Shown here one piece after another: positions 1 to 64,000 of a stretch of 64,000 nucleotides of DNA. Under the pieces are notes generated by a model that did no database searches, had not been told where the DNA came from, and was given only the letters and a program-made list of their open reading frames with translations. Each line of letters opens with the position of its first letter. The stretch's first letter is position 1. The position numbers and the translations under genes are program-made. The DNA comes from Selaginella moellendorffii (taxonomy: Eukaryota > Plantae > Lycopodiophyta): positions 124,001-188,000 of the forward strand of contig NW_003314384.1 in the NCBI RefSeq assembly GCF_000143415.4. Reading direction: 5' to 3'.

Positions 1-1068
1 GCCATCAACCTCCTGTCTACTGCTTCTTCCATCGAGCCGGCAGGACTCTTTTCTGCGTGGATTTTCAGCATTTGCTGGCACAGTTCTTCGGCATCCTCGA
101 ACTGCATCGCCTGTTTATCTCACACAGTAAGTACCGAGTTTTCTCTGTGCAAATTCCTGATTTACCTGCAGGTATGCTTCAGCAAGATATCGACATGTCT
201 CCCCAACTTGAGGGTCCATTTCTCCAACCGCCTTCTTCTGAACGGTGAGAGCATTTCGGTAGCTTTCGAGCGCTTGAACTTGCTTGCCTAACTTCGTATA
301 AGTGTCTCCAAGCTGCATGTATCCCGCGAACGCTGCCAGCGAGTACTCCGCCCCTGCTTCTGCTATCCACTCCATTGGAAGGCTTTGCAAAGTCTTCTCC
401 AGAGCTTCGACTGCCTCCCAGTGTTTACCCATCCTGCACTGCGCTGCTGCTACAATGTGCAAGCTCATCACCAGCTCCAAGCTCGGCTTTCCATCCGAAG
501 AGTTGGCCTCCAACATCTTGGCAGCTCGGGAAGCATAGTCGAGAGTTTTCGACGGCTTGTCACCGGAGATATGGCTCGATTTGGCCAGCTTGAGCAAGTA
601 GAGTGCTCTCCCTGGGCTCCCCGGAGGCTTTGGAGTCGGACTGGGAATCTGGGACTCCATTTCCACCGGAGAGACAACCTTCTGCAGCTGCTGAGGAGGA
701 GGAGTCTTCGTTCTTGTCGGAGGCTGCTTTGTCGGTAACTTTTCCATTTGCTGCCGTGATATTTTTTTCTGATGAACAGGAGTCTCTATGTCTTTCAGCG
801 GAGTCTCGGCTCCTTGAGCTGCTGGGTCCTGAGATTTTGGAGCACCAGAAGAATCGGTCCGCTTGTTCTCAGCTGGATTGGCATTTTCTTCTTCCTTCTC
901 CAGGTGACTTACTTGATCGGCATTGTTGTTACCTGTGGCTTTGACGAGCTTCGTCTTGTGCAGCGCTTTGGGGCCAGCCGGATCCTTGACGTCCTTCTTC
1001 TTCTTCTTGCCAGCCGCGTCTTCGCTCGATTGCTGGCGCTCCATTCCCATCTCCCGCTGCTCGCTCAC
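1..1068 (-). CDS. Kinesin light chain-related (KLCR-type) TPR protein, 5' part; runs off the left edge
   Basis: Low-complexity N-terminus followed by LELVMSLHIVAAAQC...YMQLGDTY...DPQVGETCRYLAEAYLQ. After a 55-nt GT-AG intron (111-165) the next exon reads AMQFEDAEELCQQMLKIH...EEAVDRRLM. Confidence 0.85.
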
Positions 1069-2144
1069 TGGCCTCTCAGCTCCGAGAGGAGAAATCCCCC
1101 AATTCTTTTGGACCCACGAACGAGGTAGGCAATGAAATCTCTCGATTCAAACAGGGAAAAATGGGAATGTTTCTGTTACCTTGCAGATCCAACGCGCTAG
1201 CCGAAGAAATTGCCGTCGCCACAAGTCTTCGGGGAATATCCGGCCGTCTCGGAACCTCCGGAAGAGCAAACATGCCTTTAGGTACGAAAAAAAGAGGCAG
1301 AAAACAAGAAAAAAAAACCACCGTTACAAAACGACTGAGCTCTTGTCACTTGAAGAAATGATCCAGCTTTAAAGTCAATGCAGTGGCGATTATCATTCAT
1401 TCTCCAACCTTTAAGTTTAGAGATTAGAAAACCACTCCCTCCACTTTGTTCCTTCGTTTCAAACAATCGCTATGTAGATTAAGATCACGAGAAACGCACG
1501 TACTCAACTAGGCCAACTTTCTACTTTGAAAAGAAGAGCCCTTCCTCCCAACCAGGTTGCCCATGCATGCAATTAAGAAGCTTGGCTTGTCACGCATGAA
1601 ACTGGAAAGGTGGTAGGGCAAAGTCTTTTTCTTTGTTTAAAGAGCAAACTTGCACATTCCACGTGGGAGGATATAACATCAGTGTCTGGGTGGCTGGCTA
1701 TATATCAATTGTTTGTAACAAGGACACTAGCTCCTCTTTCTTGGCTCTTGAATGGATGTGTGGGAAAAGAAAGTGCCACGGCTCTGTCAAGAAAGCAGGA
1801 AAAATACTTTGATATGGAATTGGGGTCTTTGGGGTACGGCAGCCAAGTGCAAATTCTAGTCAGGGTGACACATGGGTGCCACGTCCGTACCACATGCATA
1901 TTGGCAGAAAAGTCCACCAACTTTTCATTGACTTGACTGGTCAAGTTTATATGTGTATATTATGGAAATAATGCGGCTTATTTCTCATCTCTGGCCCCAT
2001 AGTGTAGTGGAAGCACATTTGAACTTAGCTCAAAAGTCGTGGGCTCGAAACCCACTGGGGCTAAAAAACCACCCTTTTTTAAGCACTCGAAAGTTGCGCA
2101 ATTCGTTTCTTTTTCTTCGGACTACGACTAGATTTGCAGATTCA

Positions 2145-3248
2145 CTACTTGCTAACGATATTAGCATTGTTGTTGTGGTGGCTTTCCAGAGGTTTCATTC
2201 CCACGCCATCTTCGATCTCATCGGGCGATGTCCCCGCTGCTGGCTTGGCATTTCGATACACGAGGTAGAGCAGCAGCTGAGCCACGCCCGCCAAAACTCC
2301 CAAGCCATTTGGAATCTAGAAAGCATTCAGGTGCTGGAAGAGATGTATATGGCATGGAAGTTCTTACCCCGATGAATATATCTTTGGTGGCCACTGCATA
2401 CAACATCCACACGAGGCTGTTGATCAGCACGAACAGCGAGAGCAGAAACGGCATGTACTCGACGCTCCGTGTTTGGATGACAAGTTTCTGTCACAAACAC
2501 GAGAAATCAGCTGCAAATCTGTCCCGCTAATCACCCACCATGACGCTTAATGGCGAGACATACATGGCAACCGCCACCACCACGCAAACCGAGCCGACGA
2601 TCGTAGTCCGGGCGTCATGGGTGTGCGCCAGGAGCATCGTGAGCGCCACAACCATGGCAAACGCAGCCAGCACGGCCCCAAGCATCCGCAACACCTTCAT
2701 CTGTATGATCCAAAGTCTATCAAAGCTTCCAAACTTCCAAAGTTTTCCATGGAGAGCAAACTTGCGATCTCGATCGATGAGTATGCGTACCTTGGCGAGC
2801 TTTGGAGCGTAGATGAGATAGATGAGGAGGTAGACCGTCTCGATGGCGCATCCGGCGGCGTTGATGGTGATGATAAGCATCCCGTTTGTTTTGACGAAAG
2901 GCATGCCGTAGAAGACCCACAGCATGCAGTTGAAGAGCGTGCACACATACGGCAGGCCCGAGTAGTCCTGCGTCGATTTCATCCGCAAGATCCTCCAGAA
3001 GGTCGGCCTGTACGAAGGTTTAGATCGATCCACATGATAAAACTTTGGTAGATGGAAAGATTTGTTTGTTTTTTCTCGTGATCTTACGCTGGCGAGATGA
3101 AGAGTGCGACCGCAGTGATGTTTCCTACACCACCATCAACAGAATCAAAATCTCTTCGAGTTCCATTCGAAACTTGTTTGGTTTTATGTTTTCCTTGTAC
3201 TTTCAACGTACCTAAGATCCCCAGCAAGATCTGCATGCTAACCGCCAT
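2145..3248 (-). CDS. SWEET: SWEET (MtN3/saliva) sugar transporter, 6 exons
   Basis: Exons read MAVSMQILLGILG / NITAVALFISPA / PTFWRILRMKSTQDYSGLPYVCTLFNCMLWVFYG / ...MYVSPLSVM / KLVIQTRSVEYMPFLLS / IPNGLGVLAGVAQLLLY..., with stop TAG at 2145-2147. Confidence 0.95.
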
Positions 3249-4084
3249 CTCCGAGCGCGCAGAGTTCGACAATCCGGCCTGTGATCGCTGTTCTGGAGGA
3301 GGAAATTCCGGTTTGTGTTTAGTTCCGTTGTCGCCGCAAGAGAAAACAAGAAGTAACAAGAGCTAGAAAATCAAAGTCGAAGAAAGAAGTAGCAGCAGCA
3401 GCAAGGAAAGAAAGAAAAAAAGAAAGACAAAGAGAAACCGAAGATCAGAAAAGCGAAGAACCAAAGCGTTTCACAGAATCCCAACATCCACAAAGCGTGA
3501 ATCAACTGCAACCACCGGGGCATCAACACGCAGGCAGCAGCAGTTTCAGTGCTCCTCCGCATTCCAGATGGCCAAAACACTCCAAAAAACTTCCAAGCTC
3601 CACCATGGCAGCACAACTCACATGACTCGGTTTTTAGGCAAACCACCGAGTGTTTTAGGTGGCGGCGAATCTCCACACGCTCCCAGCAGGAATCATGAGA
3701 GCTCCACACCCTTCATATACACACACACTACACACACACACAAAGGAAAAAAGAAAACACCAAAAAAGAGAAGATGAAACGAACAGTTTCCCACATTTCA
3801 AGCCTTTTTTCGAATCCAACCAAACATTATTAGTTCATACTACCAACAAAATGCAATCCTCGCAGAGAATCAATGTCCCCAGCACTCGGCTTCTGGGCTT
3901 TTTTTGCGAGAGGTATTTCGTCACTTCCTCCTCACACACTACTTTCTTATAACGTGCTTCTTCGTCGCGTCGTCGTCGTCGCCGGCGTTGCGATTGCGAT
4001 TCTTTGTCCTGCTTTTGATGTTACAAAGTGGCAACCAGAGAGAGAGGCTTTTGGTACCTAGCGAGCGGGGCGGTGTTCGTTCCC

Positions 4085-7000
4085 TTAGCTGCTCGCCGGT
4101 TCGACGTTATACTCCCCCTGGAGGAACTTGTCCTCCGGGAAGTACACCGCGGCAACGATGTTGCCGCCGAATTTGCGCCCGTTCAGCGAGTTCTTGGCCT
4201 TGATTGCCTCTTCGATCGTGGCGTACTCCACGAATACCTGCAGCACAAGCTCTTCTTAGCTTTCCCTAGACGCGAGCCAACTGCGTACCTTCCCAACTCC
4301 TGCGACCTCCTCGCCGTTTGATTTAGGCCGAGGTAATACCAAAGTGGCCACGCTACCTGGAACCAATGCCGGTAACACATATACATCAGCTCGTCTTGAA
4401 CGTACCATATTTTCCACATTCCTCTCGCATGTCCTCGAGGATCTCCTCGTACTCATCATCCTCCTTGAGCTCATCTGGAGAAACAACCTGCAAAGACGGA
4501 GTTCAAGACGCAAATTCTACGCCTAAGCAGCGATTCACCTGTTTCAAGCACACAACTTTGGTAGGGGTCTCGGGCATCGTCATGCCGTTATCCACGCCTG
4601 GCATCATCATGTTGTAGTAAGGCGCACCTTGCAAGGCAAGCTTCTGCCACGAAAGACACGGCATTAAAAAAAGTTACTGCAAAAAGACGAGGGATAGAGT
4701 GATCCACCTGAAGAGCAATCTGTTGTTGCGCCTGAGCCAGGACGTTAGCTTGGTCTGGCTTGGGCTGGCCACTGTGGACACTACGGAAAAGGTTAGGAGA
4801 AGATTAGACGATGCCGTTTGTTTAAAAGTGCTTAGAAAAATCTAATTCCAGACAGTAGATCCCACCTAGCAGTAGCTCGACGAACCGTCAACGTTTTGTC
4901 GCCCATTTTCAGCCCGTTTAAAGCAGCGCAGGCTACATCCGTAACAGCAGGATCCTGAATTTTGGCTTGCCACATAAGAGCCAGCTTATACACTATAGTA
5001 CCTGGTAAACGCAAAAGCCGTATCCCTTCGAGTTGCCTGTATCGCGATCCTTTACAAGGTCGAAACCCCGAAGCGGCCTGCAACAGCCAGAGCAATTAGA
5101 GAAAATATAGGATAAAGATCCACGGGTTACTTACCCAAACGACTCGAGCAACTCCTTTATCTGACCCTCTGTCAAGTAATAAGGAAGTCCGCCGACAAAG
5201 ATGCGATCAGGGCCATCAGCTCCGCCGGCGGCACTGGTGAATATCAAGACAGTTTCTTAGAAAAAGATCCTAAATAGAAAAAGTAAACATACCCAGGAGT
5301 AAGTCCGACTGCTGCAAGGTTAAGGTGAGGACTCGGTTGACTGGGACCAAGTGTCGCCGCCATCGAAGGGTTGTAATCACTTGGTCTTCTTACACGGACC
5401 GAGACCCCCTATGGAAATCACAGAATAAAACTAAGATTACCAGGAAAAAAAAAACAAATTTACCTCAAAAATGATACCATCTAAAGCCATTGCATTGCTG
5501 GCTTCTTCAACAGTTCGCATTTCGACAAAAGCAAATTTCTTCTCTTGGTTAATGTACACATTCACAACAGCGTCACCTGCATCCAAAACTTCCACATCAC
5601 AATGTGCCCACAAAGACAGAATTCTGATACCAGGGCCAGCCGTATTTCCTCCAATAGCAGACATCACTTGGCTAAAAAATGTCGCGATAGTCTGTCCGAA
5701 ATTAAAAAGCATATTTGAATATATATCAATCCCCCTAACTGAAAAAATCACCTGCTCATTTGCCAGGGGAGGTAATCCACCGACATACACACGGCGTGCA
5801 TGCCTCGTCGCCTGAGAAAAATTATTTTAGCACATTCGTTACAACTTCAAGATAAGGCAAACCTGCTGAGTCATTGCTTGTGCTGGCATCGTCGGAAGTC
5901 CCGCAAACTGCAGGAGATAGTTTTGTCAGACGGCAAAATCGAACCACAAAAAGAAGACTTGCCTGAGTGCCCGCGAAAGGAAACATGGAAAACACCCCGG
6001 GAACAGGTTGAGTAATCCCTGGAAGTTGACCTACAAATACAAAGACAACACTTCACCACCAGACCAGAGCGTCAAAAGAAAGAAAACATTAATAGAAGGT
6101 CAAGGCTAAGAATATGAACGAGAGTTGAACTAATTGCCCACGTCGGCATCATGCATAGGGAAAAGAACAAGAAATGCGAGATACTCTATATGAACAACGC
6201 ATCCAAGTCTACTTAGCTAGCCTAATTAAAGGTTGCTTGCAAACCTGGTGTAGTTCCTGTAACGACAGCGGCACCTGGAGGAGCCATGTCAAATCCGCTG
6301 GTTCTTTTGCTGCCACGACTTTTACAAAAAGGATTGATAAGTTGTTAATCTCATTTTATAAAAATACCTTCGTCGATCACGAGACCGGGAGCGGGAGCGG
6401 GACTTTGAGCGGTCTCGAGATCTTCCTTTCGACCGTGAGCGCGACCGATGCCTGTGACGACGCTCTCTTTCACGGTCTCGGTCTCGACTCCGTCTTCTGA
6501 GGAAGGAAACAGAAAAGATGCAAGATACAAAAATTATTGATATGAAAACAAAAACCTTTCGCGATCTCGAGTTTTGTGGCGTTCATCACGGTCTCTTTCA
6601 CGGTCACGATCCCTGTCGTAATCTCTCTCCCTGTCATTCCTGCGGTCTCTATCATCCCGGTGCCTCCGGTCATCTCTTTCTCTGCTCTTCTCCCGCTCAC
6701 GAGACTTTCGCTGTAAGGAAAACCAGTTGTGAGTCTGTCCAGCTAATAGAAAGAAGAAAAGAAGAAACATCCACTTTATGCATCATGCCAAGATAAATTC
6801 CCATGAACCGCATGGTGAACCTGTGTGGATCTTACATGGAGAACTGAGTATAAGCCCCTGAATCTACGCACAGAGAACAAAGCAACAAACAGACAGACAC
6901 AAAAAATGAATAAGTGAAGAAAAAAAGAGAGGAAAAGCCACAACTTAGGCTACATGAAAATGCCTATTCAAACTCTACGAATGGAAAGAGAAGGAAAGAT

Positions 7001-7203
7001 TGGGCGGAAGGAAAACTAAGGGGGCGAACAAAGGAAAAATTGTATGGATTGCACACTGCACTAAAAAACTCTACCTCACGATAGCGATCGCCGCCATTCT
7101 CTTGGCCATCGTAATGTGCTGGCTCGCCATAATCCCCGTGCCTGGCTCCAGGGGATTCGGCACCATCCTCATACGCGGCTCCTTCATACTCGTTGCCAGC
7201 CAT
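4085..7203 (-). CDS. U2AF65: Splicing factor U2AF large subunit (RS domain + 3 RRMs), multi-exon
   Basis: RS/RD-rich N-terminus, then GFDMAPP, QATRHARRVYVGGLPP, KKFAFVEMRTVEEASNAMALDG, GPDRIFVGGLPYY, LNGLKMGDKTLTVRRA, LNGRKFGGN. Stop TAA at 4085-4087; a 5'UTR intron lies near 7218-7307. Confidence 0.95.
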
Positions 7204-7673
7204 TCTCAATCGTCACTGCCAAAAGAAAGAGAGAAGATCTCTCGTATGAATACCATGACCTAATCTCTCGACCCCAGAGCGGCTCCAGGGAAGAAATTTC
7301 GCTCACCTGCGATGCGTAGAAGCTGCCCTGCGATCTCGGCCCCTCCAAATCCAGGCCGCTCTCACAAGCTCCACAAATAGGCCATGGCGACTCCCTCCCG
7401 GGCCTCTACAGCTTCGATTCGCGCTCTTAGAAGCTGCTACCAACCTGGATTCGCCGCCGCCGCTCCGGCGCCCTGCCCCTGTGGCGCCGCGCCCCAGAGA
7501 TTTGCGGTGCCGCTCTCAAGCAGCGCGTCTCCTCTGACGCTAAACAACACAACAAAATAATAGAGTAAAAGCCCCCCCAGACCTATCCCGAGCCAGTTAG
7601 CTCCGGGAATTATACGAGCCGTCGGATTGCTCGAACCTAAACTGGACCGTTAAGATGCTAGGGCTCTTGGTGC

Positions 7674-9458
7674 ATGAGAGCTTCTTCTTCCTCTTCTTGT
7701 GGAGCTCTCCAGGTCACGCATCTCGCGAATCTACTGCGATCGTGTGGTAATTTTGGGGATCTCTCGGCGGGGCGGCGGATCCACAAGCGCGTCTTGGATC
7801 TCCAGCGGCAGCATGGCCAGGATGTCTTCCTCCTCAATCTCGTCATCGACATGTATGGCAAATGCGGGGGATTGGGGGAGGCCAGGGCGGTGTTTGATGC
7901 GATCGAGCATCCCAATGTCTTCTCATTCAACATTCTCATCGCATCCTACGCCTCGGCAGGGCTGCTCGAGGAGGCTTGGAAGATCTTCCATGCGATGCCG
8001 GGCAGGAATGTGGTGTCTTGGAACACGATGGTGTCGGCAAATGCCCAGGAAGGGGATTTTTCCCGAGCGAAGATCTTTCTGGCGAGGATTCCACAGCACA
8101 GCCTGGTGGCCTGGAATGCGATGATCGGAGGGTTTGCTCGAGAAGGGAGATTTTTGGAGGCCAAGAGGCTGTTTGATGCGGCCAAAGTGAGGGATGTGGT
8201 GATTTGGAACGCGCTGATCCACGCGAAAGCCGCAGTGACCGGGGGGATCGAGGATGTGGAGTCTTTGTTCTCGAGGATTCCGTGCTGGGACGTGATATCG
8301 TGGAACGAGATGCTAGCAGCGTACACCAAGCATGGAAGTCTGAATCGAGCAAAAGCTTTCTTCGATACGAGGATGCTCCAAAGGGATGTGTTCTCGTGGA
8401 ACACAATGGCTGCTGCGTTTGCTCGGATGGTTCACCAGTCAGGGGCAGCAGGAAAGAAGTTTTTCGAGAGAATGCCACAGCACAACACGGTCTCCTGGAA
8501 CAGCATCGCCCAGGGGCTCTCGGAGAACGGCCTATTCGACGATGCAAAATCGCTTTTTGAGAGCATGGGCGATCGCGACTCGGTGTCAATGATCCAGATG
8601 GCGGTGACTTACGCGCGAAACGGGCATCCGGAACAAGCCCAGGAGCTTTTCTCACGGATCTCCCCAAGAACAGTAGCGGTGTGGAACGCTCTTCTCTGGT
8701 CGTATGCCCGGAACGGGCATCTCTCCGAGACCTTGGCCACCTTTCACCGGATTCCCATGATGAATCGCATCACTTGCACCGTGATCATCGAAGTTTACGG
8801 CCGGAGCAGCCGCCTGGAAGAGGCCGAGACGCTGTTCTTCGAGAAAGTCCTGGAGAAGGACATGGTTTCGTGCATCGCAATGATGGTGGCATACTCCCAC
8901 AATGGTCGCCTGGACGGAGCACTGGCCGTGTTCGAGAGAATCCAGCACTACCCGGAGGTGATGGTTTGGACTGCAATGGTGGCGAGCTACGTCCACAATG
9001 GAGAGCTCGAGATGGCCACTATGATCTTCCGGAAGATCGCTCTCCAGGGACTCCAGCCGGATGGTATCACCTTCGTCACCATCCTCACAGGTTGCAGCCA
9101 TCTCGGGCTCGTGAGCCGGGGAAGAGAATTCTTTCGATCGATCGAGTCGGCGTTTGGGATGAAACCCGGCGTGGAGCACTACTGCTGCATGGTCGACGTT
9201 CTCGGGCGAGCCAAGCATCTGGAAGAGGCGGAGGAGCTCGTGAGAACGATGCCGTTTCTCCCCGACGCGGTGGCATGGAACACGCTGCTGGGAGCTTGCC
9301 GGATCCACGGAGATATCATGCGCGGCGAGCGAGTAGCCAAGATGGTCGCGGAGTTGGACGAGAGGAATCAAAGACCTCACTTGCTGCTATCGAATCTCTA
9401 CACTTCCAGCGGCGATCTAGACGTAGAGCTCGAGTTACTAGCAGCTATGGTGAGCTAA
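7674..9458 (+). CDS. PLS-class PPR protein with E domain, no DYW
   Basis: 594-aa intronless ORF with tandem short PPR motifs (VSWN..M..AY..NG) and a C-terminal HYCCMVDVLGRA...MPFLPDAVAWNTLLGACRIHG. Confidence 0.93.
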   Translation: MRASSSSSCGALQVTHLANLLRSCGNFGDLSAGRRIHKRVLDLQRQHGQDVFLLNLVIDMYGKCGGLGEARAVFDAIEHPNVFSFNILIASYASAGLLEEAWKIFHAMPGRNVVSWNTMVSANAQEGDFSRAKIFLARIPQHSLVAWNAMIGGFAREGRFLEAKRLFDAAKVRDVVIWNALIHAKAAVTGGIEDVESLFSRIPCWDVISWNEMLAAYTKHGSLNRAKAFFDTRMLQRDVFSWNTMAAAFARMVHQSGAAGKKFFERMPQHNTVSWNSIAQGLSENGLFDDAKSLFESMGDRDSVSMIQMAVTYARNGHPEQAQELFSRISPRTVAVWNALLWSYARNGHLSETLATFHRIPMMNRITCTVIIEVYGRSSRLEEAETLFFEKVLEKDMVSCIAMMVAYSHNGRLDGALAVFERIQHYPEVMVWTAMVASYVHNGELEMATMIFRKIALQGLQPDGITFVTILTGCSHLGLVSRGREFFRSIESAFGMKPGVEHYCCMVDVLGRAKHLEEAEELVRTMPFLPDAVAWNTLLGACRIHGDIMRGERVAKMVAELDERNQRPHLLLSNLYTSSGDLDVELELLAAMVS

Positions 9459-9520
9459 AGGTTGGAATTTCTTCTTCTTCTATAAGCATCGAGATAGAGT
9501 AGCTCTTCTCTATTTCGACG

Positions 9521-11857
9521 ATGTTGATCATGGTGGCCGCGAATTCTTGCTGGAATCTAGCACTCGCAGCGACGTCCTCGATCTTCCAGTATCATAGCAG
9601 CGACGCTGACGATGGAAGAATCCACACAGTGGTCCGGCGATCCAGGAACAAGATGACCAAGAAACGCGAGCTCCTCCAGCGCAAGGGGCGAATCTCCAAG
9701 GAAGAGATTGGCCTGGAGCAGCTGCTGCGGAATCCCGACACCACCACCTACGCGATCCTCCTCCGCCGGTGTGGCCGCGCTCGAGCGCTGGCAGAGGGCA
9801 AGCGCGTCCACGCGCAGATCTTCAAGACTGGCCACGATCGCGAGACGCGGCTGAGGAATCTCTTGATCCAGATGTATGGCGAATGCGGCAGCTTGATCGA
9901 CGCGCGCAAGGTCTTCGATCGCACGCCGGATCCAAACATCTTCTCGTGGAACATCATGCTCGCAGCGTATGCCCACAATGGGCATTCCAACGAGGCGCTG
10001 GTTCTGTCGCAGAGGATGAAGGACAGTGGCGCCACCGTCGTCCCGGATCGAGTGACTTACGTGATCCTCCTCCACGCGTGCTCGAATCTGGGCGCGCTGC
10101 GCGAGGGGCGGATGATCCACGCGAGCGTCATCGCGAGCGGGATGGAATCCAACGTCGTGGTGGCCACCGCAATCGTCAACATGTATGGCAAGTGTGGTAG
10201 CATGGGCGATGCGAAGATGGTCTTCGACAAGATGCCCGCCAAGGACGTGATCTGCTGGAACTCGATGATCTCGGCCTATGCGCTGAATGGATTGGGCAAG
10301 AGCGCGCTGGATCTCTACGCGCGGATGAGGCACAGCTGCGTGAGGCCCGACGCTGGGACGTTCGTGGCGGCGCTGGATGCGTGCTCGGTGCTAAACTCGC
10401 TCGAGGATGGGAAGAAGATCCACGCCGCCATCGCCGCGAGCAAGCTCGAGTGGAATGTGATGGTGGCCACCGCTCTGGTGAGCATGTATGGGAAATGCGG
10501 CTGCCTGGAGCGATCCATCGCGGTGTTTCGCGCGATGGAGGTGAGGAACTTGATCTCCTGGACGGCGATGCTGGGCGCGCTCGCGCACAATGGTCGCGAC
10601 GCCGCGGCGCTGGAGCTCTTCGCCAGGATGCGCGACGAGGGCGTGAGGATCGACGCGGTGGCGATGACAATCGCGCTGGACGCGTGCTCGCGGAGCCGGG
10701 ACTTCACGCGGGGGAGGGAGATCCATGCGATGATCGACGCGGCGGTGGCGGGCAGGAGCTTGCGATCGATCACTCCAGTGCTCGCTGCCGCGATCGTCAA
10801 CATGTATGCGTGCTGCGACGAGATGGATCTCGCGAGAGCGATAGTGGCGAGGCAGCGCGAAGCTCTCCTCTGGAACGCGCTCATCGCGGCCTACACTGCT
10901 CGCGGCCATCCCCGCGAGGGGCTGCGGCTCTACGCGGAGATGATCCTCGCGGAGAGGCGAGGAGCTCCGCCCGTCCGGCCGGATCGAAACACTTTCGCGG
11001 CGGTGCTCGAGGCGTGTGGATCCATTGGAGCCGCGGCGCTGGGCGAGGGGCGGATGATCCACACGCAGGCCATCGCCAGAGCTTGCAACACGGACGCGAT
11101 CGTCGCGTCGGCCTTGATCGCGATGTATTCCAAGTGCGGCAGCTTGGGCGACGCGGTGGCGATCTTCCGGGAGCTCTCGCGGAAGAGGAGCGTGGTGCTG
11201 GTCACCACCATGATCGCGGCTTACGGCCACCATGGAAAGCTCGAGCTCGCGCTGGAGCTCTTCTGGGAGATGGCGCAGCGAGGATTGAAGCCCAACCGGA
11301 TCACTTTCGTCAGCCTTCTCTCGTCTTGCAGTGCCGCAAATTCTCTCCGTGAGGCCGTGTTCTACTTCCAGATCATGATCCACGACTGTGACATCCAGCC
11401 GGGCGCCGAGCACTACCACTTCCTCATCGATCTTCTTGGGCGGTCGGGAAAGGTGGCAGAGGCCGAGGAGCTCATCAACTCGATGCCGTTTGCGCCCGGT
11501 TGCGGCGCTTGGATGAGCTTGCTGGCCGCCTGTGAGAGGCACTCGAAGGTGGAGCTGGGAAGAAGAGCTGCGGATCGAGTTTTCGAGATGGAACCAAAGA
11601 ATGCACTAGCTTACTTGATGCTTGGGAAGATCTACGTCGCAGCCGGGATGTGGGACGAGCTCCTCCAGCTCAAGAAGCTTATGGAGGATAGGGGTCTCAA
11701 GAGGGAGCCGAGTGGTAGTAGTAGTAGTAGTAGTAGTAATAATCCTCCCACCACCACCACCACCACCACAGACTACCACCATTCTTCCTTGCGTGATAAC
11801 GAGAAAGATCCACTGACTTTGAGGCCTCCAGCGTACATTCTTGGACCCCGTCCCTGA
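9521..11857 (+). CDS. PLS-class PPR protein (E domain) with atypical low-complexity C-terminal tail
   Basis: 778-aa ORF with P-L-S triplets and HYHFLIDLLGRSG...AYLMLGKIY...MEDRGLKREP, followed by a poly-Ser/poly-Thr tail. The N-terminus resembles a transit peptide. Confidence 0.93.
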   Translation: MLIMVAANSCWNLALAATSSIFQYHSSDADDGRIHTVVRRSRNKMTKKRELLQRKGRISKEEIGLEQLLRNPDTTTYAILLRRCGRARALAEGKRVHAQIFKTGHDRETRLRNLLIQMYGECGSLIDARKVFDRTPDPNIFSWNIMLAAYAHNGHSNEALVLSQRMKDSGATVVPDRVTYVILLHACSNLGALREGRMIHASVIASGMESNVVVATAIVNMYGKCGSMGDAKMVFDKMPAKDVICWNSMISAYALNGLGKSALDLYARMRHSCVRPDAGTFVAALDACSVLNSLEDGKKIHAAIAASKLEWNVMVATALVSMYGKCGCLERSIAVFRAMEVRNLISWTAMLGALAHNGRDAAALELFARMRDEGVRIDAVAMTIALDACSRSRDFTRGREIHAMIDAAVAGRSLRSITPVLAAAIVNMYACCDEMDLARAIVARQREALLWNALIAAYTARGHPREGLRLYAEMILAERRGAPPVRPDRNTFAAVLEACGSIGAAALGEGRMIHTQAIARACNTDAIVASALIAMYSKCGSLGDAVAIFRELSRKRSVVLVTTMIAAYGHHGKLELALELFWEMAQRGLKPNRITFVSLLSSCSAANSLREAVFYFQIMIHDCDIQPGAEHYHFLIDLLGRSGKVAEAEELINSMPFAPGCGAWMSLLAACERHSKVELGRRAADRVFEMEPKNALAYLMLGKIYVAAGMWDELLQLKKLMEDRGLKREPSGSSSSSSSNNPPTTTTTTTDYHHSSLRDNEKDPLTLRPPAYILGPRP
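11714..11770. repeat. Compound (AGT)n / (CAC)n microsatellite inside the PPR CDS
   Basis: ggtagtagtagtagtagtagtagtaataatcctcccaccaccaccaccaccaccaca encodes GSSSSSSSNNPPTTTTTTT. Confidence 0.9.
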
Positions 11858-11948
11858 CTACAAAGCTGGAAGAAACGTTTTAAGAGTGAACTCGATCGAG
11901 AAGTGCAAGCAACCAGTGCTTTTAGTTAAAAGAACTGAAATGTATATA
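11764..11948 (+). repeat. Direct repeat copy 1 (~180 bp)
   Basis: caccacagactaccaccattcttcc...ggaccccgtccctgactac...gaaatgtatata is nearly identical to 14343-14520. Confidence 0.9.
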
Positions 11949-13081
11949 GCAAAGACTCAACTTTCTTTGAATAGAATCTACCTCTTACACTTGATGCAGG
12001 TGATTTTTAAAGTTTTGTCCCTGCCCTCCATGATCCATTTTATATTTTGATATTGAGAAAAAAAATTTAAAATTTATACAAAAAATATATAACTTACAAA
12101 TGAAATACTTTGTGATCACAAAATGATACATCACACATTCCACCACATGGAACTCAGCTTATGACGATAAAATAACATAGTCATATCTATAATTGCAATG
12201 AACTTGGAATATAAACTCATCCGAAGTTTATCAAGAGGTCAGCACTACATCAAATGGGTGCTAAATAAATAGAAAGCAATAGAACACAAAAGACATACCT
12301 CCCAAAGTAAAATGTAGCATATATGGTATTTTAGAATTTCTTTCTTGGTTTTGTGAGCCTTTATCATCTTCTCATCCATGAAACATCTATACTGGCTGTC
12401 CTTGTGGCCAGCCAAGGCATGGTCTGCAAAATGCTGCACTGCCGTCTTAGTTGCCATACCTTTGTACATTTAGAAAAAAAATCAATGCATTGCTTCGAGC
12501 ATCCGAATACTGTTCTCCTGGGAGCTGTGGTCTATATACCACTCCCTGTATCTGATGAATATCAATCATCAGTCATAGATGTAAACACAAAATTACTATA
12601 GTAGTTGTAAGCGGCTGCGAGAGACGAAAAATGAACTGGCGGCACAGTGCAACCAGAAAGTGAAGTGCACAGAATGGTAAATCATTTACTGATTGCAATA
12701 TGCCACCAGTTCATGCTTCCGAATCAAGAGCAGTAAGTGTGCATTGGGTGATCATCAGGTAGACTTATCTATATCTCTACTATCCTAGGCGTAGACCAAT
12801 TAATACCCAGTAGCTTCTCGGATAGCGCCAAATCCAAGAGCTCCTCGCGGCGTGAGAGGCCATAGATCCAGATGAACCCTCTTGGTGATGATGGTATTGT
12901 CTCTGATCCAGGGCTGGAGTTGTTTCCATCGGCTAAAGGTTCAGGCGTTAAAGTAGCAAATAGGATAGAGGAGATAGATGATTCAAAGGCCTTCATTCAC
13001 AGAGGAAATGGCACGGATGATTTCACATTAGCATGCAGCCCGTGTGATGGATCATGATCCCGGAGCAGTTAATCGGAAGCC

Positions 13082-13772
13082 ATGGGCTACGCTGCCACGA
13101 AATGGGTCCATTCTCTCTGCTGCTCGACACATATCATAGCAATCCACGGTTGCTTTCTCTACGTCTCCTCCACCGGGAGCTGGCAGCCTCTGTTAGATGT
13201 TGAAGGGGAAGAAGACGTGGACCTTGAGTTAATGGATGGTCAAGAGGTGAGGGAGATTGGAAAAAGGGTACATTCCATCCGTCTACTACAACCCCAAGAA
13301 TCGATCATACAAGGGCTTGCCGGTGGCGCCAGATAATGTCCGTCCTAAGGGTTTCCACTGGCACCAGGGCAGCTTCTCTTGCATACCTTTTGAAGAGTTT
13401 GAGGTCTTCAGCTGGCAGGGTGGTGAAGAAGGGTGGCAAAAGGTTGCTGCACATCCCATATACCAGGATGGGGTTGACAGATTAGTTTTGGTTTACGGCA
13501 GGTGGTCGCTACGCTTGCATATCTCAGGGGAATATAAGCGATCCGGATGGATCCGGACTCTGGTCGCTTCATTGTGGTCTACGACTTGGAGGAGAGGCAG
13601 TGGCATTACCACACCTTGCATGCTGATTCTGGATTTGGTATTCCAAATGTTGTTGTGTGCAACCGCGCTCCAGAGCTTGGTGATTTGGAGGCTACCACCA
13701 CCTTCAATGCAGTGTGGGCTCGAGATCGTGTACTTCTGCAGCTACCGCCCATTTCTTCTGCATGACTTTTGA
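13082..13772 (+). pseudogene. Decayed F-box-associated/kelch-like beta-propeller fragment
   Basis: Motifs VYYNPKNRSYKGLP, FEVFSWQGGEEGWQKV, FIVVYDLEERQW and IPNVVVCN are spread over three frames; no F-box motif seen. Confidence 0.45.
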
Positions 13773-14342
13773 TGCAATAGCATGTTAATGCTTGACAATG
13801 TTGTTTAGATTGAAATCCAACTCATGAAAGTTGGATGAACTTCGGGCATACATGATTTTTTCTCCTGAATGCCACATTTACTGTGGATGTGGATGATCAA
13901 GTTTGAGAGGCGAGTGACATATTCAAGTTTGTCTGGTCCCATGACATGAGACACTCTCGAAAGAAATTGAAGTTGGCGAAACAAAGAAAAGAGGGCAAAG
14001 CAAAAAAAAAAAGGAAGCTCAGGTTGGTTGGTCAAGAATGGATCGATGGCCTGTCCTTTGGAACACAAGACCATCGAGAGTCCAGACCGGTGTTCGTCCA
14101 GAGGGCGATCCAGTATGAGGTGCTGGAAACCATTCGGGAGATCCAGGAGAGGCAAAGGAGATCGAGAAGAACTTGCTGATTTTCCTCGACATGGCTGTGC
14201 TGGTGGAAGCTCATTGAGATATGATCGCATGGCGGCCAACTACGTGGACAGGGAACTCGCAGCCACTGTGCCAAGCAGCACCCAGAAGTGCACGCTCATT
14301 GCGATCATCCTGCTGCTGCTATGGTTACGACTCGGTTGTCAG

Positions 14343-14520
14343 CACCACGGACTACCACCATTCTTCCTCGCGTGATAACGAGAAAGATCCACTGACTTTG
14401 AGACCTCCAGCGTACATTCTTGGACCCCGTCCCTGACTACGAAGCTGGAAGAAACGTTTTACGAGTGAACTTGATCGAGAACCAAGAGCTTTTAGTTGAA
14501 AAAAACCGAAAGTGTATATA
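14343..14520 (+). repeat. Direct repeat copy 2; abuts the DXR stop codon (DXR 3'UTR)
   Basis: Near-identical to 11764-11948 and encodes the same TTDYHHSS.RDNEKDPLTLRPPAYILGPRP* peptide. Confidence 0.9.
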
Positions 14521-14525
14521 TATTC

Positions 14526-16711
14526 TCATACCGGTACAGGTTGCGGAGGGGCCTGTGCCGCGACTTCCGCAGCGTAAATCCGGGCCCATCGGTCGGATGT
14601 GAGGATATCATCCAGGCTTGGCTCCTTGACAAAATCTCGCTTGTGCGTTTCGCAAGTCTTCTCGATCAATCTGATGATGTCGAAATAACCAATCCTGGAA
14701 ACACAGCCATGAGAAAAGAATCCTTGGAAACTAACTATTTTGCTTACTTCTCGTCTAGGAAGAGCTCCACTGCTTTCTCGTTGGCCGCGCTCATGACTCC
14801 TGTCATTGTTCCTCCCATTCTTCCAGCTGCGTAGGATATGTCCATGGATGGATACTTTGCTCGGTCGGGGGCTTTGAACGTTAGCGATCCAGTCCTGTTT
14901 CAAAGCTCCGGTGTGACTAAATGTTTCCAACCGACAAGGTGATAAAATGTGAAGCTTACTTGACAAAATCAAGCCTTGGCCAGGTGATTTCTGAGCATGG
15001 AACTCTATCCGGCCAAGAGAGTGTGTAAAGAATAGGTAGTCGCATGTCAGGCCACCCCAATTGCGCCAGGATGGAGGAATCCTGTATTTGACTAGCTGTG
15101 TTAGTTGTGTGTTGAAGCATTCAACTCATATTACCTGTGTCTCGATCATGGAGTGTATAATGGATTGGGGATGGATAACAATGTCAATGTCATCATAGTC
15201 AGCTCCAAACAAATAGTGAGCTTCAATGACCTCGAGTCCCTGCCAGCAGAAGATGTTAGTTCAGCAGACAAGTATAAAAATGTTTTTTTACCTTGTTCAT
15301 CAAGGTTGCCGAATCCACAGTAATTTTCTTTCCCATACTCCAGTTTGGATGCTTCAGCGCATCTGCTGGTTTGACGTCCTTGAGCCTTTCCACTGGCCAG
15401 TCCCTGATTTTTAAAGAGAAGTTCAGTTTGGATTGGTGAAGTATAACGACTGGTCAGTCGATTTTAGTTACCTGAACGCTCCACCAGATGCTGTGAGAAC
15501 AATCCTACGCATTCCGCCCTCTGGAAGCCCCTGAATGCACTGAAATACGCATGGTTGAATGTTAGAAATAAGCACTGTTGGAGGAAAGAAAATACATCAC
15601 CTGGAAAATCGCGGAATGTTCTGAGTCCGCAGGTAGGATGTTGATTCCGTGTTTCTTTGCAAGAGGTAGAACATATGGACCGCCGGCTATGAGAGTTTCC
15701 TTGTTGGCTAGAGCAATATCCTTTCCAGCTGCTATTGCTGCTACTGTAGGCTGCAAAGAATATTATTGTACATGTCTAAGTGCTTGAAGAACAAACTTTC
15801 GTGTACGCTTACCTTGAGGCCAGCACAACCAACGATTCCAGTCACAACTTCTACTGCCTCTGGATGACACGCTATCTGAAGAGCAAAAAAAAGCAAACAC
15901 AAGAGGAAAACATAAGACCAAAAACAAACTGAGAAAATCAAAGTACCTGTACAGTTCCTTCGTCCCCAACGACAATCTCTGGTTTTACGTCAAGATCAGC
16001 AATGGCTTCTTTCAATTCGTCGATTAGCGATGCGTCTCGAATCCCAACCATGCTTGGTTTGAATCTCCTGACCTGTTGATTGGCAGTGTAAGCTCGTATA
16101 AAACAGATACGACCAATTCGTAGTTTACCTGATCAGCAAGAAGTGTAACGTTTGAGCCAGCAGCCAGCCCAACAACTTTGAATCTGTCAGGATTTTCCGA
16201 GACGATGTCAAGTGTCTGGCACAACACCACGTTAGCATCCTCATCGCTTGCATAGGAAACGAAGAAAAACAATTCTAACCTGTGTGCCGATGGAGCCCGT
16301 GGATCCAAGAAGTGAAATGGGCTTTGGTCCATCCCAGGATTTTTTTCTAGCTCCATCCACCATTGCTCTGCCTGGCCAAGCTGAGGGGGGACCATTTGAC
16401 GAGCAGCGTATCTTAGAGGAACCAGCATTTCTTGAGCACTCTTGCGTACTGGAGGAGGTACCACATTGAGCGCCTGCAAACATGCAAAGCTAGAACGAAT
16501 GAGTACTGTCGCTGTCGAAAACGTGTTTCACGCACCTGTTACTGCCAATTTCCTCCCTGTGAAACACGAACTGGAGCTCGAACTCAGCCGCTGCAAATCC
16601 CCCTAGAAAGAAATTTCCACATCCATGAGAAATCCCAGCTCCAGAAAACCTTACATTCGCCGTGCTCCCGATGCGCCCTCCAGCATTGCTAAAAACAGCC
16701 TCCAAAGCCAT
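14526..16711 (-). CDS. DXR: 1-deoxy-D-xylulose-5-phosphate reductoisomerase (MEP pathway), multi-exon
   Basis: [78 protein letters not shown] and [12 protein letters not shown]; transit-peptide-like N-terminus. Confidence 0.97.
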
Positions 16712-17433
16712 CGGCAGCTCCCAGAAATCGCTAGACGCGCGGTCAATCGCTCGAAATATCGCAGCGGCAATGCATGCCTTTGCAACGACAGGCCAAGAGC
16801 CCTAAACTTCCTTATCCCCTGAGCGATTCCTCTGGCTGTGAAGGGGGCCTCGCCAAAGAACTTAATACGTATATATATGCACAGCCTGGAATGCATCGGA
16901 CCGTCCATCTGGTGCCCATTCCATGGTACCAGATGACGCGCAATCCCGCTCTGGACGATCCCAGCCGTGCAAACGTGGATCAAGCGAATCGTGACCGTGG
17001 GCCTAGCGCATGTTGTTTTAGTGAATGCTAGCGTGGTTGAATTGACCATAGTGTGGCGGTGTTGTTATAGTTAACAACCATTCGATTGGGAAATTTTGGT
17101 GGAACAAGTGTGACCTCAAGAATGGTGAGTAGCAATCGAGCAAATGGGTCTCCCAATTTTCTAAGTTTTGTCCATGGGATTGTATACTAATCGAGGACTG
17201 TAACTTAAAGCTACATGTCAACGATTCTCAACTTATTCGTGCCGCGCATGGCGACACACGCGGACATCCGAACAGGAAGATGCTTTTTTTTCCAAGAGAC
17301 GAGATTCGAACCCATGACGTTTGACGTTTGTAATGGCGCCAAAGTTTTTGAATTAGCCCTAAAACCAGGTTAGCGCAAAACCCTAGTTCTTCCTCTCCAC
17401 ACGTTGTTGCTAGGGAATGTGGAGGAGCGATCG

Positions 17434-18834
17434 ATGGCGCTCTCGTCTCCGCCTCCTGCCGCTGCTCGCGTGATCAGACCAGGTGGGAATTTGCTGCAAG
17501 GCGCTCGCTGGAGGAGCTCGATTGATCGACCATTGTTACAAGGAGGTATCACGAGGAGGATTTTCATCGATTTACCCTTGGTAGCCGCCGGATTGCTGCT
17601 GTGTAGGGCTGCTTACGCCGATACAATGGCTCCACATTATAGAGGTAAGAAGATTTGCACTCCAGCGATGAGCAAGGTGTTTATTTTCTCACAGGCCTCG
17701 AGAGGCTGCCTTTCAAAAAGGAAGGATACAACTTCTGGAAATGGAAAACACACCGAATTCATTACGTTGTCGAGGGCCAAGGAGCTCCTGTTCTGCTGGT
17801 GCACGGTTTTGGAGCGTCAGCTTTTCACTGGAGGTAAGCTTCGGAAATATAGATTTTTTCTATGGCATTTGTGAGTTTTGTACTCTCGCAGGTACAACAT
17901 TCCAGAGCTGGCAAAGTATTTCAAAGTGTATGCAATGGACTTGCTGGGATTTGGACTGAGTGACAAAGCTCTTGTTGAGTATGATCCATTTCTGTGGAGA
18001 GAACAAGTAGCCGCTTTTGCTCGGGAAGTTGTCCAAGAGCCTGTGGTGCTTGTGGGAAACAGGTAAGTCCTACTACTTTCTTCTTTCGTTTTCCTGCATG
18101 CCTAGGATCTTAGTTTTCTTGGCATTTTGATACAGCATTGGTGGATTTACAGTGCTTCACACAGCTTCAGTTTATCCTGAACTCGTCTCTGGCGTGGTTC
18201 TTCTAAATTCATCAGGACAGTTTGAAAGTGAACTGAAAGAGAAGAAAGCGAAACCTGTTGTGGAAGAAACAGCACTAAGGAGACTAATCAATCCTATCCA
18301 AGAATGGGGAAGACGATGGTTAGTTTTCCTGACATTCTGGCAAGCCAAACAGCCTTCTCGAATCCGCTCAGTTCTACAAAACGTCTGTTATTCTCGTTTT
18401 CTTTTCTATCCCGAGTACTAAAACTTGCTACCAGGTGTACAAGGACAACGAGAACGTGGATGACTATCTTGTGGAGTCGATCGTTTTACCAACAAAGGAC
18501 CCCAACGCAGCTGAAGTCTACTACAGGTATGCACATAGTCTTCTCGTGAGTGTTAAATGACTCGAGTTTCAGGATGATGTCGAGCTTTATGCTCAGGCCC
18601 TCGACGCTGACCATGGACTCGCTACTATCCAATCTCTCGTGTCCACTTCTACTTTTATGGGGAGTGTTGGATCCCTGGGTTGGTCCTGGAAAAGCAGAGA
18701 AGATCAGAGCCTTCTACAAAGATACTACGGTTGTGACTTTGGAAGCTGGGCATTGTCCACACGACGAAGCCCCGGGAGAGGTGAACAAGGCTCTGGTAGA
18801 GTGGATATCGGCAAAAGTATCGAACAGAGCCTAG
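17434..18834 (+). CDS. Plastid-type alpha/beta hydrolase (pheophytinase-related family)
   Basis: LLVHGFGASAFHWRYNIPELAK, DLLGFGLSDK, nucleophile motif VLVGNSIGG (split by an intron), LLLWGVLDPWV and AGHCPHDE. Confidence 0.92.
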
Positions 18835-19162
18835 TGAGCTTACTAAATTGAATATTTCTTACTTTGGGCCTGTTTTTCTTTCTCGCCAAGTTGCGTTTCG
18901 TGGTAGAGATTTTCTGGCGGTGAAACACGTGAACAGTTCCAAGTTTTCCACGCTCATCTACTTTGCAGTGACGCAAGCTTCTGTCACCCCGCCATTTCGG
19001 CCGCTATGATGGCCGTGGTTCACTCAGTGGAAAATGGAGCACTCTCGAACGCTGTCACGACTCACAAGCACTCTTCGGGCTCCACCACGCACAAGAACAG
19101 AGGTGAACAACTCTTTAAGTTTTTCCTTTAGTTTGATAGCTCTTTCAATCGAGGCTTACATT

Positions 19163-19938
19163 CTACCCTTTGCTGTAAGCAGGTCGTACGTTTGTGTTGC
19201 TGAAGAGGTAGTACGCAGAAATCGCCGCTGAGAATGCGAACAACACCGTCGAAATGAACGAAGTAACCAGCGAAGCTCCGAGCTGGTGACAAAACCGTCC
19301 GAAGAGGGAACAGACTTTGAGCCAGGATGCCTCTGGTGGTGCGTGAGCCCCCATATACGCAACCTCCGTTGATGCCGCAGCGGCTGCTAGGAGAACGTAA
19401 GTTATGAGCTGCAGACAAGAAAACGCTTCAACTCCCAATCTGATTGAAATTCTTTCAACAGGTGTGACCTGATCGAACACGAAGATGAACCATGCTATAG
19501 CCTTGGAGCGCTCGGCAGATATGATCGACAAGACCAACACAAGGAGCGTGTAACCAGCGCCGATTCCTGCCGCAGAGACGAGATATCTGAAAAGAAACCA
19601 GCGAGTAAACACAGTCGATAAGCGAACGAAACATGAGACGAACGTGAAGACTTAAGAAAGAAAGAGAGGAGAAAACCGTGAAAAACTTACACAAACGCCT
19701 TGGCCAAGTCGAAGCTGACCGTCTTGGTGATCGTCAAGTTATTGAAGCCTGGGACCTGAATGGCACTAGTCTGCTTATCCGTGATGAGAACGACCATGGT
19801 GACAGCGCAACACACAAACGCAGCGAAGCGAAGCATCAGATCCGTTCTCTTCAATCCTTTGCAGCCTTTCTGCTCCCCGGCAGAAATTGGAGGAGAGATT
19901 TGCTTGTCAGCAGCGACTGGAATTCGATGCTCGCTCAT
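19163..19938 (-). CDS. CASPL: CASP-like protein (CASPL, 4 TM), 3 exons
   Basis: DLMLRFAAFVCC...DKQT, AFVYLVSAAGIGAGY, FVFDQLITYVLLAAAAA and WLKVCSLFGRFCHQ. Confidence 0.93.
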
Positions 19939-20239
19939 TTTCGCTCTAGCTCTGCTCGACTCAACGCATTGGTAAGCTACTTTGAGTTTAAATACTCGTG
20001 ACTCTCTCAAGCGTGATTACTTTTCCATTGTTTTTTCCTTCCAGGGAAATACATCCATGGTCTTCCTAGTCACAGGTCAATGACAGCTAACGAGAAAGCG
20101 TCGCACGGGCATGAAGCAGATGAGTAGAAAGATTTTCTCCCCTCTTTCTCTCCACTCCTGATACTTTAAAGTAAATTTTTTCACAGGCGTTCTAGAAAAG
20201 CATCCGGCTTTTGCGTTCACACACACACTCGCGAGCGGC

Positions 20240-21766
20240 ATGGTGGTCAACTTGGCGTCCGTAGAGCAATTCAGCCGAGATCTCAAACAGTGCGCCGGTA
20301 CGAAGGACTTGAAACAAGGCCGGAAAATCCACCTTGCAATCCTCAGCAGCCAGCACCGACACAACACTTTCGTCTCCAACCTGCTCGTCCACATGTACTC
20401 GAGCTGCGGCAAGCTCCACGAAGCAATGGCCGTCTTCTCTCGGATCCCGGAGCCCAACATCTTCTCTTGGAACATCATGCTGGCGGCTTTCGTGTGGAGC
20501 GACGAGCTGGGAGAGGCCCGGAAGCTCTTTGACAGAATGCCACACAGGAACGTAGTCTCCTGGACGACGATCTTCCGAGCTTATGCCCAGAGCGGGCATC
20601 TGGACCAAGCCAAACTTATGTTCGATCAAATGCCCGAGTGGGACGTGGTCTCGTGGACGGCGATGGTTCAAGCTTACGCCGAGAATGGAGAGCTTTTGCA
20701 AGCGGAAAATATGTTCTCCCAGCTTTCAGACCGAAATATCGTCGCTACGAACGCTATGATCACGGCTTATGCCCAGAGAGGACAGGTCTCTCAAGCGAAG
20801 AAGCTGTTTGAGGAGATGCCCGAGAGAGATATCTCGTCCTACAACGTCATGATTCTGGCGTACTCGCAACAAGGACTGATGGAAGAATCTCGGCTGGTTT
20901 TTGACTCCATGCCTTGCCGCAACCTCGTCTCGTCGACCACCATGGTGCAAGCGTATGCCCAGAAGGGGTATATCGAAGAAGCCGAGAGGATTTTCAACCG
21001 GATGGTAGAGAGAGACGACGTTTCCTGGACCACCATGCTCCAGGCCTACGCTTCCAACGGCAACATCGAGAGAGCTCAAGAGACGTTCCGAGACATGCCA
21101 AGGCAGGACTTAGTCGCATGGACTGCGATGGTTTGCCTCTACGCACAAAACAGGCACACCAAGGCTGCGAAGTTCGTCTTCGACAGGATGCCGGAGAGAA
21201 ATGCCGTGTCGTGGATCCTGATGATAACAGCTCTCGGCCGAGATGGAAAGGTTGAGCAAGCACGGAAAATGCTCGACACAATGCCTCACTGCACAGTGGC
21301 TTGCTACAACGCCATGATCGGATGCTACGGACAGAATGGTCACGTCGAGGACGCCAGCGAAATTTTTCGACTCATGATCGTGGAGGGTGCCGTGCCCGAC
21401 GAGGCAACGTTCACGAGCGTTCTCGGAGCTTGTAGCCATGGTGGTCTTTTGGAGGATAGTCTCCACCACTTTAGAGCTATGCCGGACCAGCACGGTGTCG
21501 AGCACGTAAGGGAGCACTACTGCTGCGTGGCTGACATCCTGGGAAGAGTTGGGAAGCTAACGGAGGCTCACGAGTTGCTGAATTCGATGCCTCTCAGGCC
21601 TGGAGCTATCGGCTGGACATCCTTCGTTGGAGCTTGCATCACACACTCGGATGGCATTATCTCCGGAGTCGAGGGAGTGGAGAATGTTTTGGAGACGAAT
21701 CACTCCGAAAGTCTGGGGAAGCACTTGCCTTACGTGATGCTGGCGAACGTTTTGAAGAAATATTAA
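20240..21766 (+). CDS. PLS-class PPR protein (E domain, no DYW); may extend 5' via exons 19927-19971 and 20045-20075
   Basis: 508-aa ORF with tandem short PPR motifs and HYCCVADILGRVG...MPLRPGAIGWTSFVGAC. The frame stays open back to a phase-1 AG acceptor at 20186. Confidence 0.92.
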   Translation: MVVNLASVEQFSRDLKQCAGTKDLKQGRKIHLAILSSQHRHNTFVSNLLVHMYSSCGKLHEAMAVFSRIPEPNIFSWNIMLAAFVWSDELGEARKLFDRMPHRNVVSWTTIFRAYAQSGHLDQAKLMFDQMPEWDVVSWTAMVQAYAENGELLQAENMFSQLSDRNIVATNAMITAYAQRGQVSQAKKLFEEMPERDISSYNVMILAYSQQGLMEESRLVFDSMPCRNLVSSTTMVQAYAQKGYIEEAERIFNRMVERDDVSWTTMLQAYASNGNIERAQETFRDMPRQDLVAWTAMVCLYAQNRHTKAAKFVFDRMPERNAVSWILMITALGRDGKVEQARKMLDTMPHCTVACYNAMIGCYGQNGHVEDASEIFRLMIVEGAVPDEATFTSVLGACSHGGLLEDSLHHFRAMPDQHGVEHVREHYCCVADILGRVGKLTEAHELLNSMPLRPGAIGWTSFVGACITHSDGIISGVEGVENVLETNHSESLGKHLPYVMLANVLKKY

Positions 21767-21822
21767 AAGGTACGCTATAGGTAGAAGGGTTTTTGCTTAA
21801 TTCTTTTTGTTCTTTGGCAGGG

Positions 21823-23780
21823 ATGGATGCCGCAGCCCTCTATGCCGGGACGGTTCTTCTTCGTAAGACATTCGAGGCGCTCGCGCAGCGCTCCGTCACG
21901 TCACTCTTCACGCGGCTGCATTCCAGATTCAGTGGGCAGCATCGGGTTCGTGTTTCCTTTTATTTTCATCAATCAATGACAAGTTTATTCCCTACAGATT
22001 GAGCTCTTGCAAAAGGAGCTGGAATCCAGACTTCAGGTACGTTTAGCAAGCTACACTAGCAAGCTAGCAGTTTTTTGGAGCCACCCATCTGATTTAAGTT
22101 GGTTTTTGTGACGCAGGTTCTCAGCCTTCCCGTGGATATGTGTGTGCAATACGTGCTCCATGGAAACACGGTTCTACAGGTCAGTGTTTAATATTCTTTC
22201 ACTGTTTCCAGATGTTTTTCTGATTCATGCAGGGCGCTTTGGACATGATATTGCGTGTGATCAATGACATTGTGAGATTCCAAGAAGAACTTGAATCTCA
22301 AGTTTATAATGAGGTGTGTTTTTTTCTCTACAAGAAAATTGCTGTGACCCAATCTTCCAGGACGTCGTCAAAACCTCTCCATCCGAGGCAGAGAACAGGC
22401 TACAAGGTTTTCTCACAAGGTATTGCCTTTTGAGACTCTTCTTTTGCTTAAAATTGTGGAGCTGCAGACTGGATGCCATCTTGCCGTACATGGCGATGGC
22501 TATGAACGCTGTCTCGTTGCTAAAGTCAGAAGAGGATGGAATTTCTCCAGCACGTTTGATGGACGCCAGCTATTTGGTTGTTTTTTATTTTTATGCTCAC
22601 TCTTTTCTCACTAGCAACGTTTTTTCTCGCAGATTCGGGGTGCTGAAATTGGGAATGCTGTTCTGAGTTTCCGAGTGAAGCTTTATGAATATGAAACTCG
22701 ATTAACGCTCCCTCGCTGGCAAGAAAAAATTCCGCACTGCACTTTGACACTCAGAAAATTGGTGCCTTTACCGGACGCAGAAGCCGAGTTTCTCGTTGAG
22801 ATTGATAATTCGGTTCGTCAATTTCTCAGTTTTCTTTTTTCGTGGTTTTGAGCTATTGTCTGCATTTTCATATCCAGGATGAAGATCACAATGAGAATAA
22901 CCACCAGCATATATCGATACCTCTTTCAAATGTGGCTGCCATTGGTAATCATAAACTTGAGCAGCTGTGTTTGAATAATTTTCTTCTGTTGATATAGGTT
23001 CTTCCACTTTGCATGTTCTTGGGCTTGGACAACATGAGTTAGAGGCCGTCCTTCTCATTGACGTATATGCTACTTCCGGTCTTATTTGCTTTTCAAAAAC
23101 TTGGATTTGGTCTAGCTCTGACCCAGGTCTTTGTGTCCAGATAATTCGCCCGAACCTCTAGAATCTCCAGCAGGGGTGAGAATGAAAGAACTTGATGTGA
23201 AGCTAGTAATTTTCCTGTCAGGATCGACCTCAAGTCACAAGGATTGTTCACTATGCATTGCAATGCATGGATGGGGATGATGGTGGTGACAACGACAGTG
23301 CGTCGTCGAGTACCCAAAGCAGTGAAGCCTTGGGCCTGGAAGATCATGTTGGAGCAAGAACAGCAAAGCTTGGAGTTCTAGAGGTGGGATTATGTTACAT
23401 TTTCCTTTCTTCTTACCCCCTTTCCCTTGCAGTACGTCCTAAGGTTGTGCATTCTCCAAATCCGCGAGGAGAAGGATCATTGGCTCGTCCCAGACGAGCG
23501 GATAAGAATGTTTTTCGCTGATCCCAGGTTTAGTTTGTCTGATGCTTCCTTCTCATAATCCTTGAAGCGCATGCGTCGTCTACACAGATTCAACAGCGAG
23601 CCTGTGAGAAACACATCCAAGCCTCACAGACCACCGGGAAGTGGCAACTTAACGCCCAGAAACTCAACACCTCTGAGCGGGACAAAATCGTTGATAAGAA
23701 CTCCCACGACTCGAGGAAGCCGGAGAACAGTCACGGACATGTTTTACGAGCTCAACCTGGACCACCCCGCTCCTCAGTAA
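21823..23780 (+). CDS. Multi-exon gene resembling the RanGTP-binding protein Yrb30 family (Pfam Ran-binding)
   Basis: Spliced reading: LQKELESRLQVLSLPVDMCVQYVLHGNTVLQGAL...INDIVRF; FLTRLDAILPYMAMAMNAV...GISPARLMDASYL; KLYEY...WQEKI; LEYVLRLCILQIREEKDHWLVPDERIRMFF. These parallel the recalled Yrb30 blocks (SPAIDL..GNTSL, AIPLINLA..VSPSRLLQAS, LEYLIRL..LQ...H..I.D....FL). GT-AG introns keep frame. Confidence 0.7.
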
Positions 23781-25014
23781 ATCGACGTTCTTAAATTTCA
23801 CAAGGAACCAACACTATGTTTTAGAATGACAAAACTAGTTTGTCTACAGCAGGAGGTTTAAGGAGATTGATGATTCCAAAAACCGGACCCATGTCTGGTA
23901 ATTGAAAGCCCAAATATAAGCTCAAGCATCTTCTTACGATAAAGGTGGCAGGGCTGTTACTAAGATTCGTACACTTAAATTTTTTCAGGTGAATAGGGTT
24001 TTGGCGCACCATCACGGAGCGAGATAGTGAGGTGAGCAACATGTTCGTCCGCTGCTTGCCTGCCCACTCCAGGAAGAAGAAGAAGACCACTGAAATTGAG
24101 GATTCAGAGGTGTCGGTGATCGTCAAATTACAAGCTGTGTCCAGGTTTGAAGAGCCTCTTGTTGCTTCGTGACCAGCCAAGCAAGAAGGAAGAAGCAGTG
24201 CTTCCTGGGTGAAAGGGATCCCTGGCTGCCAAGATCAGCCAAGCAAGAAGGAAGGACCACGAGTCGTGGTTACATAATGACGGCAGAAGAAGTCTAGTAT
24301 AATCATGATCGCCCAAGCAACAAGGATGAAGTTCTATGAAAAATCACAGTGCCAATCTAGCAGCAGAATTTTCTAGTGGCAGGAGAAGTGAAGAACATAC
24401 CAAGAGATCCTACTTATGGCACTCATGTCTAGAGACTCAGTTGGTGCAAAAAGTTGTGAAGTTTGCAGAAGTCAAAGAGGGATGTAAGGTGTTTTTAAAT
24501 CCACTTTTATTTGAATTGCAAATCCAACTAACACAGCTAGAAGTGGACTTTGAGATAGATCTTATGTGTGACCTCTACATGCTTCACGAAGCAGTGTTCA
24601 AGAAGAATCGGAACCGAGAGTTTCCCGGACAACAACAGCGGAGTGAGTCCTCGCTGCTTCTGCCTCTGCCGCTGCTAAGCTAATTGCGGATCTGGACCAC
24701 AAGCCATGAGGAAAAGTGTGCTTCCCACCTGACCAAGGTTCGTGACATACTTACACTTTCCTTTACAGTTGGCTAAGAAGCAATAACAGGTAACAGATGT
24801 AGAGAAGAGACCCAAAATACAGACAGGATTTCTTTTGAAGAGGAGCAGCTTCACAAGACAAGAAAGAGAGGTTGAAGGCAATTTTACAAGAATGCTGGGT
24901 GAGCATGAACAAAAACAATGCTGGAGAAACACATGACAGATGTGGTCAAACTTAGATCAAGCCTAGAAATGGACAGGGAATGTCAAGCATGACAACAAGG
25001 GAAGAACACCAACA

Positions 25015-25330
25015 CTAGATAAGCTGCGGACATTTATGAGCACAAAGAAGAAAAGAACTAAGTGGCAAAAGAGCCAAGAAGAAACATGGACGAAGGCTAG
25101 ACATCTATGTAAATGGGGAGAAAAGACACTGTCGAAAGTAGAGTGGGGGAGAAGCTGCGGACATGTATGAGCAAGTCAAGCAAAAAAAAAAAGAAAAACT
25201 GAATGGCAAAAAAACAAAAGCTATGGAGGGACAATTACTGGACAAGCTACAGACATTTATGAGCATGAAGAAGGAAAGAACTGAGTGGCAAAAGAGCCAG
25301 GAAAGGACAAAACATGGACGAATTGTAGAT
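25015..25330 (+). repeat. Three imperfect ~80-bp copies in a decayed region
   Basis: aagctgcggacat(t/g)tatgagca...aact(g/a)a(g/a)tggcaaaa...atgga recurs near 25020, 25152 and 25244. Confidence 0.65.
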
Positions 25331-25787
25331 ATAGACTGCCAGCTAGGATGGTGGATACTCAAAGTTTACTTTGTCACAGTACAAACGAATATTCACCCGT
25401 TCTGCTGTAAGTTCTGAACAAATCATGAAACTCTGTTTTGATCGCATGGAGTCAGTCATAAAAAAAACCAACAAGCTCTCACCTTTCACTCACTGGAAGT
25501 ATGAAAGCAACACTCTTTTTATCTCAACCCTCAAGACAGAGGAAACATTCCAAAGCCAACACCTCGCTTCTAGAAGCAGTCCAGAAAAAAGTGATGGGAC
25601 AAGAGAGAAAGCAAATCGAAGAGAGCTAGAGAACATACGAGGGAGCGACTTGATCTCATTCCCAGTGGCCAAGTCCACCACCGCACCATCGATGTCGATT
25701 GTGTAGCCGCTCCCGAGAACCCAGCACGGTAGTCGCATAACCCCCAACTCGCTTCATCGTGCCCAAGTTGCTGCAAGCGACGAACAC

Positions 25788-26123
25788 GCCCTTAACGGGC
25801 TGTGGCTCGCCCGTTAACTTGATCCAGCTGTTGGTAGCCGTCGGATTGAGTCAGGTTCTCTGTGAGAATTTTACTGTTGTTAACCACATTCTGGAGAACG
25901 TGGCTGACAGCTACCAGGTTCTGGAGAACCCAGCTGCCAGCCGCCAGGTTCTGGAGAATCCTCTCATCCTCTAATAACGCTATTCCACGTGTCCATTAAC
26001 AGTCTTGCCACAGCCCATTAAGGCCGTTCCTGGGCACGGCCTCCCTTGTTCCCTCCAGAACACGCTCGAATGCCCGGCTCGCCCATTCTGGGCGGGAACG
26101 TGCTTGCCCTACCCGGGAACTGC
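25788..26123. mobile_element. Two adjacent small fold-back (MITE-like) insertions in the PPR pseudogene
   Basis: First: ccttaacgggctgtggc (~25790) pairs with gccacagcccattaagg (~26007-26023), with internal ttctggagaa repeats. Second: ggccgttcctggg (~26022) pairs with cccgggaactgcc (~26111-26123). Both are absent from the intact paralog; no TSD is clear. Confidence 0.55.
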
Positions 26124-27281
26124 CTCATCAGAGTTACCTTGTCGGGAACCAGCCCCTAGAGCTCCATTCTGTGGCAAACGCTTTAGATAAAGATGCTACC
26201 ATGGTCGACCAAGTTCTTGAAGAGATTGGTTGCCTCGTCTAGCCTAAACCGTCTTCCAAGTGCTGTAAGTTCGTGAGGGCCGCCCAGTCCGACTGCGTCT
26301 GTCCCAAGATCACCGGAGATGCCGTGGTAAGAGAAAGTTAGGACCATGGTAACCACGTCATGCTGGGCTGCCTTGTTGAAGGTTTGTTTGGCCTTGTCCT
26401 GAGCGTAGGCCATGAGCATGCACTTCGAATGAGGCATCTCATCAAACAACTGCTTCAATTCGATGAGCTTTCCATTCGTGCAACAACTTAGTAACAGGTC
26501 GGTGTAAGCCACGGCACTTCTTCCCAGCATTCTTTCAAAGAGAAGGTTCGCTGTCTCAAAAAGCCCACTTAAGGCATAAGCTTGTACAATAGCATTCCAC
26601 GAGCAGAGATTTCTGTGGGGAGTATTCCTAAAGACAAATGATGCCAAGACTAAGTCTTCCTTTTGTGAGTACGCGCCTATAAGTGTGTTCCAAGCACTGG
26701 AATCTTCGGTGTAAAAGCTCTGTAACATGTGTTTCTCATCTTCTAGATACCCATTTTAAAGGGCATATGCAGAGCCCAAAGAACCCCAAGATTAAGAATC
26801 TATACAAGGCATTCTAGAAAAGATATCTAGAGCTTGTGATAACAAACCGTTGCTACCAAAACTAACAAGCATTATATTGCAAGAGATTAGATTTATTGAA
26901 GGCATCAAAGCAAACATCACTACTGCCTGCTCCATATGCCCATTCTGGGCATGTCCAGCTATCAAAAAAGTCCACGTCAGATCGTTTCTATCGCAGGAGT
27001 GATCGAACAAAGCTTGGGCAGTGTGTTGCTGGCCGACTTGTGAGTTGCCATTTATCACAGCGTTCCATGACACAGTGCTCTTCTCGGGGATGAAATGGAG
27101 CGCTCGCATCGCATGGTTGGGGCAAATCCGGAGACAATAGTAGTGAAGGAGAAGATGCTCCAGCATGGCATTCTCTCGAAACTCTCCCGCGAATCGCCCT
27201 GGGAGGAATCCCATCGATTCCAACAACACAATGTGTGAAGTCCTTGTGTGGCATCCCCTGGAAAAAGAAGACCATGTAGGC

Positions 27282-27872
27282 CATGGTTGGTCCCGGCTGC
27301 GTTTGGCCGAAATCCCGACCGCCGCCAAATGCAGTCGGCCAAACGCGGTTGGACAGCTCTGTTCGGTGATTCCATTCGGCAAAAAAAATGGTGATCGCGC
27401 TAGATTTCTGATGTGATGCGGCTATTGCCATCGCCACTGCATCTCCACTGCTTTGCTGTTCTCCTATTGCTATGGAGAGATTCCACAAATGCCCAGCCTA
27501 GCAAGCCTACATAGAATTTGACGAAGAGGGCTATAGCCTATAGGAGCTGTGTGCGTACCGAGCTCTACAGGGCAACACTCTCCAGCCTCTGCTTTCGATT
27601 GAGCGCAGAGCAACTCACTGAGGCCTCGCAAATCAAATCACCCAGTCCACGACACTTGAAATTTTTGCCCTAAAATGGAAATTCTAATTCTTTGGTTTGG
27701 TTTGGTTTGGTTTAATGCTTTGGTTTGTGGTTTTACTAAAAACAAATTTTTTTTATCAAAAAAATTTTGTGAACCGTTCGGCTGTTCGGCATTTTCACAG
27801 CCGGTCAATAACCACGGTCGGGCGGTCGGGCGGTCGGGCGGTGGACATTCGGAACGGTCAGGACCAACCATG
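27282..27872. mobile_element. Non-autonomous hAT-type element / MITE (591 bp)
   Basis: Perfect 12-bp TIRs CATGGTTGGTCC...GGACCAACCATG. The 8-bp TSD atgtaggc/gtgcaggc derives from gcgcaggc of the intact paralog. Subterminal cggtcggg repeats. Confidence 0.88.
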
Positions 27873-28619
27873 GTGCAGGCTTTGAATTGTGCTGCCTCGG
27901 AGGATGTTGGAGGAGAAGACATTGGGGTTTGGATTTGCAGTGTAGGTGGCCTTGGCATCACCCAAGCTCCCACATTTGCCATATATGTAAGCGATCATGT
28001 TGGAGAGGTACAGGATCTGTGCATGGATCCTCCAAATCTCTGGCCTCGCAGCCCTTGCATGTTGTCCATGTGGACAGTCAGATGAACTCCAAATCTTCCT
28101 TTGGGTGTTGACACTATATTTTATTATCTCCCAATGTTCATAGCTTTGTGGTTATAGTATGCACATTATATTGTTCTATTGTGTAGGGTTATTGGGTTCA
28201 ATTCCCAATCTGCCTCATCTTTTCAAGTCATCCTTTCAAGTAGGGATAGTACAATCCTAGAGTTGCCCTTTAAACATGAACAATGTTTTATAATTTTCCT
28301 TTTTTTAACACTATACAATTTATTAGTGAGAGTGGCTCCCTTTCACAATCACACTAAAGATTAATTGTGTTGAGTTTCTAGGTGTTAAGTTGGATGGATA
28401 TACCATTTTATTATTTTCCTTTTTTTAACACTGTACAATTTACTAAAGATTAACTGTGTTAAGTTGATACTAGATTATAGTAAAGAAGCAAAACCAAACT
28501 TGTAATTAGTGGAATTCATTCTAATAGACTTGTCTTGGAAGTGGCATTGATATTTCTAGTGAATTTGGAGAAGGCACACTTACTGTAAAGGGGTAAAGTG
28601 AACAAAACAACTACTTTGC

Positions 28620-28690
28620 ATCCTCAGTCATCCTGTCCATGCATTGCAATGCATGGTGAATTATTGGTGGATCTTGATTCTTGACAAAAA
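28620..28690 (-). pseudogene. Short inverted fragment of the Yrb30-like gene exon at ~23215-23285
   Basis: catcctgtccatgcattgcaatgcatggtgaa matches the reverse complement of ttcactatgcattgcaatgcatggatggggatg. Confidence 0.55.
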
Positions 28691-29133
28691 AGGACACAAA
28701 GAATTGAAATAGATTTCGAGTGAAAGCTTTTTAAAAGCAAACAAACCAAATATAGCCTAATAGTATGTTGTCAGTCCAAAATGAAAGTTGATAGGAAAAA
28801 GTTATTCATCCATAATTTAGTCTCTCTAAGCCTAATACTTGATTTAGAGTTTAAAGTAATATTTGTTTCATCCAATGAGTTTGCCTAATGTTCAATTCCT
28901 TCTGTGTGAAAAAATATATGAGTGGTTTGTGATCTGTCAACACCATGAACACTACATCATAAAAGTAGTGCTACCACATCCATAAAGCATGAACAATAGA
29001 AAATAACTCTTGGTCATATGTGGAATAGTGTTGCTCCGAGGGATTCAAAGTTTGACTCTCATATGCAATAGGCTGTCCCTCTTGCATGAGAACTCCTCCC
29101 AATGCATAATTACTTGTATCATATGTCACTTTA

Positions 29134-30300
29134 TGTAGCGCATGTGGTTTTGACCCTTTATCCTATGGTGATTTACCATAGGATAACACCACGAAGCGGA
29201 ACATAAACCCTCTTTGTGCCACGTGATAGATGCCACGTGTCACATACCATGTGTTCATGCCATGTGTCCATAGGAACCCGAGGTTCAAGGCCTTGGGCCA
29301 CTGAACGAAGGAACGGTGCCAAACTCCCAAGTGTGATGCCAAGGAGTGATGGAACCGGACCACGGAGCAACTCCCGAGCATATAGCCCAAGGAGTGAAGG
29401 GACAGGAGCCCGGAGCGACTTGGAACAGTCCTGGAGCAACCAGCATCCCAATGCCAGGACCAACACGCAAAACGGAGCCAAACGGAGTCTGGTGCTATTT
29501 CGGCATACCGGTGGCCTAACGTGAGGATATGGGTACTCCACCAGCTAGCATGGAATGGAACTTGGGCTTAGACCCAAGTCGGACGCAGAACAAGGATAGA
29601 CACGCAAGCGGGAGCTAGACTATGCCTCAGGTTGGTCGGCCATGTCCGACCTACCCTCTATCCCTACTATACATTTGGAACCCCCCACAACCCCCCCGGC
29701 CCCTTTCCCCCCCCCCCCCCCCCTTGAGGAACACACGCTTTGGGCTTTCACCCCAAGCCTCCCTTAGTATCAGGAGTTAGTCTCTGGGACAAGCTTGAAA
29801 TTTACTAAATATGGAATGTCCCTACATTGTGAATTTGGACATGGGACGAACACCATTGTGTTCAGACCAATCTCTACATTTCGTAGATATGCCAAATGAA
29901 CAAATCTGGACACTTTCCATAAATAGCATTTGGGACCGAAATGAGACTAACACAAAGGGCATGATAGCGAGGGTGTTTGGCAGACACGGTAAGCTATCAT
30001 GTAGCGATATTGAGGGACCAATCTCAATATCGCGGGGGTTCTTGATACTAGCAAGTGCAAGCCAATGACTCAAGTTTCTCAAACCAAGCCGAGTATGCTC
30101 AGCAAGAAACACATAGGGTTCCTACCTTATGTTTATCTAATCTAAGTGCATGGTCATTGACCAGTTTCTCAACTAGCTCAAGTGGGAACTGATAACGGGT
30201 CCAGCAATACCGACCTCTTGCTATCGTGGCAGTAAGGTAAGAGTGTCCATAAGGACTGGCCGACAGGTAACTTTCGATACCCGAAGTCACATTCGCGACA
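29134..30300. mobile_element. Solo LTR (family A), 1167 bp
   Basis: TGTAGC...CGCGACA termini, perfect 5-bp TSD CTTTA on both sides, homologous to the split copy at 37764-46414. Confidence 0.9.
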
Positions 30301-31359
30301 CTTTATAATGTTTTGATGGATTAGCAATGTAAAGCACTAAAACCTCGCTTAACAATCATTTCAATGCTACAAAACTCTCCTCTTGTGGCTTCTTCCACTC
30401 GAATGGTATGCTCTTGCATAACAATCATGTCAAAGGAATAACCACTTCCACGATAGTAACTAGCTATACTAAGGAAACTATGTAACTTGACCATTATCCT
30501 TGGTGTAGGTTAATTCTCCACCATAACCACCTTCTTTGGATTTGTCTTGACACCTTTAGAAGTTACAATATAACTTAGATATTCCACCTTTGACTTTGCA
30601 AACTCACATTTGCTCTTCTTCATATAAAATTTGCTCTCACAGAATAACAAAAGAACTTTGCACAAATGCACCTAGTGCTCCTCCATATTCTTGCTGAAAA
30701 CAAGAATATCGTTCAAGAAAATCTCCACAAAATCATGAAGATAATGCCTAAATAACTCCATCATCAACTAAGTAAATGTGGCTAGTGCATTTGTCAAACC
30801 AAACAACATAACTATAAACTCAAAATGCCCAAAACTTGTATTAAATGCCGTTTTGGAAATAAATGCATCATCCATTGCAATATGATGATATCCACTCCTC
30901 ATATTAATCTTGGTAAACACTCATGTTTCACCAAGTTTGTCTAAGATATCATTCACATGCGGTATCGGCATTTTATCCTTCATTGTCTTTTTGTTCAAAG
31001 CACGGTAGTCAATGCACATTTGTATTGAACTATTCTTCTTCTTCACAAGCACACCAAATAGAGACTTATTTTGCTGAATAAATCTAAACTCAAGTAACTC
31101 CTTGACTTGTTATTGAACTTCTTACTCCTCTACATAACTTAATTGAAATAAACACCGGTAAATTGGCCGCATCCCCGGCTCCAACATAATAGCAAACAGT
31201 AAGTAACTCAAAAGTGTTTTTCCATTACAACAAGCCCATTTCAAAAATGTAGTAAAGAGCATAACAACTAAAGGTTAAATGCCCTCTCCAAACCACATAT
31301 CTTTAATGTCACCGTACTCCAATGAGACACATTTAATACTCCATTTTATCTCTGGATCC

Positions 31360-34270
31360 CATAGCTTCAAAACACGAACACGGCATTCAATTTTTTGAAC
31401 ACGAACACGGAACACGGAAATGAACACGGATAAACACGGGTGAAAACATGAATATTCTCTAGAATATTCTACTTATCACTCCATCTCATCTAGAAGCTCC
31501 TCATTAGCAGGATCATCATCTTCGTCTTCATCCTCTTCTTCCATAGCTTCAATATCAACATCAGTAATTTGAGGAATACTTCCTGTCTGGCTCAATCCCA
31601 CAAACTTGTCATAGGAAGTGTGGCTCCCTATCAACTTGGTATTATTGGCCACAAATACAAAGTCTGCAATCCAGCTCACTACTAAGCAATTCCTCTTCTT
31701 TGAAGTGATGTGCCCAAAAATGCTGAATAGTCGCTCCACAGATGAGGAAGAACTTGCCTGACTAAGCACTCGAATTGCCAACCTCTGCAAATCTGGACCT
31801 GAGTAGCCATTGTCCTCCCACCACTGCACAGAACCCTTTGTTGTACGATCCATCTGAGAGTCCCCGGTGCCAAAACTACCCTCCAAGTTCCTGTATTGGC
31901 AAAGCTGATTTTTTATAGTTGACCTTTGTTGATAGTTAGGGAACTGGATCTCCAAGTACATGTTCCAATCTTTGGAAACTTCTCTGGATTTTTCCTGTCC
32001 TCGCCCCTGAAACTTTGGATCAAGCATGTATGCCACGGAGTGAAAGGTGCTATGATAAGCCCACCACCTATTTGAAATCAGTTGGTTTAGCTCCTCATAC
32101 CTAAGATTGTTCTCCTCTTGTTGACGGATGTTCTCGCTCATCTGATCCATCCCCTCGTAGACCTTCTCAATCACAGGCACGTCTCCGTCAACCATCTGTA
32201 GCAAATACATCACCCTCCTTGAAACACCCAGCATGTGGTTAACCTCGTTCCAGTATATATTGTTGAACACAATTCCTCGGCATGCTATTCCAGAATCTAT
32301 CCTTGACTCTAGCCTTGCATTGTAAGCATCGCTCACAAACATTTGTTGTAGCTTTGGCCTCAGCTCCACCAATCTCTCCATCATAAGAAAGTTGAAGGCG
32401 AATCGTGTTTCGCTGAACTTCAACACTTGTCGTGAAGAGAAGGATGCCAAAATCGCTACTAGATGCGAATGGTTCCGGAGGAAGCCAACCAGAGTCTTTC
32501 CCTTATCTAGCAGCCCAACCATCCATGGTAGTTTTGCGAAATCCTTGAGAATGTTATTCAAACAATGAGCTAAGCATGGAGCCCACATAATCCTTGGCTT
32601 CCTCGCCTCTAGAAGCCTAGCAGCAGCCTTGTTTGAAGCCTTACCATCCGTGACAATAAGAACAACATTCTCCTCTCCAACAATCTTGATACCTCGCTCC
32701 CATGTCGCAAAAACGTTATCAGCTGTCTTCCCACTAGAAGATATATCAATGGCCTCGAGAAAAGTCGACTGTCCTCTGCTGTATGCAACAAGCCCCATGA
32801 TATGTCAATTTCTTGTGTCATTCCATGCATCAGCAACAAGAGTAACCCCACAATTCTTCCAACGTGCCTTCACCTTGGCAAGTTGAACTTCAAGATTGGC
32901 TTTCTCCACTTGCAACAATTGCTCTCGCAATGCTGTCTCTGTTGGAAGATCGTAGGGAATTCCATGCCTTGCAATCTGCTGCACCATCTCCTTGAAATGG
33001 TGAGAACGAGCTTTCACAAATGGTATGTGCTCGTTCCAGAAAAATCATCCTATAGCCATATCCACTACTTCCTTCCTTTTTGGATCAAAAGAATCTTGGA
33101 TTCCCTGCTGTCGTTGCGAAAAAAACCTGGAAATTCCTTCTACAGAATTGCCACCTAGTGTAGAACTCTAGGAAGCAATAAAACTCTCTCCTCCAGTGCT
33201 TTGGATGCCTTCGACACGTGTAGAAACTGCTCGTTTCTTGCTTTGGTGTTTTCCAGCCAAAACCTGGCCGTCGATGGTTTTAGCCATCTCCCTAAGCTGT
33301 TGTCTCTTCTCTGCTGAGATGACATCACAACTTAAGATTTCATGACCAGCTTCCCCTGTGAGATGTCCCCTCACACGATCCACACCTGAAACTTTGCCTC
33401 TCAACGAACACCACTTGCAAGACCAGCGTCGATGCCCACTACGGCAGTTTGTTTGATCACCAAGGATCACTTCTTCCCACCAAACAGATGATGGATGTCG
33501 CCCTGTTGAAGTCCTCCTACTCTGGCTCCCAGATGCCATCACTCAGCTCAACCTCTAAAATCCTGCACCTGCTTCTACTCCAATCCACAATCACTCAGTC
33601 CAACCTCTAAAATCCCACACCCTACTGCTGCTCCAATCCACAATTGCTCAGCCTCTAAAATCCCACACCCTGCTCTTGTTCCAATCCACAATTGGTCATG
33701 CCCTCTGCCTAAAAAATTTTTGAAAAACTCAAAATTTTAGAATCACGCCATCAATAACACAATTGCAACGCCAAGCAACTAAGAATCACAGCAATCTACA
33801 AAGATGCAGTGCCAAGTAGCTAAGAATTATGGCAGAAGCAATCCAAGGAGAAAATTTGGGAGAGAAAATCTACAAAACTGGAGACAATGATCAAGAATTT
33901 TTTGCAGCGAAATCAGACGTGGCTGAGCGCCATTCCTCCCACTCCAGCACTAGAATCCTAGAGAGGGCATTCCCAGCCCAAGAAAATTGCCATAGATTGC
34001 TGGAAAAACCTTTTGATTGATTGCAGGAATTTTTGATTGATCTCAAGACAAGAAAACATCAAAGTGCAAAATGCTCACGTGAACCACGTGAGCTATTGTT
34101 TTAGAACACGGAGTGGTCACACGGTATTTGACCATGTTTCAACCGTGTTTGGAGCCGTGTTTTGGAGCATTGACCGAGTCAATGAACACGGCCCGTGTTA
34201 ACACGGCTGGGGGCCGTGTTCGTGTCACCACGCCAACACGCCATGGTGCACAGCGTGTTTTGAAGCACTG
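31360..34270 (-). mobile_element. Full-length hAT DNA transposon (2911 bp)
   Basis: TIRs CATAGCTTCAAAACACG / CGTGTTTTGAAGCACTG (15 of 17 match), perfect 8-bp TSD CTGGATCC, subterminal aacacg repeats. Confidence 0.95.
31476..33542 (-). pseudogene. hAT transposase (BED finger, DUF659-type core, dimerisation domain) with three nonsense codons
   Basis: One continuous frame: WSCKWC...RVRGHL, TLVADAWND, VTDGKA, PCLAHCLN, ETRF, LRVLSQASSSSSVERLFS-type C-terminus. Stops at 33168, 33045 and 32805. Confidence 0.92.
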
Positions 34271-35214
34271 CTGGATCCACCTTCACCAACCATGGCATCC
34301 CAAGAATGAGATCCACATGATAGATATCTGCGAAATAAAAAGTCTCCACAAGTGTGATTTGTTAACCAACATTTCCAACCCCTCTACATAACCATTGAAA
34401 TGCTGAGTAAAGGTAGCTAAACTTTCCACCGTGTATGGAAGAACTCCTCGTGTCACCAAGCCATGCTCCACAATAACCTTTGCTGAAACAAAGTTGTCAT
34501 CGCTTCCACTATCTAATAAAATCTACATTGGACCGCCACGAAAACACGCCCTTCAGCATTAAAGCTGATTCATGAGTATCCTCAAGCTCCATCTTGCTCC
34601 ATACACAATTGAGTTGATGAACAATAATCGAAAGCCTCTTCCTCTGACTGAAATGATCATCCCCGTCATCCTCACCTTGCAAAGTTTACAACTTTTTAGT
34701 ATTTAACTTACTGTCAATAGCAGATTGGCCATTCCTCTTGCCCTGCTGCTTGTTCTTTAGTTGTGAATAGTATCTAAATTCGCCACAATGATGACAACCC
34801 TATCTATAATTTTTCATAAAGAACTTTTGCACTAAACCTAATACTCAATGACAAGCTCATTACTACTAAAGTGATGAAAGGACACTTGTGTTGCTATCTC
34901 TTTCAATAAATTTAAAGCTGGGAAATTATAACTTTGATTGTTTCTCATCTCTTAGTATTACAAAAGCCTCAAAACTCTCAAAGTGATAATCTTAAAACCT
35001 ATAGACATCCTACCAAATTTATAATAAATCTATAAGAAATAAATGAAAGAAGATTGGTGCACTATTATAGATTCTATTGCTCAATTGAGTGTCCAGACAT
35101 TCTTAAGCATATGGAAAAAGGAGATAAGATCAAAGGTTAATTTTGGGATAGCTAGCAAAAATACATTCAAACCATAGACTAATTCACCTATCTTGCCTTA
35201 TATAAATCTTGAGA

Positions 35215-35442
35215 AAATACCCATTTTACCATACATGGAAATGGCTATAGATATTATATCATTACTAAAGTTGGAAGAGGATGGAATTTCTTTAGCAAAT
35301 TTGATGAATACTAGCTATTTGGTTATATATTTTATTTTTATTTATTATTTTCTCACTCACAACTTTTATTCAGTAGATTTGGAGTGCTAAAAGTAGGAAT
35401 GTTTTTCTGAGCTTCCAATTGAACTTTTATGAATATGAAACA
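35215..35442 (+). pseudogene. Decayed exon-intron-exon fragment of the Yrb30-like gene (copy of ~22475-22700)
   Basis: ILPYMEMAIDIISLLKLEEDGISLANLMNTSYL versus ILPYMAMAMNAVSLLKSEEDGISPARLMDASYL. The intron is retained, followed by ...tttatgaatatgaaac. Confidence 0.88.
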
Positions 35443-36189
35443 TCAATGACTTGCAAGGACGATGTGATTTAACTTCAAATAACTAAGTTGGACATCACTA
35501 TCCTCAGCCAAGGCATAGGGCCACCAAGACCAAGTCAAAATCAATGAGAGCTCATTACTCTTATAAAGTTTAATAAAATGCAAGATATAGCCTACCACAA
35601 AGCACAATGCTACATAAGAAAGGCACAAATGTCACTTTTCTAGAAAAACACAATAGTTACATTTTTACACCAATTTTAGACTCTATCCAACTAAATTGCC
35701 TTAGCCCCAAAAGTTAACATCCTTTTCGGGTTGCATCATACAAATTACCTACTAAGGTCTAAGTTAACCAAAGTCAACTCTAACCCCTTCACTAGTTTGT
35801 ACTAGCTTACAAAATGGAATGGTTTTCGGGCAAAGTGATCAATAGATCAATTATTAGAAAAGCCTAAGAAAATTTGTGGAAAATTTTCTATCCTAAAGAA
35901 AGAATGACTCTCAATTTAGGAATATAAACTTTCAAGACTCAACCAACTTCCTCTTACTAACAACTTCACATAAGTTCACCTCAACATAAATTCTCAAGAC
36001 CCATAGTATGCTTAAGCTTCGAACATCATGCCCATATTTCTGATATCCAACACTGACATCCATAAAATATAAAATAAACATCTAAAGCTTAATCACGAAG
36101 ACCACATCTTTGGATATTCACATTGCAATTAACACTTTTCTTCAATCACTTTCAAGACTCAATGTGAAGCCAAAACATTAACAAAAAAA

Positions 36190-36420
36190 ATGACATGGAA
36201 AATCAAGCTTTAAGGAAAATTCCTCATCACTTGAAATAACAATACCACATCCACTAACACAAATATTAGCGATGTTAATACCTCAACTTTACACCTTCTC
36301 CATCCAACAATCTATTCCAAGTGCTAACGGATAAACCAATAAGTTATAGCAAGTGAATGCTATAACCCTTTTCAACATCTTAATGGGTAAACCCTTAAGG
36401 AAATAAGGTACCAACTTAAA
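36190..36420 (+). mobile_element. Possible highly eroded non-LTR (LINE) reverse-transcriptase remnant
   Basis: DMENQALRKIPH and TLFNILMGK resemble the LINE RT motifs D.EKAFD.IPH and P.LFNI; very AT-rich and degraded. Confidence 0.25.
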
Positions 36421-38957
36421 TTTAATATATCATAGATCATTATTGAGAATTTAGTCAAAGTTATTACAATACTACTACATGTAAGTAGACTAGCTTCACT
36501 ATCAACCACTTTGGGGTTGATCATTGTTTAACTAAATAACTTTGTAAACACATTACTCAATATCACATGGATATAATATAAAAATCACAATGAGCATCAA
36601 TTGAGCAACACCACAAGCAAGCTCACATTATTATTTCAAAAGTTTATATGAGTATCAAATGCCAACTTTATTTGACAAAATGCAATATAAATGCCACACC
36701 CCACCAATAGAGATTTACAACACCAAACACCACCACTTTTTGTTCATAGTACAAATAAGCTTATGCCACTCTTTTTTTTACCAAAATCAAAATTAGTCCA
36801 ACACCAAGCTACTTAAGGAGCAATAGCAAGGTTCTTTAAAAAAAAAATTAAGTATTGTAACCCAAGCTTTCTAATGGCAAGTATAGATAAAATTGTTTAG
36901 CGATTCATTGTTATCCATTCCACAACTCACCACTTATAAGACTATTATTTCCAACATGCATTAAGGTAGAGATTCTTGATTGCATGATGTGAACACAAGA
37001 AATGAGTCACATCTTATTGCAAATCATCTCTCCAAAAAAAAAAAATGATTTATGTGTTTGATCCGTCATCCCTAAAGACTCTCTTTTTGGTTTCATTTTT
37101 TACCAAACCTCAAGTTTGCTTTTGCATTGTTTTTAGTCCAATCTAAAAAAAGTTTATGAGAAAGCACAACAATGACTACTTGAACCAATAGACTAATACC
37201 TATAGTCTTGATTAATCCACTTATAATCATGCCTAAGAAGGATCTACTAGTGCAATGCTAAATAGCTATGGACTAGCATATTTGCCACTCATAGCAAACC
37301 CAGGGAAGGTTTACTTTTTCCCATAGTACACGGAACAACTCATGGAACCATTGATGATAACCAATAATATGCTAATATTAATCCTGCCAACTCAAAATGT
37401 AACCTTGAGTTGCAATGTGCCTCACTCACGAGCCCAAACACAAACTTGTGTAAAATGGTACACCTTAAATTCATTTTGCCAATTCAAAATGTACCCTTGA
37501 GTTGCTAATGTGCCTCACTCACAAGCCTAAGTGCAAACTCGTGTAAGTGGAACATCTCAATCCATTCTATAAGCCCAAATGCAAGCTCATACAACTTAGT
37601 ATAAAAAGGTAATGAAAACCCATACCCAAAGGAACGAATGTAAAGCCTTTGCACCTAAATGTGTACCTATTTAGATTATCATCTTTATCTCTGCATATGC
37701 AACAAGACTAGTTGCCCAATCTCATTGGATAGTACTCGCCAAGACTCATTCTCTAATACTAAATGTAGCATATATGGTTTTTACCCTTTATCCTATGGTA
37801 AATTAATATAGGATAACCACAAAGTGGAACTTAAACCTTCTATGTACCACATATCACATGCCACATGCCACATGTTATATGCCACATGTCCAAGGACAAT
37901 AGTGCAAAACCCAAGTTTTAGGGCTTTGGGCCACTGAATAAAAGGACGGAGCCAAACTCTTTGTAAGCGACTAATTTTTCCATTCTACTTTAGTCACTTA
38001 ACCGCACCTTCGACCGCTTGGAGGAGTCTCATTCACAACCTCCTTAAGTCCAATTCAGGACTTGGGGCTTGCTAGCCCAAGAATGGCATCCATGCCACTC
38101 ATCGCTTGCACTTAGTCCAAGTGCTCCACGTGTCCAGTCCCAAGACCGACACCCAAAGGCACCACTGACATATCGACCCGTTACACTAAGGCCATGCCTA
38201 TTCACCTTTGCCGCACTAGTGGTCCAATACCACTTGCATCACAATCCCGTCTCTCCAAAACTGGGCCATCCGTCCACGGGTGGTCAACCCAGATCCACTC
38301 TTTAGCATCCTTAGGATGCCCACAGACATGAAGAATAGCCTTCCCCAATATCCCTTTGTTAGTTCCTACCAAGTCCCTTTTCTGTCCATGGCCATGTTCG
38401 CCAACACTGCCACTCGATCAAGGCCCATAGGCCCGACCACTAAGTCCCACGGTCCTCTGGGACTTCCTCACCACACGACCGTGTCCTTGGTCACTACCCC
38501 AGAGGACTGCTCCCCTTCCTTTTCACAGTCTAGGCCTTTGGGACAACATTTTGGAACACCGTGGCCTTACGCGAGCCACCTGGGTACTCTCCCCACCTTT
38601 CGCCTTTAGGTGCTCTAGCCATGGGCTTAGAGCGAGGTTCCGTTGAGCCACACCTGGTATCCAAGTAGGTAGTGCCACCCACACTTGGATTGGGAGCATC
38701 GGCCAGTCGATCTCCCGGGGGAACTAGAGCCGGCTCTTGAACACTTCACCAAGCTACCCCGCTTGTCGGTTTGTATTCACTCTAGTCTTGGACTTCCCAG
38801 TGGTTAGTTCATCACCCAACACTGGGTCTGGCCTTCCTGGGCCAAATTGGCCTTTCCTGGCCAAACTGGCTCCACTACAGTCTTCCCCCTTACTATACTT
38901 TTGGAGCTCACCAAACCCCCCAGGGTCTGGGAGACGAACGCTTTGAGCTTTCACCCT

Positions 38958-39400
38958 CTCAGACTCGGACTCGGACTTGGACTCGGACTCAGACTCGGAC
39001 TTGGACTCGGACTCGGACTCGGACTTGGGCTCGGGCTCGATCTCAGCCTTGGCCTCGGTCTTGGTCTCGGTCCCGGTCTCGGTCCCGGTCTCGGTCTCGG
39101 TCTCGACCTCGGACTCCATCTTGGGTCCTTCTCGGACTCCATCTCGGACTCCATCTCGGGCTCCGTCTCGGTCCCTCTTGGACTCCATCTCGGGTCCATC
39201 TCAGACTCCGTCTCGGTCCATCTCGGACTCCATCTCGGGTCCATCTCGGACTCTGTCTCGGTCCACCTCGGACTCCATCTCGGACTCCATCTCGGGTCCA
39301 TCTCGAACTCCATCTCGGGTCCATCTCGGACTCCGTCTCGGACTCTCACTTCGGACTCTATATCGGACTCTAACTAGGGTCCGTCTCGGACTCCATCTCG
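38958..39400. repeat. Hexamer array (CTCGGN/CTCCAT) in the left LTR
   Basis: Runs of gactcg, gtctcg and ctccatctcgga. Confidence 0.95.
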
Positions 39401-42400
39401 AACACTTCCACGTGTCATGTGTTGGTCTTTTTTGGGTCCCTTTTTGGAGCCTTGCTTATTGCTCGCTTCATGCTCGCTCCTTGAGCACTTTGTTGGGAGT
39501 TCCACTCCCGCTCTCGACCTTCCAAGTTAGAGCTTTTAGTCCAAACGTGTTACACTCGTTTGGGCTTTCGCTTCGGCCACTACCACGTGGCACCCTTTCC
39601 GGTTCCACTTTGGGGCCTAGGGATTTTGTGTCTCACAACTCCACCACCTATAGACGAAGTTCAATGTCCTCATCGAACGGTAAACCATTTTATAAAATAA
39701 CACCCGCATGTGTTACCATTTCCATCCTTGGCCCCTAGCCACTATTTGTCAATGGTTTGACATTGAAGGCTCACCATGCCTTCTCCATATTCGTCAATGG
39801 TTCGACACTAAAGGCTCACCATGCCTTGCCCATCCTCTAAGGAGGATAGTCTCTCCAACTTAGAGACTCACTTGGTTTGCTCCTTTCTATTGGTTTAATT
39901 CTCGCTAAACCTGTTAGAGACACCCTCTCTAACTCAATTCCACTACTCATTCTTGAGTAATCACAGATTCCATTGATCTACCTTTGCACTTTGGAACATT
40001 TACTTTTGACTTTTTGGAGTCAATTTCCTAGGTGTCTCCAACACCTTGCCTTGCACATTTTGTGCAACTCCACTTCCCCTCCTAGGAAGTTCTCTACTCG
40101 AGGGCACCCTCATTCTCTTTTCTATTTTTGTGCCACCATTGGCATTACATTCCATTTATCATTATTTGTGCTAGGGCTGTCCACGGCTCTATCTTTTGGC
40201 TACTTAGTTGCTCCCTCACTTGGAGCCTTTCTTTTGCCAAACTGGAGCACTTGGGAATCCATCCCTGGAAGTCCACTTCTTTTTTCGCAATCCGTTAGCA
40301 TCAAACACATTAGTGTTCCTTGGCTAACTTTGCCACTTGGATTCTTTCCAATGGATTCCACGGCTCTATCTTGGGCACTCGTCTTTTGCTCCTATCCTTA
40401 GATTGTTGCGCCAAGCAACATAGGATCATTACCTCCCTCCTTGAGGTATTCTTTTGGTTCCATAGCAAAGGATCTGCTTTGCCCAGACTAGGATGTTCAC
40501 CCCTAGTAAGTCTCCCCACTGTTCTAGGCTCTCTTCCTAGCCCAACCTTGTGACCCACCCATGGGCCTGTCTCTGGAGACTATTTTCTTAAACTCATAAT
40601 ACCATTGTATTGTAGTAGTTCATTTCCCTTAGGTGTCCTTCCCACTTAGTCACCTTAACCAAGCCACACCTTTATCAATAGTTCAAATCAACACTTTGAA
40701 CTAAGAACCTTATTCCTTAGCCCAAACAAGGACCTTGTCTTTATTTAGCCACAAGATCACCTAGTGATCTCACCTCGGCACCTTAACAGGTTTGCCAATA
40801 GGTACTAGGTCTTCCAGACCTTTAACTTGTTAACTACGACCCCGAGGGCATCCCCCACACTTGGCAGTGCGCCCAAGCCAGCCTTTCTGGCCAAGGGTCC
40901 GTAGCAACTGAGACTTGGGTGTCCCCATCTCATCCACCACATCCTTGGTGCCCTTTGCACCAAAGTATTCAAGTTAGATATGCCAAGCTTTCACTCTAAG
41001 CAATCTAACCGTGCATCACGACTCCGGGGCATCCCCCGCTTGGCGGTGTGCCGAAGCCAATCTCCTCATTGAGAGTCCATGACCACCGAAATATGAGTGT
41101 CCTCATATTCCAAACCATCACCACGCCCTAGTGATTTGGGACTCGAACCCAAGCACTAGAGGTTCGGGACTCGAACCCAACCTCCGTATATGCATCTACG
41201 GATGGCATCCCCCAGGATGCCTGGCGTGACTCTCCACGCCGGTGCACCAACTTTTACTCAAAGCGCGCTACAGATCACAGCTTAGGAACCTAGTTCCTCC
41301 ACACTGCCAAGTCTTCTCACTTGACAAGTCTGTGATCATGCATGGACTCCTCCATGCTTGGCCCCATGGCCCACCCCTTTTGAAGTTATCACCTTCAACT
41401 AAGGTATTTGTTCCCCTGACTTGCTAATCTCGCTTTGGCAAGCCCTCCGACCACTGTAACATGGTTCTTGCACAAGCGTGAAAGCCCTTGATCATCGACT
41501 TTCATTCAAAGCCCTCTCTTTGAACACTCGGGAACTACTTCCCTAACCTTGATAGCCTTGCCTCATGGCAAGCTTCAAGACCACGCTTCTGCTGCGCCAC
41601 TCTAATTTCGCGCGTTCCTTGAACCATTTACGCTTGGCCTTTCTAGGTACTAAGCTACCTAGAATCATCCTTTGGGAACCTTGAAGGAACTCTGTCCTTT
41701 AGCCTTCTAAGGCCTCCCTTTTTGCAAGCTTTCCAATTACCATATAGTCTAACATGGACAATTCCATATTTTAGACTCTCCATGGCATCACGGTTGCTAG
41801 CGGCAACACCCTCGAGCCCCCACTTGATTCTCCACTCCTAGCTGGCATAACCAACCTTGGTTATGCCTTTCAATTCCTATGGTTTGGTTCTACCCCCTTA
41901 CTTCTTGCTTTTGGCTTCACACCTTTCCTTTGGTCATTCTCCTCCAGACCAGGAGGATAGCTTTGCACTTTCTATCATGCCTTAGCAAGTATTCTTAGGG
42001 ATGAACCTACCCGATAGCCTAGGGAGTGGTTCCTCAATCCAAGTATGCTCACCCTATAATCCCACACACCGAGATTACGTTGTTGCTTATGGGACTTTAC
42101 ATGCCCATCGCTAGCCTTGCCAAAATCATTTTTGGCTTTGTCCAATTCGAGTAGACAGTCTTCTCCTGTCTCCGCCCCCTTGGACATTTGGATAGCACCT
42201 TCTATCCATCATTCGCTAGGGACTTAGTCCCTTGGGCCTTATCTATTGCCCTCGCGACATCAAACACCACCTCCTGGTGTTCTAGAGTGTTCGGGTGTCC
42301 CAATGACGGCTTCCTTGACAATGAGTATTTCCTTTCATGACATTGACTTACTACATCACAACATAAGCAACTTATCCCCCGTAAGGGTATATCCAACTTC

Positions 42401-44715
42401 TTTATGCCATTAAGAAGGCTTGGGTAGCTACCTTCTACCCGTTTAACCAATTATTTTGCACCTCTTGCTTAGTTGCCTCATAGTTGTCAAGTCCTACAAC
42501 TCATTGCTGGTGCTTCCACACCTCCATCATTATCTGGGTCACCACACTCCAACTGCATGCTCTGCAACTTAGGCTATGCCATTTCCATTTCCATTGGGAT
42601 TCCTTTGGCAAGGGGTTCTCATGAACCCACCAACATAGCCTCAAGGTATCACACCTTGGCACATTTGGTGTCTCCACACCATCGGCTTCACGAGCCTAAC
42701 TTTATGACACTTCTTCTTTGTGTCTAAGTCTTTGCCAAGACTAATACCATTCTTTCTCATGCCAACCATCCGTTAGCACTGCACCATAGAGGTCACACAC
42801 AACTTTGTTTCAAAGTTGTTTTCTTTTGGGAACACCCTTCCCACGACTTTAGCATGGCATATTTTGCCATCGATGAGATACCCTCTGTTCTCATCCTTGG
42901 ATCCTATGATCCCCCCCATCCTTCGTGGGGTACCACACACCTCAGTCCAAATGCTTCCATCAATCCTTTAGGATTATTCCTTGACTCTATTGGAGTCATC
43001 CAGCTTTTTGGACTTTGTCATCCGACGACCCATGAGGTCCTACCTTTGAGGTGCCAGCTCACTGGAATATGACTTCTTGTATTCAGGTCTTACTCACAAG
43101 GACCATCTTTGCAAGTGTTACTCCGACACTTGATTTGTTCTCTTGGGGCAACCTTTTGCCTCTTAGGACCACTTGTCCATGTGATGAGAATACCAACTCA
43201 TCCTCTAAGTACATCCCCGACTCCTTGGGTTGTTCCAGCATTTATCAAGGGTAACCTCAGCTACCATTTCGAGGACTCGTGTCCTCTCCCATATTTGACC
43301 TCCCATGGTCATCAATTCCGGTCTCAAAGTTATGAGCACCGGCCTCAACTATATGAGGGTAATCTTGTGACTCCTTTATTATTTTGGAGTCTACATCTTT
43401 CCCGTGATCCCAATTATAGTTGTTTACCACAACTACGTTAGCCTATTTGCTGCGTCAAACGCTCATCTGGATCACATCCTCAGCTCTCTGAGGAAACCTT
43501 ATACTATTGCCAAGATCCCAAAGTCGTTCTATTATTGGCCCTTTTCTATCCACCACATCGTGCCCAAGTTCACGCATGAACTTGAGTGGAGAGCCATGTC
43601 CTCTCGACATGCTACTCCTCAAGGATAGACCCACTCCTAGGACCTTCCAATGCCAACATCAATGGTGATATACTTGAGCACCAATAAAAGTCAGACTAAG
43701 GAACAGCTTCGATACCAAGTTGTAAGCGACTAATTTTTCCATTCTACTTTAGTCACTTAACCGCACCTTCGACTGCTTGGAGGAGTCTCATTCACAACCT
43801 CCTTAAGTCCAATTTAGGACTTGGGGCTTGCTAGCCCAAGAATAGCATCCATGCCACTCATCGCTTGCACTTAGTCCAAGTGCTCCACGTGTCTGGTCCC
43901 AAGACCGACACCCAAAGGCACCACTGACATATCAGCCCGTTACGCTAAGGCCATGCCCATTCACCTTTGCCGCACTAGTGGTCCAATACCACTTGCATCA
44001 CAATCCCGTCTCTTCAAGACTGGGCCATCCGTCCACGGGTGGTCAATCCAGATCCACTCTTTAGTATCCTTAGGATGCCCACTGACATGGGAAATAGCCT
44101 TCCCCAATATCTCTTTGTCAGTTCCTACCAAGTCCCTCTTCTGTCCATGGCCATGTTCGCCAACACTGCCACTTGATCAAGGCCCACAGGCCCGACCACT
44201 AAGTCCCACGGTCCTCTGGGACTTCCTCACCACACGACCGTGTCCTTGGTCACTACCCCAGAGGACTGCTCCTCTTCCTTTTCATAGTCTGGGCCTTTGG
44301 GACAACATTTCGGAACACCGTGGCCTTACGCGAGCCACCTGGGTACTCTCCCCACCTTTCGCCTTTAGGTGCTCTAGCCATGGGCTTAGAGCGAGGTTCT
44401 GTTGAGCCACACCTGGTATCCAAGTAGGTAGTGCCACCCACACTTGGATTGGGAGCATCGGCCAGTCGATCTCCCGGGGGAACTAGAGCCGGCTCTTGAA
44501 CACTTCACCAAGCTACCCCGCTTGTCGGTCCGTATTCACTCTAGTCTTGGACTTCCCAGTGGTCAGTTCATCACCCAACACTGGGTCTGGCCTTCCTGGG
44601 CCAAACTGGCCTTTCCTGGCCAAACTGGCTCCACTACAGTCTTCCCCCTTACTATACTTTTGGAGCTCACCAAACCCCCCAGGGTCTGGGAGACGAACGC
44701 TTTGGGCTTTCACCC

Positions 44716-45250
44716 TCTCAGACTCAAACTCAGACTTGGACTCGGACTCGGACTCGGACTCGGGCTCGGGCTCGGTCTCCGCCTTGGCCTCGGTCTTGGT
44801 CTCGGTCCCAGTCTCGGTCCCGGTCTCGGTCCCGGTCTCGGCCTCGGTCTCGGTCCTGGTCTCGGTCTCGGTCTCGACCTTGGACTCCATCTCGGGTCCT
44901 TCTCGGACTCCATCTCGGACTCCATCTCGGGCTCCGTCTCGGTCCCTCTCGGACTCCATCTCGGGTCCATCTCAGACTCCGTCTCGGTCCATCTCGGTCC
45001 CTCTCGGACTCCATCTCGGGTCCATCTCAGACTCCGTCTCGGTCCATCTCGGACTCCATCTCGGGTCCATCTCAGACTCCGTCTCGGTCCACCTCGGACT
45101 CCATCTCAGACTCCATCTCAGACTCCGTCTCGGTCCACCTCGGACTCCATCTCAGACTCCATCTCGGGTCCATCTCGGACTCCATCTTGGACTCTCACTT
45201 CGGACTCTATATCGGACTCTAACTAGGGTCCGTCTCGGACTCCATCTCGG
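44716..45250. repeat. Hexamer array in the right LTR, ~90 bp longer
   Basis: Same units as the left array; LTR lengths are 1676 versus 1766 bp. Confidence 0.95.
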
Positions 45251-47309
45251 ACACTTCCATGTGTCATGTGTTGGTCCTTTTTGGGTCCCTTTTTGGAGCC
45301 TTGCTTATTGCTCGCTTCATGCTCGCTCCTTGAGCACTTTGTTGGGAGTTCCATTCCCGCTCTCGACCTTCCAAGTTAGAGCTTTTAGTCCAAACGTGTT
45401 ACACTCGTTTGGGCTTTCGCTTCGGCCACTACCACGTGGCACCCTTTCTGGTTCCACTTTGGGGCCTAGGGATTTTGTGTCTCACACTCCTAAGCATGGA
45501 GCCAAAGAGCGATGGCATTGGAGCATAGAATGACTCTTGAGTGTATAGCCCAAGAAGTGAAGGGACAAGAGTATAGAGTGCCTTAAAACAGTTCTAAAGC
45601 ATTTAGCATCCCAATGCTAAGACCAACATGCAAAACGGAGATAAACCACTATTTTAGCATACTGATAGCTTAATACGAGGATATAAGTATTCCACCAACT
45701 AACATGGTATGGAACTTGGGTTTAGACCCAAGCTAAAACAAGAATAAGTATGCAAGTAGGAACTAAACTATACCTCAGGTTAGTCAATCATACCCAACCT
45801 ACTCACTATCCCTATTATACATTTGGAACCCAACCCCCCCTTGAGGAGCACACACTTTGGGTTTTCACCCTTAGCCTCCCTTAGTACTAAGAATTAGTCT
45901 CTAGGACTAACTCAGAATTTATTAAATATTGAATAGTGCTAAATTGCGAATTTAGACACAAGATGAACACCATTGTGTTCAAGACAATCTCCACATTCTA
46001 TAAAATGCCAAATTAACAAATTTAGACACTTTCCATAAATAGCAATTAGGACCAAATAGGACTAACATAAGGTGCATGATAGCGAAGGTGTTTAACAAAC
46101 ACAGTAAGCTATTATTTTGTGAATATTGAGGGACCAAACTCAATATTGCATGGGTTCCCAACACTAGCAAGTGCAAGCCAACGAATGAGTTTCTATAACA
46201 AAGTCAAGTATGCTTAACTAATAGCACTTAAGAATTTCGTCCTTATGCTTATCTGATCAAGTGCACACGCGAAGACTAGTTTCTCAACTAGCTTAGGCAG
46301 AGACTAATAAAAGATCCAGCAATATTGACCTTCTGCCGTCGTGGTAGTAAGGAAAGAATATTTGAAAGGACTAGCTACAGGTAACTTTCAATACCTGAAG
46401 TCCCATTCGCGACACTTAAACACCTCCACTATCTATTGTTTGGTCTTTTTACCTATTTATCTTCTTTTTTGAGACTTGGAAATGATATTTTATATATATA
46501 AATCCAAGTGTATAGCTACAATGTTATATACTAATATTAGTATAATGGGATTTTGGTAGCCGTTGGATTGATTTCAATCCAGACCACTCACTCTTGTATA
46601 TAAGCTAGGGTTTTAGGGATAATTGATATTCATGTTTTTGTATTCTTTTTCCATATTCAATGTACTCACATTGGTGGAGGTGAGAGGCAACTTTGATTGT
46701 CCCTAAAAAGTGTTAGGATTTGAGATTAAAATCATAATTATACACTTAGATATAACAACTCCAAAATTTCTAGAAGTCTATTGTTAAACTTGAGCATGAG
46801 GCAAATATGAATAGGAGCTAAAGTTCCCTTGCCATTGCCCTTGCAATATGAGTCTTGCCAATACCCAAAGGCCCATGTATCAGAATACCCTGCACGACTT
46901 AAAAACATTACACAGACACATGTTAGTGTTGCTTACTTGAGGAATGAAACAAAATTTATCACAATATACTAATAAACATAACTGACAAAAGTATCTATAA
47001 TGTTGTTCAAAATGTTCAAAATTAAAACAACACTTTAACATATGATTGAGGTATGTAGATTTTCATTATAATTTTCATAAGAGGAACAATGTTCACAATA
47101 TCAATATCTCTTTCAATTTTGGTTTCTATTCCTTTTTTCATGTCCACAAAAGTTCAATAGAACAATGCAGCATGCATGCTATAATCACAAAGCCATGAAC
47201 ATTGGGAGATTATAAAATATAATTTCAGCACCTCTGATTTGATTTGGAATGCAAAGGAAGATTTATAATCCATCTGACTGTCCACGTGGACGACATCCAG
47301 GGGCCCCGC

Positions 47310-49091
47310 ATGAACAGGGCGATCGAGACGCTTTCTCGTCTCTGCCGCGAGGCCAGGGATTTGGCTCACGCCAGGAGGATCCACGAGCGGATCCTGGAGA
47401 CCAGCTACTGGCCGAATCGATACCTCTCCAACATGATCGTTTACATGTATGGCAAATGTGGGAGCTTGGGCGATGCCGAGGCCGTCTACGCCGCGAATCC
47501 AGACCCCAATGTCTTCTCCTCCAACATCCTCTTGCAGGCATTCTCCGAGGCAGCGCAATTCGAGGCCTGCGCGGCCTTCTTCTTCCGCGGGATGCCACAC
47601 AGGGACATTGTCTCGTGGAATTCGATCCTCCAGGCCTTCGCCCAGCAGGAGCTCATGGACGATTCGCGGAAGATTTTCGAGAGAATGCCGTACTGGAGCA
47701 TCTTCTCCTTCACTACTATCGTCTCGGGATTCGCCCAGGTGGGATCCCTCGACCACGCGATGCGAGCGTTCCATTCCATCCCCGAGAAGAGCGCCGTGTC
47801 GTGGAACGCTGTGATAAATGGCTATTCAAAGGTCGGCCAGCAACACACTGCCCGAGCTTTGTTCGATCACTCCCCGGGTAGAAACGATCTGACGTGGACT
47901 TTTTTGATAGCCGGATATGCCCAGAATGGGCATATGGAGCAGGCAGAAGTGATGTTTGCTTTGATGCCTTCGATAAATCTAATCTCTTGCAATATAATTC
48001 TTGTTGGTTTTGGTAGTAATGGCTTGTTAGCACAAGCTCTAGATCTCTTTTCTGGAATGCCTTCTATAGATTCTTATTCTTGGGGTTCTTTAATCTCAGC
48101 ATATGCCCGGAATGGGTATCTAGATGATGCAATAAACATGCTAGAGAGATTTTACACCGAAGATCCCAGTGCTTGGAACACACTTATAGGCGCGTACTCA
48201 CAAAAGGAAGACTTAGTCTCGGCATCATTTGTCTTTAGGAATACTCCCCACAGAAATCTGTGCTCGTGGAATGCTATTGTACAAGCTTATGCCTCAAATG
48301 GGCATTTTGACACCGCTAACCATCTCTTTGAAAGAATGCCTGGAAGAAGCGCCGTGACTTACACCGACCTGTTACTACGTTTTGGCACGAATGGAAAGCT
48401 CGTCGAATCGAAGCGGTTGTTTGATGAGATGCCTCATCGAACTCCAGTCTCGTGGAATTGCATGCTCATGGCTTACGCTCAGAATGAATGCCTGGACAGG
48501 GCCAAGCAAACCTTCGACAAGGCAGCCCAGCACGACGTGGTTACCTGGTCGTCCATGGTGCAAACTTACGCTTACCACGGTAGGCTAGACGAGGCAGCCA
48601 ATCTATTCGAGGTAGCCCCCGAGACCAACACGGTAACTTGGTCGACCATGGTGGCGGCCTTTTCCTACAGTGGCTCCCAAGCAAAGAGAGGATTGGAGCT
48701 TTACCACAGAATGGAGCTCCAGGGGCTGGTTCCCGACGAGGTAACTCTGATGGCCGTGCTCGTCGCTTGTAGCAACTCGGGCACGATGAAACGAGTCGGG
48801 GATTACGTGATAAGCTTTGGCGAGCGCGGGATTTATCCCGGAGTGGAGCAATTCTGCTGCATTGCGGACGGTTTCGCGAAGATGGGATTGCTGGACAAGG
48901 CCGAGGATCTCATCGACGCGATGCCGTTTGAGCCATTCCCTGGTGCGTACACGAGCTTGATTAGCTCGTGCAAGATGCATGGGGAGCACGAGAGAGGAGC
49001 CCGCGCAATGGAAAAGTTGGCGAGCTTGGAAGCTTGTTCCTCATCGGGGCCGTACGTTTTGCTAGCGGACATCTTCAGAAGCAAAGAGTAA
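47310..49091 (+). CDS. PLS-class PPR protein (E domain, no DYW)
   Basis: Intact ORF from ATG 47310 (MNRAIETLSRLC) with tandem short PPR motifs and QFCCIADGFAKMG...MPFEP...LISSCKMHG. Confidence 0.92.
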   Translation: MNRAIETLSRLCREARDLAHARRIHERILETSYWPNRYLSNMIVYMYGKCGSLGDAEAVYAANPDPNVFSSNILLQAFSEAAQFEACAAFFFRGMPHRDIVSWNSILQAFAQQELMDDSRKIFERMPYWSIFSFTTIVSGFAQVGSLDHAMRAFHSIPEKSAVSWNAVINGYSKVGQQHTARALFDHSPGRNDLTWTFLIAGYAQNGHMEQAEVMFALMPSINLISCNIILVGFGSNGLLAQALDLFSGMPSIDSYSWGSLISAYARNGYLDDAINMLERFYTEDPSAWNTLIGAYSQKEDLVSASFVFRNTPHRNLCSWNAIVQAYASNGHFDTANHLFERMPGRSAVTYTDLLLRFGTNGKLVESKRLFDEMPHRTPVSWNCMLMAYAQNECLDRAKQTFDKAAQHDVVTWSSMVQTYAYHGRLDEAANLFEVAPETNTVTWSTMVAAFSYSGSQAKRGLELYHRMELQGLVPDEVTLMAVLVACSNSGTMKRVGDYVISFGERGIYPGVEQFCCIADGFAKMGLLDKAEDLIDAMPFEPFPGAYTSLISSCKMHGEHERGARAMEKLASLEACSSSGPYVLLADIFRSKE

Positions 49092-49134
49092 CATTTGGAG
49101 GAAAAATACAAACCAAAATGGTGGCAAGTTAAAA

Positions 49135-49206
49135 AGGAGGCAACCGGGATCGAACCGGTGACCTATCGGACTGCAGCCGATTGCTCTACCACTGAGCTAT
49201 ACCTCC
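49135..49206 (-). tRNA. trnC-GCA: tRNA-Cys (GCA)
   Basis: GGAGGTATAGCTCAGTGGTAGAGCAATCGGCTGCAGTCCGATAGGTCACCGGTTCGATCCCGGTTGCCTCCT folds as a full cloverleaf; U73 discriminator followed by an oligo-T terminator. Confidence 0.97.
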
Positions 49207-49623
49207 ACATTAAATTTTTCTCTCGTAAATTGGACCCATATTTCGATATCCAACGTTCTTCTGTACTTTACTCAACGGAAAGATGGTGACAAGGTTTGTC
49301 AGAATTTTAAAATTATTAAATTTGAAATAAGATTCTATGTAAAGTTATATAACCGTTTGAAAGGGAAAAAAAAAACTTTTTGCATATAAAAAAAAGACTT
49401 TATTCTATTTTAAAATACATTCTTGAAGAATTTATAATTTTAACTCTTGCAATTTTTCTTCCCACAGTTCAAGAGTTCAAGGGTTGAGAGCTGCAATCAG
49501 AAAAGATGTTTCAATCTCGTCCAGGGCTTTCTAACAATTCTGATGATCTAGAATTGGAGCTGGGCCAAATATGGCCAATATCATGGATATAATTCTTCCA
49601 ATTCTAGATCCATAATTCTTCTA

Positions 49624-50842
49624 ATGGCTGCTTCGGTCTTGTTTCTCTCCACGACGCTGCTTCTGCTGTTAGCAAACTCCTTCCACATCCTTGAGGGCCG
49701 ACTGATCAAGCCACCAGCGAAGCCGCGATTCAAGTCCAACGGCCCCTATAACGTCGCTCACCGCGGAGCCAATGGTGAGTTCCCCGAGTCCTCGATCGCC
49801 GCTTTCAAGCGGGCCATCGAAAACGGGGCCGATTTCATCGAGACCGACATTGGATCGACCAGGGATGGAGTGCTGATCTGCATGCACGACACCACCTTGG
49901 ACGCTGTCACGGATGTCGCCCAGCATCCGGAGTTTGCACACAAGAAAGCTATGTACGTGGACGAGGGTGTTAATGTTACTGGGTTCTTCGCGGTGGATTT
50001 TACTCTTCAGGAGATCAAGACGTTGCGGCTTCGTCAGCGGTATGATTTCAGAGATCAATCGTACAATGGTAACTTTGCAATGTTTCTATGATCCAAATTT
50101 CATGACCAATCTTTTGTTAAAGGTCTGTTTGAAATTCCAACTTTCGAGGAGTATATCGCTGTAGCTCTGGAAGCTGATCGTGTCGTTGGAATAGATCCCG
50201 AGATTAAGAGCCCGGTTTTCATCAACAAGCACGTAAGCTTTCCTTCCTAGATTGTTTAAACTATAGAATTAGAAATCACTGACTGATCGATCAAACAATA
50301 AGGTGAAATGGCCGGGTGGAGACCTATTCGAGGACAGGTTTGTGAAAACTCTACTCAAGTATGGCTACAACGATCCATACAACTCGCAGAAATGGTTGAA
50401 GCAGCCAGTGTTCATCCAAACCTTTGCGCCAACCTCGATTCTCCACATTGCCAACAAAACCAAATCGCCAAAGATTTTCGCTCTTGGACCTGCGGACGCT
50501 CTCGCCCAAGACACAAAGCTGCTATACTCCCACTACTACACCGACGAGTTTCTGGATTTCATCGCCAACTACGTGACCGCTCTCTCCACCAAGAAGTTTT
50601 TGATCGTGCCAATGGATTCGAGCCACAAGAACTTACCCGCGACCGATTTTGTGGAGAGAGCTCACGTAAGGGATTTGCTCGTCCAGACTGCCACTTTCAG
50701 CAACGAGGCACAGTTCATGGCCAGGGATTTCGCGGCGGACCCCGAGCAAGAATTCGATTACTTCATAAGAAAAGTCCATGCTGATATCATACTCACTGAT
50801 CACCCGGCAACTCTATCGCACTACTTGAAACAAAAGTATTAA
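49624..50842 (+). CDS. GDPD: Glycerophosphodiester phosphodiesterase with signal peptide, 3 exons
   Basis: NVAHRGANGEFPES, GADFIETDI, ICMHDTTLD, IPTFEEYI, PEIKSP, FIQTFAP and ILTDHP. Confidence 0.95.
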
Positions 50843-50919
50843 AAGAGTTTCTTTGAAAATCCTGGAAAAAAAAGAAACATCTATACATCCCGGCACTGGC
50901 TCACTGCTCAAAAGATTTT

Positions 50920-52263
50920 TTAGAGCTCGAAATCGTCGTCCTTGAGCGCCTCTTGAAGGGCTTCTTCCTCGTCTTCCTCCTCCTCGAGAGAGATGTAAGG
51001 ATTGCGCTCCGCGGGTCTAAACTTGTACCCCGTGAAGATGTAGAAGGCGAGCGTGGCAGCCTCTCTCGCGCACGCTGCCATCCATCGGTACTTGAAATCA
51101 CTCGCAGCCGTGAGCGCAAACACCACGATCCGAGTGAAGTAGATGTAGCTCACGACGATGATGTAGAACTGCCTGAAGAGCGTGAGCTTGACGAGCGTCC
51201 TGGCGGCTTTGCCGTCGCTCCTCGACGCCTGCCGGAGGTGCTTGATCGACCAGACAATCGGGAAGAGCACGGCGCAGCAGCACACGATGTCCACCAGCAG
51301 GAGGAGCTGCTTCCAGGTGATCCAGTCCCTGGTCGACGGCCCCGTCTCGTCGATCACGATGGCGGCGATGTTGGCCAGCACCTGGAGCGGTATGACGATC
51401 ATCAGCACCTTCTTCTCGTTCTCCTGGAGGAAAGGCTTGAGGATCGACCACCCCGTCCCGATGAGGATGATTACCGTGAACACCATCACCCCCCGCAGGA
51501 AGCTAAAGAGGTAGAAGACCACGTCCCAGCCGTGCGGGGTTCCAGTCTTCTTGGTAAACTCTAGATCCACTGCCTGGGCGAGGAGATTCACGGCCTTGAG
51601 CACCACCAGGACGAGCATGAGGACGTGAACCTTGTGGACGTTGGGCTTTTGCTTGTAGCAGACATATCCCCAGAGCCCGACTACCACCATGTATCCCAGC
51701 GCGAAGATCGAGTAGAGAGCCGGGAGCTCGGTCTGTCCAAACGGCAGGAAGTTCTTCCTCCCATTCGCGTCGACGTTGTACATGGAAGTTCTCACCTTCA
51801 TGGAGACCCGGATATGGGGCTGGCAATTCGCGAAGAACAGTCCATACTCGTTGGTGTCGGCCACGTCGAAGACGTTGGTGTAGTTGCTCTTGACTTGGTT
51901 GAGCAAGAACAAGACCCTCACTTGGTTCTGGCTGTTCTTGAGGACGCAGAAATCGCTGGCGTGACGCTCCGCATCGAGGAGCACCTGGACAAGATCCGCT
52001 TCCGTGGTGAGGAAGAAGCCCATCTGTGCCAGATCCGGCGGCGAAGTCTCCTTGCTGGATGTGGAATGCAGCAACAGATCCGACGCCGAAATCTCTACCC
52101 TACCTCGGCCGCCGAAGCCAAACCTCTCGAACACGATCAGTGGCCGCGAGTCTGCCTTGATCCACACATTGCGGATCTCCGCCCTGCATCCCACGGCGAG
52201 CAGCAGCAGCAGCAGCAGCAGCGGGATGCTAAGACCTGCTCCGGGGAAACGCATTCTCGCCAT
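50920..52263 (-). CDS. GPR107/lung seven-transmembrane receptor family protein
   Basis: Signal peptide, FERFGF, YGLFFANC, seven hydrophobic segments, IGTGWSILKPFL, DIVCCCAVLFPIVWSIKHL, KLTLFRQFY and GYKFRP. Confidence 0.95.
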   Translation of the reverse strand: MARMRFPGAGLSIPLLLLLLLLAVGCRAEIRNVWIKADSRPLIVFERFGFGGRGRVEISASDLLLHSTSSKETSPPDLAQMGFFLTTEADLVQVLLDAERHASDFCVLKNSQNQVRVLFLLNQVKSNYTNVFDVADTNEYGLFFANCQPHIRVSMKVRTSMYNVDANGRKNFLPFGQTELPALYSIFALGYMVVVGLWGYVCYKQKPNVHKVHVLMLVLVVLKAVNLLAQAVDLEFTKKTGTPHGWDVVFYLFSFLRGVMVFTVIILIGTGWSILKPFLQENEKKVLMIVIPLQVLANIAAIVIDETGPSTRDWITWKQLLLLVDIVCCCAVLFPIVWSIKHLRQASRSDGKAARTLVKLTLFRQFYIIVVSYIYFTRIVVFALTAASDFKYRWMAACAREAATLAFYIFTGYKFRPAERNPYISLEEEEDEEEALQEALKDDDFEL

Positions 52264-52403
52264 TCCCGCGCCTGGTCGTCGATCGAACAGAGCGCCCAGG
52301 AACCCTAGCTCCTGTTTCTCAAGAACCCTAAAAACAGGGCATCAAATAGAAAAAGTGATTGAGAATGGAAAGATAAGAATCATCTCGTTTTGCTACCAAA
52401 GTT

Positions 52404-54590
52404 TTAACTCAGAGCTTTGATCGAAGAACTCAAGCCTCTTCTTTTCAAGAGCTGGCGAAGCATCTCCAAGAACTCCAAAACCTCTCTCCTTGTCACTTTT
52501 TCCGTTGAGAAATAGTGAACTGTGGCCTCTACCACCTCTCCAAACTTATCCCTGGAATCACCATCCCACGCCTTGGATTTCTCCACTAGACTTTCAGCCA
52601 GTTCCTTATCTAGACAATGAACTCTCGTTTTGAAATTTCTTAACACAAGCCTCACAAGTTTTTCGTCGCCCAGCCAAAACGCCCCATATTTTGACAGCAT
52701 TTCCGAGAAGAGCTGCGTCACCTTTTCATCCTCTTTCAATTCAAACAACCCGGCTGCTCTTTTCGTGATTTCGACTATCTCTATGCTGGCCTTATTTCTC
52801 AAATCTTCATGGAACTTGTCATCCCTTGTCAAGAGCAGAACACACAGACCATCCGCATATTCTAAGGGTCGTGTTTCATGCCATAGCTCTTTCAGGGTGA
52901 CATCTTTGAAGATCTCCTTGTTCGCAAAGATCAGTGCAGCATCGTGACACCCTTGGCACTCGAGCTCCACACCAAATCTCGCTAGCTTTTTCAAGTAATC
53001 TCTCCTCTTCATAACTTTAGAGCTCTTCTCTCAAAACTCTTGGAGGTGAGGACGAGTTTTCTCGACTCCCCACTCCTTCACCACCATAGCCAAACACTCC
53101 GGCCTTGTATTCTGTGGCGTGGCAGCCTTCAAAGCATGCCATGTCTCCTCTTCAAGCCCCCACTCAACGTAACAACGCAGCAAGCTGATCACTGTCCTGT
53201 TGCTCATCAGCTTCTTTGCAAACACCACAGCCTCGTTTTGGAAGCCATTGGCTCGTAGATGGTCTGCAAAGCGGAAAATCATTTTATCCCATTCATAGTT
53301 ATTTGCGACCATCGCTTCCAACAAAAGCTCAATCAAGTTTTTGTAGCATTCATATTTCTGTATCATGGCAACCATTGTTTCCAGGGCTTCCGTTCTCCTT
53401 TTGCCATAAACAACACCCCACACTTCGCCATGATCAGGAAGGCTTCTTCGCGAAAGTCATAAGCTCCAGCAGAGGATGATCCTTATAAGAAGATTTCTCA
53501 CGGGGAAGCTTTTCTACGATGAAGTGCATTAAGTCCTTCCTCGTTTGCTTTCGGCTCCGATTTGAGCTTTTCCTCGACGCTACAACATCTATCTTGCACA
53601 GCATGTCTACTCTCTGATCCTTTGGCCACACCATCAAAGAAGCGGTATAGTAGGTGGTGACGCACCAGCCTCCATCATAGTATGTTTCATCTGGCTTATC
53701 GCATAATCTTCTGCACGTCTTATAACGCTCTCCAACTCAACTATCAAGTCGAAATCTTCGATTTCTTGATCGCCAATGATCAGTCTATCTAGGACGGACA
53801 AAGGGTCAGTAACTCGCCCGAGCCTGCAGAGATGGACCAAAAAGTCCGTGCAACTCAACACAAGTGCTGCCACAACTCGATCGTGTCCCTTGAGTCCGGC
53901 GAAACTTAGGCTTGTACCCCAGTATTTGTGTCCCAGTGGGATCAAAAGATATGGCTCCTTCTTTTCAATGGCTGTTCATTCTTTGAGAAGCTTTTGGACA
54001 GTCCCAATGGCAGACACATAGTGCGGAAGCTTCAAATAATCCATCTGAAAAACCTTTTGGTTGCTCGACCTCACCAGATTAAACAGGAGACTGCCCACTC
54101 GTCATCTCCGCCAACCTGTAGAAGAACGCGGTCTGGAAATAGCCCGTGCTCGAGCTAGAAGCACCTGAGAGAAATCGAAAGCTAGCATCTTCTTTCCACG
54201 GCGAACTTCCAGCTTGCCACCTTCATAGCCCTCTTCCGTGGGGAGCTGCAAGATCATCGTCCCAAACATGCCATCCGCCTTTTCAGTATCCCTGTGAAAC
54301 TGCAAGTGGCCACCTTTCTCATGCAGCAGCAGCTTGTACAGTCTCACATCCGGCATCAAGTAATTGGTGTTGATTCCCAGGTTGGGCACCACTTTTTGAG
54401 AAAAAGTCTGGGATTTTGTGGGCAGCTCACCTTCATGCATGGTGTTTCCATGGGGTGCTTGCTGCGACATTGGCCTGGAGCTTGAGGAAACCATCCCTGG
54501 AGAGAGGGAGGGCGAGATCTCTATGGCGTCGATCTTGCCTCCAGTGGCAAACTTTGCTCGGGGCAAACTTTGAGAAGCTCTCATTTCCAT
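52404..54590 (-). pseudogene. Long 2OG-Fe(II) oxygenase-domain gene, fragmented
   Basis: LYKLLLHEKGGHLQFHRDTEKADGMFGTMILQLP...YEGGKL.V (HxD motif) and LGHKYWGTSLSFAGLKGHDR, followed by helical segments spread over at least four broken ORFs. Confidence 0.7.
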
Positions 54591-54733
54591 TTTCTGACCT
54601 CAGTCCTCTCCCTTTTCTTTTAATTCTTCCATTCCATGGATCGAGAAGAGCCTGTGTTTGCCTTGATATATACAAATGCCTTGCTCGCTCCGAGGCACAG
54701 CGAGGCTGAGTTAAAAGAGATCTATAGAACTTT

Positions 54734-56310
54734 TTAGTGCAAGCTTCCGGGAGCTCCTGACAAAAAACACTGGCCAAAGCACTGGAAGAGCCGGCTGTGC
54801 TTGGTGGACAGGCTCCCATTTCCAGCCACCGAGGAGGATGATCCAGCAGCGGACATGGGCGTCTCCATCCTGGAAGTGGAATTGGAGCCTCCGGGGCTGG
54901 GGCTGGGACTGGGCGACAGATCCTTCCCTCCAAAGTTCTTGGAGACGATGATCTGCTTGGGAGGAGCCCTTTGTGGACCTGGTAGCGAGAAGAGGAATGC
55001 CGTCAGCATCCTCACCACCTGAGCAAAATTAGGCCTCACACTCGGATCTTCAGCCCAGCACGACTGTAGGATGAACACTAGCTCCTCGGGTACCTTCTCG
55101 GACTCGGGATGGCTCGGCCTGACGTTCTAGGAAACCGCAAAAAAGCATTTTTTATGAGACGTTGACAAGCGAGCAGACTCTAGAAAAGAGAGAAAGGAAA
55201 GTGAAGAGAAAAGTATTGTAAGTACCTTGAAAGCCGCCGCATACGCGGCTTGAAGATTGGACATGCCTTCGAAAGGCATCCGGTTGGTCAGCAGCTCCCA
55301 CAACACGATTGCAAAGCTGTAGACGTCCACCTTTTGATTATAATGCTTCTTTTCGCCGTTTCTTAGCGTCACCGTGCTGTAGAGCTGCGAGGGAGTAAAA
55401 GAGAAGGTTTTGTTTTAGTACAAAATGGAAGATTATGGATAAGAGCATATCTGACCTCTGGAGCCATCCAGCGATACGTCCCTGTCTCTGCAGTCATCAT
55501 TTCTGTGACACTTTCTTCCCGGGCCAGTCCAAAGTCCGCAAGTTTTACGGACTTTTGATCCGCCGTAAGGAGCAAGTTATCTGGGAGTGGAGGAGAAGGG
55601 TCAGTCATTCTTCGAGCCAGCACGCAGTGACAGAAACTTTACCCGGTTTTAAATCCCTGTGAATGATTCCATTCGCATGTAGACAGTCCATTACTTGGGC
55701 GATCTCCAGTGCAAACGTGATAGCTTGTTCCAGCTCCATCCGGTGTGGTCGCAAATTCACGAGATACTTCCGAAGAGAATTCCCACTGAGTAGCTCGGTT
55801 ACCAAAACCATGGGCTCCTCACAGGCACCGATAAACTGTGAAAGATGGGAATCAAAACACAAGCTTCCAAAACCGGAGTTAATACCTTGACAAGATTTTT
55901 GTGCTGTACTTTCGAAAGCATGGACACTTCTCTCACGAATCTCGACCTCGCTTTAGCAACGTCCTCTGGCGTATCACCCACCTGGATGATTTTCACTGCA
56001 ACACTGAGATCTCGGTACCTGGAGAAGGGAGAAGAAAATTTCACAAATTGGTGTGTGTCACAACTCCTCCAAAAATTTCTACTCACTTTCCTTCGTACAC
56101 CTTCCCGTGAGCACCCTCTCCGAGCTTGGAGCCAACCAGCAGCATCCTGGGATCGATGATCCATCTCTCATCCACATCTAGCTTGCAGGGAGCTCCTCCA
56201 TCAAGCCTGTCCACTGAGATAGAGAGGTAGCTCTCGTCAATCTCTGGAAGCACACGGGATCCCTTTGCCAGCTCCTTCCGCGAGAAATACCTGTCATCCT
56301 CCGAAGCCAT
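54734..56310 (-). CDS. Raf-like (group C, ATN1-like) Ser/Thr/Tyr protein kinase, multi-exon
   Basis: [46 protein letters not shown] and [17 protein letters not shown]. Confidence 0.95.
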
Positions 56311-57178
56311 CACGCAGCGCGCGGGCACCTGTGCAAGTGCTCACTCTCGCTCCAAGTCCATAATCTACCACTGCTCGCTCGCTCGCCTCCTAGAGCCGCA
56401 TTCTCCCGGCGATTGAAGGCGGCCGGCCCTTCCAAGTAAAGCCGCGCATGAATCTAAACATCCCGAGCTAGCTGCGCTAATCCTCCTCCCACTCGACGCC
56501 TTGCACCCGCTGCTGCGTGGCTCCTCCTCGCCAAGAACCCTAGCTCTCAGCATCGCCAGATACTTGGGTAACGAAACGTGGCTGCATCGCGGCCGTCCAC
56601 GTGGACAGATGAGACCAAGTCCACTTTGGCAGGAGTGTGTAATTCGAATGATTTGATGTTTTTGGTGCACGTTGGTGATTCGAACTTGGCGCTCGAAAAG
56701 AAGAGAAAGAAGGCGAGAGAAAATTAGAACCATGTAAAAGAACGCAGCAAATAAGATCCCAATGGACCCACTGGGCATATAATTTTTTCTTTGCAAGGTA
56801 CCATACCATACGAAATATATTCTAATCGCCCATCCTTCCATGGTTTATGTGTGCCCTAATTCCGGGATTGTTTTTTGTGATGTTCTAGAAAAAGGAGCCA
56901 TTGAATTGTTGTTGGCGGGCCAATTTGTGGGTGACATTGGCCTTGTTCGCACGTCCAAAATGCGTATGATACGTTTGAAACAGAGAAAGGGCTTCCTTTT
57001 AGAAAACGAGGGTGTCTGCCATAGAGAAGCAAATAGATGCTTTAAACATTGTCAATGCTTTAATCGGTCAATTCATAAGCCCTAGAATGCCACATGCAAC
57101 GTTAACATTAAAGGAGGCATCATTTTAGAATATTCTCCGTTCCCTAAGCTTTGGGTTTTGGGTTTTTCGGTGCCCTAG

Positions 57179-58882
57179 ATGGGGTACTTGCTGAGGGCGC
57201 TGTCCAGAGCGGGCGGCGCGACGAGGTAAGCGTCTCCTCCACCGTGATTTTGGGATCGACCCATTACATTTCTTCCACAGATCTCAGTGCCGCAGCTTCT
57301 TGGTCTCGTCGCATCACAATGAGTCCAAGATCATGGTGCTTCTCCTCCCGGCCAGCGCCAGGGGCATCTCCTCCAGCGCCGCCACCGCTCTCGCCAGCTC
57401 CAAGTCGGGTACATTCTCCGAGGGGAAGTTCTCCGCCGAGGCCGCGTCCTCGGAGGAGGAGGAGGATTTGGATCCGGATTCCACCCGGCTCCACAGGACC
57501 GAGGTCGTGCCTTACAACTTGCTGTGCAACACGCTCATCGCGAATCCTTACCGGTCGCCCAAGGCTGTGGTGGCGGAGTGGCAGGAACAGACCAAGACCA
57601 AGTTCACGAGAGAGATGCTCTTCAAGCTCTTCCGGAAGCTCTGGGGCCGCCAACGCCATGACCAAGTCTACAAGGTACGCAAAAACTTTGGCTTGAAGAA
57701 CTGCACGTAAAAATCGATTTTTTCTTCTTCTCCCAGATAATGCGCTGGGTGCTCGTTGACAAGCCCCTCCCCGTCTCGTCCAAGATCTACGAGCTCTCCA
57801 TGAAAGCGGCACAGAAAGCCAACAAGCTCCAAGTCGTGAAGAGGATCTTCGACGACATGCCAGCCGAGGCCAAGACTCCCGCGGTCTACACGCGGATCAT
57901 GTCCGCCTACTGCAACAAGAACCGAGCAAACAAAGCGGAATTCATCCTCGAGTCCTTCACTCCCACCACCGCCCAAGCTCATAACCAGCTCATGCTCATG
58001 TACATCCGGATGGAGGAGGACGAAAAGGCTGTGGACGCTTACAACCGGATGAGAAAGGCCGGGATCAAGCCCAGCGACCTCACCTTCTGGACGCTCGCAA
58101 AATACAGTCGCAGGCTGGGGATCGAGATCGACAAGAAGGAGGCCGAGACGATCCTGGACGACACTTTGAGCAGTCTCGACACGAAAAAGGATGGACTCAA
58201 CGCCGCCACCAATGCCATGCTCGCCTACGCTTACATGGGCGATTTCAGTGGCGTGAAGAAGGCCTGGGCCTTGATCGAGAGCCACGACCACATCCCAACG
58301 TACGCCTTCGCAGCCGGAGTGGAAGCTTTCGGACAGGTCGGGAAGATGGAGACGGTCTATCACTTTACGGAGCGTGTCGAGTCGTGGAAGAAGCCGGATC
58401 TCATGACTTTCTATCCATCGCTGGTCCGAGCCTACGTGACGAACGGGAGGATGGATCGAGCAGTGGGGCTTGTCAATCATCTCAAGAACAAGGAGGGCGA
58501 GCGGAAGGTCTCGTTTGGCTGCTACGACGAGCTGATTGCCGGGCACATTGCGCTCAAGGAGCGCGATCTGGCCATGGAAAAGACCAAGGAAGCGCTCCAG
58601 GTGTGCTGCCCCAGGACGAGGCCGAGCTACTTGACGCTCAAGAAGATGCTGCCGGTTTACAAGAAGGCCAAGGACGTGGAGGCGGCGGAGGCCTTGTTCG
58701 CGAGGTACAAAGGGTGGCGAGACGCGCGGGTGTTCAATCAGCTGCTCGAGGTTTACATCGCGGCAGAGAGGCCGGCGCCATTGCAGTTTGAGTTCAGGAT
58801 GATGAAATCAAAGGTGGCGGACAACGAAGAGACCACCGCGCTTTTGGCTAAGTCCCGAGAATTTGCCAAGGCGAAGGCTTGA
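57179..58882 (+). CDS. P-class PPR protein with mitochondrial-type presequence, 3 exons
   Basis: Exon 1 MGYLLRALSRAGGATR, intron 57226-57280, in-frame exon 2, second intron ~57674-57737. PPR motifs include VYTRIMSAYC and HNQLMLMY...MRKAGIKPSDLTF. Confidence 0.85.
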
Positions 58883-58985
58883 TCTTCCTACTAGCCACCT
58901 TTCTCCCCTTGCAGTGTTTCCTTTTTATAAAGAAGGTCCGTTAGGGTTCTTCGTGTCGTATCTAGAATGTAGGGCTTTTGAAGGT

Positions 58986-61781
58986 ATGCTTAGCATTCCC
59001 GACACGATCGCCTCGCTCAAAGCTTGCGGCGGCGCCAGCGACCTCCAGTCCGCCAGGAAGATCCACGCCACTGCGGCGCACCAAGGCAATGCTCTCAACG
59101 TTTTCGTGGCCAACACCATCGTTTCCACTTACGCCAGGTGTGGCGGCATTGAAGACGCCCGCCGTTTCTTCTTCCAGGGAATGCTGGCCGCCGGAGCTCT
59201 GGACAGTGTCTCGTGGAATTCGCTCATCGCGGGGTATGCGCACGCTGGGAAGGGGGAGGTCGGGCTCCAGGTATTCTCGGCAATGCAAGATCTCGGATTC
59301 GTTCCAAATCCCCGGACTCTCGTGGCCGTGCTCAAGTGCTGTGCGAACTGCGCGGACAAGGAGAAAGATCACGAGAGAGACTCTAGAAGGTCGAGCTCGA
59401 AGAAACATGGAGAATCCACCATGGTCGATTGTTTGGAGATTGCCAGAAGCGTGGAAGCTGTGGCGGTGAAGCTGGGATTTGAGTCGGATATCTACGTCGC
59501 GAACACGCTCATCGATACTTTCGTCAAGTCCGGGAGCTTGGACGATGCTCGGCGGGTGTTTGAGAGGATGAAACACCGCAGCGTCGTCTCCTGGACGAGC
59601 TTGATGATGGGATACGCACAGATTGGACGAGGAGAGGTCGCGCTGGAGCTCCTTCTTCGGATGGATTCCAGTGGGTGCAAGCCAAACGCGAGAACGTACG
59701 TCGCCACCTTGAAAGCTTGCACCAACATGGCCACCAGGGAAGAACCAAAGATGAAAAGTTTGGAGATGGGGATGGCTCTTCACTCCCGGCTGGCGAGATC
59801 TGGCTATGACGCAGAGATTTTCGTGGCGAGCACGCTGGTGGATTTCTACGCAAAGTGTGGGAGCATCCAAGACGCGGAGCGGGCGTTTTGGAGAGCGCAG
59901 TGCCGCGACCTGGTGCTGTGGAACGCGATGGTGATGGCTTGCGCGCTGTGTGGACGAGGAGACCTTGCCTTGGAGTTCTTCCGGAGCATGCAAGAGGTAG
60001 AAAAATTCACTCCAAACGCGAGAAGTTTTGTCTCCGCCTTGACGGCTTGTTGTGACTGTGCAGCCAAGGAAGCTGGTCAGCGTCTCGCTTCCTCGAGCTC
60101 GATGAAGGGTGGACGGCTTTTCAAGCTCAAGTCTCTGGAGAGAGGCATGGCTCTTCACTCGGAGCTTGCAAATGGTGGCTACGAGATGGATGTTTTCGTG
60201 GCCAACACTCTGGTCGACTTCTACGCCAAGTGTGGAAGCATGGACGACGCGCAGCGGGTCTTCAACCGGCTAGAGAAGAGGTGGAGCGTCGTGTCATGGA
60301 CAGCTCTCATCCTTGGCTACGCTCAGAATGGAGATGGCGAGATTGCGCTCGAGCTTTTCCAGTTCTTTACGAGATTGGATCAGTGCCAGCCAAATTCAAG
60401 AACCGTGGTGGCTGCTCTAAAGGCCTGTGCGGAGCTCTCGGCGAAAGAACAGGGCCAGGTGATTCAAGGCAAGGTTATCAAGCTAGAGTCCATGGAGAAG
60501 GGATTTTCTCTCCACGCCGAGGCAGAAAGGATGGGGTGTGACTCGGAGCTTTTCGTGCAGAACAGCCTTGTGGATATGTACTGCAAGTGTGGAAGCATGG
60601 AAGACGCTAGCCGGGTGTTTTGGAGGATGAGAAGGCGTGACTTGGTCTCCTGGAACGCTCTCATCCTAGGATTCGCACAGAACAGCAGCAGCGAGCGAGC
60701 ATTGGAACTCTTCGACCTCATGCAAGTGAAAGATGGCTTGAGACCTGATGGAGCAACTTTCATCGCTGCCTTGAAAGCCTGCGCAAACTTTCCAGCGAAA
60801 GATAAAGCTCTTGGCCTGGAGAGGGGCGTGGCAATCCACACTCAGATCTCAGAGCTTGGCTGCGAGTGCCAGATTTTGGTGGCAAACACGCTGGTGGACA
60901 TGTATGCCAAATGCGGGAGCTTTTCCAGCGCGAGGAGAGTTTTCGAGAAGATGGAGAACCGTGACTTGGTTTCGTGGAACGCGATGATATCGGGCTATGC
61001 TCAGGCCGGAGAGGCGGAGCTGGCGCTCGAGCTCTTTCGGCGGATGCTGGAGAACGGGTCTTTCGTTCCGGATGGAGTGACTTTCATGGCGGCTTTGAAA
61101 GCTTGCGGGATCCTGGGAGCTCTCAAGACAGGGAAAGAGATCCACGCGGAGATCCGTGGTGGTGATCCCTTGGAGGAGCACAAGCAGCAGCTCGCGTCCT
61201 GTTTGATCGATTTCTACGGAAAGTGTGGAAGCATGGTGGATGCAATGGAGGTTTTCCAAGCTATGGAGACGAGGAACTCGGTGGCGTGGAACACAGTCAT
61301 GGCAGGATTTGCAAAGCAAGGCAATACTGCTCGAGTACTGGAACTCTTCGAGAAGATGGTGGAAGAAAGAATCCGGCCCAGCGGCGTAACTTTCCTGTTG
61401 ATCCTCACGGCTTTCAGCCATGCCGGCCTCGTAGACAAGGCGAGGGAGTTCTTCGAGCTCATGAAAAAGTTTGGAATCTCGCCGGGCCTGGATCACTACA
61501 CTTGCATGGTGGATCTCTTGGGACGAGCAAACCGCCTGGATGATGCCTTGGAAACCATAGAAAGCATGCCTGTGGAGGCCGACAAGACGATTTGGCTCGC
61601 GCTCTTGGCTGCCTGCCAGAAGTGGAGGAATGTGAGAATTGGAAGGGTGGCGTTTGAGGCCGTGATGAGATTGGATGGCCGGGAGGGAGCAGCCTATGTG
61701 TTCTTGGCCAACACTTACGCAGCTTCCAGCTTTCCAGACGATGGAAGAAGAAAGAACACGCTGCTGGAGAACAGATCTTGA
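58986..61781 (+). CDS. PLS-class PPR protein (E domain) with insertion-bearing L motifs
   Basis: Regular P-L-S triplets ending HYTCMVDLLGRA...AYVFLANTY; no DYW. The frame is open upstream to 58863. Confidence 0.93.
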   Translation: MLSIPDTIASLKACGGASDLQSARKIHATAAHQGNALNVFVANTIVSTYARCGGIEDARRFFFQGMLAAGALDSVSWNSLIAGYAHAGKGEVGLQVFSAMQDLGFVPNPRTLVAVLKCCANCADKEKDHERDSRRSSSKKHGESTMVDCLEIARSVEAVAVKLGFESDIYVANTLIDTFVKSGSLDDARRVFERMKHRSVVSWTSLMMGYAQIGRGEVALELLLRMDSSGCKPNARTYVATLKACTNMATREEPKMKSLEMGMALHSRLARSGYDAEIFVASTLVDFYAKCGSIQDAERAFWRAQCRDLVLWNAMVMACALCGRGDLALEFFRSMQEVEKFTPNARSFVSALTACCDCAAKEAGQRLASSSSMKGGRLFKLKSLERGMALHSELANGGYEMDVFVANTLVDFYAKCGSMDDAQRVFNRLEKRWSVVSWTALILGYAQNGDGEIALELFQFFTRLDQCQPNSRTVVAALKACAELSAKEQGQVIQGKVIKLESMEKGFSLHAEAERMGCDSELFVQNSLVDMYCKCGSMEDASRVFWRMRRRDLVSWNALILGFAQNSSSERALELFDLMQVKDGLRPDGATFIAALKACANFPAKDKALGLERGVAIHTQISELGCECQILVANTLVDMYAKCGSFSSARRVFEKMENRDLVSWNAMISGYAQAGEAELALELFRRMLENGSFVPDGVTFMAALKACGILGALKTGKEIHAEIRGGDPLEEHKQQLASCLIDFYGKCGSMVDAMEVFQAMETRNSVAWNTVMAGFAKQGNTARVLELFEKMVEERIRPSGVTFLLILTAFSHAGLVDKAREFFELMKKFGISPGLDHYTCMVDLLGRANRLDDALETIESMPVEADKTIWLALLAACQKWRNVRIGRVAFEAVMRLDGREGAAYVFLANTYAASSFPDDGRRKNTLLENRS

Positions 61782-62753
61782 GGGAACACCGTCATACAAA
61801 GTTTGATCTTTTGGAATAGCAAGATAACCTCTTTTATTTCTTTGAGATTGTGAACTTTAGATATAGATCTTCTCCACTGCTCGCCCGCATTCATGGCGAG
61901 TGATGCGATGAAGGATCTCGCTCTCGTCGCGCGATCCTCGCCACGATGCCTTCCATTCTTTTGCCCTCCAGGCCTGGAATGTGAAGAAGCCACATATATA
62001 TACACCAATGCTTAATATTTTTATTTTTAAACATGAGGTTTGAACGACGGCAACATGGTACCCCTCCCTGAGTAAAAGTCAACTAGTAAATACTTCATGT
62101 CTATAGTTATTGATAAATGTTCCCAATTCTTCTTATACTCCACAACAAGAATTTTTACTGGCTGAAGTAGAACAAGAACGCTTTAATATAAAAAATCCTT
62201 GCTGATCATCCAACTCAAGGGTAAATTCTTTACTACCTTTTTCGTAATGCATGCATTAAACTACCACACACCCATTTTCCGGCTCTCTGTAAATTAATGC
62301 TGAGACATTGTCTAGTGTGTTATCCACATGACGAGATATTGCTGATGAATGCTTAATAATAAGCAAAAGAGAAAAAACATTTATTACAAATATTATTTAT
62401 TGATTGTATTTTATTTCCGTAAGTTCATATCTAAAGTTTTCCCCCAGCTTATAGTTTATTAAATTTTTGAGCTTTGTGTGAAAATTTGAAGTTTGAAACT
62501 ATCATATAAAGTGTAAGAAATACCGAAAAAATTTGATACTCATACGATGCACTTCGTGAAAATATCATTCACTTCTTCACCCCATTTAGGCCGGCCGTAC
62601 TTCCGGTAACACGATCCTAGATCAAGATCGAAAACTACCTGTGAACGGCTCCATAGTGCTTTAAATGAAATTCCATCCATCAACTTGGCAAATAAAGCTT
62701 TTTTGCAAAACTTCCGGCTCCAATCAGTGAAAAACCAGGTGCACTCTTCTCAG

Positions 62754-63218
62754 TGAGGAGGTTGATCACCACTTCTCGCGTATCTCCGGGGCTTCCGGTG
62801 GTAGACAAGGATTTTCACTGCGTTGGTGTTCTGTCCAGGAAGGATAGAACCAAAGGCTCTAGAGGGGTATGTATCACGATAGATTTGGCAAGGTTCTCTT
62901 CTATTCCTTCCAGTTCAAGATGCCTATTCGGGAAGTGATGAGCTCGCCTGCCATCACCTTATCTGCTGACAAAACTGTATCCGGTCAGTCTAGTTTCTTA
63001 GTAGAAAAAGAAAAGAAAGAGGAGTTAAATCTAACACCGATAGCACAGATGCTGCCATGTTCATGCTCAAGAGCAAGATCCATCGGATTCCTATCGTTAA
63101 CAACTCGGACCAAGTCAGTGGTAATGTGTTTTCCCGTCTCGATCTCGCTGAGCTCGTCAATTTTCCAGGCATTGTCACGAGAACTGATATCTTCACAGCA
63201 ATGGAGGGAGGATCTTAG
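62754..63218 (+). pseudogene. CBS-domain-pair protein, 3' exons only (no clear start)
   Basis: HHFSRISGLPVVD...VGVLSRKD / IREVMSSPAITLSADKTVS / DAAMFMLKSKIHRIPIVN / GIVTRTDIFTAM; 5' exons not found. Confidence 0.7.
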
Positions 63219-63247
63219 CGATGGAACTCCACAACTTACAAACCCAC

Positions 63248-63324
63248 GACATTGTGGCGACATTGACGATCAAAAGAACTTTGTCTCCGTATTTACTCAT
63301 GGAAACCTTCTTGCCGTGCTTGTC
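63248..63324 (-). pseudogene. GPX: Isolated glutathione peroxidase exon (77 nt), inverted relative to the rest of the gene
   Basis: cag|DKHGKKVSMSKYGDKVLLIVNVATM-TC|gt. Confidence 0.85.
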
Positions 63325-63424
63325 CTGTGAATCGATCAAAAAAGAAGAAACAAAAATGCAATGAGTTGGATGGTCTAACAACGATATCCCTGTGAATATG
63401 CTTTTCCAATGAAAGTATAGCTAA

Positions 63425-63497
63425 TCCGTTGTAGTCTAGTTGGTCAGGATACTCGGCTCTCACCCGAGAGACCTGGGTTCAAGTCCCGGCAACGGAA
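63425..63497 (+). tRNA. trnE-CTC: tRNA-Glu (CTC)
   Basis: TCCGTTGTAGTCTAGTTGGTCAGGATACTCGGCTCTCACCCGAGAGACCTGGGTTCAAGTCCCGGCAACGGAA; cloverleaf intact. Confidence 0.95.
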
Positions 63498-63594
63498 GAT
63501 TCTAGAACTGGAATCTGAAGCAGGAAATCAAAACTTTTTATTTATCCTCTTTGTTTTCTCGCTTCCATTCCAATTTCTCATTTGATCCATCCAG

Positions 63595-63980
63595 GGCGTG
63601 TTCTTCGAAAATGTACAAGGAGCTCAACGAGCTCCACGTAAAATACGTGGACGAAGGTCCGTTTGATCTTGTGTGTCTTTGCTCCAAGCTATAGCTGCGA
63701 ATGCAGTCGCGATTCACCAGGGCTAGAGATTCTGGCATTCCCGTGCAACCAATTCGCCGGGCAAGAGACACTCCAAGAGACGGTCTCGACTCGATTTGGG
63801 CCACACTTCCCACTCCTTGAAAGGGTACAAGAGGAATTTGATAGAAATCTCTCACTTCCATGGTGATGTTTGATCCACAGGTGGATGTAAATGGCCCAAG
63901 CACCGCAGTTCCTCAAGGAATTTCACGTTTGATCAATCGAACCGGTGGAATTTCTGGGAGATACGCTCCCCACATACCAC
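63595..63980 (+). pseudogene. GPX: Glutathione peroxidase 3' exons with deletions and frameshifts
   Basis: 62-nt exon (YKELNELHVKYVDE), then GLEILAFPCNQFAGQE and VDVNGPSTA, followed by frameshifted FLK / WNF / RYAP remnants. Confidence 0.85.
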
Positions 63981-64000
63981 AATACAAATTGGAGGTTAGC

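What the first reader, a model, noticed from the sequence alone, without database searches (positions are those of the whole stretch)
19927..23780. PPR gene behaving as a cassette exon: one leader, two unrelated proteins (PLS-PPR or Yrb30-like)
Seen on the + strand: exon A 19927-19971 (MLAHFRSSSARLNAL, donor GTAAGC), a strong acceptor at 20044, and exon B 20045-20075 ending in phase 1. Exon B joins in frame to the acceptor at 20186 (G|GC GTT..., open into the PPR ATG). It also joins in frame to the acceptor at 21820 (G|GG ATG of the Yrb30-like ORF). A GT donor sits just 3 nt after the PPR stop (intron 21770-21820, 51 nt), leaving no room for a separate promoter. Inference: one transcription unit yields either a PPR-included, effectively dicistronic mRNA or a PPR-skipped mRNA for the second protein. 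This would fit a PPR retrocopy that landed in a host intron and borrowed its promoter and an R/S/L/A-rich presequence-like leader. The exon B donor (GTCAAT) is weak and phase agreement can occur by chance.
Basis: partly seen in the sequence, partly recalled or inferred. Interest (0 to 1): 0.85.

Follow-up and report, generated by a model that had tools for sequence, protein, structure and literature searches.

The report
Spliced two-gene PPR/Ran-binding mRNA in spikemoss

Summary
The window matches Selaginella moellendorffii scaffold GL377688.1 exactly over the 15,118 bases compared.

**Confirmed by RNA**
- The 51-nt intron 21770-21820 starts 3 nt after the PPR stop and ends 2 nt before the next ATG. 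It is spliced in four transcriptome runs from four studies.
- In three of those runs a single contig runs from the PPR leader through the whole PPR ORF into the 13-exon PF05508 (Yrb30-like) gene.
- After splicing, stop and start are 5 nt apart.
- Both haplotypes keep the arrangement. RefSeq forces it into a chimeric protein in each.
- The PPR ORF is under purifying selection (pN/pS about 0.10).
- Orthologues of the second gene in mosses and ferns are stand-alone proteins. No PPR lies upstream in the two loci checked (Sphagnum, Physcomitrium).

**Not confirmed**
- Exon A lies antisense on the 5' end and start codon of a CASP-like gene.
- Acceptor 20186 seems to be used, but the overlap signature fits neither exon A nor exon B as donor.
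- The leader is not conserved as coding sequence, and the second protein's N-terminus needs no leader.
- No PPR-skipping junction was among the 15 of 21 joints the tool displayed.

**Verdict:** a dominant spliced dicistronic mRNA. How the second ORF is translated is unknown.

The parts
19163..19972 (-). CASP-like gene with three exons (19691-19972, 19469-19586, 19163-19408 plus 3' UTR). Its ATG is at 19938-19936.
   Evidence: Pfam CASP_dom. CT..AC joints are present, and contigs of X1 and X3 end at 19972. RefSeq CDS is 203 aa.
19927..19971 (+). No displayed RNA joint uses its donor. Both haplotype differences inside it are non-synonymous.
20045..20075 (+). Donor 20076 is not supported. Haplotype 2 has a 3-nt deletion here.
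20090..20239 (+). Unspliced 5' leader present in contigs of X2 (from 20090) and X4 (from 20121). It holds a 16-codon uORF starting at 20111. Acceptor 20186|20187 inside it is used in X1 and X3.
20240..21766 (+). First cistron: an intronless 508-aa PLS/SS-type PPR ORF without E2 or DYW domains. It is intact in both haplotypes, with pN/pS about 0.10.
21770..21820 (+). 51-nt GT..AG intron between the two ORFs. Its removal leaves UAA-AAGGG-AUG.
   Evidence: The joint is seen in all four runs. Words specific to the unspliced form are absent from most RNA-like runs. The splice sites are conserved in haplotype 2.
21823..23780 (+). Second cistron: a 428-aa RanGTP-binding (PF05508, Yrb30-like) protein in 13 exons. 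Exons: 21823-21945, 21998-22036, 22117-22179, 22233-22313, 22361-22419, 22468-22576, 22633-22812, 22878-22944, 22998-23078, 23141-23175, 23222-23383, 23433-23527, 23588-23780.
   Evidence: The exon model from the RNA joints equals P0002:340-767 exactly. Pfam score is 62 bits.
23781..23926 (+). 3' UTR. Contigs end at 23860-23926. The two haplotypes diverge at 23874.

Best explanation
The stretch is one RNA polymerase II transcription unit of Selaginella moellendorffii. Its main product is a spliced dicistronic mRNA.

**Structure (shown).** Transcription starts in the roughly 120-nt gap shared with the divergent CASP-like gene. It runs through a short leader, the intact 508-codon PPR ORF and the 13-exon Ran-binding-type gene. 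A 51-nt intron begins 3 nt after the PPR stop and ends 2 nt before the next AUG. This intron is removed efficiently, and that brings stop and start to 5 nt apart.

**Translation (inferred).** The PPR is translated as the 5'-proximal cistron. Its AUG has a strong context, and the ORF is under purifying selection. The second ORF cannot be reached by leaky scanning, because 42 AUGs lie upstream of it. It must therefore be made in one of two ways. One is inefficient termination-reinitiation at the 5-nt spacer. The other is translation from minor PPR-less RNAs, produced by exon skipping or intron-retained forms.

**Origin (inferred).** The arrangement arose when a PPR ORF came to lie in the 5' untranslated part of an old stand-alone gene.
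For: - **Splicing and bridging.** Joint 21767>21819 (cut +2, that is intron 21770-21820) appears in X1-X4. Three contigs bridge both ORFs: X2 record 8 (20090-21767 plus 21819-21944), X3 record 13 and X4 record 17 (20121-21767 plus 21819-21944, on to 22811). My arithmetic on the depth bins leaves no coverage of the intron, or of the 21979-22165 bin that spans introns 1-2 (bin 21792-21978 was fitted assuming intron 1 uncovered), in X2-X4. X2 depth is flat along the unit (16.7, 16.2, 17.4).
- **Unspliced form is rare.** Unspliced-specific words from 21755-21835 are held only by X1, X25 and the DNA runs. Fourteen other RNA-like organism-A runs listed hold none.
- **Exon model.** The model built from the joints equals the RefSeq protein part exactly.
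- **Both haplotypes.** Haplotype 2 (GL377665.1) keeps the ORFs, the intron and the splice sites.
- **Selection.** The PPR ORF has 11 synonymous and 4 non-synonymous differences (pN/pS 0.10). The Ran-type CDS has 7 synonymous and 12 non-synonymous (pN/pS 0.52).
- **Scanning barrier.** There are 42 ATGs in the 1682-nt leader, and both start codons have G at -3 and G at +4.
- **Orthologues.** They are stand-alone proteins. No PPR lies upstream in Sphagnum or in Physcomitrium transcripts.
Against: - Only assembled contigs were available. They cannot show transcript starts, ends or strand, and they drop rare isoforms.
- A start site inside the PPR coding region upstream of 21770 would give the same junction.
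- In X1 the contigs break at 21819. The spliced-junction contig there is shallow (7.8, against 26-44 in the flanks), and unspliced words are present. So other RNA forms exist in at least some samples.
- In Arabidopsis read-through transcripts, second ORFs are rarely translated and the RNAs are NMD targets (PMC9768141). A dominant mRNA of this kind would therefore be expected to be unstable.
- An earlier follow-up in this genome (s1-332898) found that other tightly packed PPR pairs are overlapping single-gene messages.
Confidence: 0.62

Rival explanations
1. These are two overlapping single-gene messages. The Ran-binding-type gene has its own start site inside the last part of the PPR coding region, and the 51-nt intron is its own 5'-UTR intron. 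PPR transcripts merely run on into it because the compact genome leaves no room for a terminator. The protein would come from the monocistronic message.
For: - Contigs merge overlapping transcripts, as the caveat states.
- Earlier follow-ups in this genome found this pattern for other tight pairs (s1-332898 and s1-346859).
- It would solve the translation problem.
- In X1 the second gene is deeper than the PPR part (43.9 against 26.5-34.1).
Against: - In X1 the contig over 21508-21762 is shallower (26.5) than the one over 20185-21537 (34.1). No extra RNA enters there.
- X2 depth is flat across both genes.
- No PPR-specific 3' end is visible, because the 51-nt intron and the 21979-22165 bin spanning introns 1-2 are uncovered in X2-X4.
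- A general 3' bias explains the rise in depth toward the 3' end.
Confidence: 0.2
2. A common 5' exon is spliced either to the PPR exon (20187-21769) or directly to 21821. The second choice gives a PPR-less mRNA that makes the second protein. In the reader's version, exons A and B also supply an in-frame presequence to both proteins.
For: - The PPR exon is flanked by an acceptor that seems to be used (contigs of X1 and X3 start at 20185) and a donor that is used.
- In X1 the graph branches at 21819, so more than one upstream sequence enters exon 1 of the second gene.
- CASP-like contigs of two runs end exactly at 19972. A splice branch at the exon A donor would produce that end.
Against: - No skipping joint is among the displayed joints.
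- X2, X3 and X4 contigs pass 21821 without a branch.
- The 2-letter overlap at 20185 fits neither exon A nor exon B.
- Exon A is antisense to the CASP-like start codon.
- The leader carries 3 non-synonymous changes, 1 synonymous change and a codon deletion between haplotypes.
- Orthologues of the second protein begin at the same Met, with no extension.
Confidence: 0.1
3. This is the RefSeq reading. A 92-nt intron inside the PPR ORF (21506-21597) shifts the frame past the PPR stop, so a PPR/Ran-binding fusion protein is made (XP_024521296.1, XP_024519264.1).
For: - Both haplotype models use this intron.
- GTAAGG...CTCAG sites are present.
- The shifted frame stays open for 57 codons.
Against: - Contigs of X2, X3 and X4 are continuous across 21506-21597, and no such joint is displayed.
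- The model discards a conserved in-frame PPR C-terminus.
- Orthologues of the second protein are stand-alone.
Confidence: 0.04

Closest known systems
Arabidopsis polycistronic read-through transcripts with intergenic splicing (Kurihara et al. 2022, PMC9768141)
   Same: Two complete, unrelated same-strand genes sit on one Pol II transcript. An intron spans the space between the first stop and the second start. The first stop is followed by many exon junctions, which are NMD features.
   Different: In Arabidopsis, read-through forms are minor by-products beside monocistronic mRNAs, and NMD suppresses them. Here the joined form looks like the main or only RNA in three of four runs. The intron is only 51 nt, and both haplotypes keep the layout.
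Exclusively polycistronic nuclear loci of green algae (Gallaher et al. 2021, PMC7896298; PMC11291117) and the conserved CDC26/TTM3 bicistron
   Same: One capped mRNA carries two ORFs for unrelated proteins with a short inter-ORF spacer. No separate message is evident.
   Different: The algal and CDC26 first ORFs are short, poor in AUGs and have a weak Kozak context, so leaky scanning works. Here ORF 1 has 508 codons and a strong context, and 42 AUGs precede ORF 2. That mechanism is excluded.
PLS/SS-type pentatricopeptide repeat proteins (At4g02750-like, At2g35030-like)
   Same: Tandem 31-aa PPR motifs, an intronless ORF, and membership of the large Selaginella expansion.
   Different: It ends within the E1-like region and has no E2 or DYW deaminase domain. 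It has almost no N-terminal presequence. Its closest paralogue is about 41% identical.
Yrb30 / Pfam PF05508 RanGTP-binding protein family
   Same: The Pfam hit is above threshold over residues 20-262. It has well-conserved orthologues (about 50-59% identity) in mosses, ferns and another lycophyte, and about 45% in a streptophyte alga.
   Different: The plant members are uncharacterised. Here the gene is the second cistron, and between haplotypes it shows weaker constraint than the PPR.

Membership tests
PPR protein, PLS class | Tandem PPR motifs (PF01535, PF13041) | tested here: met
   PF01535 at 288.6 bits with 10 stretches; PF13041 at 246.6 bits.
PPR-DYW RNA editing factor | C-terminal E2 and DYW deaminase domain (PF14432) | tested here: not met
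   One search shows no PF14432 or PF20431 hit. The ORF ends in ...YVMLANVLKKY.
PF05508 RanGTP-binding (Yrb30-like) | Match to the family profile above the gathering score | tested here: met
   62 bits against a cut-off of 25, residues 20-262 on profile positions 27-299 of 304.
PF05508 RanGTP-binding (Yrb30-like) | Binding of Ran-GTP | not testable with these tools
   This is a biochemical property. No plant member has been characterised, to my knowledge.
Dicistronic / intergenic-spliced read-through mRNA | One RNA molecule links the end of ORF 1 to the start of ORF 2 | tested here: met
   The splice junction 21769|21821 places the PPR stop and the next ATG 5 nt apart within single 31-mers and contigs in four runs.
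Dicistronic / intergenic-spliced read-through mRNA | The same molecule carries the whole of both ORFs | tested here: inconclusive
   Contigs of X2, X3 and X4 span both ORFs, and depth is flat in X2. Contigs are not single molecules, so long reads are needed.
Algal-type leaky-scanning bicistron | Weak ORF 1 start context and AUG depletion upstream of ORF 2 | tested here: not met
   the context is GCGGCAUGG (G at -3, G at +4), and 42 ATGs lie in 1682 nt.
Cassette exon (alternative inclusion or skipping) | Both an inclusion junction and a skipping junction are observed | tested here: inconclusive
   Use of acceptor 20187 is inferred from contig starts in X1 and X3. No skipping joint was displayed, and six joints were not shown.
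Recent PPR retrocopy | A close parental paralogue, and a poly(A) remnant or target-site duplications | tested here: not met
   The best paralogue in the genome is about 41% identical. There is no A-run after the stop. Target-site duplications were not searched.

The most novel reading that the evidence does not exclude
A vascular plant may run a constitutive nuclear dicistronic mRNA in which splicing itself builds the coupling site. Removal of a 51-nt intron sets the stop of a 508-codon PPR ORF 5 nt from the AUG of a conserved Ran-binding-type gene. The second protein would then be made by termination-reinitiation, which would also protect the RNA from NMD. First-stage notes list many other PPR-plus-neighbour pairs in this genome, so this could be one case of a genome-wide way of expressing PPR genes in Selaginella.
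Probability: 0.12. Interest if true: 0.85.

Novelty: new variant of a known kind. Interest (0 to 1): 0.5.

Why it matters
Land-plant nuclear genes are taken to be monocistronic. The known exceptions have a tiny first ORF (CDC26/TTM3) or are minor read-through by-products that NMD removes.

Here a full-length, selectively constrained PPR gene appears to be the first cistron of the main mRNA of an old, conserved gene. Neither leaky scanning nor ordinary reinitiation explains how the second protein is made.

The case also shows that RefSeq turns such loci into false fusion proteins. This affects PPR counts and domain-architecture surveys in Selaginella. It also gives a concrete locus for testing how PPR genes spread by landing in other genes' transcription units.

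Tried and rejected
**Exact-protein look-ups for transcript contigs.**
- Five look-ups found nothing: the 508-aa PPR, the 428-aa second protein, P0121, P0129 and P0126.
- X4's PPR protein should equal the window's, since all its differences are synonymous or lie in the leader. The S. moellendorffii RNA runs are therefore probably not in that index, and I stopped trying.

**Origin of the X3 loose end before 20045.**
- The 30-mer and its 19-mer tail are absent from the window and from haplotype 2.
- Only a 16-nt core matches, at the intron 1/exon 2 boundary of the neighbouring hydrolase gene (17689-17704).
- I considered an allelic deletion, a micro-exon, a minus-strand splice and a paralogous locus. 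None fits cleanly, so it is left unexplained.

**Hydrolase donors as the source of the exon joined to 20187.**
- The donors at 17645 and 17834 both end in GAG and so fit the 2-letter overlap.
- The 719 letters that precede 20185 in X3 record 13 do not match the exon lengths.

**Other checks that gave nothing.**
- A calicivirus-type TGGGA motif in the last 130 nt of the PPR ORF: none found.
- Literature search for dicistronic or read-through transcripts in Selaginella: nothing specific.

Full report
**Identity of the sequence.** Window bases 14663-29780 are identical (0 differences in 15,118) to Selaginella moellendorffii scaffold GL377688.1, positions 138663-153780. The local gene order is:
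- DXR on the minus strand;
- an alpha/beta-hydrolase on the plus strand (17434-18834);
- a CASP-like gene on the minus strand (19163-19938);
- the stretch in question on the plus strand;
- another PPR on the minus strand.

All are correct.
- Exon A (19927-19971) reads MLAHFRSSSARLNAL and has donor GTAAGC.
- The acceptor is at 20044|20045. Exon B is 20045-20075, with the weak donor GTCAAT.
- A second acceptor is at 20186|20187.
- The PPR ORF is 508 aa (20240-21766).
- A GT lies 3 nt after its stop, the intron 21770-21820 is 51 nt, and an ATG follows at 21823.
- Joining exons A and B to 20187 or to 21821 keeps the frame open.

**The two proteins.**
- The first ORF is a PLS/SS-type PPR protein (PF01535 at 288.6 bits) with no E2 or DYW domain.
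- Its best paralogue in the same genome is only about 41% identical.
- The second gene has 13 exons. The model I built from the RNA joints translates exactly to residues 340-767 of RefSeq XP_024521296.1.
- This 428-aa protein matches Pfam PF05508, the RanGTP-binding (Yrb30) family, at 62 bits.
- It has stand-alone orthologues of 428-468 aa in Sphagnum, Ceratodon, Physcomitrium and Ceratopteris. Shorter hits come from Diphasiastrum, Adiantum and a streptophyte alga.
- The full-length orthologues align from the initiator Met onward, MD(VGS)AAALYAG.... ATG 21823 is therefore the ancestral start, and no N-terminal leader is needed.

**RNA evidence.** Twenty public runs hold part of the stretch. 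Thirteen hold about half to two thirds of its words, which is the exonic share, and their contig totals of 25-57 Mb fit transcriptomes. I laid four runs from four studies on 18800-24400.
- Fifteen joints were displayed, and all are canonical. The plus-strand joints cover 11 of the 12 introns of the second gene. The CT..AC joints belong to the CASP-like gene.
- The intron 21770-21820 is spliced in all four runs.
- In X2, X3 and X4 a single contig runs through the PPR ORF, across this junction and on into the second gene. The contigs start at 20090 (X2), 20185 (X3) and 20121 (X4). The X4 contig reaches 22811.
- The depth bins of X2-X4 are reproduced to within a few percent if the 51-nt intron and the introns within bins 21792-22165 have no coverage at all.
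- X2 depth is flat along the unit (16.7, 16.2, 17.4).
- A second index search used only 81 bases whose 31-mers all contain intron letters. X1, X25 and three DNA runs hold them. Fourteen other RNA-like organism-A runs listed hold none. That search sampled only four words.

Taken together, the junction shows at minimum that the last codons and stop of the PPR ORF lie on the same RNA molecules as the start codon of the second gene. No separate 3' end for the PPR, and no separate start inside the intron, is visible in most samples.

**Both haplotypes.**
- The second haplotype (GL377665.1, L010) is 97.8% identical across 17000-23874. It has the same gene order, both ORFs intact and every splice site conserved.
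- Its PPR stop lies one codon earlier (TAT to TAA at 21763).
- Between haplotypes the PPR ORF has 11 synonymous and 4 non-synonymous differences (pN/pS 0.10).
- The second gene has 7 synonymous and 12 non-synonymous differences (pN/pS 0.52). The contrast gives Fisher p=0.045.
- The PPR is thus a constrained coding gene. The second cistron looks less constrained, though the counts are small.

**RefSeq annotation.** RefSeq treats each haplotype locus as one gene with a chimeric protein (767 and 908 aa).
- To do so it introduces a 92-nt frame-shifting intron (21506-21597) that bypasses the PPR stop.
- The contigs of X2, X3 and X4 are continuous across that interval. I therefore regard the fusion as an annotation artefact of a dicistronic transcript.

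**The 5' end.**
- Exon A lies on the opposite strand of the CASP-like gene's start codon (19938-19936) and its 5' UTR. The CASP-like contigs of X1 and X3 end at exactly 19972. That end could be a sharp start site for that gene, or a graph branch at the exon A donor. I cannot tell which.
- X2 and X4 have nothing upstream of 20090 and 20121. This points to a start site in the short gap shared with the CASP-like gene.
- X1 and X3 contigs begin at 20185. The tool reports the leftmost possible cut, which I verified on the 21767/21819 joint. A start at 20185 therefore means the spliced-on exon ends in AG preceded by a letter other than C. Exon B would give 20181 and exon A would give 20186.
- X3 record 13 has 719 letters before 20185 that were not displayed.
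- One X3 contig breaks at the 20044|20045 acceptor. The 30 letters before the break are in neither haplotype locus. A 16-nt core of them matches the neighbouring hydrolase's intron 1/exon 2 boundary.
- X3 also shows a plus-strand GT..AG intron (19103-19182) inside the convergent overlap of the hydrolase and CASP-like 3' ends. Some plus-strand read-through from the hydrolase gene therefore exists.
- The putative coding leader differs between haplotypes by 3 non-synonymous changes, 1 synonymous change and a one-codon deletion in about 43 codons. That is not what a conserved presequence would show, though the contrast with the PPR ORF is not significant (Fisher p=0.12).

**PPR skipping.**
- No 20075>21821 joint, or any other joint into 21821 apart from 21769>21821, was among the displayed joints. 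Six joints were withheld by the tool.
- In X2-X4 the contigs pass 21821 without a branch.
- In X1 the downstream contig starts at 21819, which is a branch point. The spliced-junction contig there is shallow (7.8), and unspliced words are present. X1 therefore holds at least an intron-retained form.
- A skipped form is neither required nor excluded.

**Mechanism.**
- *Shown:* co-transcription and efficient splicing that set UAA and AUG 5 nt apart.
- *Inferred:* the PPR is translated from the cap. Its AUG has G at -3 and G at +4. The unspliced leader carries one 16-codon uORF, which splicing to 20187 removes.
- Leaky scanning to the second AUG is excluded by 42 upstream AUGs in 1682 nt. This contrasts with algal bicistrons, which are AUG-depleted and have a weak first start context (PMC11291117).
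- Reinitiation after long ORFs is known to be poor, and second ORFs of Arabidopsis read-through RNAs are rarely translated (PMC9768141). The only favourable feature here is the 5-nt spacer.
- The PPR stop is followed by 12 further exon junctions. The RNA therefore has classic NMD features, yet it is the main form.
- My best reading is a true dicistronic mRNA whose second cistron is translated weakly, with possible help from minor PPR-less or intron-retained RNAs.

**Comparison and origin.**
- In Sphagnum, the 8 kb upstream of the orthologue holds no PPR.
- Physcomitrium transcript contigs have leaders of about 430-790 nt without a PPR.
- The PPR's position is therefore derived in the Selaginella lineage.
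- A recent retrocopy is not supported.

**Wider context.**
- First-stage notes list several other PPR-plus-neighbour candidates in this genome.
- One follow-up (s1-332898) concluded that four such pairs are just tightly packed genes.
- The present locus differs in having a spliced junction that physically links the two ORFs.
- I also found a second RefSeq PPR/P450 chimera.

Noticed in passing
window 7674-9458 and 9521-11857 (+): Two large intronless PPR ORFs (594 aa, and 778 aa with an E motif) lie only 62 nt apart on the same strand. This is another candidate for co-transcription.
   Followed up: partly
window 57740-58882 and 58863-61781 (+): Two PPR ORFs overlap by 20 nt in different frames. 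This is either one PPR gene broken by a frameshift or two abutting genes.
   Followed up: no
window 19103-19182 (+): In run X3 only, a plus-strand GT..AG intron is spliced inside the convergent 3' overlap of the hydrolase and CASP-like genes. It would remove the CASP-like stop codon region if read on the other strand. This indicates plus-strand read-through antisense to the CASP-like gene.
   Followed up: partly
window 23874 onward; L010 11623: The two haplotypes are collinear at 97.8% identity from 17000 to 23874 and then diverge inside the 3' UTR of the second gene. Contigs of X1 and X3 carry the haplotype-2 continuation.
   Followed up: partly
L011 3001-11053 (scaffold GL377572.1): RefSeq protein P0003 (851 aa) is another chimera. 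PPR repeats fill residues 1-575, followed by the N-terminal half of a cytochrome P450 at residues 592-835. This suggests that read-through splicing from PPR genes into neighbours recurs in this genome.
   Followed up: partly
window 31476-32798 (-): A 440-aa ORF carries DUF659 and the hAT dimerisation domain, so it is a hAT-type transposase gene or remnant.
   Followed up: no
window 21763: Haplotype 2 has TAA instead of TAT at the last PPR codon. Its PPR is one residue shorter and is followed by a tandem stop.
   Followed up: yes
L002-L008: Physcomitrium-like transcript contigs of the orthologue carry leaders of about 430-790 nt, with a 35-codon ORF called in two of them. Several retain an intron that truncates the called protein to 245 aa.
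   Followed up: no

What the first reader, a model, noticed from the sequence alone, without database searches (positions are those of the whole stretch)
21823..23780. Intron-rich plant homologue of the 'fungal' RanGTP-binding protein Yrb30
The ORF track shows only scraps, but manual splicing of a dozen or so micro-exons gives a protein with Yrb30-like blocks in the right order (...PVDM...GNTVL, DAILPYM...ISPARLMDAS, LY...WQE, LEYVLRL..LQ....H...D.....F). I know this family mainly from fungi and not from angiosperms. The gene could reflect ancient retention (perhaps in flagellated-sperm plants) or an old horizontal transfer; the dense native-style introns argue for long residence.
Basis: partly seen in the sequence, partly recalled or inferred. 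Interest (0 to 1): 0.7.

Follow-up and report, generated by a model that had tools for sequence, protein, structure and literature searches.

The report
Yrb30-type Ran-binding gene in Selaginella
This is a real 13-exon gene of the spikemoss Selaginella moellendorffii that encodes a plant relative of the yeast Ran-GTPase regulator Yrb30, a family usually thought of as fungal; public databases already tag it with the family domain, so it is a modest curiosity, not a discovery.

Summary
Window 21823-23780 (+) carries 13 exons, all introns GT-AG and 46-80 nt, and the frame closes at 1287 nt (428 aa). All 13 exon translations occur in order in residues 340-767 of the RefSeq protein LOC112342911 of Selaginella moellendorffii (scaffold GL377688.1).

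That 428-aa part matches Pfam PF05508 (RanGTP-binding protein, the Yrb30 family) at E=6.9e-17 and 62 bits, against a cut-off of 25, over nearly the whole profile.

Relatives found: mosses, lycophytes, ferns and the zygnematophyte alga Mesotaenium. No seed-plant protein appeared in four searches.

A moderate-confidence model shows three parts:
- an N-terminal helical bundle;
- a PH-like domain whose best solved matches are Ran-binding domains, tied with EVH1 domains;
- a disordered tail ending in a conserved motif shaped like a nuclear export signal.

Retention versus ancient transfer from fungi could not be tested, because no fungal sequence was obtainable. The link to flagellated sperm is not supported.

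The RefSeq model fuses this gene to the upstream PPR gene through an out-of-frame linker. I read that as an annotation artefact.

The scan reached the same reading earlier on another piece of this genome (s1-344413).

The parts
21823..23780 (+). Whole coding region of the Yrb30-type gene: 13 exons, 428 codons plus stop (TAA 23778-23780)
   Evidence: Frame closure and GT-AG borders. Every exon translation is found in order in P0015 340-767.
21823..21945 (+). Exon 1 with the start codon. The N-terminus matches the N-termini of the moss, fern and lycophyte proteins.
21880..23062 (+). Span (introns included) that encodes residues 20-262, the stretch matched by Pfam PF05508 (profile 27-299 of 304)
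   Evidence: coordinates derived
21829..22641 (+). Span encoding the N-terminal antiparallel helical bundle (residues about 3-161; exons 1-7)
   Evidence: Models. The fold search found no specific relative (best Z 11, below the level that means anything for helical bundles).
22633..22812 (+). Exon 7. It encodes the first strands of the PH-like domain and the invariant ET.LTLP.WQEK block, which aligns with the AKLFRF...WKERG signature of RanBP1.
   Evidence: RanBP1 is the best PDB sequence match but E=1, not significant
22639..23477 (+). Span encoding the PH-like, Ran-binding-domain-like domain (residues 161-348; exons 7-12)
   Evidence: VIA-align: RanBP3 2y8g_B Z 14.0, rmsd 2.8, 117 of 118 residues; RanBP2 9b62_E Z 13.3; RanBP1 Z 13.2; Yrb2p Z 12.6. 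EVH1 and Dcp1 domains tie within 1 Z.
23730..23759 (+). Conserved motif [VI]xx[ML]FY[DE]Lx[LV] near the C-terminus, in an otherwise disordered tail. Its hydrophobic spacing fits a leucine-rich nuclear export signal.
   Evidence: Present in 8 of 8 full-length rows. The tail has pLDDT below 50. The export-signal reading is inference.
21770..21820 (+). 51-nt GT-AG intron-like stretch between the PPR stop codon and the ATG. The RefSeq model uses it to join the two genes; it is probably a 5'-UTR intron.
   Evidence: Sequence; P0015 reads ...ILKG|MDAA across it
20240..21766 (+). Upstream neighbour: an intact, intron-less PLS-type PPR ORF of 508 aa that ends 57 nt before the ATG. It is not part of the Yrb30-type protein.

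Best explanation
An ordinary, vertically inherited nuclear gene of Selaginella moellendorffii encodes a 428-aa member of the PF05508 (Yrb30) family. The protein has an N-terminal helical bundle, a PH-like domain of the Ran-binding-domain/EVH1 type, and a disordered tail with a conserved motif shaped like an export signal.

Shown here: the gene model, family membership by Pfam's threshold, the spread across non-seed streptophytes, and the fold class.

Inferred: the PH-like domain grips Ran-GTP much as RanBP1 does. The protein would then modulate GTP hydrolysis and karyopherin-Ran complexes in the cytoplasm and shuttle by Crm1-dependent export, as reported for yeast Yrb30p (Braunwarth et al. 2003, J Biol Chem; my own knowledge, not in the searchable library). 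The lineage leading to seed plants appears to have lost the gene.
For: - Gene model.
- PF05508: E=6.9e-17, 62 bits against a cut-off of 25, over profile 27-299/304. Six other plant relatives also pass.
- ESM Atlas by features: the top three clusters are PF05508 clusters, mostly Ascomycota, at 0.95, 0.94 and 0.92 with 211-220 shared features. By shape, the first row is the same cluster (TM 0.40).
- Relatives: Sphagnum, Ceratodon, Physcomitrium, Diphasiastrum, Ceratopteris, Adiantum and Mesotaenium at 45-59% identity.
- Expression in relatives: two relatives lie on intron-less RNA-assembly contigs, so spliced mRNAs exist.
- Tree: 12 plant rows show ferns monophyletic (100/99) with the alga outside, and nothing against vertical descent.
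- Fold: PH-like domain, best matches Ran-binding domains at Z 12.6-14.0.
- Motif: the best PDB sequence match of the domain profile is RanBP1, in the same register as the structural match.
Against:
- The model is only moderately confident (pLDDT 59, pTM 0.57).
- Ran-binding domains tie with EVH1 and Dcp1 domains, and ordinary PH domains score only 1-3 Z lower.
- Pfam's Ran_BP1 model (PF00638) gives no hit even at E up to 10, and the RanBP1 sequence match has E=1.
- The absence from seed plants rests on searches that need shared 5-residue words or a 60-aa query.
Confidence: 0.85

Rival explanations
1. The gene entered the streptophyte line by ancient horizontal transfer from a fungus, before Zygnematophyceae and land plants split. 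It then gained plant-style introns.
For: The named PF05508 clusters in the Atlas are mostly ascomycete. Plant hits are few and patchy, and no chlorophyte or other streptophyte alga was found.
Against: The match to the family profile is distant (62 bits over about 240 residues), as expected for deep divergence. The gene is present in an alga, mosses, lycophytes and ferns with a tree compatible with the species tree. It has 12 short native-type introns. The patchiness can equally be loss. The word-index searches could not have found fungal or other distant members, so the wider range of the family is unknown here.
Confidence: 0.1
2. The protein belongs to PF05508 but does not work on Ran. Its PH-like domain acts as an EVH1/Dcp1-type peptide binder or as a lipid-binding PH domain.
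For: EVH1 (Homer, Z 13.2-13.3) and Dcp1 (Z 13.1) tie with the Ran-binding domains, and many PH domains follow at Z 10-12. There is no PF00638 hit.
Against: The family's one characterised member binds Ran-GTP and competes with RanBP1 (own knowledge of Braunwarth et al. 2003). The invariant strand-1/strand-2 block aligns with the RanBP1 signature.
Confidence: 0.15
3. The 767-aa RefSeq protein is real: a PPR-Yrb30 fusion made from one transcript.
For: RefSeq LOC112342911 (P0015) joins PPR residues to the Yrb30-type part through two introns, 21506-21597 and 21770-21820. Both have GT-AG borders.
Against: - The fusion drops the first 141 residues of an intact 508-aa PPR ORF.
- It cuts a 92-nt intron into a gene class that normally has none.
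- It reads 58 residues (P0015 282-339) of the PPR C-terminal region out of frame to pass the PPR stop codon.
- All other plant relatives start at the same Met and carry no PPR part.
- The older model from the other copy (P0001) has no PPR part either.
Confidence: 0.05
4. The stretch is fungal contamination in the plant assembly.
For: Only the family's fungal reputation.
Against: The gene sits 57 nt after a plant PLS-type PPR gene. Three more PPR genes and a hAT element lie in the same window. A second, 95% identical copy exists in the same species. The closest relatives are all plants.
Confidence: 0.01

Closest known systems
Yrb30p (YGL164C) of Saccharomyces cerevisiae and fungal PF05508 proteins ('Ran-specific GTPase-activating protein 30')
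   Same: Same Pfam family by the curated threshold, over nearly the whole profile. Similar length (fungal clusters 459-484 aa against 428 aa). The predicted shape is nearest to the fungal cluster model.
   Different: Only distant sequence similarity. The host is a lycophyte. The gene has 12 introns. No biochemical data exist for any plant member. I had no fungal sequence by reference, so no residue-level comparison was made.
Ran-binding domains of RanBP1/Yrb1p, RanBP2, RanBP3/Yrb2p and NUP50 (Pfam PF00638)
   Same: PH-like fold with a C-terminal helix: Z 12-14, rmsd 2.4-3.9, 101-125 residues aligned. A strand-1/strand-2 block resembles AKLFRF...WKERG.
   Different: No PF00638 hit; identity in the structural alignments is 8-19%. 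The domain is preceded by a helical bundle that RanBP1 lacks. Yrb30p inhibits RanGAP-stimulated hydrolysis, whereas RanBP1 co-activates it (own knowledge).
EVH1/WH1 and Dcp1 domains
   Same: Structural scores as high as those of the Ran-binding domains (Z 12-13.3).
   Different: No sequence signal, and no known link between PF05508 and proline-rich ligands.

Membership tests
Pfam PF05508 (RanGTP-binding protein, Yrb30 family) | Score above Pfam's gathering threshold for the whole protein | tested here: met
   P0015:340-767 scores 62 bits against 25, E=6.9e-17. Single exons give no hit because they are too short.
Pfam PF05508 (RanGTP-binding protein, Yrb30 family) | Match covers the profile end to end, not one short motif | tested here: met
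   Residues 20-262 against profile 27-299 of 304
Pfam PF05508 (RanGTP-binding protein, Yrb30 family) | Independent similarity to fungal members | tested here: met
   ESM Atlas features: 9 of the 10 best hits carry PF05508, top scores 0.95, 0.94 and 0.92. By shape the support is weak (TM 0.40).
Pfam PF05508 (RanGTP-binding protein, Yrb30 family) | GTP-dependent binding of Ran and inhibition of RanGAP-stimulated hydrolysis | not testable with these tools
   This needs a pull-down and a GTPase assay. No Ran sequence was available by reference, so no complex prediction was run.
Pfam PF05508 (RanGTP-binding protein, Yrb30 family) | Functional nuclear export signal with Crm1-dependent shuttling | tested here: inconclusive
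   A conserved C-terminal motif has export-signal spacing in all 8 full-length rows. Such patterns are common, and its position relative to the yeast signal was not compared.
Ran-binding domain (Pfam PF00638, Ran_BP1) | Sequence match to the family model | tested here: not met
   No PF00638 hit at E up to 1 on whole proteins or up to 10 on the isolated domain of 10 relatives. The profile against RanBP1 gives E=1.
Ran-binding domain (Pfam PF00638, Ran_BP1) | PH-like fold of the RanBD type | tested here: met
   Z 14.0 to RanBP3 with 117 of 118 residues aligned, and Z 12-13.3 to RanBP1, RanBP2, Yrb2p and NUP50. EVH1 domains tie, so the fold alone does not single out Ran-binding domains.

The most novel reading that the evidence does not exclude
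The streptophyte PF05508 genes descend from one ancient fungus-to-alga transfer that predates land plants. The gene was later lost in seed plants, and perhaps in liverworts and hornworts.
Probability: 0.1. Interest if true: 0.55.

Novelty: new member of a known kind. Interest (0 to 1): 0.3.

Why it matters
Yeast databases describe Yrb30 as having relatives in fungi only (own knowledge). A well-conserved set of orthologues in mosses, lycophytes, ferns and a zygnematophyte alga shows that the family is older or more mobile than that. No copy was detected in seed plants, which points to a loss within the Ran system on the way to seed plants.

Physcomitrium has a copy, so a knockout and localisation study would be easy to do. 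The fold result suggests that PF05508 proteins hold a very divergent Ran-binding domain behind a helical bundle. That would explain why Yrb30p competes with RanBP1.

None of this is hidden from public databases, which already tag these proteins with PF05508. The value is a pointer, not a discovery.

Tried and rejected
- Exon-by-exon Pfam scan: no family hit, because the exons are 11-63 aa.
- ESM Atlas with exon 7 alone: nothing useful.
- Literature: no paper in the library holds 'Yrb30' in this sense, PF05508 or YGL164C.
- Two weak phmmer hits (P0005, P0009) are repeat proteins, not relatives.
- PDB sequence search with the full-length profile: no match.
- Genomic loci of the Sphagnum and Ceratodon genes and of the second Selaginella copy are not on record, so intron positions could not be compared between species.
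- N-terminal domain folded alone: a generic helical bundle with no informative match. The weak Foldseek rows to DH-PH tandems have rmsd about 19-23, and I do not rely on them.
- Word searches cannot reach fungal members, so no plant-plus-fungus tree was built.
- Complex prediction was not run, because no Ran sequence was available by reference.
- The bacterial-type promoter/terminator scan and the Rfam scan of 19-26 kb found nothing relevant.

Full report
**What is there**

On the + strand between 21823 and 23780 I delimited 13 exons by reading the three frames and the splice signals. Every intron starts with GT and ends with AG. The exon lengths sum to 1287 nt, so the frame closes on a TAA at 23778-23780. 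Introns are 46-80 nt and AT-richer than the exons (GC 0.30-0.45 against 0.49).

Each exon was handled by reference.

**Identity of the genome and check of the model**

An exhaustive phmmer search with exon 7 (60 aa) against 1.84 billion representatives gave nine hits. The best was P0001, SELMODRAFT_428281 of Selaginella moellendorffii, 95% identical over the exon. Another was P0007, a 441-aa Sphagnum protein that looks like a full-length counterpart.

A word search with P0007 returned P0015, RefSeq LOC112342911 of S. moellendorffii. All 13 exon translations occur in P0015 in order, at residues 340-767, with gaps of 0-1 residue where codons are split. P0015 is encoded on scaffold GL377688.1 of GCA_000143415.2.

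So the window is S. moellendorffii, my model equals the public one for this part, and P0015:340-767 can stand for the encoded protein by reference.

**Family**

Single exons give no Pfam hit because they are too short. The 428-aa protein matches PF05508, 'RanGTP-binding protein', with E=6.9e-17 and 62 bits against a curated cut-off of 25. Residues 20-262 align to profile positions 27-299 of 304. Six relatives from other plants also pass the threshold.

Independently, the nearest clusters in the ESM Atlas by language-model features are three PF05508 clusters, mostly Ascomycota, at 0.95, 0.94 and 0.92. By shape, the first row is the same 'Ran-specific GTPase-activating protein 30' cluster, though at a weak TM of 0.40. 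Membership in the Yrb30 family is therefore met by the family's own test.

**Distribution**

Four searches found only non-seed streptophytes: exon 7 against every representative, P0007, the ten-row profile A1 and the algal protein P0021. The organisms are:
- Sphagnum, Ceratodon and Physcomitrium (mosses);
- Selaginella and Diphasiastrum (lycophytes);
- Ceratopteris and two Adiantum species (ferns);
- Mesotaenium endlicherianum (a zygnematophyte alga).

Unnamed Logan proteins also turned up. By sequence and by tree position they are moss-like or fern-like. Two of them lie on intron-less RNA-assembly contigs, so intact spliced mRNAs exist in relatives.

The family is well conserved: 45-59% identity to the Selaginella protein, with long invariant blocks. 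A seed-plant orthologue of ordinary divergence should therefore share many words and be found, and none was. This is good but not final evidence of loss, because three of the searches depend on exact 5-residue words and the fourth used a 60-aa query. The same limit explains why no fungal protein was retrieved.

A tree of 12 plant rows has the ferns monophyletic (100/99), the alga outside, and a long Selaginella branch. Nothing in it argues against vertical descent within streptophytes.

**Origin**

The gene was present at least in the common ancestor of Zygnematophyceae and land plants. Whether it goes back to the common ancestor of plants and fungi or came by an old transfer cannot be decided without fungal and other eukaryotic sequences in one tree. 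I had none by reference.

The distant match to the family profile and the 12 native-type introns fit long residence under either reading. Mesotaenium has the gene, and Zygnematophyceae have no flagella (own knowledge). No hit came from liverworts, hornworts, cycads or Ginkgo.

**Structure and likely mechanism**

The AlphaFold2 model built on A1 is of moderate confidence (pLDDT 59, pTM 0.57). It shows:
- helices over residues 3-161;
- a seven-strand beta domain at 167-294, followed by a helix at 325-348;
- a disordered tail from residue 349.

With VIA-align the beta domain plus helix (161-348) matches Ran-binding domains best:
- RanBP3 2y8g_B: Z 14.0, rmsd 2.8, 117 of 118 residues;
- RanBP2 9b62_E: Z 13.3;
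- RanBP1 9n85_B: Z 13.2;
- Yrb2p 3wyf_E: Z 12.6.

A search that does not lean on Foldseek gives the same order. EVH1 and Dcp1 domains tie within one Z unit, and other PH domains follow at Z 10-12. The safe statement is therefore 'PH-like fold of the RanBD/EVH1 type'.

Two further points favour a Ran-binding-domain reading. First, the profile of the isolated domain (A3) finds human RanBP1 as its best PDB sequence. The invariant plant block around ET.LTLP.WQEK aligns to the AKLFRF...WKERG signature, in the same register as the structural match, although E=1 is not significant. Second, from my own knowledge of Braunwarth et al. 2003, Yrb30p competes with RanBP1 for Ran-GTP.

Against it, Pfam's Ran_BP1 model gives no hit.

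The N-terminal part folded alone (pLDDT 70) is a generic antiparallel helical bundle without an informative match.

The tail ends in a motif, [VI]xx[ML]FY[DE]Lx[LV], kept in all eight full-length rows. Its spacing fits a leucine-rich export signal, which would suit the Crm1-dependent shuttling reported for Yrb30p. This is inference only.

My best reading is that the PH-like domain grips Ran-GTP, the helical bundle alters what RanGAP or karyopherins can do with the complex, and the tail motif drives export. Binding was not tested, and no Ran sequence was available for a complex prediction.

**Context**

The gene starts 57 nt after the stop codon of an intact, intron-less 508-aa PLS-type PPR ORF (20240-21766). 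A 51-nt GT-AG stretch (21770-21820) lies in between.

RefSeq's P0015 fuses the two genes as follows:
- it starts at an internal Met of the PPR ORF (20663);
- it removes 21506-21597, which shifts the frame;
- it reads 58 residues (P0015 282-339) of the PPR C-terminal region out of frame, past the PPR stop;
- it splices 21769 to 21821 into the ATG.

No other plant relative has a PPR part, and all begin at the same Met. I therefore take the fused protein for an annotation artefact. The fused model may nevertheless reflect a transcript that spans both genes.

Another first-stage note (s1-431136) reads the PPR ORF as a cassette exon behind a shared leader.

**Verdict**

The gene is an ordinary member of a known family in an unexpected host group, and public databases already tag it with PF05508. 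The scan reached the same reading earlier on another piece of this genome (s1-344413).

- the exact exon map;
- the by-reference identity with RefSeq;
- the PH-like, Ran-binding-domain-like fold;
- the conserved C-terminal motif;
- the diagnosis of the chimeric RefSeq model.

Noticed in passing
window 20663-23780 (+): RefSeq LOC112342911 (P0015, 767 aa) is a chimera of the PPR gene and the Yrb30-type gene. It uses a frame-shifting 92-nt intron at 21506-21597 and then reads 58 residues of the PPR region out of frame. It probably reflects a transcript that spans both genes.
   Followed up: partly
window 19163-19938 (-) and 19939-20239: A CASP-like gene is called on the minus strand (placed from the gene table of locus L002). 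Its start lies only about 300 nt from the PPR ATG, so one short divergent region may drive the CASP-like gene one way and the PPR plus Yrb30-type genes the other way.
   Followed up: no
window 7674-9458, 9521-11857, 20240-21766, 58863-61781 (+): Four long intron-less PPR ORFs lie in 64 kb, one of them with an E motif. This fits the very large PPR family of Selaginella.
   Followed up: partly
window 31476-32798 (-): A 440-aa ORF carries DUF659 and a hAT dimerisation domain. It is a hAT-type transposase, apparently intact.
   Followed up: no
window 50920-52263 (-): An intron-less 447-aa ORF carries CAND6/7 N-terminal and GOST seven-transmembrane domains.
   Followed up: no
window 32001-44000: Strongly negative GC skew (-0.20 to -0.26) and lower GC (0.41-0.47) run over about 12 kb, unlike the rest of the window. 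The cause is unknown.
   Followed up: no
window 25036-25417: Short ORFs on both strands repeat similar lysine-rich peptides (KK..T.WQKSQE..). This looks like a degenerate direct repeat or the remnant of a mobile element.
   Followed up: no
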